Positions 1 through 64,000 are shown, counted from the first letter of the stretch. The stretch is DNA of 64,000 bases from Chthonomonadales bacterium (GCA_037443035.1 JBBIPC010000007.1:1-64000); one strand, 5' to 3'. Notes: generated by a model from the sequence alone, not told the origin. Numbers and translations are program-made.

Positions 1-15
1 GTGGTCCATATGCGG

Positions 16-172
16 CCCCTCACCCTAGCCCTCTCCCCGCAAGCGGGGCGAGGGGGGGTCGAGCGTCGGTCGCTCCCATGGCTTATCTCCCCGCAAGCGG
101 GGCGAGGGCGCTATGGGCAGGCGACATCTGCTGCATCACCCTCCCCGCTTGCGGGGAGGGTCGGGGAGGGGG
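16..172. repeat. Cluster of three REP-like palindromic repeats (core CTCCCCGC-AA-GCGGGG)
   Basis: Copies at 16-58 (CCCCTCACCCTAGCCCTCTCCCCGCAAGCGGGGCGAGGGG), 86-108 (TCTCCCCGCAAGCGGGGCGAGGG) and an inverted copy at 139-172. Each forms a GC hairpin. Intergenic, downstream of the CDS ending at 226. Confidence 0.8.
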
Positions 173-225
173 CGATCCGCGAAGGACCGCCCCTCGCACC
201 AATGGGACGCGGCTCTACTACCGCG

Positions 226-2898
226 TCAGTAGATAGTCAGCGTACCTTCGCCGTAGCCGGCTTCGACCCAGGGATCGCCAGCGAACTCGCAGCGGATCGT
301 ATGCGTGCCGACGCCCAGGCCCGCGGTGCTGAATAGATGGCGAGCAACGCCAGGATCCACGGCACCGCTGCCCGTATAGACGTCCGCCACCCATGTCCCA
401 TCTACCAGGAACGTGACAGGCTTGTTTTCCTGCTTCTGGTAGTCGTACAAACGGCGGAAGTAGGCGTACAACTTGATCACACCCCCACCTCCGGCCGGAG
501 CGGATTTAGGAGCCACCCAAATGTATGGAAGGGCCTTCAGAACGGTCAGCGTGGCCGTCTTGCTGATGGCTGCGTACCCGCCGTTTCCGGGCCATTCGGA
601 AAGGATGGTCCGAGTACCCGCTCCCGCACCGTCGGGCACGTCGTAGTACGGGTATTTCGCGTACCCCTGAACGTCCGTAGGTCTGGTGATGATGTACGTC
701 CCGTCAATATAGAAGTTGATGGTCTTGTTATACAGCGGGACGTTGTCGCTCCTTAGCAGGCGGCACTTGAGCTCGGTCCGAAGCGTGATCCGCTGGGTCC
801 GGTCGAAGGTGGCCATCCTAGTTGTCCAGGACAGCGCGGTGAGCGTGGCCGTCCCTGACGACGCCGTATGCCCGGCGTCACCCAAGAAATCAGCCTGAAT
901 GGGCCTGGATGGCGGACCGTCAATAATGATCCAATTCAGGTCGGCACGCCCCGAAGCGTTCGTCATGCCCGTCCCGACGTACGTGCCCTCTACAGCGAAG
1001 TCCACGTTTCGCCCAGGCAGCCACGTTCCGTCGGTAAGACGTCGCAGATATGCCCGCAGCGTGATCGGCTCGGTGATGGTTCCCGTTCGGTCAATGGTGC
1101 TTAGGCCAGTCGGAGCCTGCTCAACGTACAGCTCACCCCATGACTCGTCTGGACCGAAACGCGGCATGACGCCGAAGAAGAACGCACGCCACCAGCGCAG
1201 CCCAGCACCGTAACCCTCGGGAATGGGCACTTCGAGCCTCGCCACGCCGTCGGGATCTGTGAATGCCATGCCAGCGTACTGCCCGTCCACTACGAAATAC
1301 ATCGGTTGGCCGGGAATGACCGAGCCATCGCCGAAGCTCCTCAGAGTGGCCTGTAGCAGAGCCGTGCCGCCAATGGGTCCGCTAGTTGACACAGGCTCGA
1401 TCTGAACATCCACGAACACGTCGAAAAAGCTCTCCACGAAGTAGGGAGGATCAGAGGCCGTCATGAGCGGACGTATCGGGCTCGGAGGAAGACCTGCCCA
1501 GAACCACGCCTCCGCTCTCGTCTCGCCTTCGGGTATCCAGACCGCGCCTGGGGGCGAAACGATGGGGTCGGAGCATTCGACGGTAATGTCTCGTCCACCA
1601 GGAGGTGCCGGTAAGGCGGTTGTGATGATGACTCTTCCCCAGCTTCCGCCTCGCAGGGGATCTGGCAGGATTCGCATGGCATCGCCAAACGGCGTGTAGC
1701 CTGCTGCAAGACCGACAGTGAGCCGAGCGGGCGTCGTGCCACCGCTCAGGTCGAGGGAGAGGATCTCGACGGGTACGATGATCGTCGCCGTGTTTGTCCC
1801 GGCATCCACACCGAATCCCCCACCTACCAGAGACAGGTCCACGTCGAGCCAGCGGCCGATGCGTGCGTCGTAGAGAACGGGGTGCAACCCATACTCCTCC
1901 ACCGGCCCGTAATCAGGATCGCCGCCCTCCATGAGATGGTCGTATCCGGGAAGTCCGTCCTCATAGGGAATGGTCAGGATGCACTGGGTGCCGGCATTCA
2001 TCTGCGGCGCCATCGGTGTCAAGGGCTCCAACCAAATATCCGCGCCTTTGATGAGGCGCCCGGGAAGCCCCGACTCTGTGAGAAACGGGTCTGGCAGGGA
2101 GTTGAAGTTGCGCCGCTGCAGTCCTACGAGCACAGGGGACAGAAACGCTCCATTCGGGGCCCATAGAATGATTTCTGGCACCGTCGGATAGGCTGGCATC
2201 TCCCCAGCCAGCGACGGCACCCGTAGATCCATATCGTGGCCCGTAGGTTGTTGCTCCTCGGCCTTGCTGATGGCCAGGGTCGAGGTCTTCTTCGCCTCGG
2301 TCTTGTCGTCGGCCGAGACCGTCGTGACATCGTCGTCTTTCGTATCGGCTCCTTGGGGATCCTTGAGCTTCTTGCTGATGCTTCTCGTGCCGCCTTGGTG
2401 GTCCAACCGCAGCAGGTGCGAGAGTTCGTGCTTGGCACAGCTCACGGGGTTCTTCGTGTCGTCCTTATTCTTGCCAGCCTTGTCCCAGTCGTACTTGGGA
2501 GGACTGGGGTCGAATCGGATCTTGGCAGAACCCGGTACTACTCTTCCGTCCTTGTCGGTACGGAAGCTCGTTGCTGCTCCACCGTCGCGGTTGAGCCCAT
2601 CGTCTGTCTGGATGGTCACATCGGCCTCCTCCGAGGCGCCGACAACCTTGAAGGACCAGCCCGTGTCATCCTTGACACTGTTCCAGTTGGCTACGGCTTC
2701 GTCCATGACGTCTTTCAAGGGTTTGTCGCCGAGCTTGGCGTCTGCGGGGAAGTCGTACTTGATGCGGATCTCCCGCCGTGGTTTGCCTGTGGCGGGATCG
2801 TCAGGCCAGTCCCAGGAGTCGTCCAGTCCTGCGTAGACAGGAAAGGCGACGAACAGCATCACCAGCACTGCGATGCTGGATCGAACGGCGGTTCTCAT
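226..2898 (-). CDS. Secreted modular protein: N-terminal matrixin/metzincin-like Zn-peptidase domain plus C-terminal Ig-like repeats
   Basis: Signal peptide MRTAVRSSIAVLVMLFVAFPVYA (start moved to ATG 2898). EAVANWN helix and HELSHLLRLDH zinc motif. Four repeated beta-sandwich units with F-x-V/I-D/E-G-x-Y/W-V/I motifs at the C-terminus. Confidence 0.7.
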   Translation of the reverse strand: MRTAVRSSIAVLVMLFVAFPVYAGLDDSWDWPDDPATGKPRREIRIKYDFPADAKLGDKPLKDVMDEAVANWNSVKDDTGWSFKVVGASEEADVTIQTDDGLNRDGGAATSFRTDKDGRVVPGSAKIRFDPSPPKYDWDKAGKNKDDTKNPVSCAKHELSHLLRLDHQGGTRSISKKLKDPQGADTKDDDVTTVSADDKTEAKKTSTLAISKAEEQQPTGHDMDLRVPSLAGEMPAYPTVPEIILWAPNGAFLSPVLVGLQRRNFNSLPDPFLTESGLPGRLIKGADIWLEPLTPMAPQMNAGTQCILTIPYEDGLPGYDHLMEGGDPDYGPVEEYGLHPVLYDARIGRWLDVDLSLVGGGFGVDAGTNTATIIVPVEILSLDLSGGTTPARLTVGLAAGYTPFGDAMRILPDPLRGGSWGRVIITTALPAPPGGRDITVECSDPIVSPPGAVWIPEGETRAEAWFWAGLPPSPIRPLMTASDPPYFVESFFDVFVDVQIEPVSTSGPIGGTALLQATLRSFGDGSVIPGQPMYFVVDGQYAGMAFTDPDGVARLEVPIPEGYGAGLRWWRAFFFGVMPRFGPDESWGELYVEQAPTGLSTIDRTGTITEPITLRAYLRRLTDGTWLPGRNVDFAVEGTYVGTGMTNASGRADLNWIIIDGPPSRPIQADFLGDAGHTASSGTATLTALSWTTRMATFDRTQRITLRTELKCRLLRSDNVPLYNKTINFYIDGTYIITRPTDVQGYAKYPYYDVPDGAGAGTRTILSEWPGNGGYAAISKTATLTVLKALPYIWVAPKSAPAGGGGVIKLYAYFRRLYDYQKQENKPVTFLVDGTWVADVYTGSGAVDPGVARHLFSTAGLGVGTHTIRCEFAGDPWVEAGYGEGTLTIY

Positions 2899-3020
2899 AG
2901 GGAACCTCCTAGAAGGAAGGGATACTTGCACCCGCTCGACTGGGAGCCGGTAGCTTCTTGCGGAGGGTATACTCCCTCCTGCCCTGAGAACTAGCCGTCC
3001 ACTGCCACTAGATATGCTTC

Positions 3021-3049
3021 ATAGTACGGCACGGAATCCCCAATGTCAA
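3021..3049 (-). promoter_or_regulatory. sigma70-type promoter for the 226-2898 gene
   Basis: Minus strand TTGACA (3049-3044), 17 nt, TACTAT (3026-3021). Confidence 0.65.
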
Positions 3050-3111
3050 GGTGTAGCCGGCAAATAGTGTGAATCCTTTTCTCTGCCCGAGCGCTCGCTT
3101 TTCGAACTGCC

Positions 3112-4224
3112 ATGCCATTCGTTCCTGATCTGTCATCTGCTCGTCGCATTCTCATCGTGAAGCTTAGCGCCCTGGGCGATATCGTCCATGCCCTGCCCGT
3201 GGCGGCGGCGCTTCGTGAGCGGTACCCCCACCTCGAGATAGACTGGGTGGCAGAGCCCATGGCTGCTCCGCTCCTGGAGGGTAGTCCCGTCCTATCGCAG
3301 GTTCACGTTGCCCCGAAGCAGCACCGCGCGGGTCGGCTCTGGGGCGAGCCATTACGGCAGTTCCTGGCCTTACGGAGGTGCCTGCGCGAACGACAATACG
3401 ATCTAGCCATTGACCTTCAGGGGCTTACCAAGAGCGCCATTGTGGCACTGGTCTCGGGTGCCAAGATGCGCATCGGCTACAACTGGCTCCGCGAACTGGC
3501 ACCCTTTCTCGAACGCCGCATCCCCCGGCGGCCGGAGAGTCTGCACATTGTGGATCAGCTTCTCGATGTCGCTCGCTATCTCGGCGCGGAGCCCTCCAAA
3601 GTTCGGTTCCCCCTTGGTATCCGCCTCCAGGACCAGGAGGCCGCCATGATCAAACTGCGCGCCCTCGGGTTGAACCCTTCGACCGAGTTTCTCGTGATGA
3701 ACCCAACTGCCGGCGGTGGAGGCGGACACAAGGGGATGACACCGGAGACGATGGCAGGGATCATCACGGCTGTCACACGAGCCACCAGCCTTCCATGGGT
3801 GCTCGTGGGTGCCCCTGGCGATCGGGAACGGTCCGAAGCCGTCGCAGCTCAGACATCAGGCAGCGTCTACAATGCCGTAGGCCAGACGAGCGTCCGAGAG
3901 CTCGCGGCGATCATCCGTGTGGCTCGGGTGCACGTAAGCGGCGACAGCGGTTCCGCCCATATCGCGGCTGCCGTTGCAACCCCGCCAGTGACGGTCTACG
4001 GACGCAGCAATCCTGCTCGCGTCGGCCCCTATGGCTACGCCAGGTACGTGGTGGACGCCCGCAGGTATTGCACGGAGCGCTGCCGACGTTACCACGCGAG
4101 AGCGGAGATCAACAAGCCTGCCGTATGCCAGAGCGGTGGAGCCGTCTGCATGTCCCGCGTTACGGCGGAGGACGTCGTGCCTATCGTGCTCCGTGCGCTA
4201 GAGGAGGGTAAGGAGCTGCGTTGA
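3112..4224 (+). CDS. Glycosyltransferase family 9 (LPS heptosyltransferase WaaC/WaaF-like)
   Basis: RILIVKLSALGDIVHALP N-terminus, DLAIDLQGLTKS, VSGDSGSAHIAAAV motif. Confidence 0.9.
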   Translation: MPFVPDLSSARRILIVKLSALGDIVHALPVAAALRERYPHLEIDWVAEPMAAPLLEGSPVLSQVHVAPKQHRAGRLWGEPLRQFLALRRCLRERQYDLAIDLQGLTKSAIVALVSGAKMRIGYNWLRELAPFLERRIPRRPESLHIVDQLLDVARYLGAEPSKVRFPLGIRLQDQEAAMIKLRALGLNPSTEFLVMNPTAGGGGGHKGMTPETMAGIITAVTRATSLPWVLVGAPGDRERSEAVAAQTSGSVYNAVGQTSVRELAAIIRVARVHVSGDSGSAHIAAAVATPPVTVYGRSNPARVGPYGYARYVVDARRYCTERCRRYHARAEINKPAVCQSGGAVCMSRVTAEDVVPIVLRALEEGKELR

Positions 4225-4249
4225 TCCGGTGGACGCTCCATCCGTGCCG

Positions 4250-7246
4250 CTAGGGCGCCGTTGTCTCGAAGGTATACGAACCTCCTCCGACTTCGTAAAC
4301 CGCGCAGCCCTGGGCCATGCCTAGGAGTCGGATGCCGCCAATACCCTTTACAGGCTTGCCACTTTCTCGTACGTTCTCAGCCGATCTCGTAGGGATGAAA
4401 ACACGGGCGATGCAGTTGGAAGGTATGGTCACACTGAGGGTCAAACGTTGGCCAGAACGCCGCCATTCCGAGACGACCGGACCCCTTACGGAATCGTACC
4501 GCGCCTTCAGCCACGATAACTTGTCGCCAGGTACCGGATGCACGACAATTCGTTTCCAACCTGGCTCCTCGGTAGAGATCCCAGCAGCCCTGGAGAACAT
4601 CCACTTGCCGCATGCGCCGAAAGCATAGTGATTGAACGAGTTCATTCCAGGATCTTGGAAACCCCTGTCGTGGCGCCAGCCGTCCCATCGCTCCCATATG
4701 GTCGTGGCCCCCTGCGTGACCGAGTAGAGCCACGATGGGTACGTCTTGTTCGTCAGTAACCGCCATGCTAGATCGTCCCGGCCATACCGGGAGAGAACCG
4801 GCAGGAGATGATCCACGCCGACGAACCCCACCGTCAGATGAAAGTCATGCGCCTGCAGATTCTCGACTAGCCGCTCGAACGCAACTTTTCTCAAGTGCCC
4901 AGGAAGCAGGTCGAACTCCAACGCGAGAAGATAACCCGTCTGGGAGTTTCCACGTATAGTGCCGATCTTCTCGCCATCCGAGCCGTCAGAAACGAACGCC
5001 CGCGTGAATGCTGAGCAGATGTTTCGGTACAGAGTACGATACCGTGTCTGATCCTCGGTTTTCCCGAGAACCGCCGCCATTCGGCTGAGCAGGTCTGCTG
5101 CATGAGCGAAGAAAGCCGTCGAAATGACCTCTTTCGGCGTAGGATCAGCGACGTTCAACCAATCCCCGTAACCTTCAGCAGGCCGGAGATAGTCCTTGCT
5201 CCGCTCGCGGAGATACTCCACCCATTTCCGCATGCCGGCATAGTGGTCGCTCAGAATCCGACGGTCGCCGTACATGGTGTAGACGGTCCAAGGGCAGATG
5301 AGGCCGGCATCGCCCCAGGCTGGCGATACTCCCCAGAAGCGAGGCGCAACGTTGGGATAGGCACCTTCGGGACTCTGCGAGTCGTTGAACGTTCGCATCC
5401 ACGCTGCGAAGAAGGGTGCAACATGCATGCAGTAGGCACCTGTACCCACAAACACTTGGGCATCCCCGCTCCAGCCCATGCGCTCATCCCGTTGAGGACA
5501 GTCGGTGGGTACTTCCAGATAGTTGGACCTCTGCCCCCAGACGATATTCTGATAGAGCCGGTTCAAGAGCGGATCCGAGCATCGCCATTCGCCTGTGATT
5601 CCGCAATCGGAGTGGACGACGACACCCGTCACGGCGTCGGCTCGAGGGCGACCCGGGTACCCGGTTACCTCCACGTATCGGAAACCGTGGAATGTGAAAC
5701 GCGGCTCCCAGCTCTCCGTGCTCTGCCCAGACAGAATGTAACGATCCGTGCATTTCGCGTTCCGCAGATTCGCCGTATAGATCGTTCCATCCGGGTTGAG
5801 CATCTCGGCAAAGCGCAGTGTCACCGCGGTTCCACGCGGTCCATGTACCTTCAGGCGTACCCATCCCGAGAAGTTCTGCCCCATATCGAAGACGAACGTG
5901 CCGGCGCGTGGCTCGGTAACCCGCACGGGTCGCAGAACACCTGTCTTGCGCACCGGTGACCCCGGATGCGCCTGCAGAACAGCGCCGCCCACGTCGGCCT
6001 CCGAGGTATCGGCCCCGTATTCGGCCTTCAGAATCGCGAGGGGTGCGTTCCCACCACCCAATGTCAGCGTCGCCCCCTCCGATACACGCCTCTCCTGGAC
6101 CCGCAAGCCCGTGCGGAATCGAACGTGGAGCGTCTTCACGACACCGTAGATTGGGTCACCGAAGATCTCGTTACTGGCTGTGATCGTCAGACGATTGTCC
6201 TTGACCGCTGCGCGAACAATCTCGGTCACGTCCTTCCATACCGTGCCCGTCTGGCCGGCGAAGTGCACCACCACCGGTCTCCAAGAGGCGTCATGAAAAC
6301 CGGCATTGCTCCAACCAGCCATCGCAAGGCGTGCATCATAGGTCTCACCGTTGTAGATGTCCGACATTCGTATCGGACTACGATCGGTTGTCTTCCAGCG
6401 GCGGTCAGTGACGACGGTGTCCGTCCGGCCAGAGGCGTACTCGATATGGAGCTGTGCCTTCAGCGCGAGCCTGCCGCGACCATGGTGATGAAGGCCGTAC
6501 CAGCCGTCGCCAAGCACAGCCCCAAGTGCATTGGTGCTGCGTGGCCGCAACATGCTGGTTACGTCGTACGCCTGGTAGTAGAGCCGCCTATGGTATTCGG
6601 TCCAACCGGGAGTGAAGTAGTCCCGGCCCACTCTGCGCCCGTTCAGCCATAGCTCGTACAGCCCTGCTGCACTGGCATAGATCACGGCGCGGCGGACCGG
6701 CTCCCGCACGACAAACTCTCTGCGAAACAGCGGTGCAGGAAGGTAGGTGAGATCGTCTGCACTCTGGCGGTCCACGGCACAGCCAATCCACTGCGCCCGC
6801 CAGTCGGACGGCTTCATCAGGCCCATGGCCCACCGCGCAGGCTCACTCCACGCGGATGGTTTGCCGTTGCGATCCCAGACTCGAACTTTCCACCAGCATT
6901 CCATGCGCGACCGCAGTGGTCGGCCGTTGTACTCGATGTGGAGCGTTTCGTCCGAGGCGACCTTGCCCGTATCCCATAAGTCCCCACGGTTGCCATTCAA
7001 CAAGCCCTTTCGCGACGCTACGAGAACGCGGTACGCCGTCTGCCTGTCCCCTCGAACGGCAGAGGTCACAACCCACGAGAGGCGTGGCCGCGGTGTGTCA
7101 ATCGATTCCGGATTGGCGCGTAGCTCGCACTGAAGACGGGATGGTTGCAGAGTGGCGGCATTGCTGGCGCCAGCAAGAGTCGCGGAGAACGTCCAGATAA
7201 TCACGGCCGCGCAGGCGCACAGATGGCGGCGGGCGAGCATGAACAT
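4250..7246 (-). CDS. Secreted alpha-L-rhamnosidase, GH78
   Basis: PRLSW N-domain, FDMGQNFSGW, PRFTFHGFRYVE, PTDCPQRDERMGWSGD, GATTIWERWD, MNSFNHYAFG. GGAGG RBS before ATG 7246 and a signal peptide. Confidence 0.92.
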   Translation of the reverse strand: MFMLARRHLCACAAVIIWTFSATLAGASNAATLQPSRLQCELRANPESIDTPRPRLSWVVTSAVRGDRQTAYRVLVASRKGLLNGNRGDLWDTGKVASDETLHIEYNGRPLRSRMECWWKVRVWDRNGKPSAWSEPARWAMGLMKPSDWRAQWIGCAVDRQSADDLTYLPAPLFRREFVVREPVRRAVIYASAAGLYELWLNGRRVGRDYFTPGWTEYHRRLYYQAYDVTSMLRPRSTNALGAVLGDGWYGLHHHGRGRLALKAQLHIEYASGRTDTVVTDRRWKTTDRSPIRMSDIYNGETYDARLAMAGWSNAGFHDASWRPVVVHFAGQTGTVWKDVTEIVRAAVKDNRLTITASNEIFGDPIYGVVKTLHVRFRTGLRVQERRVSEGATLTLGGGNAPLAILKAEYGADTSEADVGGAVLQAHPGSPVRKTGVLRPVRVTEPRAGTFVFDMGQNFSGWVRLKVHGPRGTAVTLRFAEMLNPDGTIYTANLRNAKCTDRYILSGQSTESWEPRFTFHGFRYVEVTGYPGRPRADAVTGVVVHSDCGITGEWRCSDPLLNRLYQNIVWGQRSNYLEVPTDCPQRDERMGWSGDAQVFVGTGAYCMHVAPFFAAWMRTFNDSQSPEGAYPNVAPRFWGVSPAWGDAGLICPWTVYTMYGDRRILSDHYAGMRKWVEYLRERSKDYLRPAEGYGDWLNVADPTPKEVISTAFFAHAADLLSRMAAVLGKTEDQTRYRTLYRNICSAFTRAFVSDGSDGEKIGTIRGNSQTGYLLALEFDLLPGHLRKVAFERLVENLQAHDFHLTVGFVGVDHLLPVLSRYGRDDLAWRLLTNKTYPSWLYSVTQGATTIWERWDGWRHDRGFQDPGMNSFNHYAFGACGKWMFSRAAGISTEEPGWKRIVVHPVPGDKLSWLKARYDSVRGPVVSEWRRSGQRLTLSVTIPSNCIARVFIPTRSAENVRESGKPVKGIGGIRLLGMAQGCAVYEVGGGSYTFETTAP

Positions 7247-7297
7247 GGCCAGCACCTCCCTCCGGGTCACCGGACTAAGTCCAGCGTGCACTCCTTC

Positions 7298-8848
7298 TTA
7301 GCGGGCCATGAGGCTTCTGAAGAACGGATCGAATACCTGGACCTTTGCGCGTTTCTGGAAGGCTGCATACTCGCTTGCCACACGCCGGCCGTTTCTCGGT
7401 ATCCCTTTTTCCATACGTGCCCAAAGGCGGGCTCGAACCTTTACTAACTCGAACGGCAACGTTTTCTCAGGCGCCTTCTCGCGGCATTGGATGATCCACC
7501 AGCCGTCGCCGTATTTCACAGGTCCGATCCGTTGCCCGGGCTCCATGGCGAAAATAGCAGCTTCCATACCCGGGATCATAGCTGCCATCGTCCGTCCTCG
7601 AGCAAAAGGCGGCAATAACCCGCCAGAAAACGCGCTGACATCCAGGCTGTGCGTGCGGGCGACCTCTTCCCACGGCACCCCGTCCTTCAGATCGCCCAGG
7701 GCGGCTTCGGCCGCTTCGCGAGATCGCGTCCCAATGACAGCTACCTGAATTGTCTCCGGCATGAAGAATCGTGCTTGGGGATTCTTCCTGTCAATATTGC
7801 GTTCGTAGTACTTTCGGACTTCCTCTTCGGTGACCGTAACGCCTTCGGACATGAGCTTCGCCTGGGCCAGCTCATCCCTAATGGCTTCCCGATACTTCTG
7901 CAGCGTCATGCCTGCAGCAGCGATGGATTTCATGAACGCCGGGTCCTTCCGGTCTTCAGCCAACCGCTCCTCGACTTCCTTATCCGTCGGGTACGCCTTC
8001 TTGGCCATGGCGAACTGACGCCGCAGGTTCCGCTCCACTATCTCCTGCAGGACCGTCCGCGCCGCTACTTCCTCGAGACGCGCCTGAAACTCATCGCGCC
8101 GAATGCTTGCCTGATTGACGGCCACGACTACGGCGCGTTGGAATACCAAGCGTCTCCAACGGAGGAACAGCATGCCAAGAAAAGCACCGACAAGAAGACA
8201 CAACACACCGAAGATCAGGACGAAGCGACCGGTATGACGGCTAACGATGACGCGCAGGCGTCGCTTGGTCCGGCGCAATCGTCCGCGCCAGCCCTTGTCC
8301 TTCTGCTCCTCCGCTTCTCTCCGCTTGCGCTGGATGAAGAGCGTCCATCGCTCCGCGAGCGGGGGCCTTTTCTTCCCCCTCTCGGCTTTCAGTGCCGCCG
8401 CTTCACTTGCGGCAATATGCCGTTTCAGCTCCCGCTCGCGAGCCCACCGCCGCAGCACGCTCTCCTTGCGGCGCACGGATCTACCCCTGCTTTTCCCAAA
8501 GAAACGCCCAAGGAGCGCCTTGAGCCCTCTTGGTTCCTCTTCGTCACGGTTGTAGAATTCCTTCGCCCGATGCCATCGCTCACTCAGATCGCGAGCCCTA
8601 GCAGCTGCCGCTTCAGCGGTCTGGCGCCACTGGTTGGCGCGGAACTCCCAAGCCCAGTCCTCCGCCCACTGCTCCCATTGTGCCAGAGCTTCGGCGGAGA
8701 AGCGCTCGCCCAGTGCCTTCCTGCACGCCTGCTCGACGCTTCCCGGGGGATCCAAGTCGCGGTAGACGACGAACGCTCGGTAGACCTCGGTCTCCTCGTC
8801 TACCTGCCGTTCCCAGATATTCTCGAGACTCAGGTCAATCTTCGGCAT
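7298..8848 (-). CDS. Membrane-anchored PrsA/SurA-like parvulin peptidyl-prolyl isomerase with a long cytoplasmic N-terminal extension
   Basis: TM helix FVLIFGVLCLLVGAFLGMLFL; VAVNQASIRRDEF SurA-N; TEEEVRKYYERN; WEEVARTHSLD..GGLLPPF..EAAIFAM..IGPVKYGDGWWII rotamase. Start placed at MPKID (8848), downstream of the epsI stop. Confidence 0.8.
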   Translation of the reverse strand: MPKIDLSLENIWERQVDEETEVYRAFVVYRDLDPPGSVEQACRKALGERFSAEALAQWEQWAEDWAWEFRANQWRQTAEAAAARARDLSERWHRAKEFYNRDEEEPRGLKALLGRFFGKSRGRSVRRKESVLRRWARERELKRHIAASEAAALKAERGKKRPPLAERWTLFIQRKRREAEEQKDKGWRGRLRRTKRRLRVIVSRHTGRFVLIFGVLCLLVGAFLGMLFLRWRRLVFQRAVVVAVNQASIRRDEFQARLEEVAARTVLQEIVERNLRRQFAMAKKAYPTDKEVEERLAEDRKDPAFMKSIAAAGMTLQKYREAIRDELAQAKLMSEGVTVTEEEVRKYYERNIDRKNPQARFFMPETIQVAVIGTRSREAAEAALGDLKDGVPWEEVARTHSLDVSAFSGGLLPPFARGRTMAAMIPGMEAAIFAMEPGQRIGPVKYGDGWWIIQCREKAPEKTLPFELVKVRARLWARMEKGIPRNGRRVASEYAAFQKRAKVQVFDPFFRSLMAR

Positions 8849-8894
8849 CGGGTTCTTCCTCGTTTTCTCGGTAGCATCCGTGTTGGGGTTGGCA

Positions 8895-9542
8895 CTAGTT
8901 CCTCCGCGTTCCTGCTGCCACAAGCTCTCGGAGCGGCTGCTGTATGGCAGCCACGAAAGCCGCGACATCCTCCCGCGCGCCGGGAGAGTCGGGCGCAACC
9001 ACGCGTACAAGCAGCGAGCTGGACAGGTCAGCCATTGCGTCAGGACGGTAGGTTCCCGGAGCCGTCAGGCGCCAGCGGAAGAGGCGTCGGACAAAGGAGT
9101 TTCGCGGCTCAGGATATGGGACTGGCGGGTACCAGAACCACACGTGATAGGTCCGGCCCTTTGTAGTCATGAGCCGCGCAGTGACCTTCTGACCGTGGAG
9201 CGCGAGAAGTTCATCGGATTTCGTCTCCCACCCAGATCCTGGCAGACAGACGGCAGGACTGTGGATATCCTTCATATCGCGAGCTGTCAGCAATAGCAGG
9301 CTCACTACACGGCGGCTTTCGCTGCGGTAATCCCGGTCCAGAATGATCGCCGTCGGCAGAGCATTCTGCACATCGTCCGATGGTCGCCGCTCCGCCACGA
9401 CTCTCCAGGAACCCACCTGGCGCGGAAACTCCTCTATCGGTAGCACGCGTGGCCTGGGCAGATCCAACCGGGGCCCTCCGTAGGTAAAGAGCGCACCCAC
9501 AAGCAGTACAACAAGGATCAGAGCCGTTCGGGTAGGCGACAT
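8895..9542 (-). CDS. epsI: Exosortase-associated EpsI-family protein
   Basis: N-terminal TM, FPRQVGSW, DRDY, IHSPAVCLPGSGWE motif; directly downstream of and overlapping the exosortase. Confidence 0.8.
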   Translation of the reverse strand: MSPTRTALILVVLLVGALFTYGGPRLDLPRPRVLPIEEFPRQVGSWRVVAERRPSDDVQNALPTAIILDRDYRSESRRVVSLLLLTARDMKDIHSPAVCLPGSGWETKSDELLALHGQKVTARLMTTKGRTYHVWFWYPPVPYPEPRNSFVRRLFRWRLTAPGTYRPDAMADLSSSLLVRVVAPDSPGAREDVAAFVAAIQQPLRELVAAGTRRN

Positions 9543-10426
9543 CCCAGTACCTTTCCCAACCACACGAAAACCACGAATGCCAAACCAAGCGCGACCATCT
9601 CCGCAGTATCGTGAGCACGATGGAGCCCGGCGGAACCCCATGCTGACGTGACAGCGATGAGGCCCGCGACACGGAGCACATTGGCTAGTACAGCGACAGG
9701 TATGGCTAACAGACACAGGATCACACGCTTCACCGCACTGGCACGCATGATGAAGCCGTAAAGGAATGCGAAGGCCAGCAGTGCCACCGTCTTCTTGTAG
9801 CCGCTGCAGGTATCCGCCACCTCCACCACATAGCCTGGTATTTCGATCCGGTTGCCCTCCCGAAGTACGGTGTATCCTAAGAAGGACATCAGATGGGCCG
9901 CGCCAATCGCGCTGAGCGATTGGATTTTCAGATTGACGGGCTCGATCAACCTATTGGGCCACGTACCTGCAAACAGTAGGAAAAACACAGGAAAACGGAC
10001 AGTTCTCCAGACGTCCCGCCCGTACAGAGCGAGTGTGGTCCCGGCCAGTACAGTCACGAACGCCCACATGCCCACATGCGGAAATCGCAGGAACCACGAC
10101 GCCATGTGTGCAGCCACTCCCACAATAACCAGTAACGCACCAAGGGCTGTCCCTTTCCAGGTCACACCATTCAGCCGGTCCCGACGCAGCCAGACCAGGC
10201 CGGCACTGATGGGGAGGATGAGCCAGCCGTGAGAGTACCGTTCGTCGGTCGCCCACTCATGCGCGTACTCCACGATTACCGGCGCGAACGCTACGACGAT
10301 AGCGACCCAGACGGCCCAGTACGCAGGAGGATTCTTAGGCGGCAGAACCCTCTCGGACACCGTGCTCGCCGCAGGGTCTTCTGCCCCTTTCTCAGTCGCA
10401 CCAGCATCAATCGTTACTGTCTGAAT
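9518..10426 (-). CDS. Exosortase/archaeosortase-family transpeptidase (EpsH-like); start uncertain, possibly ATT at 10426
   Basis: Multi-TM; YSHGWLILP; catalytic triad VADTCSG (Cys), ANVLRV (Arg), AHD (His). Confidence 0.88.
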   Translation of the reverse strand: MQTVTIDAGATEKGAEDPAASTVSERVLPPKNPPAYWAVWVAIVVAFAPVIVEYAHEWATDERYSHGWLILPISAGLVWLRRDRLNGVTWKGTALGALLVIVGVAAHMASWFLRFPHVGMWAFVTVLAGTTLALYGRDVWRTVRFPVFFLLFAGTWPNRLIEPVNLKIQSLSAIGAAHLMSFLGYTVLREGNRIEIPGYVVEVADTCSGYKKTVALLAFAFLYGFIMRASAVKRVILCLLAIPVAVLANVLRVAGLIAVTSAWGSAGLHRAHDTAEMVALGLAFVVFVWLGKVLGCRLPERL

Positions 10427-10448
10427 GGCGTGTCTCCTCCACCCGCCC

Positions 10449-10477
10449 ATTGTCCCTACACGGTCTGGCCATGTCAA
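10449..10477 (-). promoter_or_regulatory. Candidate sigma70 promoter of the exosortase-epsI-prsA unit
   Basis: Minus strand TTGACA (10477-10472), 17 nt, GACAAT (10454-10449), followed by GGAGGAG at 10440-10434. Confidence 0.5.
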
Positions 10478-10566
10478 GTACTACCTATGTCGGGCATGGT
10501 ACACCGTCTATACGCGTCCCTATTCTGCCGCGTCTCCCATCAGCTTGTAGGGTACAGTAGCGTTCC

Positions 10567-11595
10567 ATGAACCATCAGGCAGTAGCGGCCCAAGGCCCAC
10601 CGCTACTCGAGGTCGCCAACCTGGCGACCCATTTCAGGGTCGGCACTCGCGCTGTCCCTGCCGTCCGCAACGTCACCTTCGAGATTCGACGGGGCGAGAT
10701 GGTTGGCCTTGTCGGCGAGTCTGGGTGTGGCAAGTCGGTAACCGCTCTGTCCATCTTGCGACTCCTGCCCGATGCTCCGGCATGCGTCGTCGAGGGTTCC
10801 GTTCGCCTTGACGGTGCTGATATCCTGCAGATGACCAGACAGGAGCTTCTCGATATTCGCGGTCGGCGGATTGCCATGGTCTTCCAGGATCCATTCTCGA
10901 GCCTGAACCCGACCATGACCCTTGGCGCGCAGATCATGGAGGCGATCCGCATTCATACCGGTGCCAGCCACCGCGAGGCGCGACAGCGGGCCATCTCCTT
11001 GCTTCGCTCGGTTCGTATCCCAGATCCAGAGCAGTGTCTGCGCCGCTATCCCCACGAAGTTAGCGGCGGCCAGCGCCAGCGCGTCATGATCGCCATGGCC
11101 TTCGCATGTCAGCCCGACCTCATCCTGGCGGACGAACCCACCACAGCGCTCGACGTCACGGTCCAAGCACAGGTCCTCGCTCTCATGACCGAACTGCGGC
11201 GGGAAACCGGTACGGCGATTCTCCTTATCACCCACGACCTCGGCGTCGTAGCCGAGACTTGCGACCGTGTGCTCGTCATGTACGCCGGGAGCGTTGTCGA
11301 GGAAGCCCCTGTAGACGAGCTATTCAGAAACCCGCGACACCCCTATACGCGCGGTCTGCTGGCATCCCTGCCAAGCCTCAGAGGTTCGCGCATTCGACGA
11401 CTCCCTTCGATCCCAGGTCAGCCACCCATCCTGACTGACCAGCCATCCGGATGTGCCTTCGCAGAACGATGCTCGGAGGTCATGCCGGAATGCCGGCACG
11501 CGGAGCCCGGTCGGGCAGTGTTCGCCGATGGGACAGCTGTGCGTTGTCACCTCTACCGACGTGAAGGCCAGGGGAGTTCCTCAGACACTGGCTGA
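10567..11595 (+). CDS. oppD: Oligopeptide/dipeptide ABC transporter ATP-binding protein (OppD/DppD-like)
   Basis: GESGCGKS Walker [25 protein letters not shown]-terminal HPYTRGLL and Cys cluster. No permease or binding-protein genes adjacent. Confidence 0.88.
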
Positions 11596-13980
11596 GTAGG
11601 AGAGCGCCTCTGTCGGCGGCGACTCGGGCCGCTCGTGCGGGAGCGTGAACGTGAAGGTCGCTCCCTCGTCCACCTTCGATTGCGCGCTGACTTCGCCACC
11701 ATGCCGCTTGATGATTCTCTTGACGATTGCCAAACCAACGCCCACGCCTTCGAACTGTTCCGCCGAGTGGAAACGCTGGAAGACGTTGAACAGCCTCTCG
11801 GCGTAGTCCGGGTCGAATCCTACGCCGTTGTCACGTACCGCATACGTCACCATGCCAGACGCGATGCCTGGGCTGAACACTTCCACTCGCGGATTCGGTC
11901 GAGTGCGTGAGTACTTCAGGGCGTTGCTGAGGAGATTCGAGAGCACCTGCGTAATCAGCACAGGATCGCCGTAACACTTAGGCAGAGACTCGATGACCAC
12001 CTCCGCGCGTTGCACCAGGGTTTGGTCCTGCATTCGAAGCGCTGCTTGGACGAGGCTTTGCATCTCCAATGGCCGCCAGTTGATGCTCTGACGTCCGCAA
12101 CGCGAGAACGCCAGGAGCTCCTCGATGAGCGTGTTCATCAGGCTCACGTTTTCCACGATGAACTTCAGGTAGTCTCGCGGCGTCCCCTCCAAGAGGTTGC
12201 CGACTTCCTCGACCAGGGCCGTCGAGAAACCGTTGATCGCCCTGAGCGGCGCCTTCAGATCGTGGGTGATGCTGAACGCGAAGGAATCGAGGTCCTCGAT
12301 GGCCTCTCGCATGGCAGCCGTACGCTCCTGGACAAGCTGTCCAAGGCGGCTATTCAGCGCCTCGAGTTCTCTCCGCGAAGCCTCCAGCTCCCGTTCGGTG
12401 AGGATTCGCTCCGTAATGTCCACATCCATGCAGTAAACGCAGGTAGTCTCGCCCGAAGTTCGCACTGGCACCATCGTGGACATCACGTGCCGCGTCTCAC
12501 CTGATCGAGTCGTGACTTCCCAATACTCGACGGGCGTAGGTTCGCCGTTCTGCCAGATGCGCTCCAGCGTCTCCTCGAAACGCCCCCTATCCTCTGGACG
12601 AATCAGGAAATCCTGGAGTCTGCGGCCCAGCACCTCATCGCGCTCATAACCATAGAGGGCGGTGCAGGCTTGGTTCCAGAGAACGACTGTTCCGTCGCGG
12701 CTGTAGCCCTGGATGGCTACAAGGGGTGCGTTCTCGATCAGGGTCGTGACTCTTGCCACGGCATCTTCCAGGGCGTCACGGTTCCGTATCTCCTCCGTGA
12801 TGTCCTGCACCATGCCGAAGGACCCGACATAGGTCCCGTCATCGTCGTAGATCGGCGATGCGGCGATGCGCGCCCACATGATAGACCCATCGCTACGAAC
12901 GAATCGGTGTTCGTAGTTCTCTACCGCTCCTGCAACGCGCTTCTCCATCCTCCGCCGGTATGGCTCCACGTCTTCCGCCTGCATGAACGCTTCGGGCTTC
13001 TTGCCCAGCATCTCGTGGCGCGCGTAACCGAGCATGGCTGCCAACCGATCGTTGACGAAGGTGGTGCGGTCGGACTCATCCGTCGTCCAGATCCCTTCCT
13101 GAGTCGTTTCGAGCACGCGTCTATAGCGCGTCTGGCTGGCTCTCAGAGCCTCCGCGATGCGCCGGCGCTCCTGAATATCCTCGCAGTTGAGCACAATACC
13201 GTGAACCCCCGGTACCCGCATCTGGTTGGATGCCACGACTCGAAACCACCGCCATTCCCCGCGCTTCGTCTTGACGCGCGTTTCGAGGGAGATGGTGCTC
13301 ATCTCTTTAGAGAGGAGCGTATTCCAGCTATCGGTGAGCCGAGGTAGGTCGGCTGGATGCAATACAGCGGAGAGGTGGTAGCCCTTGACTTCGTCGTCCG
13401 ACCAGCCCAGCAGCGCTTCCATGCTCGGCGAGATGAACCGCACGGTCCCGTCACCTTCCACCACCGCCACAGCTTGACCAGAGCTCCGTACCGTCGCTTG
13501 GAACTGCTCCTCCGAATCCCTGAGCAATGACGCCTGTTGACCGACCATGTCCCTGACGCGATCGCGCGCAGTCCGCAGTTGCTTGTTGATGGCGTCCATG
13601 CGCAGAAGAAGGTTCATCCGGTGCGCGATCATGGCGTCGTCGGCATCAGCAGAAATGACGTCGTCCGCACCGCACCTGACCGCCTCCTCCAAGACGTCGC
13701 CCGTTAGGGGATCGCGTGCCGCGAACAGAATCGGAAGGCATTCCCAACCTGGCAACGATCGAGCTGCCCTGACGAACTCCTCTAGGGGTGTGCCTCCGAG
13801 ATACACGAGGGTATCCGGAGGTGCCTGTGGCGCCGCCGCATATGGTGGCATCGTGTTGTCCGCCACGGCGACACCGTTGTCGCCAGCTAGACCTGCGGCG
13901 ATCCTTGCGAAGCGCTCCCTGGTAGCATCCGAAGGACCCACGATAAGGATCGAGGAACGTCTAGCAGCCACCGCACTCAT
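11581..13980 (-). CDS. Cytoplasmic multi-PAS sensor histidine kinase with a degenerate N-terminal receiver-like domain
   Basis: Three PAS/PAC repeats, SITHDLKAPLRAI H-box, NLLSNALKY N-box, DNGVGF, FEGVGVGLAIV; no TM helix. Confidence 0.9.
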   Translation of the reverse strand: MSAVAARRSSILIVGPSDATRERFARIAAGLAGDNGVAVADNTMPPYAAAPQAPPDTLVYLGGTPLEEFVRAARSLPGWECLPILFAARDPLTGDVLEEAVRCGADDVISADADDAMIAHRMNLLLRMDAINKQLRTARDRVRDMVGQQASLLRDSEEQFQATVRSSGQAVAVVEGDGTVRFISPSMEALLGWSDDEVKGYHLSAVLHPADLPRLTDSWNTLLSKEMSTISLETRVKTKRGEWRWFRVVASNQMRVPGVHGIVLNCEDIQERRRIAEALRASQTRYRRVLETTQEGIWTTDESDRTTFVNDRLAAMLGYARHEMLGKKPEAFMQAEDVEPYRRRMEKRVAGAVENYEHRFVRSDGSIMWARIAASPIYDDDGTYVGSFGMVQDITEEIRNRDALEDAVARVTTLIENAPLVAIQGYSRDGTVVLWNQACTALYGYERDEVLGRRLQDFLIRPEDRGRFEETLERIWQNGEPTPVEYWEVTTRSGETRHVMSTMVPVRTSGETTCVYCMDVDITERILTERELEASRRELEALNSRLGQLVQERTAAMREAIEDLDSFAFSITHDLKAPLRAINGFSTALVEEVGNLLEGTPRDYLKFIVENVSLMNTLIEELLAFSRCGRQSINWRPLEMQSLVQAALRMQDQTLVQRAEVVIESLPKCYGDPVLITQVLSNLLSNALKYSRTRPNPRVEVFSPGIASGMVTYAVRDNGVGFDPDYAERLFNVFQRFHSAEQFEGVGVGLAIVKRIIKRHGGEVSAQSKVDEGATFTFTLPHERPESPPTEALSYSASV

Positions 13981-14052
13981 CCATCATGCATCTTACCGCA
14001 ACTCACTGGCTTCTGCAGGTCGGTCTGGAGCTCATGCACCCTCTTTTCAACG

Positions 14053-16446
14053 TTACCGACCTTGTCTCTGGGAACGTACGGTCGCCCGTTCCCCTGAGCC
14101 GTCCCACACAACCACATCCCCTGGCTTCGCTGTCAACTGGACTGTTCGGTCGCGGTACCTGAGGACTAGGTTCGCTGCCTGACTAGCCAAGAGCCGGACC
14201 TCCTGCAAGGTACCGTCTGTCCATGCCATGTCCACCTCGAAACCACCTCGCGCTCGAAGGCCCTTGACCTGTCCCGACCTCCAGGCAGCAGGAAGCGCTG
14301 GCAGGAGCGCGATCTCCCCAGCGTGGCTCTGCAGCAGCATCTCTGCGACGCCAGCCGTACCCCCGAAGTTCCCGTCAATCTGGAATGGCGGATGGTTGTC
14401 GAACAGATTGGGCAGTGTGGACCGGCTAAGCAATGCACGCAGATGGTGATGGGCCTGTTCGCCGTCCTCCAGCCTCGCGAACAGGTTCACGATCCATGCT
14501 CTGCTCCATCCCGTGTGCCCTCCACCTGCGGCTAGGCGCCGTTCCAGAGTCACTCGAGCCGCTCTCGCCAGGTCCGGTGTACCGCGAAGCGTGATCTCGG
14601 CGCCGGGATAGAGTCCGTAGAGGTGGGAGATGTGGCGATGTCCAGGCTCCACCTCCTCGAAATCCTCGATCCATTCCTGTAACTGCCCGTGGCGGCCGAT
14701 CTGCAAAGGCGCCAGTCTCCCGCGGGCAGTCTCCAGCCTGGACACGAGATCAGCGTCACGTCCCAGTATGCGACCCGCGGCTGCCACTGTACCGAATAGC
14801 TCTCGCAGGATCTCCATATCCATGGTGGGGCCGTAGCATACACTCGCTGTCTGACCGTCGGGTGTCCGGAACGCGTTCTCAGGCGAGTTCGAAGGCGCCG
14901 TTACTAACCACCCATGACGGGGTTCCTCCACTAGGAACTCAAGGAAGAAGCGGGCACTATCGCGCAGTATCGGGTAGGCCCACTCGAGGTATCGCCTGTC
15001 TTCATGGAAGAGGTAATGCTCCCACAGATGCCGGCAGAGCCATGCACCTGCTGCGGGGAACTGCCCCCATGATGGATGCTCGCCCGGGGACGTGAAACCC
15101 CATATGTTGGAGATGGTATGGACAACCCAGCCATCGAGACCGTACTGGATGCGCGCTGTCTTCCTACCAGGCTCTACCAGACTGGCAATGAACTTGAGAA
15201 AGGGCTCGTGGCACTCGGCCAGATTCGTCGTTTCCGCCGGCCAGTAGTTCATCTGGTCATTGATATTGTGGTGATAGTCCCCGTTCCATGGCGTCTGGAT
15301 ACTCTCGGACCAGATGCCCTGGAGGTTGGCGGGCAAGCCTCCTGGACGTGAACTGGAAATGAGCAGGTAGCGGCCGTACTGGAAATAGAGTGTCTCGAGA
15401 CCCGGGTCGGCAGAACCACTTGCGTACGCACGAAGCCGTTCGTCGGTGGGAAGGGATTTCCGGTCTGGCCCCTGCAGCTCCAGGGCTACACGGTTGAACA
15501 AGGACTGGAAGTCGCGGACGTGTTCTTCCCGCAGGCTCTCGATGCTCCGCGCTTCCGCATGGCGGATCCTCTCGGCAGTCGTTTTCACGGGGTCCGTGCC
15601 TCGATAGCTCGTCGCTGCCGAGACGAGGAGCGTTACGGCGTTGGCGCCTGTTACCCGCAGTCCGTCGTCCTGTGCCCGAACGGACCCGCCCTGCGTTACG
15701 GCCTGAAGCCTGGCGACATAGCGCATCCCTCGTCCCTGCGACAGAACGCCCGTCATGCTCAGACCTCGCGGCCCGTCTGCTCGCACTTCCGCGCACTCCG
15801 GCCTGGACAGGGTGGCGGTGAACGTGATGGAGCGCGGTCGGTCACAGGTCAGGCGGACGACGAAGCATCCGGCTGGAGCCGAGGCGAAGACCTCCCTGCG
15901 ATAGGTTCCCGTCGCGGTGCGATAGGAGACGGACGCGATCGCCGTCGAGAGATCCAGATCGCGCTTGTAGTCCGTATAGTCGTCGTGCCCATCGAACGCT
16001 ATGCGTAGGTCACCCAGCGTCTCGTACGAGCCGTAGGGCCCCTTCGCGCCATTGCCACTTCCCGATCCCGGCCCCTTGCATACGAGTTTCTCGAACGTCA
16101 GTCTCTGTGCCTCTGCGTACTTCCCCTGAAAGAGGAGCTTTCGGATCTCCGGCAGCGCTGCCGCTGCGTCCGGATTGTCGGCGTCTTGGGGCCAGCCAGA
16201 CCACAGCGACGACTCGTTGAGTTGGATGCGCTCCACTGGCACACCGCCGAACACCATACCGCCCAGCCTGCCATTGCCCACAGGCAGAGCCCGCGTCCAT
16301 GCTTTGGAGTTCTGCCAGGTCCAGCCGCTCTCTTTCTCTCCTGGTTCCGTCGCCGGTTGCCGATACCAAAGCCTGAGATCGGCGCCTGCAGATGGCGCAG
16401 CAAGGGATGCCAGCAAGCCAACGACGAACAACACTGCCAATGACAT
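14053..16446 (-). CDS. Secreted alpha-L-fucosidase, GH95
   Basis: LWYRQPA, ALPVGNGRLGGMVFG, FQYGRYLLISSSR, ANLQGIW, HRHISHLYGLYP, PPFQIDGNFGGTAGVAEMLLQSH. RBS before ATG 16446. Confidence 0.93.
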   Translation of the reverse strand: MSLAVLFVVGLLASLAAPSAGADLRLWYRQPATEPGEKESGWTWQNSKAWTRALPVGNGRLGGMVFGGVPVERIQLNESSLWSGWPQDADNPDAAAALPEIRKLLFQGKYAEAQRLTFEKLVCKGPGSGSGNGAKGPYGSYETLGDLRIAFDGHDDYTDYKRDLDLSTAIASVSYRTATGTYRREVFASAPAGCFVVRLTCDRPRSITFTATLSRPECAEVRADGPRGLSMTGVLSQGRGMRYVARLQAVTQGGSVRAQDDGLRVTGANAVTLLVSAATSYRGTDPVKTTAERIRHAEARSIESLREEHVRDFQSLFNRVALELQGPDRKSLPTDERLRAYASGSADPGLETLYFQYGRYLLISSSRPGGLPANLQGIWSESIQTPWNGDYHHNINDQMNYWPAETTNLAECHEPFLKFIASLVEPGRKTARIQYGLDGWVVHTISNIWGFTSPGEHPSWGQFPAAGAWLCRHLWEHYLFHEDRRYLEWAYPILRDSARFFLEFLVEEPRHGWLVTAPSNSPENAFRTPDGQTASVCYGPTMDMEILRELFGTVAAAGRILGRDADLVSRLETARGRLAPLQIGRHGQLQEWIEDFEEVEPGHRHISHLYGLYPGAEITLRGTPDLARAARVTLERRLAAGGGHTGWSRAWIVNLFARLEDGEQAHHHLRALLSRSTLPNLFDNHPPFQIDGNFGGTAGVAEMLLQSHAGEIALLPALPAAWRSGQVKGLRARGGFEVDMAWTDGTLQEVRLLASQAANLVLRYRDRTVQLTAKPGDVVVWDGSGERATVRSQRQGR

Positions 16447-16484
16447 GTTCCCTCCCGTTCCCGGGCCCAACCTGACGACCCTCC

Positions 16485-19400
16485 TTACCCCGAACCGCGC
16501 ATGCCTAGTAACGTGGTCAGGTGCGGATCCGCCCAGGCGGCCCAGTCGAAGTCATACGCGCCCAGGGCATCTGTTACCAGTGTCAGCAGGATCTCTTTCC
16601 CGGCATACGCGCTTAGGTCTACCACAACGGGTGTCCAGCCCGTGCCTGGTTTCGAGTCCTTCGCGAAGAGTTGCCGACCGTTGACCTCCACTCGGAAGCC
16701 GACGCCAGTGGACTTGGACCCATCGCGGATTCCCGTGGCCGTTACGAGACGGCACGGTGTTTCCGGTAGCTTCAAGTGGTAGTCGAGCAACGTGCACCCT
16801 TGGCGGGGAGGATGCGCGTGGATCGCGGGACGCTCGACGCCGCCACAAACCGCGGGACCGACACCCGGCGCGAACTGCGGCGCTCCCCCTTCCATCCCGC
16901 TCTCGCTCCGCGTACGCGCTGTCAAGGGTAGGTCCGCTAACCTGAGCAACACCCCCTGTGCGTCCGGCGTGCCCGGGACGGTCACCGGGTCCGCGAATGG
17001 TATCGTCACGACGTTGGGGAGCGGCAGCGTGATGCTAACACCGTTCGTCCGGCGTCCTACGATGGCCTCTCCCCCAGCCAGGAGGACACGTCCAACGGGC
17101 TTCGTGCCGGAGATCATGATCTCTCCTCGCGGTCCCGCACCAGGCGCCTGCTCCACCACGATGCGAGGCTGATCCAATCGGCCCCAGTCGAAGGTAGGAT
17201 CCCCCGCAGGACCCGCGTCTGCTTCCAGCAGCAGAACGATGCGCTTTCCTTGGAACCGAGAAAGGTTCAGGCGGATTGGTCGTGTCTCGCCCGGGACAGC
17301 AAGGACGTTGGTCACAAGCCGCTGGTCTGGCTCGTCTTCCGGCCAGACGGCCGCCGTGAATCGAACGCCATCCGTCTCGCCAGCCCCAGGGCGTATCTCG
17401 GCCCCGGCCTCCAAGCGCAGCTCGGCCACCTGCGGTAGTCTCAGGCGATACTCCACGAACGTCCGTAGACCCATGCGGCTTGCTCGATCCGCCGGAAGCC
17501 CCTTCCACGGCGGGTGCATGTAAAGCCCGTCACCGTCCGGCTTGACCACACCGCCGCTAGCATCGTCACTGCAGGAGACGCCTGGCACCTTCACGGCACG
17601 TCCGCTCGGTCCCACTACTCCCGCGTGGGCTGTCTTCGCCTCCTCCCAGAGCCGCAGAGTCCTCATCCCGGCTTGGTGGGAAGTCAGCTCGATGCGGAAC
17701 AGGTCCCCATGACGACCTGCGCGTGCCACGTGCCAGCCCGATGGGATCGCCTCCACGTGCAGCGCTGTGAGGTCCCTCGGTTCCGGCGTCCACTCGTAAC
17801 GTTGGCTGGGATCCAAGCCTAGTATCGTGTTGCGGTCGTAGGCAGGCCATCCCGGCACACTGCCAGGACCAGCGTACCGCTCCACCCCCTCCAGGCGCCG
17901 CTCCAGCGTGCGGTACTGCTGTTCGCCGGGCAACCGTAGCTGCAACGCCACACCCTGATCCGCAACGTACCGCAGCCTGCCCCCATCACCCACCCGCCAC
18001 ACGAATATCTCGCCAGGCTGCCAAGTGGCACTGAAGTCAGGGCTGAGAACATATCGCATGGCGAGACCGATCCGACGGAGAAGTCCGCGCACCGCTGGGG
18101 ACGGCGCCCTTAGCTGCTCCTGGCTCGGCCATGCGTAGGTGGGAATGACGCCGAACCGTTCGTAGGCGCGCATCCAGGCTCGGTACAGGTCTGGAGCGTG
18201 GTCGGGGTTCGGCATCCCGAGGTAGCCGTACATGCTCGTGTAGGGCAAGAGGACGGCCGAAGAAACCGGATGCGCCATGGCAATGCTCCGCTCGTTCCAT
18301 CGACCGGTCGTGTGATCCACGCCCCAGACGTGGCGCTGGGCGAACTCCTCGTACCTGCACGTGATCTCGTTCAGCCCCTCGCCACTCAGGGCGACATCGG
18401 GCAGTGCCTCCTTGAGTTCCTTGTGCAGTGCAAGGTTGCCCTCGGCGCAAGTCATACCGTCTATGCGTCCGTTGGCGTCGTTGAAAATGCACAGCGTCTG
18501 ATCCAGGTGCAAGGCATCGATGTCGTACTGCCTGCAGAACGTCTTCATACGCTCCACGAAGAGCTTCCGCCACTCGCGGCTGGCAGGGTTGATGTAGGCG
18601 AACCGGATCGGTGGGTCCGCCAGCTTCCAATCCCACCACAGGAGCTGCCCCGTCATCGGGTCCTTCATCTGGTAACGCCTGAATCGCTCGTACTCGGGGT
18701 TCTTGGGGTCGCAGCCGAAGTAGTTCACATGCGGCATGACGCGGAACCCCAGGCGATGCGCTTCGGCAACGAACGGCCCGAACTCTGGTGCCGCCGTGTA
18801 GTCGGGATAGTTTCGGTCATAGCCGTCCCGACGCCACCCTGGCACGTACAGCAGCGTGCGCTGGGGCACGACATGATGCGCCAATAGACGTATGGTCTGC
18901 AAGTCCGTGCCGACAATCGCGACGCTGCGAATCCCTGCAGCCCATGCGGGACGCTTTGCCGCCACGGCGCGCAAGACATACGTCTTCGCAGCCCAGCTTC
19001 GATACATGGCCGCTCCGACTTGCCAGGGTCCCGTGTATCCCCTGACGATCCATCGGCAGCCGGTCAGACTCCTCAGGCTCGACCATGGCGCCTGGTTCCG
19101 ACTCTCCAAGCTGATGCGGAAGCCGCCCACGAGCCGATCCACCGTCAACATCTTGGGTGTCATAGCAGGGTCCTCGGCCTGGATCAGCACTCCGCCGCGT
19201 GCTCCCTGGATGATCACGAACGGTGCTTCCCAGCCCATGGGGTAGTCGAACTCCCTCGTTTCGTAGGGTGCATCGGCACCGAACCGTTGACCGGAGTTAC
19301 CCGGCACCAGTACCTCGAACTTCTCTGGCACGTAAGCGATGCTCCACGCCACCCCATATAACCCAGGCTCCGAAGTAGCCGCTGACTGTTGCAGGGCTAT

Positions 19401-19742
19401 GCCGCCCTTCTTCTCCAGGTTCAGTCTGGTCGTCAGTCGGCCCTTGCCAGCCCATTGCAGCGTGCTGGAAGCACCGCCTTGTAGCGTGACGTCGCGGCTT
19501 TTCGGCGTCGCCGACGCTGTGCTCTCGCGTGCAGCCAGCGTGCCTCCGAGGCTTCGCAACGCAGGCAGCGAGCCAGCTTCAGCCCGTGGCGTTGCGTAGT
19601 TCTCGCCTGTCAATCGGTTAGCCAGGGAGACGACAACTCCCTGACGCATGCGCAGAGCGACGGTCGGAGCGGCGATGACAATATCCTGGGAAGGCGCAAC
19701 ATGGCCCGGCTGCATGCACAGGCACAGGAACGGCAGGATCAT
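16485..19742 (-). CDS. Putative glycoside hydrolase (TIM barrel, DUF6259-like) with two C-terminal NPCBM-like carbohydrate-binding modules
   Basis: WRRDGYDRNYPDY, AHRLGFRVMPHVN, NPASREWR, IDALHLDQ (GH27/36-clan-like); two modules with DG/TGV-x-F, DLS-x-Y/F-x-GK-x-I and FDW motifs. Confidence 0.6.
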   Translation of the reverse strand: MILPFLCLCMQPGHVAPSQDIVIAAPTVALRMRQGVVVSLANRLTGENYATPRAEAGSLPALRSLGGTLAARESTASATPKSRDVTLQGGASSTLQWAGKGRLTTRLNLEKKGGIALQQSAATSEPGLYGVAWSIAYVPEKFEVLVPGNSGQRFGADAPYETREFDYPMGWEAPFVIIQGARGGVLIQAEDPAMTPKMLTVDRLVGGFRISLESRNQAPWSSLRSLTGCRWIVRGYTGPWQVGAAMYRSWAAKTYVLRAVAAKRPAWAAGIRSVAIVGTDLQTIRLLAHHVVPQRTLLYVPGWRRDGYDRNYPDYTAAPEFGPFVAEAHRLGFRVMPHVNYFGCDPKNPEYERFRRYQMKDPMTGQLLWWDWKLADPPIRFAYINPASREWRKLFVERMKTFCRQYDIDALHLDQTLCIFNDANGRIDGMTCAEGNLALHKELKEALPDVALSGEGLNEITCRYEEFAQRHVWGVDHTTGRWNERSIAMAHPVSSAVLLPYTSMYGYLGMPNPDHAPDLYRAWMRAYERFGVIPTYAWPSQEQLRAPSPAVRGLLRRIGLAMRYVLSPDFSATWQPGEIFVWRVGDGGRLRYVADQGVALQLRLPGEQQYRTLERRLEGVERYAGPGSVPGWPAYDRNTILGLDPSQRYEWTPEPRDLTALHVEAIPSGWHVARAGRHGDLFRIELTSHQAGMRTLRLWEEAKTAHAGVVGPSGRAVKVPGVSCSDDASGGVVKPDGDGLYMHPPWKGLPADRASRMGLRTFVEYRLRLPQVAELRLEAGAEIRPGAGETDGVRFTAAVWPEDEPDQRLVTNVLAVPGETRPIRLNLSRFQGKRIVLLLEADAGPAGDPTFDWGRLDQPRIVVEQAPGAGPRGEIMISGTKPVGRVLLAGGEAIVGRRTNGVSITLPLPNVVTIPFADPVTVPGTPDAQGVLLRLADLPLTARTRSESGMEGGAPQFAPGVGPAVCGGVERPAIHAHPPRQGCTLLDYHLKLPETPCRLVTATGIRDGSKSTGVGFRVEVNGRQLFAKDSKPGTGWTPVVVDLSAYAGKEILLTLVTDALGAYDFDWAAWADPHLTTLLGMRGSG

Positions 19743-19880
19743 GTCATGGTCTCCTTACATCACGGTGGAGAGGATGGGACAACGGCTTGCGGTTGGCGTT
19801 CGAGTTGGAATCGCGGGCCAGGTTACCCCGAAGCGACATGCAGAACACGCTTCGCAGGCTCTTGCGCAGGTCGGGCAGTC

Positions 19881-20642
19881 TCAAAGGTCAATGTCCGCCG
19901 TGACGAACCGCTCGCCTTGCGGATCGGCCGTGACGATCCAGTTGCCGTCCGGATCGAGTACCCCGGATGGAGCCGAACAGGGCAGTTGGATGGGATGGGC
20001 GCTGTCTACCGTAACGATCCACACGTGGCTGGCTCTTGCCCGTAGTCGGAGGTTCGACTCGTGATACCGCCAAGCGACCCGCGACCACTCCCCTCCGTTG
20101 CGGCCGCCATTCGCCGCGTGGAAGATGATGCGGGCCCCCATCCTGGACAACTGCTGCGTGAGGTGCGGATCGTCCATGGGAGTGCACTCGGGATTGGCCC
20201 AGAGATCGTTGCAGATCAAGCCTCCGACGCGGACACCATCGAGTTCGAAGGTCCGCAATGGGCGCGTGCCATACTCGGTAATCTCCCCTTCGGGACATTC
20301 GCCCAAGGTACCACAGAGGAGTATCTTCGCATGGAACCCCAGGAACTCACCGCTGCGGCTGTAGAAGCGCAGCTCGTCGTAGCATACGCCATCGTCCGGT
20401 TCCACATAGCATGTTCCGAGCGCAAGAGCGATGCCAGCATCGCGCGCAGCCGACGTTACGCGTGTCAGCGCCGCTTCCAGCTTCTCGCGAACGAAACTGG
20501 ACGTGTACCCGCTCAGCGATCCTTCCGGAGTCAGCAGCACCTCGGCGCCTTCCCGACGTGCGTGCTCGATGGCACCGAGAATGGTCCCCAGGTTCGCCTG
20601 AATATCCCGCGTCACCGCCATCTGAGCCACACATACTCGCAT
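19881..20642 (-). CDS. Carbon-nitrogen hydrolase (nitrilase superfamily)
   Basis: Glu-Lys-Cys triad: TPEGSLSGY, FHAKILL, LICNDLW. Confidence 0.88.
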   Translation of the reverse strand: MRVCVAQMAVTRDIQANLGTILGAIEHARREGAEVLLTPEGSLSGYTSSFVREKLEAALTRVTSAARDAGIALALGTCYVEPDDGVCYDELRFYSRSGEFLGFHAKILLCGTLGECPEGEITEYGTRPLRTFELDGVRVGGLICNDLWANPECTPMDDPHLTQQLSRMGARIIFHAANGGRNGGEWSRVAWRYHESNLRLRARASHVWIVTVDSAHPIQLPCSAPSGVLDPDGNWIVTADPQGERFVTADIDL

Positions 20643-20650
20643 CTCTCACC

Positions 20651-21745
20651 TCACAGGACATCGGTACCGTGATGTCTCGAGATCGTATCGGTCAGCCTCT
20701 TGACATCCTCAGCTCGGCTCGAGGGGCAGACGAGCGTTGCTTCTGGCGTATGGACCACCATCAAGTCCTCGCAGCCCACCACCGCAATAACGTGAGTCGG
20801 GTCGCTCGATGCCACCAGGACCTGCCGACAGTCCTCCAGTACCGCCCGCTCCGCACCGATCCGATTGCCGTTATCGTCTGCCGGGCACATCTGCGCATAG
20901 CTTCGCCAGTTGCCCACGTCCATCCATTCCAGACTCATCGGTATCGCGTACAAGCGCACGGTCGGGTCTTCTGAGGCAGGCTCCATCACTGCGTAATCTA
21001 CGCTGATCTTCTTGAGCGTCGGATAGACCTCCGCAAGTACCTGGGGATGCGCGTCGGTTTCCCATGCATCGCGTATTCGTTCCAGCCCCTCGAAAACGGC
21101 CGGTTCGTAGCGTCGCACGCAATCCAGCAACGTGTGTGCACGCCACACGAACATTCCGCTGTTCCAGAGATACCGCTCGGGACCGGCCGCCAGGTACTCG
21201 GCCGCTGTCTGCGCGTCGGGCTTCTCCTTGAACTTTCGGAGGACATGCACGCCATCGCCGACACGCTCGCCCAACTCCAGATACCCAAAGCCTGTTGCTG
21301 GCGAAGTCGGTTCGATGCCGAACGTCACCATGGCGCGCGGATCCTGCTCCACCAACTCCAGCCCTCTCGCGACATAGGACTGGAAGCGGTGGCGCGGCTC
21401 GATGATGTGGTCGGCCGTCACAACTGCCATGGCGGCATCTGGATCCCTCGTGGAAAGAACGACGGCGCTGAGCCCCACGGCGTTCAGGGTATCCCGGCCC
21501 ATTGGTTCGCCAATGAAGTTCCTCGGCAACAGGCCCTGGATTGAGTCGAGCACGATCTCTCGGTGCTCCTCAGCGCCACATACATAGATGCATTCAGGTT
21601 CCAAGAGACCCTCGAGGCGCTCCCAGGCCATATGGAGAAGGGTCCGGCCATCTAGCATCGGGACCAACTGCTTCGGACGGCCTCGGCGGCTCATGGGCCA
21701 CAAGCGTGTGCCTGACCCACCAGCCATGATTACCGCGTGACGCAT
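20651..21745 (-). CDS. manC: Mannose-1-phosphate guanylyltransferase (single-domain ManC/GMP)
   Basis: VIMAGGSGTRLWPMSR..PKQ, EPMGRDT, ADHII, TGFGYLE, FKEKPD, WNSGMF, KISVDYAVME, WMDVGNW. Confidence 0.88.
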   Translation of the reverse strand: MRHAVIMAGGSGTRLWPMSRRGRPKQLVPMLDGRTLLHMAWERLEGLLEPECIYVCGAEEHREIVLDSIQGLLPRNFIGEPMGRDTLNAVGLSAVVLSTRDPDAAMAVVTADHIIEPRHRFQSYVARGLELVEQDPRAMVTFGIEPTSPATGFGYLELGERVGDGVHVLRKFKEKPDAQTAAEYLAAGPERYLWNSGMFVWRAHTLLDCVRRYEPAVFEGLERIRDAWETDAHPQVLAEVYPTLKKISVDYAVMEPASEDPTVRLYAIPMSLEWMDVGNWRSYAQMCPADDNGNRIGAERAVLEDCRQVLVASSDPTHVIAVVGCEDLMVVHTPEATLVCPSSRAEDVKRLTDTISRHHGTDVL

Positions 21746-21826
21746 AGACCCTCCAGCTCTGCTTACTGCGCTTTCAGCGTCTGTATCCGGACCACAGTTT
21801 CCAGCTACTGCCGAGAAGCACGTCGG

Positions 21827-22288
21827 TTAGAAGGAACGGGATTGTGCTTCGACGAGCTGCTTTCTCGTGGCCTGAAGGCGTTGGTCCATGAGCATGGCGA
21901 ACCGCTTGAGAAGTTCGTACCCGAGTCTGGGCTCCTGGGTGCATTTGCCGCGCAGACACGCCCCATCTAGGGCGAACGCTCGGACTTCCGTCTCGCATCG
22001 TGCGTCGAACCGCCAGCGGTATGGCGGCACAAGCCATGACCAGCCCAATACTTGGCCTGCTTCCAGCCTCTGCAGGGGAATGCTTCCTCGTTCGAGATGG
22101 AAGACTTCGAGAACAACTGTGCCCTCCCTGATGACGTAGAAGCGGTTGCCCTCCTCTCCTTCCCGGAAGATGGTCTTGCCCGATTCGAAGCGTACGTTCG
22201 AAGCGCAGCCTGCTATCGTCGTGAGCATGTCCGGCTCTAGGTCCTGGAACAGAGGATGCTCACACAGCAACGTTTCCAGCGTTTTCAT
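21827..22288 (-). CDS. Stand-alone cyclic-nucleotide-binding domain protein
   Basis: IFREGEEGNRFYVIREG, GQVLGWSWLVPPYRWRFDAR; no HTH; start at MKTLE (22288). Confidence 0.85.
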   Translation of the reverse strand: MKTLETLLCEHPLFQDLEPDMLTTIAGCASNVRFESGKTIFREGEEGNRFYVIREGTVVLEVFHLERGSIPLQRLEAGQVLGWSWLVPPYRWRFDARCETEVRAFALDGACLRGKCTQEPRLGYELLKRFAMLMDQRLQATRKQLVEAQSRSF

Positions 22289-22331
22289 ACTGGTCCCCCT
22301 TTGGCCAGTCCACGAGTGGCCGCTCTGGCCA

Positions 22332-23621
22332 TTATACGCTTGCACTGTTCTTTACGGCAAGCGACATGTAGGTCGCAATGACGGCCGAGCCCAGCTCCGC
22401 TGCTGCCCTGATTCGGCGATCGGCATCCGTCTCCTCTCCTGAAGGCATTCCGTCCTTGTCCACGAAGCCTGTTCGGCCGTTGGCCACGAGATATTGGTGC
22501 GCAGCGACAACGCAGGCCCCTTCCCAGAAGAGATCCGCGACGTCCTCTGGCAGGGGCATGCCTGCCCGGCAAGCTGGAGCCAGAGGAATACGGTCCCGCG
22601 TGTTGTGCTCCGTGCCGGCGGTCACGACAATACCCGCCTGCCGCAGCACCAGGACATAATCCCTGAGAACCTCCGGGCTGTTCCGATCCGGTATGAACTC
22701 GGCACAGTGGATTGCCCTCTCGCGCAGGTGCTGAACGAGCGTCAGCGGATCCTGCTCGAACTCGCATACGGGTTGCACGCCGTCGGCAAGCACCGGATAG
22801 CACGGTATGCCACCCAGGGCGAGAATGAGCTGGCGCGCATGACCGAAATCCACGAATGTCTCCGGCACGTACGCAGGCTTCCCCGCTTTCATCAGCTTCG
22901 ACCGGATCTCGTTCTGCGTTCCCACAGCATCCGCGGCAGATGCCGAGGGTGGGGAGCCGTAGACTCTCTCCAGGAGCTCTGCCTGAGCCTCTGGCGCCAA
23001 CGACTCCGCCAACACCTCCTGGAACGCCTGGGCGATATGCCGCTCCTGCAAGTACACAGTCTCCGGCGGACAGCCATGTCGCCGGACCACCATAGCGCGT
23101 ACCCGTTCCTCGTCCAGCGCCGCATCGAAGCCGGCCTGCGCGAACACGGCATGCATACGCTCGATCATTTCCACCATGCGTCGCGAATCCTTGCCACGTA
23201 TCACCTGCAGCAGCTCGCGAGCGTCGGGGGTCAATGGAGTGAAGGCGGTAATGCCCTTCCCACATATGTACATCTTGCCGGGGTTCGCCGGGTCGTTGAT
23301 CCGAACGCCCGCACGCAGCAGACGGTCGTCGAGGCAGATGATCTCCGTCCCGAAAAGGGGGAAAATCCCAGCCGCTCTTGCACGTTCCGAAAACTCCGCG
23401 TAGACAGTGTAGTCGTAGTAGTTGCTGACGCCCAGGACGCGGATGCCCTGCTCCGCTGCTAGGGCGACCGCCTCGGCGACGCTATCGAACGCCGAGAAGT
23501 TCGGTGGCAGATGGATATGGGTATTGTTCGGCATGCGGTGCGGGTTCGTTGCATGGCGGGTCTTGGCGGGCACGTCACCGAGGTGACGCAGGATCTCGAC
23601 CGGTGAAACACTGGCTGGCAT
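22332..23621 (-). CDS. PHP-like metal-dependent phosphoesterase-fold protein, function unknown
   Basis: NTHIHLP, LGVSNYYD, FGTEII, AEFIP, AGTEHN, all PHP-type metal-ligand strands; start uncertain (23621 or 23630). Confidence 0.6.
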   Translation of the reverse strand: MPASVSPVEILRHLGDVPAKTRHATNPHRMPNNTHIHLPPNFSAFDSVAEAVALAAEQGIRVLGVSNYYDYTVYAEFSERARAAGIFPLFGTEIICLDDRLLRAGVRINDPANPGKMYICGKGITAFTPLTPDARELLQVIRGKDSRRMVEMIERMHAVFAQAGFDAALDEERVRAMVVRRHGCPPETVYLQERHIAQAFQEVLAESLAPEAQAELLERVYGSPPSASAADAVGTQNEIRSKLMKAGKPAYVPETFVDFGHARQLILALGGIPCYPVLADGVQPVCEFEQDPLTLVQHLRERAIHCAEFIPDRNSPEVLRDYVLVLRQAGIVVTAGTEHNTRDRIPLAPACRAGMPLPEDVADLFWEGACVVAAHQYLVANGRTGFVDKDGMPSGEETDADRRIRAAAELGSAVIATYMSLAVKNSASV

Positions 23622-23785
23622 GAAGGACAACTCCGTTCTTTCGTTGCGGGCATCGCCTCTCGATCCATTCTACCAGCCATCCAGAGCCAGCGACCGCGTC
23701 CGTTGTCTCGCACCATCCTGGCGTCATACGAGTAGAATGTCATCGGGATCCGGCCGGATCCGACGCCACACAAGAGGATGGGACG

Positions 23786-25576
23786 ATGCTCGGTCTTGCG
23801 TGTCTAGCCATTCTTGGAGCATGCTCTCCAGCTTCCCAGGCTCAGCAGCAGCCCAGAAAACCAATGCCCGTGCAGGTCAGCGCTGTGTCTGGCCGGGCAC
23901 AGCTTCTGCGCGGAGGCGCTCCCTTCCTCGTCAAGGGCGCTGGTGGTGACGGGTCCATGGCCCTCTTGGCCAGGATTGGCGGCAACACTGTCCGTACCTG
24001 GGGAGCCGACAAACTGGGCGAGGTGTTGGATGCCGCAGAGAAACACGGTCTCGTCGTCATCGCCGGCATCTGGCTCGGTCACGAAAGGCACGGCTTTCGC
24101 TATGAAGATCCCAGCCAGGTGGCCAGGCAGAAGGAGATGGTGGAAGAGGTTGTCTCGAAATACAGGGACCATCCCGCCCTGCTCCTCTGGGGTCTGGGCA
24201 ACGAGATGGAGGGCGATGGGTCCAATGCGTCTATCTGGAAGGCCGTGAATGACCTTGCCACCATGGTGAAGACGCTCGATCCTAACCATCCCACGATGAC
24301 GGTCATAGCCGAGGTGGGCGGCGACAAGATCCGAAACCTCCACCGCCTCTGTCCTGCCATTGACCTTGTGGGCATCAATACCTACGCCGGCGCGGCCTCT
24401 GTGGCCGAGCGCTACGTCGCTGCAGGCGGAAGGAAACCGTTTCTCCTCACGGAGTTCGGCCCTCCGGGTACCTGGGAAGTGCCGAAGACCGCGTGGGGAG
24501 CTCCCGTCGAACCATCCAGCACCGAGAAGGCTGAGTGGTACCGCAAGGCGTGGACAGCGACTGTGGGAAAGTCTCCGTTGTGCCTGGGGGGATGCGCATT
24601 CCTCTGGGGCAGCAAACAGGAGACAACGGCAACGTGGTTCGGCATGCTCTTGCCCGATGGCAGCTCACTGGAGTCCGCACAGGTCATGGGGATGCTGTGG
24701 AGTGGCAGAGAACCGACGAACCGTTGTCCGAGGATCACATCTCTGACGGTGGCGGATAGCTCCGAAGTTCGACCCGGGGCCCAACTGCGGGCCGTTCTGC
24801 AGGCCGCCGATCCTGATGGTGACGGTCTCACCGCCCAGTGGGAACTCCGCCTGGAAGCCTCCCAGAAGGGTTTCGGTGGAGAAACAGAGCCTACGCCGGC
24901 CGAGGTACGAGGCGCCGTCACGGAGCCTAGCATCCGCGGTGCACGGATCCGCATGCCGGATGCGCCAGGAGCCTATCGTCTCTTTGTATACGTCCGCGAC
25001 GGACACGGAGGAGCCGCTACTGCAAACGTCCCCCTCTTCGTGAAAGGACCGGTTGCTTCACCGGGAAAGCAAGTTCGCCTCCCTCTGAGCATCTACGTCG
25101 AAGGGGGTGGAACCGATCCGCCCTATGTGCCCAGCGGATGGATGGGCAACACCGCGGCCATCTCCATGGATCCCAGATGCACTAGCAACCCGGCCTCCGG
25201 CAAGGAGTGTTTGAAATGCAGCTACACTTCCTCAGGTGAATGGGCTGGGGTCGTCTGGCAGGACCCGCCGAATGACTGGGGCGACCAGCCCGGCGGCTAT
25301 GATCTCACAGGGGCCAGACGGCTCACCTGGAAGGCGAGGGGCGCGCAAGGAGGCGAAGTCGTGACGTTCCTCTTCGGCATCCTCGGAGCGGACAAACGTT
25401 ATCCGGACACGGCGCAGCGCACACTCGAGAATGTCCGGCTCACCGAGGAATGGCAAGTTTTCCACATGGATCTGTCGGGTCTGGATCTCCGCCGCATCAA
25501 GACCGGCTTCGGCTGGACCGTGGCCGGTCAGGGACACCCGGTAGTCTTCTACCTGGACGACATCCGCATCGAGTAG
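23786..25576 (+). CDS. Lipoprotein GH2-like (clan A) TIM-barrel glycosidase with Ig-like and C-terminal galactose-binding-like domains
   Basis: Lipobox ILGAC; GGNTVRTWG; YRDHPALLLWGLGNE (acid/base); LLTEFGP (nucleophile); C-terminal WAGVVWQ..YDLTGA..FYLDDIRIE. Confidence 0.8.
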   Translation: MLGLACLAILGACSPASQAQQQPRKPMPVQVSAVSGRAQLLRGGAPFLVKGAGGDGSMALLARIGGNTVRTWGADKLGEVLDAAEKHGLVVIAGIWLGHERHGFRYEDPSQVARQKEMVEEVVSKYRDHPALLLWGLGNEMEGDGSNASIWKAVNDLATMVKTLDPNHPTMTVIAEVGGDKIRNLHRLCPAIDLVGINTYAGAASVAERYVAAGGRKPFLLTEFGPPGTWEVPKTAWGAPVEPSSTEKAEWYRKAWTATVGKSPLCLGGCAFLWGSKQETTATWFGMLLPDGSSLESAQVMGMLWSGREPTNRCPRITSLTVADSSEVRPGAQLRAVLQAADPDGDGLTAQWELRLEASQKGFGGETEPTPAEVRGAVTEPSIRGARIRMPDAPGAYRLFVYVRDGHGGAATANVPLFVKGPVASPGKQVRLPLSIYVEGGGTDPPYVPSGWMGNTAAISMDPRCTSNPASGKECLKCSYTSSGEWAGVVWQDPPNDWGDQPGGYDLTGARRLTWKARGAQGGEVVTFLFGILGADKRYPDTAQRTLENVRLTEEWQVFHMDLSGLDLRRIKTGFGWTVAGQGHPVVFYLDDIRIE

Positions 25577-25619
25577 ACGCCCAGTCCAGCCTGCCCATCA
25601 GGTTCGTCAGAATGTCCGC

Positions 25620-27434
25620 CTAACTGCTCACCGTGTCGCCAAGACTGCTCTCCTCGGGGGGACCCACCTCTCCACGCGCTTGCGTGCTCTCCAATGCTTT
25701 CAGCCGCTCCAGCTCCAGCGGATGATCCCTGGCCATCTCCTCTTCGGTCAACGTGCCGGTCAACCACACCGGATTCATGGGGAATCGCTCGGGATGGAAG
25801 TGTGTGTTGTATAGATGCCACATCACAATCGCCAGAAACGCCAGCACCGCTTCATCGCTGTGAGCGATCAGTGCCGCCGACACCGCCGTCTCCGGAAGGA
25901 TATTGCCTAACGCAACCGGGAACCAGAGGACCAGTCCCGAGAGGACCATGATCGGCATGCCCCAGTAGACGGCGAAATAGTCGAACTTCTCCTTGAAATG
26001 GAACCTGTCGTACTTGGGCAGCTCGTTGGTGAGGTGGAGATAGTAGAGCGCGGTAGCGAAGAAGTCTCTGAAGTCCTTCCGGGTGGGGAACATCGTCCAC
26101 GAGTTGAGCGAGAAGCCGGCCTTCTTCCACCTGTACAGCAGGTAGATAGTGTGCCAGATCCACGTGGCGATCATGATCACGCCGCAGACTCGATGCACGA
26201 CGCGCATGACCACCATGCCGCCGAGGAAGAGATAGAGCTGCCGTACCCATACGATGTCGGCGTAACGCAGAGGCATGCCACTGAGGACCAGCCCACTGAA
26301 ACTGAGAGCCAATGCCGCGTGCTGAAGGCGTTGCGCCACGGTGAGGCGCAGGTATTTCCCCTTCGGCAGCGGCTCGGCAGTCGCCTTCCGATGGAACAGG
26401 CGCAGTATGAATGCCAGCACGAAGAGCACTGCTGCGCCCGCCAGCGGCCAGCGCCTCCCCGGAATACCGAAGGAGGACATCACCAGCGTCGCCACCATAC
26501 AGAGGAAACTGAGGGAGATCGCAATGCCTGCCGGTCGTCCGCTCTTCGGTGGCTCCTTGTCGAAGACCTCCCGGCGGAGGTCCAGGGCGATGCCAAGTAG
26601 CAGTACCGCGAGCGTGCCGGCGGTCAAGAGGTAGAAGAACCATTCCTCGATTCGGAGGATGGGCGCCGCCTTGACCTTGAGCGAGAGATGATTGGCACCT
26701 GACATGGCGAAGTTGACCTTGGCGCCATGGTGACAGCCCGCCTGACCGCAGGTCTTGGCAGCGTTCGCCCGGTTGGTGGGAGCGGCGGGATCGTCCGGAG
26801 AAAGCACGTCATGATGACCGTGGCAATCGCTGCAGATGGCGACCCTGTAGTTGCCGTAGCGGAGCAGGGCTTTCCCATGGAAGCTCGCCTGATAGGATCC
26901 CACCGCGTCTGTGTCGGGGCCGTAACGTCGCATGCGCGTGCGGTCACGATGGCAGTTGGAGCACAGCGCGACCTTTGCCGGTCGGGTCCAGGTGTCAGCT
27001 TTGCCGATGGCATGGGGATCCCCGCACCCATGGCAGAACACGCACGTCGGGTGATCGCCAGGCTGTTTGTCCGGATTGCTATGTAGCCCCTTCGCGTAGG
27101 CAGCCTCTTGATCAGGATGGCAGGTCGCGCAGGAGGCCTTCTCCTCGAGCATGGCCGCCGTATGGGGCGCTGCCGTAATGGAGGAATGGCAGTCCTGGCA
27201 CACCAGACCGGCATGGGGTGATCTGTCCAGGGCCGTCTTGTCCACTGGCCGCGTCTTCTCCGTCGCCGAAGCGTGACAGGCGAGGCAGGTGTCCACGTCC
27301 GATCTGGCGATCGTCGCAGGTTCACCACCCTCTTGACTTCGCACCGGCAGAAGCGCGGCTAGACAGATCAATGCACTGGCAGAACAGATGACGATCGCGC
27401 TTCGCACCCAGCGGCAGCATAGAAATCGTCCCAT
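25620..27434 (-). CDS. Multiheme cytochrome c fused to a membrane di-heme cytochrome b (CbcL-like architecture)
   Basis: Six CxxCH (CLACH, CQDCH, CATCH, CVFCH, CSNCH, CSDCH) plus CGQAGCH. FdnI-type b domain with QRLQH, VVHRVCG, IAHSDEA, WHLYNTH and KFDYFAVYWG. Start uncertain. Confidence 0.85.
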   Translation of the reverse strand: MGRFLCCRWVRSAIVICSASALICLAALLPVRSQEGGEPATIARSDVDTCLACHASATEKTRPVDKTALDRSPHAGLVCQDCHSSITAAPHTAAMLEEKASCATCHPDQEAAYAKGLHSNPDKQPGDHPTCVFCHGCGDPHAIGKADTWTRPAKVALCSNCHRDRTRMRRYGPDTDAVGSYQASFHGKALLRYGNYRVAICSDCHGHHDVLSPDDPAAPTNRANAAKTCGQAGCHHGAKVNFAMSGANHLSLKVKAAPILRIEEWFFYLLTAGTLAVLLLGIALDLRREVFDKEPPKSGRPAGIAISLSFLCMVATLVMSSFGIPGRRWPLAGAAVLFVLAFILRLFHRKATAEPLPKGKYLRLTVAQRLQHAALALSFSGLVLSGMPLRYADIVWVRQLYLFLGGMVVMRVVHRVCGVIMIATWIWHTIYLLYRWKKAGFSLNSWTMFPTRKDFRDFFATALYYLHLTNELPKYDRFHFKEKFDYFAVYWGMPIMVLSGLVLWFPVALGNILPETAVSAALIAHSDEAVLAFLAIVMWHLYNTHFHPERFPMNPVWLTGTLTEEEMARDHPLELERLKALESTQARGEVGPPEESSLGDTVSS

Positions 27435-27535
27435 CGCGGCTACCCCTCTCGGGCATGCATTATGGACAAGAAACGCCCGATCTGCCAAGCGTAAGCAGGT
27501 CGGGCGTCGTTCGTCATAGAGGCACGGATGCCTGG

Positions 27536-27880
27536 CTACTTGCTTTTCGGGTCCCCCGGCAGCGTATCCTTCTTCAGCTCATCGGCATTCTTGACGCCGT
27601 CCTTGTCACTGTCGAGTCCGTCGGCCTTATGGAGCAGCGCCGGCGTGAGCGCCTTTGTCTTCGCCGTCGCCAGAATCTTGGCCAAGTCTTGGCCGTAGGC
27701 GTTCAGCTTCTTGAAGGAAGTCTTGCTCGCATGGCACAGGGCGCACGCTGCCTTGGCGACAGCCCCGTCCTTCTTCGCGGGGAACTCCTTCTGGACGATG
27801 GTCTGGAAAGTAGGCATGGCCAGGGCGGCAGCCGCTGCCATGACCAGTCCCAGAACCAACCCACTTCTCATCCGTCTCAT
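27536..27880 (-). CDS. Small secreted monoheme cytochrome c with C-terminal DxDxDG Ca-binding-like repeat
   Basis: Signal peptide ending AAAALA, CALCH, LNAYG, LDSDKDGVKNADE..PGD. Confidence 0.75.
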   Translation of the reverse strand: MRRMRSGLVLGLVMAAAAALAMPTFQTIVQKEFPAKKDGAVAKAACALCHASKTSFKKLNAYGQDLAKILATAKTKALTPALLHKADGLDSDKDGVKNADELKKDTLPGDPKSK

Positions 27881-27939
27881 TCCCTTCCCTTCTTTCTCCT
27901 TTGCCGGTGTTCGCCGTGGAATGGCGAGTGATTACCTAG

Positions 27940-27979
27940 ATGATACCAACTGAGCAGCCCGTTTGTGACAGAGTTAACG
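27940..27979 (-). promoter_or_regulatory. Possible extended -10 plus Crp/Fnr/Rex-like site upstream of the cytochrome genes
   Basis: Minus-strand TGgTATCAT (TATCAT at 27945-27940) and TTGTGA-cagagt-TAACG at 27963-27979; only one half-site is good. Confidence 0.25.
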
Positions 27980-28206
27980 GATAACTGGATGAGCATCACT
28001 CATCGTAGACGACGACTAGCGATGGTTCGTTCGCCCCTTCCTACCAGGGATCGCCAACGAATATGTCCGGGAGAACCTGTAACTTTCTGCCATCCTCGTG
28101 TGTCTCAATCAGTGACGCTGTGAGACACGTCCCGTATGTCTGCGCCTGGTGTCGCGTATGTCACAGCGGCCATGAGGGCCATATCGCTACATAGGAGTAC
28201 TCGCAG

Positions 28207-28620
28207 ATGATTGTGCTGAACTTCGCAGAGCCGCTTACGCAGGAAGCTGTTTCTGCTATCTCAGCGCTCTCTGGACGCACCGTCCGACGGGTTGTCAACC
28301 TGCCGCCGAAGTTCGCCGACAACCTCCCCCTCGTTCCCCAGGTGCGTACACTGCTGGACCAAGCGGGGTTTTCCAAGAGAGAATGGGAGACCACTTCGCT
28401 GGTGGTCTGTCTGCCCAACGATCCGGCGGCAGCTGCACTTGTCGTGGCCGAAGTCGCTGGACGGAGAGGCCGCACTCCGTCCATCGTCCGTTTCATTCAG
28501 GATGGACCGACAGGCAAGAAGGAACCTTCAGAGGTCATCAGTCTCCACGAGGTGCGCAGAGAAGCCCGACAGTCGGGCAAGGGTTGGATACCGCCAGCAA
28601 CGAAGAACGGCGGATTCTGA
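28207..28620 (+). CDS. csx15: Csx15-like protein (family of type III CRISPR accessory proteins), stand-alone and degenerate
   Basis: Full-length match to the recalled Csx15 pattern: MIVLNFAEPLT..F...PLVPQV..L....G....EW.T..LVV.LP......LVVAE..GR.G..P.IVR...EVISL..VRREAR. AGGAG RBS upstream. Confidence 0.7.
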   Translation: MIVLNFAEPLTQEAVSAISALSGRTVRRVVNLPPKFADNLPLVPQVRTLLDQAGFSKREWETTSLVVCLPNDPAAAALVVAEVAGRRGRTPSIVRFIQDGPTGKKEPSEVISLHEVRREARQSGKGWIPPATKNGGF

Positions 28621-28750
28621 CCATCTGAGACACGCATAGGGCGGGCAGGCACCCCGTCCAGACACCAGTTCGGCGAACAGCGCTGCGAACAGGAAGGCGT
28701 GCCTGCCCTCTGGCTAATCCCTTCTCCGTCTTCGTCCGGATACGCCGGAT

Positions 28751-29605
28751 TCAGGCCATGCCGGGCACGAAGAACTGCTCCAGGTACTTCTTGCCGATGA
28801 GAAAGCCCTCTTCCCGGCCGACAGCGCCATCCTCGTGCTCGATGGACAGAACGCCGTTGTAGCCATTCCGCCGCAGAGCTGCGATGTATTCTCCCCACCG
28901 GACCACACCAAGCCCCGGTATGACATAACGCCACCAGCCGCCGCCATCCTGATTCCCCACCCAGGCCTTCTTCGAAACGTTGATCTCCGTATCCTTGGCA
29001 TGGGTGTGGAAGATTCGCGGTGCGAAGACCTCGACAGCCCGAATATAGTCAATGTCTTGCCATGCGAGATGCGACGGATCGAAGTTCAGCCCGAAGTTGG
29101 CATCAGGCACGACTTCGAAGAGCCGCTGCCAATGGCCCAAGTGCTGAATGTTCGTGGCGTACCAGTTCTCGAGGGCGATCTTCACTCCGCGCTGCGCGGC
29201 GTACTCGACGAGTGGAGCGAAGACCGCTGCGCAGTCCTCTTCGATGGTCTGCATCTTGCTCTTGCCCGGCACAGGCATACCCGCCAGCGTGCACACAACA
29301 TCCACACCCAGCAGCTTCGCGGCATCCACGGCCTTGCGAACCGTATCGTTCGCTGCTGCGCGCCGGACTGGATCGGCGTCCGTGTTGTTCGTATACGCAG
29401 CAAGCGACGAAATCCTCAGGTTGCGGCGCTCGAGCAAGTCCGTTACGCGGGCCGCCTCGGCCTCCGTGAAATCCGTCAGATTGATGTGCCTGCTACCAGG
29501 TCCCGCGCTGACTTCCAGCGCTTCGAAGCCGTACTCGCCGGCGAAAGCCGCCACATGCTCGAGCGTCTCGCTCCCGAATGGAGCGGTTAGGATCCCAACG
29601 TACAT
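28751..29605 (-). CDS. Sugar phosphate isomerase/epimerase (AP endonuclease 2 TIM barrel, IolE-like)
   Basis: IALEN, GLNFDPSHL, IFHTHAKD, IPGLGVVRW, LSIEHED; AAGGAG RBS before ATG 29605. Confidence 0.9.
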   Translation of the reverse strand: MYVGILTAPFGSETLEHVAAFAGEYGFEALEVSAGPGSRHINLTDFTEAEAARVTDLLERRNLRISSLAAYTNNTDADPVRRAAANDTVRKAVDAAKLLGVDVVCTLAGMPVPGKSKMQTIEEDCAAVFAPLVEYAAQRGVKIALENWYATNIQHLGHWQRLFEVVPDANFGLNFDPSHLAWQDIDYIRAVEVFAPRIFHTHAKDTEINVSKKAWVGNQDGGGWWRYVIPGLGVVRWGEYIAALRRNGYNGVLSIEHEDGAVGREEGFLIGKKYLEQFFVPGMA

Positions 29606-29901
29606 CCTCTTCTCCTTGATCTTGCCAAGTATCGTGCAGACCAACGCATCCGCCATCGCTACTGCTTCCAGCTCACGCCAACTTGGCTGGCTGGCTGCCT
29701 CGCGAAGCCGTCGGCCCGCCATCCTCTTGCTCACTATTCTGTCCGAAGAGAGGACTTCCTTCCGTCCGACAAAGATTCAGGACCTGACATCGCACACCTG
29801 TCCCGGTCCTCTGTAACCTGGGCGCATCCGCAGTGCTATCATGTTTGGGTGGGTCTCTCGGACCTGTCCCTTGCTGTTCACCTCGCAGGAGAGGGGATTC
29901 C

Positions 29902-30414
29902 ATGGCGCGAATAGTGGGACGACAACGAATAAGGGAGGGGCGCAGCCTGGGCGAGCGCCTTTCCGAGATCGTCGTCTACGTGCTCATTGTCGCCGGTCTC
30001 GTCTGGGCCGCCCGCTGGTACTTCGTGGTCTATCGGCATTCTCCAAGCGTCGTTCTGGGTCGGTACCTGGGTCTCGTCAAGGCTGGTGATGCGCAGGCGC
30101 AGTTCGCCATGCTATCGGACCGATCCAAGGCATACTTCGGCTCGGCCAAACAGTACGAAGAGAAGTGGCCTCATGGTAATGACCTGGCGGGACGAGTGGC
30201 AGGATGGGAGATGGGTACTGTCAGGGAATCCGGCGATCGGGTGGAGATCCCTGTAGTGCTCAGGGTCCGGCCCCTCGGTCAGGCCCTCTACCAGGCAGCG
30301 AGCGAACCTTACAACGATGTCTACGTGCTTGTGCGCGAGGCCGGTGAGTGGAAAATCGCCCTGGAACAGAGCCAAGTGAAGTCCGTGGAGGCGGCCAAGG
30401 CCACACGACGCTGA
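29902..30414 (+). CDS. Single-pass membrane protein with NTF2-like extracytoplasmic domain
   Basis: TM IVVYVLIVAGLVWAARWYF; SP..VL..YL helix; LVREAGEWKI terminal strand; RBS present. Confidence 0.65.
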   Translation: MARIVGRQRIREGRSLGERLSEIVVYVLIVAGLVWAARWYFVVYRHSPSVVLGRYLGLVKAGDAQAQFAMLSDRSKAYFGSAKQYEEKWPHGNDLAGRVAGWEMGTVRESGDRVEIPVVLRVRPLGQALYQAASEPYNDVYVLVREAGEWKIALEQSQVKSVEAAKATRR

Positions 30415-30473
30415 CCGTGCCGACAGATACACACCGTTAGGGCGGCTACCCCGCCAGACGAAAGGACATACCG

Positions 30474-31409
30474 ATGCAGCAATGCCCAAAATGCGGCTCC
30501 AGTGTCCCAGATGGACGCGTTCAATGCCAGATCTGCGGCGCTGAGATGGATCCGGAGAGTGCTCGGACCGCTGGTCCAACAGGACTGCAGAATCCGGTAC
30601 TTGGGCCCAAGCCACTTACAGAGGAGGAGGCGGCTGACCTCAGACCGGGGATCCCTGGTATCGACCGTCCGGGTGCCAGGCCGGAGGACGAGACCGACGT
30701 TCTGGCAAAGCAGATCGGCGGAGGGGCTACGACTGCTCCGCAGGGTGGGGTCGAACTCAGGCGTACTCTCTCCGGCGAGGTCATCGAGGTTCCCGTCAGC
30801 GCGCTACCTCGCGCCGGAGGTCCCATGCTGGGACGAACGGGCCCCACGCCCCCGCCCACACCCATACCAACCACCAGGCCCGGCGGACGTCCGACCGTAC
30901 CCCCGCTCCGGAGCGGCGCGGGACCAGTGCTGGCCGGTGAAGGCGCCTCAGCGAAGAAGTCCAGCGCCGGCATCGTCCTCGTCGTCATCCTCCTCCTGAT
31001 CCTCGCTGGAGGTGCGGCCGGCTACTGGTACTACCAGCAGACGCGCCCCGCAGCCGCCGTTACGCAACTGATCGAAGACCTGAACAAACATAATTGGGGC
31101 GCGGTCTACGATCAGATCGAGCTGCCGTCCCAGCTCAAGTCTCTTGTCACTCGGGATATGTTCCAGCAGGCCATGGCACTCTTCGGTTCCAGCCTCAAGA
31201 TCGAAAGCTACGAGATCACCGGGTCCAAGATCGACGGAGACAAGGCAACCGTTTCCGTCAAGGCTACGACCAGCGTCGGCGGCAAGCAGCATTCGAGCAG
31301 CGGAGACGTGAACCTTGTACGCGTCAACGGCGTATGGAAGCTGGACGCATCAGGGGGAGCGCCTCGCCTACCTGGAGTGGGTGCACCTCGAATCCCGGGT
31401 GCCAGGTAG
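30474..31409 (+). CDS. Zinc-ribbon / Pro-rich / TM / NTF2-like (DUF4878-like) protein
   Basis: CPKCG...CQICG, Pro-rich linker, TM, IDGDKATVSV and LVRVNGVWKL. Confidence 0.7.
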   Translation: MQQCPKCGSSVPDGRVQCQICGAEMDPESARTAGPTGLQNPVLGPKPLTEEEAADLRPGIPGIDRPGARPEDETDVLAKQIGGGATTAPQGGVELRRTLSGEVIEVPVSALPRAGGPMLGRTGPTPPPTPIPTTRPGGRPTVPPLRSGAGPVLAGEGASAKKSSAGIVLVVILLLILAGGAAGYWYYQQTRPAAAVTQLIEDLNKHNWGAVYDQIELPSQLKSLVTRDMFQQAMALFGSSLKIESYEITGSKIDGDKATVSVKATTSVGGKQHSSSGDVNLVRVNGVWKLDASGGAPRLPGVGAPRIPGAR

Positions 31410-31502
31410 CGAGCCGAACTGACTGGCCCCGGCGGTAGCTGCGCGCCGTATGACCTCGGTCGGCGCGTGCTCTGGTGTCGTCGGTTACTTCAGGGCACCG
31501 TG

Positions 31503-32753
31503 CTACTTCGGCTCTGAGATAGAACCCAGGAAGAGGATGGTGCCCGTAGGCTTGTCCGCAATGGCAAGCAAGAACGGCCGGTCCACCACCATCTTGAATG
31601 GGTTGGCCGGTACGCTCGCGATGCCCACGATCACGGCAGTCGCTGCGGCAGCCTCCGTTCCTTGTTCGTCTACGGACAAGAAGGTCTTGTGCAGGGCATC
31701 GGAAATGAACAGACGCTCGCTCGTGGCTCCAGGCGGCAGAATCCCGTTGAGATCCGCCTTGTTGGGATCGAAGGCATCCGCCATTCCCAGCGCCGAGAGG
31801 GCCGTCTTGAGCGAGCTCGAGTACTCCGTCTTGAACCGCGGCAACTGCACCTCTCCGTCTCTGGAGCGCGTCTCCTCCGTCCAGGACTTCCATTGGCTGG
31901 CTGTGAGCTTGGCAACCACGTCCTTGAGGGTAACGCCTTCTCTCGGTAGAAGGACAAACATCCCCACGAACTGCCCCTGGTATGGTAGGCGGACCATCTG
32001 GAAGAGCTCGTTCTCGAGATAGTCGAACCTCCCAGTGCGACGCATCATGGGCACGGTGATCTGCTTGCCATCTCCGGTCGTGAAAGTGGCATCCCTCGTC
32101 GCCGCGACGGGGAACGCGTCCGTCCAACCTGCCTTGAAGTAGATGGCGTTGGTTAGTACCAGCATGGCGTCACGCAGCGCATCAGCGGCAACAATATCCT
32201 TGATCTTCTCCCGCGTCTTCTGCTTGACCCAGTCGTTGATTCGCGTAGCTGCCTCCGGGGAGAGGAAATCCACAGAGTAGGGTTCGGCAAGAAAGCTGTC
32301 CTTGCATCGCTGCATGAAGCCCGCATCGTACGCCACTCCCTGCTTTCCCCAGAGAGCGTTGGCGACGTACAGGTCCACCTTGGGATCGGGATTGGCCAGC
32401 AGAGCCAGAAGCTCGGCGTTGGCCTTGTTGACCTCGTCCAGGCTCATGTCGCCATAGGAAAGCGCCTTGGCCATGCCGGCTCTAGTCTTGCCACGTGCTC
32501 CGTTGTACGTCATCCCCAGCGCCAACTCGATGCTGGCCGGTGAAAGGAAGACGTTCCCCGGCTTCTCAGCAAGCTGCCGGTACAGCGCGAAACCGAAGTC
32601 GTTCATCGCCGCCACTAGCTTCGGTTCCACCCTCAGGTCGGCCGATCGAGCTCCCCGGTCTGCCACGTTGCCGTCTCCTTCCCCGCATCCAGCGAAGCAA
32701 CCCGATAGTGCCACCAGTGCCGCCACTGAGCCAAGGTACCGCATTCCGTGCAT
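31503..32753 (-). CDS. Serpin (serine protease inhibitor), probable lipoprotein
   Basis: NVFLSPASI, INDWVKQKT, LTNAIYFKAGW, LPRFK, hinge EQGTEAAAAT, DRPFL..ILFLGSISEP; lipobox FAGC. Confidence 0.93.
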   Translation of the reverse strand: MHGMRYLGSVAALVALSGCFAGCGEGDGNVADRGARSADLRVEPKLVAAMNDFGFALYRQLAEKPGNVFLSPASIELALGMTYNGARGKTRAGMAKALSYGDMSLDEVNKANAELLALLANPDPKVDLYVANALWGKQGVAYDAGFMQRCKDSFLAEPYSVDFLSPEAATRINDWVKQKTREKIKDIVAADALRDAMLVLTNAIYFKAGWTDAFPVAATRDATFTTGDGKQITVPMMRRTGRFDYLENELFQMVRLPYQGQFVGMFVLLPREGVTLKDVVAKLTASQWKSWTEETRSRDGEVQLPRFKTEYSSSLKTALSALGMADAFDPNKADLNGILPPGATSERLFISDALHKTFLSVDEQGTEAAAATAVIVGIASVPANPFKMVVDRPFLLAIADKPTGTILFLGSISEPK

Positions 32754-32941
32754 CGAAGTGCCCTCCTCAGAGGACGAATTGGTTACACGGGCATTATAAC
32801 CCGGCCTGTGCCTTCCTGCAAGGCTCGTTTGGAGCTCAGGGCCGCTCGGGGCGGTACACTTCTCGGCATGACCCGAACTGTGCTTGGCGACCCGCGGAGC
32901 AGCACTCCATGCGGGACCTTTCGAACCACGGTTACACGCGC

Positions 32942-34234
32942 ATGACCACTGACGCGGAGGAACTGCTTGTTCCGCGTTGGCGCAAGGCAGCGCTGGCCAT
33001 CTGCATGTTCTTGATCACCGCCTCGTTCGGCTTCCTTCAGCCCTTCGTGCCGCTCTACATGGAAGCGTCCGGACTGACACGCAGTCGCATAGGCCTGGTG
33101 ACAGGATTTGGCACCGCACTTGCCCTGCTCATCCAGCCCGTGCTAGGCAAGCTGTCCGACAGATTGGACACTCGGCGGCCCCTCATGTTCGCCTCGGCTC
33201 TGGCAGCAGGAGTGGCGTACTCCTGCTATCGCTTCGCCCATTCGCCTCTCGAGTTCATGTTGCTGAGCGCTGTTGGCGTCAATGGTACGATCTACCTCAA
33301 CGCGGCCGGTGGCGTTCTCGTCGGCCGCATGGTGGGCAGCCGGCGAGGCGGAAGCGCCTACGCCCGCTATCGGGTGTGGGGGTCTGTCGGCTATATCGTC
33401 GTGGCACTCTTGACCGGTTGGTTGCTCTACCGCCATACGGCATCGCATGCCGCCATGACTCGAATACTCCTGGAGCCAGTGTTCCTTTATGGTCCCTGGC
33501 TGTTCGCGATCATCGCCATAGCGTGCATGTTCGTTCCAGACGTGCCAACAGAGCCCTCCGCCGTGCCCAGGAACCACCGTCGTGGTTCCGCTGCACCATC
33601 CGCGGGACTGGATCCTCGCGTCCGGCCCTTTCTTGTCTCCTTCTTCTTCTATCAGTTCGCTCTCTATGGCGCTTCGGCATATCTCAGCCTTTTCATGAAG
33701 GAGTTGGGCGCATCTCCGCCGTGGATCACGGCCACCTTCGCCACAGGCGTCGTCTGCGAGGTCCTCGTCATGACCCAAGTCGGGCGTCTGGCAGACCTCT
33801 ACGGCCGCAAACCGATCCTGACCATTGCCTTCACCATCATGCCGCTGCGTCTGCTCTGCTACATCCCCGCCACGGGACCTCTCTGGGTGATGGCAGTCCA
33901 AAGCCTCCATGGCCTGAACTTCGGGATCATGGGAGCCATCGCCATCGTGTTCATCAACGATCTGGCGACGAATCAGGACCGAGGTGCAGCCCAGGCCCGA
34001 CTTGCCGCGGTGGGGGGTCTTGCCACGGCTTTTGGTCCGGCTACTTGCGGATGGATCGCTCAGCGCTGGGGCATCGGCTCCATGTTCGCCGCCATGGCCG
34101 GCGTGGGATCCGTTGGAGCAGCGATCTTCCTTGCACGGGTCCAGGAATCCCATCCGGCCCCTGGGAACCCCATCGAGTGCGCCCCCGCCGCCCTCCGCCC
34201 GATCCTGCGACGTCTCTGGCGCAGGATTGCCTGA
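32942..34234 (+). CDS. MFS transporter (MFS_1-like)
   Basis: About 12 TM; GKLSDRLDTRR and GRLADLYGRK motif A; YARYRVWGSVGY. Start placed at ATG 32942. Confidence 0.88.
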   Translation: MTTDAEELLVPRWRKAALAICMFLITASFGFLQPFVPLYMEASGLTRSRIGLVTGFGTALALLIQPVLGKLSDRLDTRRPLMFASALAAGVAYSCYRFAHSPLEFMLLSAVGVNGTIYLNAAGGVLVGRMVGSRRGGSAYARYRVWGSVGYIVVALLTGWLLYRHTASHAAMTRILLEPVFLYGPWLFAIIAIACMFVPDVPTEPSAVPRNHRRGSAAPSAGLDPRVRPFLVSFFFYQFALYGASAYLSLFMKELGASPPWITATFATGVVCEVLVMTQVGRLADLYGRKPILTIAFTIMPLRLLCYIPATGPLWVMAVQSLHGLNFGIMGAIAIVFINDLATNQDRGAAQARLAAVGGLATAFGPATCGWIAQRWGIGSMFAAMAGVGSVGAAIFLARVQESHPAPGNPIECAPAALRPILRRLWRRIA

Positions 34235-34253
34235 TCGTCCGGCGTTCTGGGCA

Positions 34254-34320
34254 GAGTCTTGCCTCACCCAAGCACCTGACGGAAAGCGCCCCGTCCAAAG
34301 TCAGATATTACGTGAAGCAA
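34254..34320. repeat. Left copy of a 41-bp direct repeat plus an inverted partial copy
   Basis: GAGTCTTGCCTCACCCAAGCACCTGACGGAAAGCGCCCCGT (34254-34294) is 35/41 identical to 36826-36866. GTCAGATATTACGTGAAGCAA (34300-34320) is an inverted variant. Confidence 0.7.
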
Positions 34321-34407
34321 CGCGCTGGGTAAATCTTGACATTTACAATGGGGTACACTGGACCTCGTAACGCTTAGTCGAATGCTCGCGCTGGAGAACA
34401 ATCGAGT

Positions 34408-36699
34408 ATGTCCACACTTCGGACTTCGGCCGACATTAGTCATCCGACCATTTCCGTTGCTTGTCTTGCGCTGGCAGGACTTGGGCTTTGCGCTGTAGCG
34501 GCCAAACCAGCAGCCTTGCCATCCCTTCTAGCAGCCTGGGGAGCACGCGCAGTTAGCCTTGACTTCCTCGCGCGAAACTTCGATCGTTACGCGACCCATA
34601 TTGGCGCTCTTGGGATTGTCATTACGGCTTTGGCCGTGATCTTGTGGTGGCATCCAACGCGCTATGCCGCTCTCCTTGCGAAGGTTGGCGACAGGAGCGA
34701 GCTGCTCGACCGGTGTGAGGAATCCAACCCACTTTGTCATAGAGTGGTCTTGCGCTGGATTGCAGTTGCGCTGGTCTTGCTCGTACCTGTTGCGATCGTA
34801 TCCATTCCGCTCGCGGACTTCTCGCTCGACGACTATCCTATCGAGCGCGTTCTCGATGAGAAAGGAGCCACGGCATCGTTGCTTACTCCTCATTTGGGAC
34901 ACTCGATGCCGGGATATCGGCTGGAAGTGCTCGTAGCGCGGCGTCTGTTCGGGTTGGCCCCCGCGCCGAGAGCGATCGCGGTGTGGATCATGCTTGTCGC
35001 CACGATAACGGGGCTTTGTGTGTTCCTGAGAATGGTTGGGATGGCTTCTATACCTGCGCTGGCGGCACCTGCAGTGCTGACGGTGTGGACAGGAATGACC
35101 GATGTTTCCGCTGGCTTCTTCGGCAGCTCACCCTACATGCAGGTTCTTGGATGCGGTCTGTGGGCTCTGTCAGGTATGGGGATGTGGCTGAAAGGGATAC
35201 GTACGGGATTTGGCCATGTCTTGGCATGGTGTCCACTATTGGTGGTGGCCACCCTTATCGACAATGCCGGTCTATGGGTGATACCTGCCGCGATTATCGT
35301 TTCGATAGGCATCCCGCTCAGCGGTGAGAGGGCGGATATGGTCAGGCGCCGTCGAGGCGCGATCTTCACGGTGGTGGCTGTGGGCACAATCATGACTTTT
35401 GTCCACCTGTTGATCCTACTTGCGCGCGGTTCCCGTGGAGATCTACTGGCCGGAGGCCATGCAAGAACACTTGTGACGTTTGCCAACGATATTGGCTATG
35501 TGGTCGCCAATTCTTGGCAGCACATGATTTCCGGCCCGCTCGACATTGAGCGCGTCCAGTGGGCATTATTGGCTCCATTAGTTGCGAGTTTCATTGCTGG
35601 TTGGTGGAGCTCAAATGCGATGTGGCGCCGGGTTATTCTCATGATGTTGTCTTCTCTTGTCATCGCAGCCGCGTTTGTCGCAATCGGACGCCCTGGTATT
35701 CACGTACGAGGCGCTAACACTCAACACCTCTGGGTAGTTGCAGCGTTCTTAGTTTCATCGGCTGCCGCAGTCTTGCATTCAGCGTACGCACGTTCCGTTG
35801 TATGGCGCGATCGCGTGATCGAGTTTGTCTTGTTCATAATCATATTCAGCCTTCCCGTCCGCGTCCTCGGCTTGCTTTCGGCGAAATTCGACTGGGCCTA
35901 CAGGCGCGTCGAAGCTAACGCTGTTCGGAGTTTTGGCAACTGGCTCTCAACCGTATCTGAAAAGCAGAGGGTCTTGCGGGTGCCGTGGATCGGAGGGGAG
36001 CGCATGTGTCAAACGGTGCGCGGTTTGGAGCCGAACCCGTATGACATTGTCACGTACACACCTTTTCTTGCATCCCCTGGCACTAGAATCGAGTTCGTCG
36101 TGGCGCAAGGAGCCCAAGTGCCCCTGTCAAAGGATGTAAGTTTGGCTCGCAGGCCGAGCACCGCCATCTCACCGAAGCTTATCGACGCTATTAGGAGCAC
36201 CTCCAACATTGACCTCATGTTCTTCGGGCCTATCAATCTCACCCTGACCAAGCATCCGTTCCGTCTGGACTTGGCACCTGCGACACTACACAACAACGTG
36301 GATCACAGGCATCTGGTAGGAGCATCGGGAAAGTCCATACAGGGAAATAAGCAGCTCGAGTTCGTTTCCAACGGCCAAGCCATCTATTATCTGCGGCGCG
36401 GCGCTCTCGACACGTCGACCTCGCACGTCGTAGAGGTCTCTGCGTGGCGTGTTCATCCTGCGGAGAGCGCACGCGTCCTGGTCGCTTACGAGAGTCCGTA
36501 CGGCGATGGCGTTTCCCCGGACTGGATTGTTGTACCGTCAGAGCCTATGAACGAGGAGGTATTGCGCGTTAACCTCGCGCGACAGCCGCGGTTTGCGCTA
36601 TGTGACCGTGTCAAGGATCTGCGTCTGGTCTTTGTGCAGCCTGGCACCTACCGTGTTCGGGCCGCAGGCGTCTTTGGAGCCAGGGCTGTGACACGGTAA
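34408..36699 (+). CDS. Polytopic membrane protein of unknown function (possibly GT-C-fold glycosyltransferase-like)
   Basis: 763-aa ORF, about 12 hydrophobic segments, SLDDY and PHLGHSMP in the first large loop, soluble C-terminal domain; GGAG RBS; visibly more T/A-rich than its neighbours. Confidence 0.6.
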   Translation: MSTLRTSADISHPTISVACLALAGLGLCAVAAKPAALPSLLAAWGARAVSLDFLARNFDRYATHIGALGIVITALAVILWWHPTRYAALLAKVGDRSELLDRCEESNPLCHRVVLRWIAVALVLLVPVAIVSIPLADFSLDDYPIERVLDEKGATASLLTPHLGHSMPGYRLEVLVARRLFGLAPAPRAIAVWIMLVATITGLCVFLRMVGMASIPALAAPAVLTVWTGMTDVSAGFFGSSPYMQVLGCGLWALSGMGMWLKGIRTGFGHVLAWCPLLVVATLIDNAGLWVIPAAIIVSIGIPLSGERADMVRRRRGAIFTVVAVGTIMTFVHLLILLARGSRGDLLAGGHARTLVTFANDIGYVVANSWQHMISGPLDIERVQWALLAPLVASFIAGWWSSNAMWRRVILMMLSSLVIAAAFVAIGRPGIHVRGANTQHLWVVAAFLVSSAAAVLHSAYARSVVWRDRVIEFVLFIIIFSLPVRVLGLLSAKFDWAYRRVEANAVRSFGNWLSTVSEKQRVLRVPWIGGERMCQTVRGLEPNPYDIVTYTPFLASPGTRIEFVVAQGAQVPLSKDVSLARRPSTAISPKLIDAIRSTSNIDLMFFGPINLTLTKHPFRLDLAPATLHNNVDHRHLVGASGKSIQGNKQLEFVSNGQAIYYLRRGALDTSTSHVVEVSAWRVHPAESARVLVAYESPYGDGVSPDWIVVPSEPMNEEVLRVNLARQPRFALCDRVKDLRLVFVQPGTYRVRAAGVFGARAVTR

Positions 36700-36825
36700 G
36701 CAGTTCATCCATGGGTGGTGTCGGGTTCATAGTTCGTATCGACCCGGATCAGCGCTCTTCCTGACTTCTTCGCGTTCCCGCGCCGTGCCTGAACCCTCTT
36801 GACTGACAAGGATCCGTCGCTGCCG

Positions 36826-37039
36826 GAGTCTTGCCTCACACAAGAACCTGACCGAGAGCGTCTCGTTGCGTCATTTCATCGTATGACCGATGTCGCCCGA
36901 CACAGTCGCATGGCGGTGAGTGTCATGCGATGCTCCATGGTGGCAGCGTTCAGGCTTGCGCTTCTCTCTTGAGGAAACACACAGTCAGATTCTTATCTGA
37001 GGCGACGATCCTCCACTGTCAGGTGCTGCGCGAAGCAAG
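36826..37039. repeat. Right copy of the direct repeat plus two inverted partial copies
   Basis: GAGTCTTGCCTCACACAAGAACCTGACCGAGAGCGTCTCGT (36826-36866); inverted variants GTCAGATTCTTATCTGAGGC (36984-37003) and GTCAGGTGCTGCGCGAAGCAAG (37018-37039). Confidence 0.7.
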
Positions 37040-37045
37040 CGGCCG

Positions 37046-37075
37046 TTGACTCCGCCCTCGCGGTTGTGCTATCTT
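37046..37075 (+). promoter_or_regulatory. sigma70-type promoter of the G5/3D-rsmA unit
   Basis: TTGACT, 18 nt, TATCTT with extended TG. Confidence 0.5.
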
Positions 37076-37183
37076 AACGGTCTGCCGGAGCTATCGCTGG
37101 CCGGAGGGGTGTTTGTCGGCCTTACGGTAGCCACCGGCGGGCTGCCCTGATCCGAGCTGCTTCACGGGAAAGGAGGGCAACTA

Positions 37184-37885
37184 TTGACAACGAATCTACC
37201 TGCTCGCCGAAGTGCGCTGGCGGCCATGGTCGCGGCGATGTTGATGCTGGCGGCGAACGGTGTCTTCGAGCGTACGACCGCTGCCGCTGACAGCGAAAGT
37301 ACCGCACAGGCGTCTAGCATCAGCGTGCGTACCGTCGAGGTGCGCGAACCCATTCCCTACGAGACTATCGAAAAGCCCACCAACGACCTGCGTGTGGGCA
37401 CATCGAAGACCACCCGTCCGGGAGTCCCTGGCGAAGCGGTTGTGACCTACCGAGTGACGATGCAGAATGAGCGCGAGATCCACAGGGAGGTCATCGAACG
37501 CAAGACCCTCAAGTCACCTGTGGCGGAGATCGTCCAGGTCGGACGGTCGTCGGTCAATATCTCCCGCGGACGCATGCCATCCCGTGGCTACTTCGCCGGA
37601 CGACGCGTCTTGACCATGATAGCGACAGGTTACGATCCAAGCCCGGCATCCAACGGTGGATACAGCCGAACCAGCACGGGGCTGAAGATTGGCCACGGAG
37701 TGGTCGCCGTAGATCCCAGAGTGATCCCCATCGGTACGAGGCTCTACATCGAAGGCTACGGTTACGCTGTGGCCGCTGATGTCGGAGGGGCGATCAAAGG
37801 TAATCGCATCGATCTCGGACACGACTCATCGCGAGGCGCGCGGAACATCGGTCGCAGGGTTGTGCGCGTGCATATCCTCGACTGA
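37184..37885 (+). CDS. G5 + 3D domain cell-wall protein (YabE/RpfB-like muralytic enzyme)
   Basis: Signal anchor; G5 (IPYET..G..GE..VTY..PVAEIVQVG); 3D (ATGY, VAVDPRVIPIGT, AADVGGAIKGNRIDL). TTG start with AGGAGG; conserved position before rsmA. Confidence 0.9.
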   Translation: MTTNLPARRSALAAMVAAMLMLAANGVFERTTAAADSESTAQASSISVRTVEVREPIPYETIEKPTNDLRVGTSKTTRPGVPGEAVVTYRVTMQNEREIHREVIERKTLKSPVAEIVQVGRSSVNISRGRMPSRGYFAGRRVLTMIATGYDPSPASNGGYSRTSTGLKIGHGVVAVDPRVIPIGTRLYIEGYGYAVAADVGGAIKGNRIDLGHDSSRGARNIGRRVVRVHILD

Positions 37886-37926
37886 AAGACGGCCCGGCGC
37901 TCTCGTGCACCGGGCTTCTCTCTAAG

Positions 37927-38823
37927 ATGGACCCGGCCCAGCCCAGCACCATGCGGGCCCTCTTGCGACGTCATGGACTACGCCCCAACAAACGGCTGGG
38001 CCAGCATTTCCTCTGCGATGGCAACATCCTGGATCGGATCGCTCAGGAGGCTCTAGCAGGTGACTCGTTACCCGTTGTGGAAATCGGCGCTGGGCCAGGT
38101 GCGCTCACGCTCCGGCTTGCCGCCAGGTCGCCTTCAGTTACAGCAGTGGAAGTGGACCAGTCCCTCCTGCCCATGCTCCGGGAGGTCGTCGCAGGGGTCT
38201 CTCAGGTCCGCGTCGTCCATGCGGACTTTCTCCGCCTTCCTACGCGCACCTTCCTAGACGAGTGCTTCGGTGGCGCGCCGGGGGTGGTCGCCGGCAACGT
38301 TCCCTATGGCATCACCGCACCCATCCTCGAACGCCTCTTCTCCTGCGGCGATCTGCTCGTACGCGCAGCTCTCCTCATCCAGACAGAAGTCGCCGACAGG
38401 CTCGGCGCTGCTCCAGGAACCCGCGAGTATGGTTCGCTGACCCTCTTCGCCGCCTACCACGGCCGCTTCCGACGCGTGCTATCCGTGCCAAAGCATCTCT
38501 TCTATCCACCCCCCGACGTCGGCAGCACCTTGGTGGTGTTCGAGCCAGGTTCAGAGCTGGCTCGCGACATCCTGAACCCCCAGATCTACTTTCGGCTCGT
38601 TCGCGCCGCTTTCAGTCAGCGCCGCAAGACCCTGGCCAACTCCCTTGCAGGAGCTGGCTTCGCGCCGAACGCACAGCTTGCGTGCGCTTGGCTGGAGACA
38701 TGCGGCATCGCTCCTGGCAGACGAGGCGAAACCCTTTCGCCCGAGGAGTACGGGAGACTGGCCAACTACCTTGCCGATCTGGGCTTTCCAGCTTCGGCAG
38801 GCGATAGCCGCACCGAGACGTAG
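37927..38823 (+). CDS. rsmA: 16S rRNA adenine dimethyltransferase RsmA/KsgA
   Basis: KRLGQHFL, EIGAGPGALT, AGNVPYGIT, FYPPPDVGS, AFSQRRKTLAN, RRGETLS. Confidence 0.95.
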   Translation: MDPAQPSTMRALLRRHGLRPNKRLGQHFLCDGNILDRIAQEALAGDSLPVVEIGAGPGALTLRLAARSPSVTAVEVDQSLLPMLREVVAGVSQVRVVHADFLRLPTRTFLDECFGGAPGVVAGNVPYGITAPILERLFSCGDLLVRAALLIQTEVADRLGAAPGTREYGSLTLFAAYHGRFRRVLSVPKHLFYPPPDVGSTLVVFEPGSELARDILNPQIYFRLVRAAFSQRRKTLANSLAGAGFAPNAQLACAWLETCGIAPGRRGETLSPEEYGRLANYLADLGFPASAGDSRTET

Positions 38824-41246
38824 TGGACGACGGACGCCAGCTCGATCGTGCACGTCGGTCCGAGTCGCGTCACCCTGGCAGGTGCCACGTTGTCGGGGCT
38901 TACCGTGCTGGCATGGACCTGGCCTGACCACGGCAGATCCACGTGGATACGAACCGGACCACACGGACGTACCGTGTCCGTCGAAAGATCTATGGCCGTG
39001 TTGGCGCAATCCACATCGAGCGCTACTACCCCATCAGGCTTCCAGAGGGCGATCTCCAGCGTGCTTGGAGCCTCCGCCGAGACCAGCCTACGGCACGGAA
39101 GCCGGCCTATGAGGCTGGGAAGAAGCTCCTGCCGGCGCGATGACTGGAGGTAGTACTTCATTCCCAGGCCCTCTCCCAGGCTCACCCACCTACCCTTGCC
39201 GATCGTCCGCTCCGACGGCGATCCTTCTGAACCACCAGGGATCCCGAGCAGTCCTCTCTTCCTCGGCTCGAAGGCCCGTTCGACTCCGTGGCGACTTCCG
39301 CACGGTCCAGTCGTAACCAGGTAGCCGCCGTTGCGAACCCACCTCTCGATAGCCTGCAGCGCCTTATCGGAAAGGCACTCGACATCGGGGAGTATCAGCA
39401 CACGAATGCCACGTAGATGCTTCTCTTCGATACGCCAGTCCGGTAGCACTCGATACGGGAGATGAGCGTCCATTAGTGCGGTGCCCCAGCCCCAGTGCCC
39501 GAAGATGTTGGGTTGGCTGTCCATGTCCGGGAAACCGCCCGGGGCGAGTTCCCATAGCTGACAGTCCGGAGAGAATACGAGAGCGATGTCGGCGACGGGC
39601 CTGCGACGCACGAACCGTGTCTCGTGTGTGCGGAGGAAGTCGTTCCACCAGGCATGGCTCTGCAGCGTACCGGCAACACGCGGTTGACGAGGATCGCACA
39701 ACAGGACCGCACCGTTGGCGAATGCCTCGGCCATTAGCACTCGCCCGAGACCGGGCCGATTGGCCAGCCTACCAGCCTGGTTTTCCACGTAGTACCATGC
39801 CGCGCAATAGCGGGACGATTGATGCGCGAGCGCAGCCCGGTAGACCACAGCCATCTTCCCATCCGGCGGGAGCATGATGCCGCGCGTGCCGGTACCCATG
39901 TGCCAGCCCGGCGTCACCTCAGTGTGGACCATGTCGGTCCACTCCTCGCGGGCCCATCCAAGGCCGTAGAGGGGTATGTCGTTGCCACAGACGAGGAAAT
40001 CCGAGCATCCACCTTCGCGAGCACCCCTGTGGAGCGCACGATGGAGTGCTTTCAAGTCGCTTCGGGCCTGAATCTGCCTGCCGGCTCGATAGAGCCGCCA
40101 CAAAGCGTCTTCCTTCCATCGAGTGTCACGCCACGCCGGATCCGTCAGGTCGGCTGGGTCTGCAGCGCCATACATGCGCGCTCTGGCTCTCAACGACTCC
40201 CGGATATCGCCCGTTAGTGCCTCGCCCGCCTCGCGCACCGTCGCCTCAGGCGCGTCCCGAGACACATACTCGCGGAACCTGTGTACCGACCAGTCGCCAA
40301 ACGCATGGCGAATGGGCGGGTAGCCGAAGTTGTCCCAAGGCGACCAGTTGTCGCACCAGACACCGTGAACTCCTGCCTGTGCGATGGCGCGTGCCGAGGC
40401 CCGGGCATAGTCGCGCCAGAAGGGAGCCGACAGGTCCTTGTGGATGGAGATCACCCCGCACCAGACGTCCGTGCCGTCGGGGAGTCGTTCACCCTCGATC
40501 TCGTGGATGCCCGCCGTCGCCCGGAACAGCCCCTCGATCAGTGCGGGCGGCGCATCGCCACCCCGCGGTACACCGACAGCCGCGCCGAAGATAGGGTGCA
40601 GCTTCCCATTGATATCTTTCGAACCGCACGCATCCCAGATAGCTGCGTCCAGTGGCTCAGGAACGCCAGGTAGGCGGCCCGTGGCCGGTCTCCCATCGGG
40701 GTATCGCGGCGCCGGGATGCCTCTTGCGCGCAGCGTGTAGTGCGGCCGGAGATAATCCTGTTCCATTGCGCAGGCATGCACTCCGGCCCATCGGAACACG
40801 TTTCCATGCTCGAGTTTGCGATCGCCCCAGCACCAATGCGTGCGTACTGCCTTGGCCAACTCCGGATCATCGGACCGTAACGCGAACGAGCCGTCCTCCT
40901 TCCGAATTAGGGCGATGGCATAGACCATGCAATCGCCCACGCCCTCCACGTACGTCAGAATCCGTGCGCCGGCCTGTAGCACCTCTCTGGCGATGGAGCG
41001 CGTATCGAGGCAGGACAAGCGCTGGCACCAAGGTCCCCATGTGGGATCCGCGGCGATATTGCAGAGAAGCACGCGCGCACCTGACTTGTGGTACTCCTCC
41101 GGCGAAGCGGACTGTATCACCGTCGGCAGGATGTCCGACCAACGTGGAGACTGTTCGTCGGACCTTCGTCTCCACGGCAACGCGAGGGCGATGCTGCTGA
41201 TGAGTACTTCCCTGCGGGTTAGTTCCGGAGTGTCCTCCGATGGCAT
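38766..41246 (-). CDS. Uncharacterised GH-like TIM-barrel protein with a beta-galactosidase trimerisation (GATase-like) domain
   Basis: TRREVL N-terminus; DLSAPFWRDY..GVHGVWCDN; VLILPDVECLSD..IERWVRNGGYLV. Start placed at MPSED (41246); convergent overlap with the rsmA 3' end. Confidence 0.6.
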   Translation of the reverse strand: MPSEDTPELTRREVLISSIALALPWRRRSDEQSPRWSDILPTVIQSASPEEYHKSGARVLLCNIAADPTWGPWCQRLSCLDTRSIAREVLQAGARILTYVEGVGDCMVYAIALIRKEDGSFALRSDDPELAKAVRTHWCWGDRKLEHGNVFRWAGVHACAMEQDYLRPHYTLRARGIPAPRYPDGRPATGRLPGVPEPLDAAIWDACGSKDINGKLHPIFGAAVGVPRGGDAPPALIEGLFRATAGIHEIEGERLPDGTDVWCGVISIHKDLSAPFWRDYARASARAIAQAGVHGVWCDNWSPWDNFGYPPIRHAFGDWSVHRFREYVSRDAPEATVREAGEALTGDIRESLRARARMYGAADPADLTDPAWRDTRWKEDALWRLYRAGRQIQARSDLKALHRALHRGAREGGCSDFLVCGNDIPLYGLGWAREEWTDMVHTEVTPGWHMGTGTRGIMLPPDGKMAVVYRAALAHQSSRYCAAWYYVENQAGRLANRPGLGRVLMAEAFANGAVLLCDPRQPRVAGTLQSHAWWNDFLRTHETRFVRRRPVADIALVFSPDCQLWELAPGGFPDMDSQPNIFGHWGWGTALMDAHLPYRVLPDWRIEEKHLRGIRVLILPDVECLSDKALQAIERWVRNGGYLVTTGPCGSRHGVERAFEPRKRGLLGIPGGSEGSPSERTIGKGRWVSLGEGLGMKYYLQSSRRQELLPSLIGRLPCRRLVSAEAPSTLEIALWKPDGVVALDVDCANTAIDLSTDTVRPCGPVRIHVDLPWSGQVHASTVSPDNVAPARVTRLGPTCTIELASVVHYVSVRLSPAEAGKPRSAR

Positions 41247-41250
41247 GCCG

Positions 41251-41691
41251 TCACGTGGCTGGATCAGTATCGGAGTCGGTCTGAGCGGTCTCTTCGACGT
41301 TTGTTGCCTTCGCTTCCGGAACCTCCTCGGCGGCCTTCTCAGCATCCAGCGCTGCCTTGGCTGCCGCACCAATGCGCATGGTCAGAAGGTCCGCGTCCCT
41401 GGCTTCGCCAGCCACGATCTCCCCGTACTGGGCACCTCCATCTACTCCCTTCCACGCGAAGACCAGACGTGCGTTTTTCATGTGCGAAAGGAAGCCGTGG
41501 GCGTGGCCCACGACCTCTCGGGCGGCAGATGGGCTCGTCACGGCTATCGCTATGCGCTGATACCCCTGGGCGTCTGCTACTTCGTCAGCAGGAGGCTCGA
41601 CCAGGCGGCCCCGCAAGTGCGGCACCACCCTTTCTACGAAGGCGTCGCGGTCCCGGTCCGTCACGAAGTGCAAGGTCAGGATGAACGGCAT
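41251..41691 (-). CDS. Hypothetical protein
   Basis: 146-aa ORF with a GAGG RBS, co-oriented between the AKR and the GH-like gene with short spacers. Confidence 0.6.
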   Translation of the reverse strand: MPFILTLHFVTDRDRDAFVERVVPHLRGRLVEPPADEVADAQGYQRIAIAVTSPSAAREVVGHAHGFLSHMKNARLVFAWKGVDGGAQYGEIVAGEARDADLLTMRIGAAAKAALDAEKAAEEVPEAKATNVEETAQTDSDTDPAT

Positions 41692-41700
41692 GGCTACACC

Positions 41701-42882
41701 TCACTTCCAGAGTCGTTGTCCGGCCCTACCTGCCAGGCGTTCATGGGTATCCCTGAGCAGGGTCGGAATATCGAGTTTCAGCGGACAGCGTGGCAGACAC
41801 TCCCCGCAATTCGTGCAGAAGTCCCCCTGGGCACCTGGGAACCAGTGTCCCGCACCACCGGTCCGTTCGCCCGTGGCTGGATCCCGTCGGACGAACATGC
41901 CGTACCGGTACCGCCCGAACTCCACCATGTCGAACGCCACGGCAAGGTTCCGCAGGCGCAGGATCTCCGGTATATGCACATCTTCCGGGCATGGCAAGCA
42001 TGCGTGGCAGAAGCTGCAGTAGGTGGTGCCCAACGCATGCAGGGCATCTTCCAGTCGTCGAGCCACGGCGGAGGCTTGTTCCGGCAGCGGCCCCTCCTGG
42101 TCAGCACCGGTCAGATGCGCATCGAACTCTTGCGGCGTTGCGGCACCAACCGAGAGCGTGTGTACCTCCGGTTGGGCCAGGAGCCACCGCTGGTTGAACT
42201 CGATGGGCGTCAGGGGGTGGCAAAGTTCAGCCAGCTTCCGCGGAGGGTTGAAAAGCTGCCCACCTTTGTCGGTCGGTGAGATGATGAACACGCCCATGTC
42301 CATGGAGGCTGCAAGCTCCACAGCGGGTCTGTTCCGCTGGTTGACGAAATAGTAGTGCAGGTTCACGGCTTCGAACTCGCCCGTTCCGATGGCTCGTAGA
42401 ATCGTCTCCAGCGGCGCATGTGTAGCGAAACCCAGATGCCCGACCAGACCTTCGTCCATCGCCCGGCGGACCGCCGTCAGCGTGCCTTGGTGCTGGAGGG
42501 TGAGATCCAGGAGTTCGTCGGTATTGATGCCGTGAATATCCAGAATATCCACCCTATCCGTGTTGAGTCGGATCAGGGAATCATCGAGGGCAGCACGGAA
42601 CTCATCTGCCGTGGCAGCAGGCGCGATCTTCGTCGTCAGGAGGAACTCCTCGCGACGGATGACGCCTTCCCTAATCGCGCTTCCGATGAGCGCTTCGCTC
42701 GGTCCATATCCCCTCGCCGTCTCGATGTGGTTGATTCCCACATCCAGCGCCCGACGCAGCGTCGCGAACGCGCGCTCCCGATTCTCGTGCTCGGTCTCCT
42801 CCGGCATGGGCGGGATGCGCATGGCGCCGAATGTCAGTACGGTCGTATGGAGATTGGTCTTACCGAAGCGTCGTTTCTGCAT
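41701..42882 (-). CDS. Aldo/keto reductase with C-terminal 4Fe-4S dicluster (COG1453-type)
   Basis: KRRFGKT..FGAMR, GINHIETARGYG, LTTK; CSFCHACLPCP and CTNCGECLPRCP. Confidence 0.9.
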   Translation of the reverse strand: MQKRRFGKTNLHTTVLTFGAMRIPPMPEETEHENRERAFATLRRALDVGINHIETARGYGPSEALIGSAIREGVIRREEFLLTTKIAPAATADEFRAALDDSLIRLNTDRVDILDIHGINTDELLDLTLQHQGTLTAVRRAMDEGLVGHLGFATHAPLETILRAIGTGEFEAVNLHYYFVNQRNRPAVELAASMDMGVFIISPTDKGGQLFNPPRKLAELCHPLTPIEFNQRWLLAQPEVHTLSVGAATPQEFDAHLTGADQEGPLPEQASAVARRLEDALHALGTTYCSFCHACLPCPEDVHIPEILRLRNLAVAFDMVEFGRYRYGMFVRRDPATGERTGGAGHWFPGAQGDFCTNCGECLPRCPLKLDIPTLLRDTHERLAGRAGQRLWK

Positions 42883-43021
42883 GGTGCTCCCTCGGCCCAT
42901 TCTAGCAGAGCCAACTTCCCCCGTCAATTCGCAGCCTGGGCGTCCTGCCATCGCCGAGCCGTGTCCGGCGTGGTGGTCCCTGGGCGCTCAGGTATCATAT
43001 CCACGCTAACGATTTCCGCCT

Positions 43022-44437
43022 ATGGTACCGAAACTCCTGCGCACGCTTGGCGATTACTGGTTCCCTATGGCCACTGCTATGGCGGCGGTGGTGGCACTCG
43101 GATGGTGGGTGCATGGTTACCTGTATCCGCCACCGGTTCCGGAGCGTGCACTCGGCATCGAGCAGTTCCGCACAAGGCCCGCGGCGCCGTCCCCGGCGGC
43201 CACCTCGTCGGCGACGAGTTTCAGCCGCCAACCTAGCCGTTTCGAGGCGCTCCCCGGCGTGTGGCCGTGGTTCCGAGGACCGATCCACGATAACGTCGTC
43301 CAGTCGGATGTCTCCATCTCCTTGGACTGGGGAGCCAACGGGCCACCTGTCGTCTGGAAGGTCGCCATGGGCGAAGGTTACGCGGCTCCGGCGGTGTGCA
43401 ATGGGCGAGTTTACGTGATAGATTACGATCAGGTTGGTCAGGCGGACGCTATCCGATGCTTTGCACTCTCCAATGGAGAAGAACTGTGGCGTCGCTCCTA
43501 TCCTGTGGTCGTCAAACGTAATCATGGTATGTCCCGTACCATCCCAGCGGTCTCCGACAAGCACGTCGTGACGCTGGGACCCAAGTGCCACCTGTCATGC
43601 ATGGATCCGCTCACAGGCAAACTGCTTTGGCAGCACGATCTTGTCGCAGAATACGGCGTAACCGTGCCGGAATGGTACGCAGGCCAGTGTCCGCTGCTCG
43701 ATGGGGACAGGGTTATCGTCGGCACGGGCGGCCAGGCGCTCATGATGGCGTTTCGTCTGGCCGACGGGAAGATCGCATGGCAGACTCCGAACCCACGCGG
43801 CTGGGTGATGACCCACTCGTCGGTTCTTCCGATCACCGTTGGCGGCAGGAGACAGTACGTATGGTGCGCCAGCGGAGGGGTTGTTGGGGTGGACGCATCC
43901 ACTGGGAAGGTGCTCTGGGAGAATCTGGACTGGGTTATCAGTACCGCGACGGTTCCTACGCCTGTAGACCTCGGCAGCGGCAGGTTGTTCCTGAGCGGAG
44001 GTTACAACTCCGGAGCCATGTTTCTGAAGATAACGGGCGCGGGTTCGACCTTTGCAGCAACCGTCGAGCAGCGGCTTCCCGCTTCCATCTTCGGTGCTGA
44101 ACAGCAAACACCGATTTTCTACAAGGGTCACATCTACGGCGTGAAAACGGGCGGTAAGATGGTATGCCTGGACCCAGCGGGTCGCCCTCTCTGGGACAGC
44201 GGAACGGATAGGTTCGGCCTGGGTCCCTATCTTGTCTGGAACGGTACCATATTGGCCATGAGCGATAGTGGGACCCTGAGCGCCATCGAAGCTACACCGA
44301 CGGGCTACAAGCGCCTAGCCCAGGCGAAGGTCTTGAACGGACCGGAGGCATGGGGGCCCATGGCGCCGGCCGGTACGCGTCTTCTCGTCCGGGACCTGAC
44401 GGAGATGCGCTGCTTGGAACTTGGGAAGTCTCGGTAG
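43022..44437 (+). CDS. Membrane-anchored PQQ-binding-like (BamB-type) beta-propeller protein
   Basis: N-terminal TM; WPWFRGP..N, W...GP..VW, GEGYAAPAV, repeated D..TGK.LW blades, W.PMA...TRLLVRD. Confidence 0.85.
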   Translation: MVPKLLRTLGDYWFPMATAMAAVVALGWWVHGYLYPPPVPERALGIEQFRTRPAAPSPAATSSATSFSRQPSRFEALPGVWPWFRGPIHDNVVQSDVSISLDWGANGPPVVWKVAMGEGYAAPAVCNGRVYVIDYDQVGQADAIRCFALSNGEELWRRSYPVVVKRNHGMSRTIPAVSDKHVVTLGPKCHLSCMDPLTGKLLWQHDLVAEYGVTVPEWYAGQCPLLDGDRVIVGTGGQALMMAFRLADGKIAWQTPNPRGWVMTHSSVLPITVGGRRQYVWCASGGVVGVDASTGKVLWENLDWVISTATVPTPVDLGSGRLFLSGGYNSGAMFLKITGAGSTFAATVEQRLPASIFGAEQQTPIFYKGHIYGVKTGGKMVCLDPAGRPLWDSGTDRFGLGPYLVWNGTILAMSDSGTLSAIEATPTGYKRLAQAKVLNGPEAWGPMAPAGTRLLVRDLTEMRCLELGKSR

Positions 44438-44476
44438 AGGAGCATAACCCTGGCGCAGGGGAACGTATAGGACAGT

Positions 44477-45466
44477 ATGGGCAGGGAAGATCGAGATACG
44501 CGCACTACGCGACGGGACCTCTTCCGCGGCGGCGCCACGATTGTCGCCCTCTCCACGCTCGTGGCGGGATGCAGCGACAGACGTACGCGTTCGCATAGCG
44601 TGCACCCCGATGAAGATACGCCACCGCCCACGGATCCTGCCCTCGTCAAGTATCGGGAGAAAGCACGCCTGCCAATCACGGTACCGGAACCGAGGGGGAT
44701 CGCCTGGGATGGCGCTAGTTCGGTATGGGTCGTTGGCAACGGCGAAATGCAGCGCTCCCCCATCGAGGGGCCGTCCCCGGTGGCGGAGACGATCCGCTAT
44801 GACGGCCCAGGGGCGTGCGTGGCCTTCGACCATAAGAGGCTGCTTGTGGGCGTCGAAGGCAAGGTGCTCGAGGTACCGACGAGCTCATGGTTACCTCGTG
44901 TCTGGCTCGACGCCGGCCCCGATGCTGTTATCACATGTATCGCTGTAGGCAAAGATGCCATCTACCTCGCCGATGCCGGGCATCGCAGGATCGTGCGATG
45001 CACTCTGGATGGCAAGATACGCGGCTATCTCTGCGAGAAGGATGAGAAGCGAGGGTACGGCGGACTCATCGTCCCGAGCCCACACCTCGATGTCTGCGTG
45101 GACGCCGAAGGCGCAGTTCATGTCGCGAATCCGGGCAGTCATCGCATCGAGATCTACGACCCCGATGGTGCGCCCCGTTGGTCTTGGGGTGAGGAGTCCC
45201 AGGACATGCCTGGATTCTGCGGTTGCTGCAACCCAACGGACTTCGCACTCTTGCCGGACGGGCGCTATGTCACTGCCGAGAAAGGCATACCGCGCATCAA
45301 GATCTACAGCCCTGAAGGGCACTTCGAGTGTGTCGTGGCCGGTCCCGAGCGTCTCTCCCCGGGAGTGGTCGGCGTGGACGTCGCGGTCCTGGCCAACGGA
45401 GTGATCGCGGCTCTGGATAGGGGAATCGGTGCTGTTCGGCTCTTCGCACGGTCCGAGGGAGGATAG
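44477..45466 (+). CDS. Tat-exported lipoprotein, NHL-repeat beta-propeller with GFCGCCNP motif
   Basis: TTRRDLF twin-Arg, lipobox LVAGC; EPRGIA, IYLADAGHRRI, VHVANPGSHRIEIY, FCGCCNPTDFA. Confidence 0.8.
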   Translation: MGREDRDTRTTRRDLFRGGATIVALSTLVAGCSDRRTRSHSVHPDEDTPPPTDPALVKYREKARLPITVPEPRGIAWDGASSVWVVGNGEMQRSPIEGPSPVAETIRYDGPGACVAFDHKRLLVGVEGKVLEVPTSSWLPRVWLDAGPDAVITCIAVGKDAIYLADAGHRRIVRCTLDGKIRGYLCEKDEKRGYGGLIVPSPHLDVCVDAEGAVHVANPGSHRIEIYDPDGAPRWSWGEESQDMPGFCGCCNPTDFALLPDGRYVTAEKGIPRIKIYSPEGHFECVVAGPERLSPGVVGVDVAVLANGVIAALDRGIGAVRLFARSEGG

Positions 45467-45469
45467 CTC

Positions 45470-45682
45470 GTGACAGTAACGCGCAGGGAGTGGCTGAGGG
45501 CGTTGGCCCGACTTGGTGTCGCCGCCGGGGTCATTGGTGGCGCCGCTTGTCTCATGCACCGTCCCGAGGGATCGTGCACTGTGGCGCCGGATTGTGGCGA
45601 GTGCGCGGCGCTGAGAGGATGCCGCCTTCCCCAGGCAGAGATCGCGCGCAGGACACAGGCAATAGCCGGACGGTCCAGGTGA
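45470..45682 (+). CDS. Small twin-arginine/TM protein with four Cys (C-x5-C-x2-C-x5-C)
   Basis: GTG start after GGAGG; VTRREWLR, hydrophobic helix, CTVAPDCGECAALRGC; stop overlaps the next start (GTGA). Confidence 0.65.
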   Translation: MTVTRREWLRALARLGVAAGVIGGAACLMHRPEGSCTVAPDCGECAALRGCRLPQAEIARRTQAIAGRSR

Positions 45683-46251
45683 GTGACATGACACAGCAGA
45701 AGGGACTCACACGTCGGGAGATCCTCGCGGGAGCCGCACGCGCTGGTACGGCCGCTGCCACTGGCGGGGTACTGGTGTCGCTGGCACGAGGCGCGCACTC
45801 GTCACCGACCGTCTGGCAGATCGATCCTGACAAGTGCATCCAATGCAACAAGTGCGCCACCGAGTGCGTGCTCACTCCGTCCGCGGTCAAGTGTGTCCAC
45901 GCCTACGCCATTTGCGGCTACTGCAAGCTATGCTTCGGGCTGCTCCGAGACAAGCGCACGGGCAATACCCTCACCGCTGAGAACAACCGGTGCCCGGTCG
46001 ACGCCATCGAGCGGCGATTCGTCGAGGACCCGTACTACGAGATGTACATCGATGAGCAACTCTGCATCGGTTGTGGCATCTGCGTCAAGGGGTGCAATCG
46101 CTTCGGCAACGGGTCCCTGTTCCTGCAGATACGCCATGACCGATGCGTCAACTGCAACGAGTGCGCCATAGCCCGCGTCTGCCCCTCCAATGCCTTTGTG
46201 CGGGTGCCAGCCTCTAGGCCGTATCTGCTCCGGAGCCAGCGCCGAGCGTGA
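45679..46251 (+). CDS. Tat-signal polyferredoxin (about four 4Fe-4S clusters; NapG/RnfB-like)
   Basis: LTRREIL; CIQCNKCATEC, CGYCKLC, CPVDAI, CIGCGICVKGC, CVNCNEC..VCP. Confidence 0.85.
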   Translation: MSDMTQQKGLTRREILAGAARAGTAAATGGVLVSLARGAHSSPTVWQIDPDKCIQCNKCATECVLTPSAVKCVHAYAICGYCKLCFGLLRDKRTGNTLTAENNRCPVDAIERRFVEDPYYEMYIDEQLCIGCGICVKGCNRFGNGSLFLQIRHDRCVNCNECAIARVCPSNAFVRVPASRPYLLRSQRRA

Positions 46252-47543
46252 GGAAGCAGGCATTCGTATCTATCGCCGCCGGCTGGTTCATCCTCCTGGC
46301 TGCGGCACTCGGGGCACAGGAACAGAAGAAGCAGCCGCCCCCCGAGTTCTCTTCTGGGTATTTCCCGCCTACGCCGACGACCCCTCAACCTCGGCTGGAC
46401 ACGTTCGCCGTCGTGGATGTCGTGGTGCTCTTCGTGGTACTGGTGCTGACGGTCTGGTTCGTATACCGCATGCGGTCCAGAACGATGGTCCGCCTCCTTG
46501 TTGTGTTTTCCGTGCTCTACTTCGGCTTCTACCGCCTGGGGTGCGTCTGCGCTGTGGGGAGCATCCAGAACGTCGCTCTGGCGATCGGGGACCGAAGCTA
46601 CACCCTTCCCGTGACAGTCGGCGCGTTCTTCGCCCTGCCCCTCGTCTTCGCGTTGTTGTATGGCCGCGTATTCTGCGCCGCCGCTTGTCCCCTTGGCGCC
46701 ATCCAGGACCTCGTGCTCCTTCGGCCCCGCCAGATCCATCGGGCGCTGAATGAGACTCTGGGTGTGGTCCCCTACCTCTACCTTGGCGCTGCCGTAGCCT
46801 TCGCCTGGACCGGCGCCGGGTTTGTCATCTGCCGGTACGACCCATTCATACCGTTCTATCGGCTGGGCGGCCACTGGGGCGTCATGGCGCTGGGAGCAGG
46901 TCTGCTCGTTCTCGGAACGGTCGTCGGTCGCCCCTACTGCCGTTACCTGTGCCCCTACAGCGTCCTTCTGCGCTGGACATCGGCGCTGTCCGCTCGGCGT
47001 GTGCGCATCACGCCCGGCGAGTGCCTTCACTGTCACCTCTGCGCCGATGAATGCCCCTTCGGCGCCATTCAACCTCCCACTCGTTTCGAGCCGGTATGGG
47101 ACCGGGGCGCGGCACGGCGGAAGCTGATCATAGCGCTAGTCTTGCTCCCCCTGCTGACCGTAGGGCTTGGTGTCCTAGGATACGCCGCAGCACCGGCCAT
47201 GGCCCGTGTGCATCGTGATATCCGCCTCGCCGAACGACTCTGGCTCGAGGAGACCGGCCGCGTTCGAGGCGTCACCGATGAGACCGAGGCATATCGCCAG
47301 CTTGCGTTGCCCAACACCGCGGCTTATCACCGGGCAGCAAGAGTGCGCCGCAAGTTCGATGTAGCAGGTGCCCTTCTTGGGTGCTGGTTCGGCCTTGTCA
47401 TCGGTGCTAGGCTGATCAGCGTTACGATCCGCCGCAATAGGGAGGACTACGAAGCGGATCGGAGTGGATGCGTTGCCTGCGCTCGCTGCTACATGTCCTG
47501 TCCGGTGGAGCACGAACGGTTGGGGCTGATCACGCTCGAATGA
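46248..47543 (+). CDS. Membrane polyferredoxin, NapH/YccM family
   Basis: Multi-TM; GRVFCAAACPLGAIQD, RPYCRYLCPY, CLHCHLCADECPFGAI, CVACARCYMSCP. Confidence 0.88.
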   Translation: MRKQAFVSIAAGWFILLAAALGAQEQKKQPPPEFSSGYFPPTPTTPQPRLDTFAVVDVVVLFVVLVLTVWFVYRMRSRTMVRLLVVFSVLYFGFYRLGCVCAVGSIQNVALAIGDRSYTLPVTVGAFFALPLVFALLYGRVFCAAACPLGAIQDLVLLRPRQIHRALNETLGVVPYLYLGAAVAFAWTGAGFVICRYDPFIPFYRLGGHWGVMALGAGLLVLGTVVGRPYCRYLCPYSVLLRWTSALSARRVRITPGECLHCHLCADECPFGAIQPPTRFEPVWDRGAARRKLIIALVLLPLLTVGLGVLGYAAAPAMARVHRDIRLAERLWLEETGRVRGVTDETEAYRQLALPNTAAYHRAARVRRKFDVAGALLGCWFGLVIGARLISVTIRRNREDYEADRSGCVACARCYMSCPVEHERLGLITLE

Positions 47544-49516
47544 CGACACACAGCGAGACATTCCAGGAGCGTTCGCGTGCTGCGACAGCAGCGGAGTGGA
47601 CGGCGCGCGTGGCGCTTGTGTACAGCGCCGTCGTCCTCGTCCTCATGCTCATCAACGCTGTGGCTGCACGTTCTGCACATCCCATCGAAGTTGCGTCCCT
47701 CGAGGCGCTGCAGCATGATCTGACTGTTCGCCCCGATGACGAGGGGCTCCGGCGACGCGTCAGGCAGGAGGACAAACGCATTCGGCAGGAGTACCTCCGC
47801 CACCGGGATTTCGCAGTGCGAGGGGCATGGCTTCTGCTCGCTGGTATTGCTACGTTCCTTGCCGCCGGCGAATACGCGCGGCGGTTCCAGACTCCAATGC
47901 CCACGCCCCGTCCTGACGCCGCCAGCCGCGCACGTGCGGCGGCCGACGCCACGTTCCGGGCGCTGGTAGCCGTCGGAGGCGTCCTGGCCGGAGCACTCCT
48001 TACCCTGACGGTCCTCTCCAGGCATGACACGGCGGCCGAGTACGTCCGCGCGGCGAGCCGTTCTCCCACGCAAGCCGGTGGGATGATGCCCGGTGGTTTG
48101 CCTCCGACGACCGGCCAGCAGGCAGCCACGGGTCTACCTGTCGCTACCGGTCCCGAACTTGCCAGCCCAGTCAGCGGATCCACAGGTATGCCAACGCCGC
48201 GACCTTCTGGTGGTAGGCTATCCGGTCCCGGTACCGTCATGATGCCTCTGCAGGGGCCGTCCAAGCGCCCGACACCGGCGGGCGGCGTTGCTTCGGAACT
48301 ACTGCGGCGCCCCCTGCCGAAGGTCGAGCCTTCTACGGCGCCTGGTTGGGAACGGAACTGGCCGAGGTTTCGTGGACCGGCGGGCACTGGAATCGCGTTT
48401 GGCGCAAATCCGCCGCTCCAGTGGAACGGTCAGACCGGCGAAGGCATCCTCTGGAAGACGAAGCTCCCTCTGCCAGGCTGGAACTCTCCCATCGTGTGGG
48501 AAGGACGCATCATCTGCAGCGGTGCGGACGAGACCCATCGAGAAGTCTACTGTCTCGACCTCTCCACGGGCGCCATCGTCTGGAAGACGACTGTACCATC
48601 TTCGGGTGGCGCCGCTCCGAAAGTCCAGGCCGACACCGGCTATGCGCCATCCACGCTCGCCACCGACGGAGCACGCATCGTGGCTGTCTTCGTCAATGGA
48701 GATGTGGCATGCCTGGACATGAGCGGCAAGCTGCTCTGGAAGCGCAGTTTCGGTCCGATGGAAAACCCCTACGGACATGCGTCGTCCCCCGTCGTCTTCG
48801 GATCGGGGGTAATCCTCCAGCTCGACCAGGGACACGGCGCCGAGGACGGCAAGTCCGCGCTCCTGGCCCTCGACCTTGTCAGCGGGAAGACGGTCTGGCA
48901 GATCCAGCGACCCGTGGGCGCATCGTGGAGCACGCCCATCCTGATCACGGTGAACGGCAAGGAGCAGCTCGTCACTACCGCGAACCCCTGGGTCATCGCC
49001 TATGATCCCCACGACGGTACCGAGCTGTGGCGCGCCGAGTGTCTCGGCGGAGAAGTGGCCGTATCTCCCGTGACTGCGCAAGGCTATGTCGTTGTGGCGA
49101 ACCAGGGATCGAACTCGGCTGCCATCAGGCCCGACGGCCGGGGCGACGTCAGCAAGTTGGCCGTGGCGTGGACGGCGGGCGACGGTCTGCCTGACATTGT
49201 CAGTCCTCTTGCGTTCCAGGATCTCACCCTGCTGGTCACAACGGAAGGCTTCCTGACCTGCATCGAGACGAAGACTGGCAAGAGAGTCTGGGAAGAAGAC
49301 CTGGGCGTCACCGTGCGCGCGTCGCCTGTCCTGGCCGGCGGCCGAGTCTACCTGCTCGATGCCAGCGGCACGATGCACATTCTCCAACCCGGCCGGACGT
49401 TCAAACTCATAGGACGGTGTCCCTTGGGTGAAGCTGCCAATGCTACGCCTGCGTTCGTGGCCGATCGGATCGTAATCCGCACCCGGCAACACATCGTCTG
49501 CGTGGGCTCCCGATGA
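47540..49516 (+). CDS. Three-TM membrane protein with Pro-rich linker and PQQ-binding-like (BamB-type) beta-propeller
   Basis: ATGA overlap start at 47540; TM helices; NWPRFRGP, ILWKT.LP..GWNSPIVW, YGHASSP, SWSTP, ASPV, ATPAF. Confidence 0.82.
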   Translation: MTTHSETFQERSRAATAAEWTARVALVYSAVVLVLMLINAVAARSAHPIEVASLEALQHDLTVRPDDEGLRRRVRQEDKRIRQEYLRHRDFAVRGAWLLLAGIATFLAAGEYARRFQTPMPTPRPDAASRARAAADATFRALVAVGGVLAGALLTLTVLSRHDTAAEYVRAASRSPTQAGGMMPGGLPPTTGQQAATGLPVATGPELASPVSGSTGMPTPRPSGGRLSGPGTVMMPLQGPSKRPTPAGGVASELLRRPLPKVEPSTAPGWERNWPRFRGPAGTGIAFGANPPLQWNGQTGEGILWKTKLPLPGWNSPIVWEGRIICSGADETHREVYCLDLSTGAIVWKTTVPSSGGAAPKVQADTGYAPSTLATDGARIVAVFVNGDVACLDMSGKLLWKRSFGPMENPYGHASSPVVFGSGVILQLDQGHGAEDGKSALLALDLVSGKTVWQIQRPVGASWSTPILITVNGKEQLVTTANPWVIAYDPHDGTELWRAECLGGEVAVSPVTAQGYVVVANQGSNSAAIRPDGRGDVSKLAVAWTAGDGLPDIVSPLAFQDLTLLVTTEGFLTCIETKTGKRVWEEDLGVTVRASPVLAGGRVYLLDASGTMHILQPGRTFKLIGRCPLGEAANATPAFVADRIVIRTRQHIVCVGSR

Positions 49517-52011
49517 TCCGCCTACTTGGACGTAGAGGGCGTCCCGACCGGACCATCGGCAGCGCCGGTGGCTCCAGACACATGGCACCGGCACCGGAAC
49601 CGCCGCCACCTGGCAAGTTCGTCGAAGACTTGGTCGGAGAACTCGGTCGAGGTCAGGAAGCTCTCATACCTATCCTCCAGGCCATCCAGAAACGCTACCG
49701 GTATCTACCCGAGGAGGCTCTCCATCGGATCTGCGAACTGACGGATATCACGCCAACAGACCTCATGGGTGCGGCAACCTTCTATTCTCAGTTCCGGCTC
49801 GAGCCTGTGGGTCGCCACATCGTCAGCGTCTGCCACGGCACGGCCTGCCACGTGAAGGGTTCCGAGCTTGTGGACGATGGTCTGCGGCGTTACCTCCGCT
49901 TAGGAGAGGGTCAGGACACCGACCGAGATGGCGTTTTCACCGTGAAGAGAGTCGCATGCGTTGGGTGCTGCACTCTCGCTCCCGTGATACAGATTGACGG
50001 CCTCACCTACGGCCACATGAGCTCGGAGACCGTCGGCAAAGCCCTCGAGGACTACCTCTCGCTGGAGCGACGCGGCGAAGTACCTTCGGCCACGAGCGAC
50101 ACCTACGGCGGCAACATGGGCGAGGTTCGGCTTGCCCTGGACTCCTGCTGCATCGCTGGCGGGACCATGCGCGTCCGGGATGCCGTCGCTAAGGCCATCG
50201 CCGACGTTGGCGCACCCGCCGTTGTTCGGGGTATCTCCTGCAGCGGGCTGTGTCACCAGATCCCGCTCGTGGAAGTAGCAGTACCGGGCAGGCCCATCGT
50301 TACCTACGCCCGATTCGATCCTGCCGACGCAGAAGGTCTGGTCAGGCGCCACTTTCGCCCCACTCGGTTCTCGGACCGCTTGAGAGCGACTGCCACCACT
50401 CTGCTGGATGGCTTGCTGGCAGACGATGCGCGGCAGCCTCTGACACGCTACGCACTGGACACACGCGATCCCATGCTCTGCGCGTATCTCGGTCCCCAGA
50501 AGCGGATCGCCATGGAGCATGCCGGTGAGTATCCGCCCTTGGACCTGGAAGCCTACGCGAGTCGAGGAGGTTTCAGCGCTCTTCGCCGATGCGTCGCTGC
50601 AATGACTCCGGAACAGGTGATCGGCGAGGTGAAGAGGAGCGGTCTGCGGGGCCGCGGCGGAGCCGGTTTTCCAACGGGTCTGAAGTGGGAGAAGGTACGC
50701 GCCGCAGGTGGTACACCCAAGTACGTCATCTGCAACGGCGACGAGGGCGATCCTGGCGCATTCATGGATCGGATGCTGCTGGAGTCGTTCCCGTTCCGCG
50801 TGCTGGAGGGTATTGCCATCGCGGCTTATGCAGTAGGTGCAGAAGAGGGTGTGCTGTATATACGCGCCGAGTACCCTTACGCCGTGGAGAGAATCCGTCG
50901 TGCCATCGCCATGTGCGAGGAGCGAGGTCTGTTCCATCTTGGGTCGGACGGCCGACCTGCTAAGAGCACGACGAGCGACGGGCACGGCAGCTTTCGCCTC
51001 CGGCTCCGGGTCATGGAGGGGGCAGGCGCGTTCGTCTGCGGGGAGGAGACCGCCCTGATCGCTTCCATTGAGGGGCGGCGCGGCGTACCGACGCTGCGTC
51101 CCCCGTACCCGTCCGAGAGCGGGCTATGGGGAAAGCCCACGTCCATCAACAACGTGGAGACGTACGCCCTTGTACCGTGGATACTCCGCAACGGCGCAGA
51201 GGCGTTCGCCGCCATCGGCACCGAGAACAGCAAGGGGACCAAGGTGTTCGCACTGGCAGGGAAGGTGCGCCGCGGCGGGTTGATCGAGGTGCCCATGGGA
51301 GTAACGATCCGCACCATCGTGGAAGATATCGGCGGAGGGGTACCCGAGGGTTCCCACTTCAAAGCGGTGCAGATCGGTGGCCCATCCGGCGGATGCCTTC
51401 CGGCGAGCCTGGCGGACACGCCCGTGGACTACGATGCCCTCCGGTCCGTGGGGACCATCATGGGTTCCGGCGGCATGGTGGTTCTCGACGATCGTACCTG
51501 CATGGTGGACATCGCCCGCTATTTCCTCGCGTTCACGCAAGCGGAGTCCTGCGGAAAGTGCACGTTCTGCCGCCTGGGAACGAAGCGCATGCTGGAGATC
51601 CTCGAACGCATGTGCACAGGCCGAGGCCGTCGCGGAGATATCGAGAAGCTGGAGGAGCTGAGCCGGATGGTCCAGCAAGGCAGCCTCTGTGGCCTCGGTC
51701 AGACAGCGCCTAACCCAGTCCTGACCGGCATCCGGTACTTCCGCGAGGAGTACGAAGCCCATCTCGATGGCAAGTGTCCGGCCGGTGCCTGCAAGGAGCT
51801 GATCCGATACGAGATCACCGAGGACTGCATCGGCTGTACGCTCTGCGCGCAGCAGTGCCCGGTCGATGCCATCGCGTTGCGGCCATTCGCTCGCCACGTG
51901 ATCGCAGACGAGAAGTGCACGCGATGCGACACCTGCCGGAAGCAGTGCCCCGAGGACGCCATTGTCATTCTGTCCGGCGGCGAACGTGTCGTGACGGGCA
52001 GGAGAGGGTGA
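49513..52011 (+). CDS. Fused NuoE-NuoF (HydC-HydB-like) FMN/Fe-S NADH-binding subunit
   Basis: CHGTACHVKG..CVGCC (NuoE 2Fe-2S); second thioredoxin-like Cys set; SGLRGRGGAGFPTG, CNGDEGDPGAFMDR, GAFVCGEETAL, QIGGPSGGC, ESCGKCTFCR, SLCGLG, H...KCPAGAC; two C-terminal 4Fe-4S motifs. Confidence 0.92.
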   Translation: MIRLLGRRGRPDRTIGSAGGSRHMAPAPEPPPPGKFVEDLVGELGRGQEALIPILQAIQKRYRYLPEEALHRICELTDITPTDLMGAATFYSQFRLEPVGRHIVSVCHGTACHVKGSELVDDGLRRYLRLGEGQDTDRDGVFTVKRVACVGCCTLAPVIQIDGLTYGHMSSETVGKALEDYLSLERRGEVPSATSDTYGGNMGEVRLALDSCCIAGGTMRVRDAVAKAIADVGAPAVVRGISCSGLCHQIPLVEVAVPGRPIVTYARFDPADAEGLVRRHFRPTRFSDRLRATATTLLDGLLADDARQPLTRYALDTRDPMLCAYLGPQKRIAMEHAGEYPPLDLEAYASRGGFSALRRCVAAMTPEQVIGEVKRSGLRGRGGAGFPTGLKWEKVRAAGGTPKYVICNGDEGDPGAFMDRMLLESFPFRVLEGIAIAAYAVGAEEGVLYIRAEYPYAVERIRRAIAMCEERGLFHLGSDGRPAKSTTSDGHGSFRLRLRVMEGAGAFVCGEETALIASIEGRRGVPTLRPPYPSESGLWGKPTSINNVETYALVPWILRNGAEAFAAIGTENSKGTKVFALAGKVRRGGLIEVPMGVTIRTIVEDIGGGVPEGSHFKAVQIGGPSGGCLPASLADTPVDYDALRSVGTIMGSGGMVVLDDRTCMVDIARYFLAFTQAESCGKCTFCRLGTKRMLEILERMCTGRGRRGDIEKLEELSRMVQQGSLCGLGQTAPNPVLTGIRYFREEYEAHLDGKCPAGACKELIRYEITEDCIGCTLCAQQCPVDAIALRPFARHVIADEKCTRCDTCRKQCPEDAIVILSGGERVVTGRRG

Positions 52012-52024
52012 GGGAGGAGATCCA

Positions 52025-53593
52025 ATGCCTGATCTCACCATAGACGGGCGGACGGTGCACGCACCGGAAGGAGCGACCATCCTCGAGGCGGCGGCATTGG
52101 CCGACATCGAGATACCGACTCTCTGCTACCTGCCGCACAAGCCTCCCCAGACCTCGTGTTTCCTCTGCGTAGTCCGCGTAGAGGGGACGTCGCGCCTCCT
52201 ACCGGCGTGCGCCACGCGTGTATCCGACGGCATGGTAGTCCACAACGAGTGCGACGAAGTGCGCGCCGCCAGGCGGACGGCCATCGAATTGCTGTTGAGC
52301 GATCACCTGGGCGACTGTGTGGGGCCATGCCAAAGCGTCTGTCCAGCCCATATGGACATCCCACAGATGATGGCCTTGACCGCTCGAGGACGCTTCAGGG
52401 AAGCGCTCATCGTTGTCAAGGAGGCGATACCCCTGCCCGCGGTTCTCGGCCGGATATGCCCTGAGTTATGCGAGAAGGGGTGCCGTCGGGCATCGTACGA
52501 CGCTCCGCTCTCCGTCTGCCTAACGAAACGATTCGTGGCGGACTACGACCTGGCGAGCGACCATCCCTACATGCCGGAGTGCGCTCCTCCGACGGGCAAG
52601 CGGGTAGCTGTCATCGGCTCCGGTCCCGCAGGGCTGTCGGCGGCGTATTACCTGAGGCGTGCTGGGCATGCGTGTGTCGTATTCGATGAGCATGAAGCCC
52701 TCGGAGGCATGCTCCGGTACGGCGTGTCTCGTGACGTTCTACCAGAGCAGGTCCTGGACAACGAGATCGAGATTATCCGGCGTATGGGGGTCGTCTTCGT
52801 TCCCCGTACGCGCATCGGCCGTGACGCTTCGCTGCTGGAGATGAAACGCGAGTATGATGCGATCCTTCTTGCGGTAGGAGACGTGCGAGACGGAAGGAAC
52901 GAGTGGGCATCCCTCGCCTTCGGTCCTCAAGGACTGCAGGTGGATCGTGCTTCGATGATGACGTCCATGGAGGGCGTCTTCGCAGCGGGTGGCGCACTGC
53001 TACCCCTGAAGCACGCGGTCCGGGCCGTGGCGGACGGACGCGCGGCTGCATATGCTATCAGCGAGTACCTCGTGGGATCACCTGTAGGTACGGTAGATCC
53101 CGGTTTCAGTGTGCATATCGGAAAGCTGGACGCGCAGGAGGTTCTCCCGTTTCTCCGCTTCGGCACGCCGGACGGCCGCCAGTCACCGTCTAGCCAGGAC
53201 GGCGGTTTCACTCCCGAGGAGGTCCAGCGGGAATCTCGCCGGTGCCTGCAATGTGCATGTTCGGCCGCATCCCGCTGCCGTCTCAGGATGTTCGCTCAGC
53301 GGTACGACGCCCAGCCGCTTCGCTACAGCGGTGAGAGACGCGGTATGGGCATAGACGACAGCCACCCGGACATCCTCTTCGATTCGGGCAAGTGCATTGC
53401 GTGCGGCATTTGTGTGCGCATCGCAGCAGAGGCGCACGAGAAGCTCGGCATAGGCTTCGTAGGCAGAGGATTCGGGGTACGAACCGCAGCACCCTTCCAC
53501 GCCGCCATGGTGGACGGGCTACGAGAGGTGGCCCTCGCCTGCGCCGATGCTTGCCCCACAGGAGCCCTAGTGCGCCGAACGACGCTCCCCTAG
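52025..53593 (+). CDS. NuoG/HydA N-terminal Fe-S domains fused to a shortened GltD/NfnB-like FAD domain and a terminal 4Fe-4S domain
   Basis: IPTLCY..SCFLC..PACAT; SDHLGDCVGPCQSVCP; LGRICPELCEKGCRR; VAVIGSGPAGL; TSMEGVFAAG; RCLQCAC..C; CIACGIC..CPTGAL. Confidence 0.85.
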   Translation: MPDLTIDGRTVHAPEGATILEAAALADIEIPTLCYLPHKPPQTSCFLCVVRVEGTSRLLPACATRVSDGMVVHNECDEVRAARRTAIELLLSDHLGDCVGPCQSVCPAHMDIPQMMALTARGRFREALIVVKEAIPLPAVLGRICPELCEKGCRRASYDAPLSVCLTKRFVADYDLASDHPYMPECAPPTGKRVAVIGSGPAGLSAAYYLRRAGHACVVFDEHEALGGMLRYGVSRDVLPEQVLDNEIEIIRRMGVVFVPRTRIGRDASLLEMKREYDAILLAVGDVRDGRNEWASLAFGPQGLQVDRASMMTSMEGVFAAGGALLPLKHAVRAVADGRAAAYAISEYLVGSPVGTVDPGFSVHIGKLDAQEVLPFLRFGTPDGRQSPSSQDGGFTPEEVQRESRRCLQCACSAASRCRLRMFAQRYDAQPLRYSGERRGMGIDDSHPDILFDSGKCIACGICVRIAAEAHEKLGIGFVGRGFGVRTAAPFHAAMVDGLREVALACADACPTGALVRRTTLP

Positions 53594-53670
53594 GAGGGGT
53601 TCTCCAGGAAGAGCGTACTCCGAAACGTCTCCCGGACTACGAGCGCCAACTTCTTACCAGAAGACAGCCC

Positions 53671-53707
53671 TCTGCGGGGGACGCCGGTCTTGGACATCCC
53701 CCGCAGA
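53671..53707. terminator. Strong hairpin between convergent genes (possible bidirectional terminator)
   Basis: TCTGCGGGGGA (53671-53681) and TCCCCCGCAGA (53697-53707) form a perfect 11-bp stem; no clear U-tract. Confidence 0.5.
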
Positions 53708-53734
53708 ACCAGCTTCAGGTTGTGAGTCTGACGA

Positions 53735-54886
53735 CTAGTCGCAGTCGGGACATCCGCCAGGTGCGCCCGTGTTGGACGGCCGCAACCAGTAGATGACGTG
53801 CGTTATGTTGCCGTTGGTCGTCTGCGAGTAGACGCCCTTGTCCTCGTAGTAGTCCAGCTTGGCCTCGACCCAGTACGGTCCAGGCGGAGGTACCACGAAG
53901 GCGGCAATGCCCTGCGTTGATGTGATGCCGCGCGCCTGCCACGCACCTCGATCACGCCGCACGCGAACCATGGCTCCGCAGACGGGCACCATGGGGCTCA
54001 CGGTCGGATCCTCCACCACCTCTACGATAATGTAGTGGGTAGTGCTGGGATAGGTGTTGATGGCCCACCATGAGAAGTGTGTCACCTGGGCGCGGTACAC
54101 GGCCGGGCTGACGGTGTCGTCTCGAGTCGCCATCGCCTCGACGATCCAACGGCCTGTTGCCTTATCGAGCGACCAGACAGGTACGGTGGGCGTTCCCGGA
54201 TCATGCCCAGGCGTGATGGGGAACTCCACCGTGGCAGGCTTCGCCGGGTCCAGTCGGGCCGGCTGACCCGTGGAGTCCTTCAGCGCTACGTTCACGACAC
54301 CATGACTGAACAGCGGCACTTCGCCACCACCGACGACCCCGACGAAGAGACTCGGGTACGCATAGTTGAAGCGAGCGTCCTCCGGTGAGGCAGTTGTGAT
54401 GGAAACAACCGGATTCGCCACAGGCGCCCCGGACGCATCCACAACGCTGTTGGCAGGGAACGTGATCTTGCAGTTCAGCCCGTCAGCACGATTGTCCTCG
54501 ACCACGCTGTCCTGGGTGCCATCCATGTTGATCGTCGCGCCTGACTTGAAGAGCACGACGTCCATGGTTGACCAGCGCCCGTTCTCCACTTTCGCTACGG
54601 CTACGGATTCGGCGTAGCTCGGCTTGGAGTAGGTGACGGTGAACTCCTGGGTGCCGGACGGGACGCCTTTGAGGACGTACAGACCGGCGCTGTTCGTGGT
54701 TGTCGTGACGGCCGGATTGGATGCCAGGCTGACCGTGACGCCCGCGATAGGCAGGTCGGAAGTGTCTGTAACCTTGCCCATCAGGCGCGGGCTCCGTGTG
54801 GAAGAGCCACCGCCGCCGCATCCGGCCAACGCTAGGACAGCCACGGCGGCTGCAACGACAACGAGTGCGATTGTGCCTTTCTTCAT
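53735..54886 (-). CDS. Lipoprotein with carboxypeptidase-regulatory-like beta-sandwiches and a ZU5-like domain
   Basis: MKK..LALAGC lipobox; GKVTD..PIAGVTV..TNSAGLY; VWSLDKATGRW..VTHFSWW; GGAGG RBS before ATG 54886. Confidence 0.7.
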   Translation of the reverse strand: MKKGTIALVVVAAAVAVLALAGCGGGGSSTRSPRLMGKVTDTSDLPIAGVTVSLASNPAVTTTTNSAGLYVLKGVPSGTQEFTVTYSKPSYAESVAVAKVENGRWSTMDVVLFKSGATINMDGTQDSVVEDNRADGLNCKITFPANSVVDASGAPVANPVVSITTASPEDARFNYAYPSLFVGVVGGGEVPLFSHGVVNVALKDSTGQPARLDPAKPATVEFPITPGHDPGTPTVPVWSLDKATGRWIVEAMATRDDTVSPAVYRAQVTHFSWWAINTYPSTTHYIIVEVVEDPTVSPMVPVCGAMVRVRRDRGAWQARGITSTQGIAAFVVPPPGPYWVEAKLDYYEDKGVYSQTTNGNITHVIYWLRPSNTGAPGGCPDCD

Positions 54887-54918
54887 CTGTGTGTGACCTC
54901 CTTGGCTGCCGACCCTGA

Positions 54919-56820
54919 TCATTGTCCGGGCCACCAACCGCTCTCCGGAACGAACCGGTAGCGATCAAGAAACGTATTGCGCAAGTCGGGCCCGAGCGAA
55001 AGCTCCCGAGCCGTGATGTCCTCCAAGTACAGATAGTTGACGCCTTCGATGATGCTGCGCAACTGCTGTTCGACGTAGTCCTCCAGCCGCACCCTCACAC
55101 GCTGGGGTGGTTGCGGCTGGCGGCGCGGGCTCAGCGGCATGCTGAGCGTGATCTGGACAAGGCGGCTCGTGGACGTATCCCGTACCCCGATTCCCAGCTC
55201 CACAGAGCCGAACTGACGAATGAAATCCACGCCGACGCCAGTGTCGGCGGTAAGGAAGCGGCCGCCCAGCAAGCGGATCTGCGACTTCCATTGTGGCAGG
55301 AAATGCCAGTATTCCAGCAACCAGTACAGCCGCTTGTCCAACCGGTCGTGGTTAATGCGTCCGAATACGCCATGGACGAGGCTCCGACTGCTCAGTGGCC
55401 TCAGCGCCTCCACCACGACACCGTCAGCAGACCTGGGGAACTTGCCGGCGATGACCTGCGCGAGCCATCGTGGGCGCGGTGAAAACGCGTAGGAGACCAC
55501 GGCACGATCGTTGCGCCATCGGCGCGGCTCCTCATCCACCAGCTCCCCACCGAGCGGGTAGATCCATCGGGCCTGAGCTTGAGCGCCACGGCCTAATGGC
55601 GCCACCACCTCCACCCTGCCGAAGACACCGATCTGAAATACGTCCGTCTCCGTACCCAGCACGGTTCGCATGCCCGGGCTCAACACGACATCCACATGCC
55701 CGAAGGAGCTGTTGGCGACGGCAGTTTCCTGCTGTGGCCCCCGCATCTCGCCGGTTGGAGGCAATAAAGTCACTTCGCTCGCCTCTCGCATGTCTGCAGG
55801 AGTCGCGTCGCCGGCTGCGTAGCGCTTGAATGTCTCCAGGGGAACCCGGTACTCGGCCATGACCAGAGCACGCCGTCGCAGTCGTACCACCAAAGCCACT
55901 GTGTTCGGGGGCGCGTTCTCAGCCATGACCTTCAGGACATCAGGAAGGCCATCGAGCTGATTCACTGTGAAGCAGCGGTCATCGTAGGCAACGGCTAGCT
56001 CCGAGTTCTCGCCGATGAGGGTGGCCGAGACCTGGACATCCTCGAACCCGGATTTCACCAACGCCTCTTTGATGCGCTCCATGGCCTCGCTGATGGTGCC
56101 CTCGGGCGGCTTCCGTGCGGGGGGCTCCAGCTTGCGCGGAGGCAGGTAGGCCATGGGCCAGCTAAAGCCAACTGTAGCTGTTGTACCGGTACTGAGGTTG
56201 GCAACACGGGCGAAGGCGCGGTCGCCCAGTGCAGCGACGATACCGTAGTTCACCCGCTCTGTATCGTACTCCGCCTGAAGCTCGATGGCGTTGCCGAGGC
56301 GAACCTGCAAGCCAGCCAGCAGCCCGTGGTTGCCACTGAACGCTCCACCCAGGGTAAGGCCCACCTGATTGTCCAAGAGTGGCCACGTGGCAACTAGGAA
56401 GCCCGTGGAGCCCTTGGGACCATTGCGCGCCACGTCCACCACGCCAAGCGCTACGGCCGGCATGGAGCCCGAGGCGTTCAGCAGGTTCACCTTCCCATGG
56501 CCAGCCAAGTCGAAATCCTGCGACGCAGGTCCCAGGGAGAAGGCGAACTCGGTGTGTGGAATGACGCCCGCTACGGCAGCGAAGGAGCTCCTGGCCCCGA
56601 TGGAGACAGGTCCCATGCCCATGGGAGGTGTATAGACGAATCTCGCATGTTCCTGCCTCAGCACGAACGCGTTCGGCACCCGGATAAGACCCGTCAGGCC
56701 TGTGAGACTCGCCGTGCGGTCCAGGCCGCTACCGGAAGGTTGGGCGTAGCAGGACACGCCGCTTCCCAACGCCAGCGACACCAGAAGCAACTCCCCTACT
56801 GCGTAGAGGATTCCACGCAT
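54919..56820 (-). CDS. YjbH/GfcD-like outer-membrane protein
   Basis: Signal peptide; SLTGLTGLIRVPNA N-terminal YjbH motif; AEYD; GRFLTADTG.GVDF.RQFG beta-barrel strands. Confidence 0.75.
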   Translation of the reverse strand: MRGILYAVGELLLVSLALGSGVSCYAQPSGSGLDRTASLTGLTGLIRVPNAFVLRQEHARFVYTPPMGMGPVSIGARSSFAAVAGVIPHTEFAFSLGPASQDFDLAGHGKVNLLNASGSMPAVALGVVDVARNGPKGSTGFLVATWPLLDNQVGLTLGGAFSGNHGLLAGLQVRLGNAIELQAEYDTERVNYGIVAALGDRAFARVANLSTGTTATVGFSWPMAYLPPRKLEPPARKPPEGTISEAMERIKEALVKSGFEDVQVSATLIGENSELAVAYDDRCFTVNQLDGLPDVLKVMAENAPPNTVALVVRLRRRALVMAEYRVPLETFKRYAAGDATPADMREASEVTLLPPTGEMRGPQQETAVANSSFGHVDVVLSPGMRTVLGTETDVFQIGVFGRVEVVAPLGRGAQAQARWIYPLGGELVDEEPRRWRNDRAVVSYAFSPRPRWLAQVIAGKFPRSADGVVVEALRPLSSRSLVHGVFGRINHDRLDKRLYWLLEYWHFLPQWKSQIRLLGGRFLTADTGVGVDFIRQFGSVELGIGVRDTSTSRLVQITLSMPLSPRRQPQPPQRVRVRLEDYVEQQLRSIIEGVNYLYLEDITARELSLGPDLRNTFLDRYRFVPESGWWPGQ

Positions 56821-56872
56821 GCGTTACGTCCTTCCCCTCCGCACCCGGGCAAAGCCCGCCTGCTAATGCCTA

Positions 56873-56901
56873 ATAGTAACACGAGACCTCTCCACTGTCA
56901 A
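56873..56901 (-). promoter_or_regulatory. sigma70 promoter for the yjbH-like/lipoprotein unit
   Basis: Minus strand TTGACA (56901-56896), 17 nt, TACTAT (56878-56873) with extended TG. Confidence 0.7.
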
Positions 56902-56978
56902 GGGAGAAGCCGACAATAACGATAGACGCCACCTGGCGCAAGGCTGGCCCCTGCGTCGGGTGGCATCTCAGGGCAGTG

Positions 56979-57052
56979 TCGGGGTGGGCGGACTTGAACC
57001 GCCGACCTCGCAGTCCCGAACCGCGCGCTCTACCAAGCTGAGCCACACCCCG
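56979..57052 (-). tRNA. tRNA-Pro (anticodon CGG), CCA not encoded
   Basis: CGGGGTGTGGCTCAGCTTGGTAGAGCGCGCGGTTCGGGACTGCGAGGTCGGCGGTTCAAGTCCGCCCACCCCGA folds as a cloverleaf; anticodon loop TT-CGG-GA; T-loop GGTTCAAGTCC. Confidence 0.95.
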
Positions 57053-57072
57053 ATAGTCGGGTCGTCACGTTC

Positions 57073-57102
57073 AGTATGCTTCAAGTCCCGATCGACTGTC
57101 AA
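57073..57102 (-). promoter_or_regulatory. sigma70 promoter of tRNA-Pro
   Basis: Minus strand TTGACA (57102-57097), 18 nt, CATACT (57078-57073), about 20 nt upstream of the tRNA. Confidence 0.6.
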
Positions 57103-57194
57103 GGTACCCAGCGTGATTCGACCGCGGATACACGGAGGGCGCTCGCATTCGCGCGGGCGCCCGCCTCGACGTCAGGTTGTGCTCCGTCCGATAT

Positions 57195-57992
57195 CTACTG
57201 GCGGTTCTCCGGGATGTTCCGGCACTGATTCTGCCAGTCGCGGAGGACGTTGCTGTCAGGTCCGGACCACCACTCCCAGAGGAAGTCGTCCGCAGGCACC
57301 TGCCCTGGCGCCCAGTTCAACGCCCCGAATGTGGCACACGCGTTGATCGCCTTGGCGTGGCCATCGTAGAAGCACCAGGTGGACTTGGCAGAGTTATGGC
57401 CGTTGAACATACCCTTGGAGCCATCGAACCACACGGTCCAGGGCAGCGTCCACGTTCCGAGATCCGGATACCACTCACGGGACTCGATAATCATGATGAG
57501 CGTGGATGGGCGTGTAGGCTCCGAGATCTTGCGGCCTGATGGCGCGTAGGCCGTGTGCGCCCAGCTGTGGCAGCCCGCATAGGACCGTCGGGCCATGGGC
57601 TGCTGCCATGCCAACTGGACATCGCTGCAGAGGCCCCATGCCCATAGGGGTTCATCGTACATCTCCCACATGGGGCAGACCGTCACGCCCGAGTTCTTGA
57701 TGTACGGATAGACCGAGTAGCGCCAGTCCCAGACGTTCCGGACGATCCGCCCGTCGAAGGATGTGCCCACCTGGGTACAGTTGCCCGACTGACCACCGTA
57801 GGGCAGGGTTTCGTCGTAGTCCTGCGCGTACTGAAGCACAGCCAGACCAAGCTGCTTGATGTTGGAAATGCACTGAGTGCGCTTCGCCTGTGCCCGCGCC
57901 TGCGCGAAGACAGGGAAGAGGATCGCCGCCAGAATGGCAATGATGGCGATCACGACGAGAAGTTCGATCAGGGTAAAGCCGCGACGTTGCAT
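57195..57992 (-). CDS. Prepilin-type N-terminal cleavage/methylation protein with DUF1559 and an H-X9-DG-type C-terminal motif
   Basis: [71 protein letters not shown] (H-X10-DG here). Confidence 0.9.
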
Positions 57993-58248
57993 GCTACAAC
58001 TCCTTCCTTCGGGTGGCGCTGACTTCCATCACCCGTAGTATAGTATACGTCGTTCCTGTCCTATTTCCCTGTTTTGTCCCCTGCCTTCCCGGTTTCATCG
58101 AACCTTCAACACGAACGCCAGACACCGGCCGGGCCCCAGGCCGGGCCTTGTCATCCTAGCTTATGCTACAATGGCCAGTGAGTTTGATGCGTCCGACGCC
58201 CATGGCTTGGGGAGCGTGTCGGACGTCGAGATGGAGGTTGGCTGTACT

Positions 58249-58809
58249 TTGATTGATACTAGCGATTTTCGCAACGGGCTCTCGATCATCCAGGGCAACG
58301 ACATTTTCACCATTGTCGAGTTTCAGCACGTGAAGCCAGGTAAGGGAGGCGCGTTCGTGCGCACACGATTGAAGAACGTGCGCACCGGTGCGGTCATCGA
58401 GAAGACCTTCCGTGCCGGCGAAAGGATGGAGCAGGCGAGGCTCGAGCGAAAGCCCATGCAGTACCTGTACAAACAGGACGACGAGTACTATCTGATGAAC
58501 ACCGAGACCTACGATCAGATATCGGTGTCGGGCGATCTCATCGGCGAGCCGGTGAAGTACCTCAAGGATGGAATGGAGGTCACCGTCGTCGAGCATGACG
58601 GTACGATCATCGCGGTAGAGGTACCCTTCTTCGTCGAGCTGGAGGTTGTCGAGACAGAGCCCGGTGTGCGCGGCGATACCGCGTCGGGAGGCTCGAAACC
58701 TGCGACACTCGAGACGGGTGCTGTGATTCAGGTGCCGTTTTTCGTGGATGTCGGTGACAAGGTCAAGGTGGATACTCGTACTGACGCGTATCTGGAGCGT
58801 GTGAAGTAG
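58249..58809 (+). CDS. efp: Translation elongation factor P
   Basis: TTG start after GGAGG; (M)[51 protein letters not shown]. Confidence 0.96.
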
Positions 58810-58841
58810 CTCCGGCCCTGTAGGAAGGGCGACCATAGACA

Positions 58842-60089
58842 ATGCGCATCCGGGAACCATCGTCCCGCCGTTCGACGGCCTTGCTGGAACAGGCGTTTTA
58901 CGACTGGACGAAGAAGATCCTTCAGCTTGCCAGCGTGGCGCTGGTAGCTCTTGGCGGGTACCTCGTCTACGGACTGATGTCCGGTGGGCTGGGTAACTGG
59001 TCTTCCCTGGACGCGGCAGCCCAGGCGCGCATCTCGGCCAACATTCAGGGCACGATCCTCTACTTCAACATCACCCTCATCGTACTGCTCATCACTTCCG
59101 TGATCCTCTACTACGATGAGGAATCCCTCGGCTACATCCTTGTCGTCCTTTCTATCGCGCTCTACTTCGGCGTTCCTTTCCTCATGGACTCCCAGATGCC
59201 CGGCCAGGTGGAGGCATGGGAGAAAGCCCGGAATGTCCCCATGTTGGCCCTGTACCACGAGGCGCGGGTCCTGGCGCTCATCCTCGTCGTCCCTGGTGTC
59301 GGCCTGGCCGTCTACGACATCGTCCAGCGAGTGCTGTCCGCGGGACGAGGCGAGAATGTGGACCTCACGGCCATGCAGTATGGCGGAGGCACCAAGGAGA
59401 TCGCTCCAGCGAACCCAGCCCTCATCGGCGCTTTCGCAGCTTGTTGGCAGTTACCGTTCTGCCGCGAGTCTCTCAGGGTCCGGTGCCCCATCTACCACCT
59501 GAAACGCCGATGCTGGCGCGAGCGCGTGGGCTGCATGTGCGAGGAGATGAGCATCCGGCAGGCGCTCGCCAGGTTCTTCGACAAACCGCGGGAGACGGGT
59601 AACTTGAACTTCGCTACGGGACTGGAGGGCGCCCCGGAGCCCGACACGCTCGTCGGCAGCTCGGTGCCCACTGGCCCGCGGGAGGATATCATCCGCGTTC
59701 CTGAGATCCGCAGGGATCAGGTGCGAATACCGTACAACACCTCCATGCCCATGGACGCGAAGAAAGAGCGGTGCCGCAACTGCGTGATCTACAACGAACA
59801 CCAACGCCACAAGTATCAGATGCTCGCGCCGATCATTACGCTGGCGGTGCCTCTGGTAGCCATTCTCGAGTTCGAAACGCTCCTGAACTACTTGAAGGAC
59901 TTCCTCCGCACCGCGGACCATGTCATGGCGCGCCTCTCTTTCGATCCGCAGGTACGCGACGTTGGCATTGCCGCCGCCACAACCAGCAGCGACGTCGCCA
60001 ACATCATCATGATCGCCTGCCTCGTCATTATCGTTACCACCATGGCGTTGCGCGTGCTCGAATACGTCGTATTCACACTGAAGGCATGA
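58842..60089 (+). CDS. Polytopic membrane protein with a Cys-rich (two-CW-like) soluble domain
   Basis: Four N-terminal and two C-terminal TM; CWQLPFC..CPIY..CWRERVGCMC ... CRNCVIY; stop overlaps the next start (ATGA). Confidence 0.7.
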   Translation: MRIREPSSRRSTALLEQAFYDWTKKILQLASVALVALGGYLVYGLMSGGLGNWSSLDAAAQARISANIQGTILYFNITLIVLLITSVILYYDEESLGYILVVLSIALYFGVPFLMDSQMPGQVEAWEKARNVPMLALYHEARVLALILVVPGVGLAVYDIVQRVLSAGRGENVDLTAMQYGGGTKEIAPANPALIGAFAACWQLPFCRESLRVRCPIYHLKRRCWRERVGCMCEEMSIRQALARFFDKPRETGNLNFATGLEGAPEPDTLVGSSVPTGPREDIIRVPEIRRDQVRIPYNTSMPMDAKKERCRNCVIYNEHQRHKYQMLAPIITLAVPLVAILEFETLLNYLKDFLRTADHVMARLSFDPQVRDVGIAAATTSSDVANIIMIACLVIIVTTMALRVLEYVVFTLKA

Positions 60090-60535
60090 GCGACACCGTC
60101 GAGAAGATCGTGGACCTCGTCGCCCGATCCAGGGTGCGTTCCGTGAAGATTCGTACGCCCGATTGCAGCATCACCGTGAGAGTGAACCGGCGTCGGACCG
60201 CGGTTCAGCCAGAAGCACCTCCATCGGTCACTCCAGAGAGTCGGGCAGCGCCGACGCCTGTCCACCCGACATTGGAGCTACAGACCGTCAGAAGCCGCCG
60301 CGTTGGGGTCTTCCATCATCTGGAGCCACCAGTGATCCTTGGGCAGACTGTCGCGGCGGGTCAGACGTTGGGTGTGATCGAATCCATGCGGATCCTCAGT
60401 GACGTCCGAGCCGAGCGAGCCGGCGCCGTGCACGAGATACTGATCGAGGACGGAGCGCCTGTGGAATACGACCAGCCTCTCTTCGTCCTGGCCGCGCAGC
60501 CGTCCGCCAGAGAGGACAACGGCGATGCTGGATAA
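60086..60535 (+). CDS. Biotin carboxyl carrier protein (AccB)-like protein lacking the biotin-accepting lysine
   Basis: AccB-type N-domain, Pro/Ala linker, VRSRRVGVF, GQTLGVIESMRILSDV..G.V.EIL..DG.PVEYDQPLF. Confidence 0.8.
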   Translation: MSDTVEKIVDLVARSRVRSVKIRTPDCSITVRVNRRRTAVQPEAPPSVTPESRAAPTPVHPTLELQTVRSRRVGVFHHLEPPVILGQTVAAGQTLGVIESMRILSDVRAERAGAVHEILIEDGAPVEYDQPLFVLAAQPSAREDNGDAG

Positions 60536-60893
60536 GATGCGTCGGTGGCGAGCTCTGAATATGATCGAGGTCCTGGTGGTTCTCGTCATCCTGGTAGCCA
60601 TCGGGGCATTCCTCCTACCGCGATACCTTCACTCCGCGGGAAAGCGCGCCGACAGTTTCCGTGGCCCTGTGGTCGAGGCAAGAGACACCGTCTGCCGCTC
60701 CAATCTCAACCAGTTGCGTGCCAGCATCCAAGCCGCCGCGGCTAGCGATCCGGATGGTGCCTATCCCCGCTCGCTGGAGGACCTCGGTATGCCTTCCGAG
60801 ATCCTAAGGTGCCCTACAGGTGGTGAGGCGTACCGGTATGACGCAGCATCCGGTCGCGTGCAGTGCCCGCATCCCGGACACGAGGGGTACTAG
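60525..60893 (+). CDS. Small type IV pilin/pseudopilin-like protein
   Basis: RWRA/LNMIEVLVVLVILVAIG (class III signal-like, E+5), CRSNLNQLR, YPRSLEDL, CP..Y.YD..G.V.CP..H. Confidence 0.7.
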   Translation: MLDKMRRWRALNMIEVLVVLVILVAIGAFLLPRYLHSAGKRADSFRGPVVEARDTVCRSNLNQLRASIQAAAASDPDGAYPRSLEDLGMPSEILRCPTGGEAYRYDAASGRVQCPHPGHEGY

Positions 60894-60900
60894 AAGGCTG

Positions 60901-62262
60901 ATGTTCCGCAAGATCCTGGTCGCCAACCGCGGCGAGATTGCCGTCCGCATTCTCCGAGCCTGCCGCGAGCTCGGCATCGCGACGGTCGCTGTGTACTCCG
61001 TGGCGGACCGTACCTCGCTACATGTGCAACTCGCCGATGAAACGGTCTGCATCGGCCCTGAATCCAGCAAGGATAGTTACCTCAACTCCGCCAACATCAT
61101 CGCGGCAGCTCACAATGCCGGTGCCGAGGCCATCCACCCAGGATACGGTTACCTGAGCGAGCAGGCGTCTTTCGCCGAGGCATGCGAGGCCTGCAAGCTC
61201 ACCTTCATCGGACCGCCCGCCCAGGTCATGGATGACATGGGTGACAAGGCCCGCGCACGAGAGATAGCCCGGAAGGCCAAGGTGCCCATCATTCCTGGCT
61301 CTGAGGGACCAGTCTCCAATGAGACAGAAGGCGCCAGAGTTGCTCAGCGCATCGGATTCCCCATCTACATCAAGGCGGTCGCAGGCGGCGGTGGCACGGG
61401 CATTCGCCGCGTGGATCGGGCCGAAGACCTGCCGCGGGCTCTTCAGATGGCCATGTCCGAAGCGGATGCCGCCTTTGGACGCCCCGACGTCTACATCGAG
61501 AAGTACCTGGAGCAGCCGCGCCATATCGAAGCCCAGGTCATGGCCGACCGCCACGGCCACGTCATGCACCTGGGGCTTCGCGAGTGCTCGGTACAGAACA
61601 TTCGGCACAAGAAACTCATCGAAGAGTGTCCTGCCAGCGAGATCCCTGCTTCGCTCGGTGCGAAGATCGCCGAAGCCGCAGTTCGCCTTGCCAGGTCCGT
61701 GGGTTACGTCAACGCCGGCACAGTGGAGTTCCTCGTGGACAAGAAGGGGGAGTTTTACTTCCTCGAGATGAATACCCGGCTGCAGGTGGAACACCCGGTG
61801 ACCGAACTCGTGACGGGCGTTGATATCGTCCAGGAGCAGATACGCATCGCGGCAGGGTTGCCCCTATCTCTTAGCCAGAAAGCGGTTCGCTGGTACGGTC
61901 ACGCCATCGAGTGCCGGGTCACCGCCGAGGATCCGGAGCAGAACTACATGCCTCAAGCCGGTCGGATTACGCGCATACGCTGGCCAGGCGGCCCAGGAGT
62001 GCGACTGGATACCCACGTCTACACCGGCTACGAAGTTCCCCCCTACTATGACCCCATGCTGGGAAAGGTCATTGTCTGGGCCCCAACTCGTGCAGCAGCC
62101 ATCGCCCGCATGCGCCGGTGCCTCGATGAGCTCGTCATCGAGGGTCTCGCCACGAACATCGCCCTTCAGCGAAGGATCGTCGCCAACCCGTTTTTCGAGA
62201 AGGGCGACGTCACCACCGAGACGTTAGCCAACGTCATCACCAACGGTGGTCAGGCAAGCTGA
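60901..62262 (+). CDS. accC: Biotin carboxylase (AccC-like)
   Basis: MFRKILVANRGEIA, IHPGYGYLSE, MGDK, KAVAGGGG, EKYL..PRHIE, FLEMNTRLQVEHPVTE, HAIECR, PGGPGVR.D, PPYYD. Confidence 0.9.
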   Translation: MFRKILVANRGEIAVRILRACRELGIATVAVYSVADRTSLHVQLADETVCIGPESSKDSYLNSANIIAAAHNAGAEAIHPGYGYLSEQASFAEACEACKLTFIGPPAQVMDDMGDKARAREIARKAKVPIIPGSEGPVSNETEGARVAQRIGFPIYIKAVAGGGGTGIRRVDRAEDLPRALQMAMSEADAAFGRPDVYIEKYLEQPRHIEAQVMADRHGHVMHLGLRECSVQNIRHKKLIEECPASEIPASLGAKIAEAAVRLARSVGYVNAGTVEFLVDKKGEFYFLEMNTRLQVEHPVTELVTGVDIVQEQIRIAAGLPLSLSQKAVRWYGHAIECRVTAEDPEQNYMPQAGRITRIRWPGGPGVRLDTHVYTGYEVPPYYDPMLGKVIVWAPTRAAAIARMRRCLDELVIEGLATNIALQRRIVANPFFEKGDVTTETLANVITNGGQAS

Positions 62263-62265
62263 CCG

Positions 62266-63396
62266 ATGCCCATGAACGATCGCGAAAGGTATCTGGAAAC
62301 TTTGCTTTTCGGTGCACCCGACCGCATCCCCTTCAACCCCGGCGGTCCGAGGGAGTCCACGCTCCGCGCCTGGCACCAGCAAGGGTTGCCTGAAGGCGTT
62401 CACTGGTACCACTACATCCGCGAGGTCATTGGCATCGAGCCGCCTCCGTCCGAGCCGCGCCCCGGTGTGTGGATACGGCACACGATGATCCCCGAGTTCG
62501 AGGAGAAGGTTCTCGAAGAGCGTGAGGACTCGCTCATTGTCCAGGACTGGAAGGGGAATATCTGCGAGATATCCAAGCAGTTCGATGTCTCTTATCTGCG
62601 GTCTGCCAAGGACTTCGTTACGCGGCGCTGGATCCGTTGCCCCGTCGAGACCTGGGACGACTGGGAATCCATGAAGGCGCGCTACGACCCCGAGGACACC
62701 TCGCGCTTGCCAGCCAACCTGGCCGAACTCGCGCCACGCCTGACGGACCGGGACTACCCCATCGGCGTGGGCGTCCACGGCCCCTTCTGGCAGATGAGAG
62801 AGTGGCTAGGCTTCGAAGGGCTCTGCGTGATGTTCAAGGACGACCCGGCCCTCATTCGCGACATGGTCCGTTTCTGGACCGATTACATCTCCCGCCTCCT
62901 CGAGAGGCTTCTCCGCGTAGTGACGGTGGATTACCTGCACATCTCCGAAGACATGGCCTACAAGGTGAAGCCCATGATCGGACCGGATATGTGCAGGGAG
63001 TTCCTCGCTCCATGCTGGCGCCAGTGGGGTGAGATCCTTCGGAGCCACGATGTGCCCATCTACGACGTCGACTCGGACGGATATATCGTGGACCTCATCC
63101 CGGTATGGACTGAATGCGGCATCAACGTCTGCGATCCCATCGAGGTAGCTGCGGGCAATGACATCCAGGCCATGCGTGAGCAGTTCGGGACGGCCATGGC
63201 ATTCCAGGGCGGCGTGGACAAACGCGCTATGGCCGCCGGCGGCCGCGAGCTCGAAGCGGAGCTGGATCGCATCGAACCCGTCCTCCGATCCGGCGGTTAC
63301 ATACCGGGCTGCGATCATGGCATACCGCCTGATGTAAGCTGGCCCAATATGGTGGCCTACTGCGACAGACTGGCGCGCATGACGGGCTGGAAGTAA
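62266..63396 (+). CDS. Uroporphyrinogen decarboxylase-fold protein (URO-D/MtaA-CmuA superfamily)
   Basis: MNDRER, GPFWQMREWLGFE, ISEDMAYK, DSDG, FQGGVDKR, GGYIPGCDHGIPPDVS. Confidence 0.85.
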   Translation: MPMNDRERYLETLLFGAPDRIPFNPGGPRESTLRAWHQQGLPEGVHWYHYIREVIGIEPPPSEPRPGVWIRHTMIPEFEEKVLEEREDSLIVQDWKGNICEISKQFDVSYLRSAKDFVTRRWIRCPVETWDDWESMKARYDPEDTSRLPANLAELAPRLTDRDYPIGVGVHGPFWQMREWLGFEGLCVMFKDDPALIRDMVRFWTDYISRLLERLLRVVTVDYLHISEDMAYKVKPMIGPDMCREFLAPCWRQWGEILRSHDVPIYDVDSDGYIVDLIPVWTECGINVCDPIEVAAGNDIQAMREQFGTAMAFQGGVDKRAMAAGGRELEAELDRIEPVLRSGGYIPGCDHGIPPDVSWPNMVAYCDRLARMTGWK

Positions 63397-63399
63397 GCC

Positions 63400-64000
63400 C
63401 TACGGCGCGTCAGCGTCACTTCCCCGGTACCGATAGCACCTGTAGAGATAGTAGGTCACCACAGGCTCATCGTAGATGGGCCGAACCCATACAACCACCG
63501 GCTCCCGCACAGGTTCCACTCGCTCGAAGAGTGTATGGAATGCCGGCAACAGCGGGTCATCCGGCGGCCGGTGGTCTACGATCAGTGCGTTCCGACCCTT
63601 GGTCAGCCCCGCAGCGGCGTTCAGGAAGCGATACTGATTGTCCCGTGTCCCCAGAAAGAAGCAGTACACGCGCGGTTGGCCAGGCAGATAGAATGCCAGC
63701 CGACTGGCATTGTCGTACGTGGCCGCCCCCACGATTGGAGCCACTCCTTCGCGCGCCATCTTACGCATCTCCTGCACACAGGCGGTGGCAAGCTCGCGGC
63801 CTCCATACATCTTCCGGGACTGATCGAGCCTCGCTGGGATGCGCAGCCCCACCGCCACACGGAACTCCGGCCATCCGGCAAGCAGTGAGATGATAGCAGC
63901 GAGTCCGGTGGCGACCGCTGCGTAACGTAGCCGTCGGCGATGGCGCGCTGGCTGCGATCCCGACCCTGCGACTTCGCGTGGCTCCTTCTCACTGTGCCGA
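63400..64000 (-). CDS. C-terminal part of a membrane protein, probably an ArnT/PMT-like (GT39/83) glycosyltransferase; 5' end lies outside the window
   Basis: Frame stays open to the window edge (RHSEKEP..AAVATGLAAIISLLAGWPEF..); Y.NASRLAFY..P.VY..R.NQY pattern. Confidence 0.55.
   Translation of the reverse strand, partial: RHSEKEPREVAGSGSQPARHRRRLRYAAVATGLAAIISLLAGWPEFRVAVGLRIPARLDQSRKMYGGRELATACVQEMRKMAREGVAPIVGAATYDNASRLAFYLPGQPRVYCFFLGTRDNQYRFLNAAAGLTKGRNALIVDHRPPDDPLLPAFHTLFERVEPVREPVVVWVRPIYDEPVVTYYLYRCYRYRGSDADAP

Follow-up and report, generated by a model that had tools for sequence, protein, structure and literature searches.

Our analysis of one 64,000-nucleotide stretch of DNA (hereafter the window) from a Chthonomonadales bacterium (GCA_037443035.1 JBBIPC010000007.1) points, with a probability that we put at roughly 45%, to an operon whose last two genes, G and H, encode a NADH/ferredoxin module of the Bfu type, and whose eight products, A to H, would together form a transmembrane iron-sulfur wire. 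This wire would run outward to propeller B, which carries a Cys-Cys pair, and would serve a reductive step in the export of an envelope glycolipid or terpenoid.

Layout and conservation of the operon

The eight open reading frames are co-oriented on the + strand (43022..53593; Table 1). Their stop and start codons overlap as GTGA or ATGA at 45679, 46248, 47540 and 49513, just as the original prediction had them, and the remaining gaps, which it had placed at 40 nt or less, measure 39, 3 and 13 nt; its domain calls for the eight products likewise agree with Pfam and NCBIfam. Translation of D could start at ATG 45688 or at GTG 45679. The hairpin that had been said to end the operon exists as an inverted repeat, although the fold of the 142-nt region that holds it does not exceed chance expectation (z -1.44, with 21 of 200 shuffles equally good), and a terminator scan returned 0 sites. 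A divergent aldo/keto reductase gene does not adjoin the operon in any of 31 loci and was not counted as part of it.

Table 1. Genes of the operon and the inverted repeat beyond it, in window positions
Feature	Position	Strand	Remarks
A, PQQ-like/BamB-type beta-propeller, 471 aa	43022..44437	+	Pfam PQQ_2 1e-26; predicted periplasmic
B, NHL beta-propeller, predicted lipoprotein	44477..45466	+	twin-Arg plus LVAGC; invariant Cys-Cys (GCCNP), invariant PSP
C, Tat-like mini-protein, 70 aa	45470..45682	+	C-x(n)-C-x2-C-x(n)-C; optional gene
D, Tat-signal polyferredoxin	45688..46251	+	16 invariant Cys; four [4Fe-4S] clusters predicted
E, NapH/NosR-like membrane polyferredoxin	46248..47543	+	Pfam Fer4_5; signal peptide, about 7 TM helices
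F, three-TM anchor, low-complexity linker and PQQ-like beta-propeller, 658 aa	47540..49516	+	Pfam PQQ_2
G, BfuC-BfuB fusion	49513..52011	+	FMN/NAD site; C1, B1, B3, B4 clusters; B2, B5 metal sites
H, truncated NfnA/StnA-type BfuA, 522 aa	52025..53593	+	retains the Fe-S clusters and the first Rossmann motif for FAD
Inverted repeat, 11-bp stem, GC-rich	about 53671-53707		between convergent genes; possible terminator

Lack of co-conservation across genomes had been set beforehand as a test that could refute the original prediction, which it did not, the gene order being kept across about ten bacterial phyla. Among GTDB species genomes, no fewer than 581 stretches carry a gene for the marker protein, and B has 1614 homologues at E<=0.001. 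Relatives of B are adjoined by D in 69 of 70 loci, have E nearby in 65 of 66 and A upstream in 62 of 67, and F is present in 57 of 59. The Bfu genes G and H lie near B relatives in 40/54 and 35/47 loci, respectively, and are absent beside B in 14/54 and 12/47, some being encoded elsewhere in the same genome. Four Verrucomicrobia-type genomes (G226, G229, G237 and G249), which the earlier sequence-only reading had missed, contain relatives of A and of B-D-E-F; in the same four we found no fusion of the G type, and the hits for H did not rise above the level of GltD, so that G/H is not obligatory. Two planctomycete variants (G349 and G389) have no F, and their G starts with a two-helix membrane hairpin, whose profile similarity to the N-terminus of F is not significant. 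An apparent fusion of F with G at another locus (L116) was rejected as an off-frame ORF. No description of the operon as a system was found in the text of the open-access literature searched, and figures (e.g., fig. S10 of PMC7306690) might show part of it.

The predicted Bfu core and its truncated A subunit

The closest PDB matches of G are NfnB (9bov_B), StnB (8oh5_B) and the chain 9n5u_B, and its FMN/NAD domain scores over cut-off with PF01512 and PF10589. All 53 aligned rows keep the ligands of the BfuC [2Fe-2S] cluster C1 (C107, C112, C149, C152, C153), three ligands of B1 (C680, C683, C726; the fourth, C686, in 52/53) and the eight C-terminal cysteines of B3/B4. The metal-site residues of B2 and B5 are nearly as constant (C663, H750, C755, C760 and C212/C243 in 53/53, C213 in 52/53, C247 in 51/53 and C701 in 43/53). 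The signatures of bifurcating beta subunits given in the accessible text of PMC7311640, namely A-x-M, a Phe at the FMN site and GGPSG, occur in G as AFM (53/53), Phe (53/53) and GGPSG (52/53). G has every ligand and signature of an electron-bifurcating BfuBC core, in keeping with the bifurcating-type core originally proposed, and a coupled activity dependent on NAD and ferredoxin can be predicted for it.

The partner subunit, formerly called a NuoG-GltD hybrid, is better described as a truncated NfnA/StnA subunit. The matches of H to 9bov_A, 9n5u_A and 8oh5_C are broken into two blocks by the loss of about 140 residues, and H lacks the NADPH domain, the ligands of cluster A4 and the C-terminal extension. 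Between its FAD halves each of the 51 rows has a spacer of 7-35 aa; in the GltD of the same genome, taken as a control, this spacer measures 206 aa and holds a second glycine motif. The A1/A2 ligands (C34, C45, C48, C62, H94, C407, C410, C412, C418) are kept in all 51 rows, as is an acidic residue, D or E, at the ribose-binding position. Asp466 and Arg234 (T. sibiricus numbering) are given as FAD ligands of NfnABC in the accessible text of PMC12018979; at the positions of H that the alignment with the PDB chains assigns to them, the Asp is found in 4/51 rows and the N5-region Arg in 12/51, and the window protein has neither. Since the NADPH domain is deleted in every row and the FAD Asp mostly lost, H is not a transhydrogenase, and it needs another partner; it likely acts as an iron-sulfur wire. 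Annotation pipelines will mislabel it as glutamate synthase or Nfn. The claim that the operon has no catalytic subunit stands insofar as no H-cluster, NiFe or molybdopterin family scored over cut-off on its proteins in Pfam or NCBIfam, and needs amending insofar as H is an A subunit of the NfnA type whose NADPH domain is lost.

It is very improbable that the operon joins two unrelated modules and that G/H either act as an ordinary Nfn transhydrogenase or use a catalytic subunit encoded elsewhere. G/H are indeed split from A-F in some genomes, and the Chthonomonadales genome has a separate cluster of NuoE/F-like paralogues on another contig (C9). However, a normal NADPH site is impossible in H, the stop and start codons of F and G overlap, the order is kept in many phyla, and G bears a membrane hairpin in two genomes.

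Predicted membrane and exported subunits, and a proposed path of electrons

A had been described as membrane-anchored, and an N-terminal hydrophobic stretch is visible in it, although below the hydropathy threshold used; it has no sequence match in the PDB. Three TM-like segments are found in 66 of 71 homologues of F. The scores of the PQQ-like propellers A and F are 19.4 and 38.4 with TIGR03075 (cut-off 480) and 51.8 and 75.9 with TIGR03300 (cut-off 285). The PQQ synthesis marker pqqC (TIGR02111) was detected in 3 of 201 genomes and in 0 of 32 B carriers, which could nevertheless take up PQQ. Of the GFCGCCNP motif of B, the part GCCNP holds in 31 of 31 loci, whereas no more than 13 of the 31 have the first Cys. 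B is predicted to be a Tat lipoprotein by its signal in the window, the twin-arginine signal being absent from some homologues. The predicted structure of B (pLDDT 87.8) has NHL domains as its top fold matches (Z 29.9); catalytic NHL/SMP-30 propellers such as PAL and lactonases give generic fold matches only, at 10-23% identity, and in the ESM Atlas only unnamed NHL clusters were matched. Of 75 loci, 57 have the strict cysteine pattern of C in the interval from B to D, further cases being recognized by eye, and C is fused to the ferredoxin D in L084, L090 and L095.

The cysteines of D are invariant in an alignment of 43 rows, and D gave no MauM/NapG hit in NCBIfam at E<=0.01. E has two CxxxCP motifs and a CxC-plus-Cys triad, and a TM hairpin interrupts its 2[4Fe-4S] domain; seven extra cysteines (C99, C101, C143, C147, C195, C231, C235) are kept in 83 of 83 rows, and by K/R bias three are predicted to lie outside and four inside. 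Against the NapH families E scores 28.4 with TIGR02163 (cut-off 213) and 25.6 with NF007013 (cut-off 234). In PDB sequence searches D and E matched only ferredoxin fragments. With the model of E (pLDDT 84.2), Foldseek returned nothing at E<=0.001, and the best Z was 7.5, to short helical hairpins, which is no proof of a new fold; its residues 251-421 align with ferredoxin 1dur over 49 residues (rmsd 1.9, Z 5.6).

Set beside the observed gene order, cofactor ligands, NADPH-domain loss and genomic linkage, the electron path that we infer would start at G, which would merge electrons from NADH and reduced ferredoxin into electrons of about -400 mV, and would continue through the clusters of H to the cytoplasmic 2[4Fe-4S] domain of E. 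Electrons would cross the membrane in E by way of the inner four-Cys site and then the outer three-Cys site, and D, together with C, would hand them to B. A and F could be scaffolds or substrate binders, the membrane hairpin of F would anchor G/H, and the substrate would be supplied by a CGxC glycosyltransferase and an exporter of the LolD/FtsX type. We count in favour of the wire the co-conservation of the genes, the Bfu ligands and signatures of G, the lost NADPH domain of H, the extra invariant cysteines of E predicted on both faces, the C-D fusions, the hairpin on G in G349 and G389 and the linked genes described below; against it we count the lack of G/H beside some relatives of B and in the Verrucomicrobia-type genomes, the failure of tblastn to find terpenoid genes in the Chthonomonadales genome, whose glycosyltransferase and ABC genes sit on other contigs, the non-significant likeness of the hairpin on G to F, and an imperfect exclusivity with a second, dehydrogenase arm.

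Electrons could also pass through quinone as in NapGH, G/H reducing a membrane quinone (possibly the linked prenyl or cyclase product) and E/D re-oxidizing the quinol to feed the propellers. The likeness of E to NapH/NosR and of D to NapG in its Tat signal and four clusters agrees with this, as do the linked polyprenyl synthase and prenyltransferase genes, and genomes with A-F and no G/H could use quinol alone. We nevertheless consider it improbable: E falls far short of the NapH cut-off, its extra Cys triad, predicted to be on the outer face, suits a direct Fe-S relay, and prenyl genes were not found in the Chthonomonadales genome. No better in our estimate are the chances of a different wiring in which the cytoplasmic 2[4Fe-4S] domain of E would be a tethered ferredoxin at B3/B4 of G, so that the low-potential branch would be exported while the exposed flavin or clusters of H would meet another partner. 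The split motifs of E are modelled as a ferredoxin fold, and neither the first Rossmann motif nor the acidic ribose-binding position has been lost from H; yet the operon holds no candidate third partner and the FAD-ligand Asp of H is mostly lost.

Linked genes and known systems

The earlier sequence-only reading missed a link to glycosyltransferase, ABC exporter and terpenoid genes. A CGxC glycosyltransferase or a large ABC permease is found in 31 of 32 B carriers, as compared with 2 of 155 genomes that have neither arm, and an SHC-like cyclase in 20/32 as compared with 0/155. Terpene-cyclase genes often accompany the operon, its linked genes also include those for polyprenyl synthase and prenyltransferase, and G216 has its terpenoid, glycosyltransferase and ABC genes in the same orientation as A-H. 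Neither terpenoid nor prenyl genes were found by tblastn in the Chthonomonadales genome, where the glycosyltransferase and ABC genes sit on other contigs. The second arm, which shares these partners and occurs mostly in oxidase-bearing genomes, includes CoA-ligase-like, aldehyde-dehydrogenase-like and alcohol-dehydrogenase genes, a content that fits a reduction; for a 184-aa gene of this arm, the label 'chorismate lyase-like' found no support in Pfam, NCBIfam or the PDB. The two arms rarely co-occur: in a 201-genome sample their overlap is zero (naive P 0.08, kin not being independent), and the exceptions are 2 of 50 B carriers of other phyla and both short-variant planctomycetes, which carry the dehydrogenase arm. 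Strong COX1 hits (E<1e-110) were obtained in 5/32 B carriers and 76/155 other genomes. The Chthonomonadales genome has two POR_N matches, a likely source of reduced ferredoxin.

That most B carriers lack a strong COX1 hit would also suit a reverse flow, in which a propeller would oxidize a periplasmic substrate with a potential of about -400 mV or below, and the electrons would be divided by G between NAD+ and ferredoxin so that energy is conserved. According to PMC9304861, Bfu enzymes can run both ways, and in several of them a third substrate is oxidized. Such a flow seems unlikely to us, as no known catalytic cofactor motif was found on A, B or F, pqqC was detected in none of the 32 B carriers, and the linked genes are of biosynthesis and export, not of uptake or catabolism. 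The outward wire can be placed, more tentatively, in a wider scheme: the operon may be the anaerobic arm of a multi-phylum pathway, in which a Bfu enzyme that has lost its own active site would push low-potential electrons through the membrane without quinone. The Cys-Cys propeller would use them to reduce a glycosylated lipid or cofactor after its export, and this compound might be what the SHC-like cyclases make and what the 'empty' PQQ-like propellers bind, aerobes using the ligase/dehydrogenase arm instead.

NapGH, NosGH and MauMN pair a Tat-exported four-cluster ferredoxin with a membrane protein bearing two CxxxCP and two [4Fe-4S] motifs. D and E match this pattern, although they lie far below the NCBIfam cut-offs, E has in addition the CxC/Cys triad and the inserted TM hairpin, and the pairing here is with Bfu; the operon has no nitrate, N2O or amine enzyme, and none was detected among the 18 window proteins scanned or the annotated recurring neighbour families. 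A and F share PQQ-like repeats with PQQ quinoproteins, BamB and the 'acido-empty-quinoprotein' TIGR04528, and widely miss all of their cut-offs. B shares the NHL fold (Z about 24) with NHLRC2 (6gc1) and with the 'quenching protein' 7djk, which we take to be SOQ1. In these the NHL domain is joined to thioredoxin-like domains, a precedent for NHL beside thiol redox sites, whereas B has no thioredoxin domain and its Cys-Cys lies within the propeller; the fold match implies no function. The cyclase linked to the operon in many genomes is a divergent homologue of squalene-hopene cyclase, found here in PVC and related phyla, and may belong to the 'SHC-like' clade, described as of unknown function in the accessible text of PMC7306690 and PMC12324236, where the redox operon is not mentioned. 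The linkage ties the operon to two puzzles, the product of this cyclase and the PQQ-like propellers of bacteria that do not make PQQ.

The closest relatives of the core are NfnABC and StnABC (9bov, 9n5u, 8oh5), which have the same BfuB/BfuC cofactor ligands and, in the accessible text of PMC11829005 and PMC12018979, a BfuA with an inserted NfnL/GltD-like domain, as here. In the operon, however, C and B are fused, and the A subunit (963-1178 aa in NfnABC/StnABC) is reduced to the 522 aa of H, without the NADPH domain, the C-terminal extension and, mostly, the FAD Asp, and is encoded together with membrane and exported subunits. In Mbh-Bfu and Nuo-Bfu, predicted to be membrane-bound (PMC9304861, accessible text), BfuABC also shares an operon with membrane subunits, whereas ours has neither a hydrogenase nor a complex I membrane arm and its predicted output is a periplasmic Fe-S/propeller chain, a type not listed in the accessible part of that survey. 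The third substrates in its Table 1, as accessible, are small molecules or quinone, and exported proteins do not figure among them; to connect a Bfu core with iron-sulfur proteins exported by Tat would be a new type of output, and a new route for low-potential electrons into the periplasm.

Organization and conservation of the operon

The eight co-oriented open reading frames of the original prediction lie where it placed them, with stop and start codons overlapping at the C/D, D/E, E/F and F/G junctions, gaps of 39, 3 and 13 nt at the others, and a G+C content about the same as that of the window; its domain assignments were matched by domain and family annotation. In order, the genes encode a PQQ-like propeller (A), an NHL propeller (B), a Cys mini-protein (C), a polyferredoxin (D), a membrane polyferredoxin (E), a further PQQ-like propeller (F), a BfuC-BfuB fusion (G) and a truncated BfuA (H), Bfu being the HydABC-type bifurcating family. 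As to the closing hairpin, an inverted repeat is present, but its folding is not above chance and it is without a U tract. The divergent aldo/keto reductase gene is not found beside the operon in any of the 31 other loci.

Coordinates of the operon and related features (window positions unless a contig, C, of the window's genome or a fetched locus, L, is named)
Feature	Position	Strand	Content
Operon A to H	43022-53593	+	eight co-oriented ORFs
Aldo/keto reductase	41701-42879	-	C-terminal 4Fe-4S domain; divergent from operon
Promoter-like site of that gene	42927-42899		
Genes further upstream	37184-41372		G5/3D-domain protein; RsmA (KsgA) methyltransferase, over cut-off; 868-aa protein, weak GH42 trimerisation match
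Convergent genes	53735-57992	-	lipoprotein with carboxypeptidase-regulatory-like domain; YjbH-domain protein; prepilin/DUF1559 protein
ABC ATPase, permease, propeller	G000 C5:120068-125339		L198, L199 pair
CGxC glycosyltransferase	G000 C16:20209-22475		beside prepilin-type gene; L198, L199 pair
NuoE/NuoF/NuoG-like cluster	G000 C9:7856-12744		separate (L200); presumably a Hox-type NiFe hydrogenase
Short variant	L152:8318-16280; L153:8420-16695		no C or F; G with N-terminal membrane hairpin
Other-arm cluster	L133:328-18186		also L137, L159, L161, L163; with glycosyltransferase, ABC exporter, propellers; uncharacterised

A strong match to B (E<1e-28; next best 9e-11), which defines a carrier, was found in 32 of 201 sampled genomes of the phylum, the window's own included. 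In 19 of the 31 other carrier loci fetched for gene order, A, B and D to H occur as a group, rearranged in one case. Another nine run into the end of a contig or region, and true gaps are left in three (L026 without A and H, L034 without H, and L051 with A and B alone). A GTDB-wide scan confirmed at least 581 of 599 candidate stretches, and the best 80, which were kept, bear the labels Armatimonadota, Planctomycetota, Verrucomicrobiota, Bacteroidota, Aminicenantes, Latescibacterota, KSB1, Omnitrophota, Anaerolineales and Spirochaetaceae. Among the matches listed, the nearest ones that carry a name are Chthonomonadales, so the host of the window, which lies on contig C7 of G000, is probably a member of Armatimonadota. 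In loci with room for the gene, B is accompanied by A (62/67), D (69/70), E (65/66), F (57/59), G (40/54) and H (35/47); the phylum and GTDB sets overlap in part, so synteny counts are stated per set. The genes are thus kept together under many phylum labels, and the original prediction withstands its own condition for refutation, a lack of co-conservation. Two loci of almost identical layout are labelled Alphaproteobacteria (L090) and Bacteroidales (L095); the former label is doubtful and was left out of the phylum count. Unrelated genes are inserted within the operon in five loci (L048, L050, L055, L056, L089), among them a GH42-like protein, an FAD oxidoreductase, a beta-eliminating lyase, an unannotated ORF, a radical SAM protein and a DUF5916 protein.

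The Bfu core and the truncated NfnA

The top PDB matches of G are NfnB and StnB. In the alignment, the ligands of C1, B1, B3 and B4 and of the B2 and B5 sites are all conserved, and G bears all three signatures that, according to PMC7311640, tell bifurcating beta subunits apart from plain NADH-dependent ones. Judged by these ligands and signatures, G is a complete Bfu core as set out in the available portions of PMC9304861 and PMC11829005, which supports the bifurcating-type module originally proposed.

The earlier label of NuoG-GltD hybrid for H is better replaced by that of a truncated NfnA. Its alignment with 9bov_A and 9n5u_A falls into two blocks and shows that H lacks about 140 residues, and the spacer separating its FAD-binding halves measures 7-35 residues throughout the 51 rows (with about six duplicate pairs left in, whereas the alignments used for G, E and F were dereplicated), against 206 residues, containing a second glycine motif, in the GltD of the same genome. 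The Asp that serves as FAD ligand and the Arg near N5 in T. sibiricus NfnA (PMC12018979), when mapped onto H by inference via the PDB alignment, are retained in 4 and 12 of the 51 rows, respectively. Of the Fe-S ligands, those of A4 are lost, as they are from T. sibiricus NfnA, and every remaining one is invariant. Retention of the first Rossmann motif means that H may still hold a flavin or nucleotide. To judge from the sequence, H is a disabled NfnA that falls outside Nfn on the membership test and, because the NADPH domain is missing and the FAD ligands are mostly lost, most likely hands its electrons to a protein partner.

Membrane and exported proteins

E carries eight Cys for two predicted [4Fe-4S] clusters and a further seven Cys that do not vary across the 83 aligned rows. 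From hydropathy and K/R bias, C99, C101 and C195 are predicted to lie near the outer face of the membrane, with the two CxxxCP motifs close to the inner one. In the structural model residues 251-421 form a single ferredoxin fold with an inserted helical hairpin. That E acts as a tethered ferredoxin appears rather improbable. D combines a twin-Arg signal with 16 invariant Cys; C is a standalone twin-Arg mini-protein in most loci, is fused to D in three and is missing in about ten. B has an invariant Cys-Cys pair, and sequence and structure comparison found no specific enzyme match for it. A and F fall below every PQQ-enzyme and BamB cut-off, and pqqC, present in 3 of the 201 phylum genomes, is missing from all 32 carriers.

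Two genomes (G349, G389) hold the short variant, in which G opens with two hydrophobic helices, suggesting that the Bfu module is membrane-tethered there; homology between this hairpin and F was not significant. In both variants E is missing the inserted hairpin, its two [4Fe-4S] motifs being adjacent, and B, without a signal region, has GGCCNP. In Verrucomicrobia-type loci (L096, L104, L114, L117, L128, L179-L183) B, D, E and F stay together, and A sits elsewhere in the genomes searched. The G/H donor is therefore dispensable for the existence of the exported half, as seen from four genomes of this type that have A-F relatives and in which neither an H orthologue nor a G-type fusion was found. 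That A-F and G/H are unrelated modules is very unlikely.

Neighbouring genes and the direction of electron flow

The genes that recur nearby encode a LolD-like ATPase paired with a 1100-aa FtsX-type permease, another propeller, a glycosyltransferase of family 4 whose N-terminal part bears a CGxC motif, a squalene-hopene-cyclase (SHC)-like protein, a DUF116-polyprenyl synthase, a prenyltransferase toroid, radical SAM enzymes and a ferredoxin; in G216 this set and A-H all share one orientation. Within the phylum sample, 26 of the 32 carriers have the glycosyltransferase, 26 the permease, 31 at least one of the two, and 20 the cyclase; among carriers from other phyla, whose genomes are fragmented, 50 of the 54 loci were searched and 35 of these 50 gave the glycosyltransferase. 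A search of the window's genome found no terpenoid genes. In close relatives (e.g., L021) the glycosyltransferase/prepilin-type arrangement lies directly upstream of A. The terpenoid module, in which the cyclase, the DUF116-polyprenyl synthase, the toroid, radical SAM and ferredoxin are joined by a GcvH-like protein and a CobW-like GTPase, is seen in L140, L141, L164, L165 and L169 and accompanies either this operon or the alternative module described next; the function of the SHC-like clade is described as unknown in PMC7306690 and PMC12324236. L143 (in G122, 92% complete and without B) has the glycosyltransferase together with a partial match to the permease and fragmentary ones to propellers, and is possibly a decaying copy.

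Sampled genomes with the glycosyltransferase and without B mostly hold an alternative module, the other arm, which encodes a pair of CoA-ligase-like proteins together with an aldehyde-dehydrogenase-like protein, an iron alcohol dehydrogenase, a HemN-like radical SAM enzyme and a thioesterase, to which a halogenase-like flavoprotein is sometimes added. Its marker occurs in 14 of the 201 phylum genomes, with the glycosyltransferase in 14/14, the permease in 13/14 and B in 0/14; only 2 of 155 genomes with neither arm have the glycosyltransferase or permease. Zero overlap in this sample has a naive P of 0.08, kin not being independent. Of 151 sampled genomes from the class of G201, 109 carry the marker, but none of the six with the long-form operon does, one of these six being the centre of the sample; the cluster merits a study of its own. 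Exclusivity is broken by both short-variant genomes and by 2 of 50 other carriers. Strong COX1 matches (E<1e-110) in 5/32 carriers (the window's genome among them), 11/14 other-arm genomes and 76/155 others indicate that the redox operon leans towards low-oxygen lineages, to which it is not confined.

Gene order, ligands, the loss of the NADPH domain and linkage are directly established here. In established Bfu chemistry, a G-type core couples NAD(H) and ferredoxin to a mid-potential path via the A subunit. By analogy, G would do so through H, H would deliver electrons to E, E would carry them over the membrane to D and C, and the Cys-Cys site of B would spend them on the product of the glycosyltransferase/ABC pathway. 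We favour this outward flow, at a probability of roughly 45%, on the grounds that the neighbouring genes are biosynthetic and that the other arm resembles an acid-to-alcohol reduction; set against the same neighbours, an inward, energy-conserving flow seems unlikely.

The operon is real, widespread and apparently undescribed: as originally supposed, no characterised system of this composition emerged, our literature search finding no description of the A-H combination. That it represents a categorically new pathway is doubtful. In layout, D and E work like NapGH, in line with the 'NapGH-like pair' proposed earlier, but both fail NapGH-type family scores. Quinone coupling is, in our estimate, rather improbable. 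Although they match none of the Bfu types in the available part of the list in PMC9304861, G and H belong to the Bfu family.
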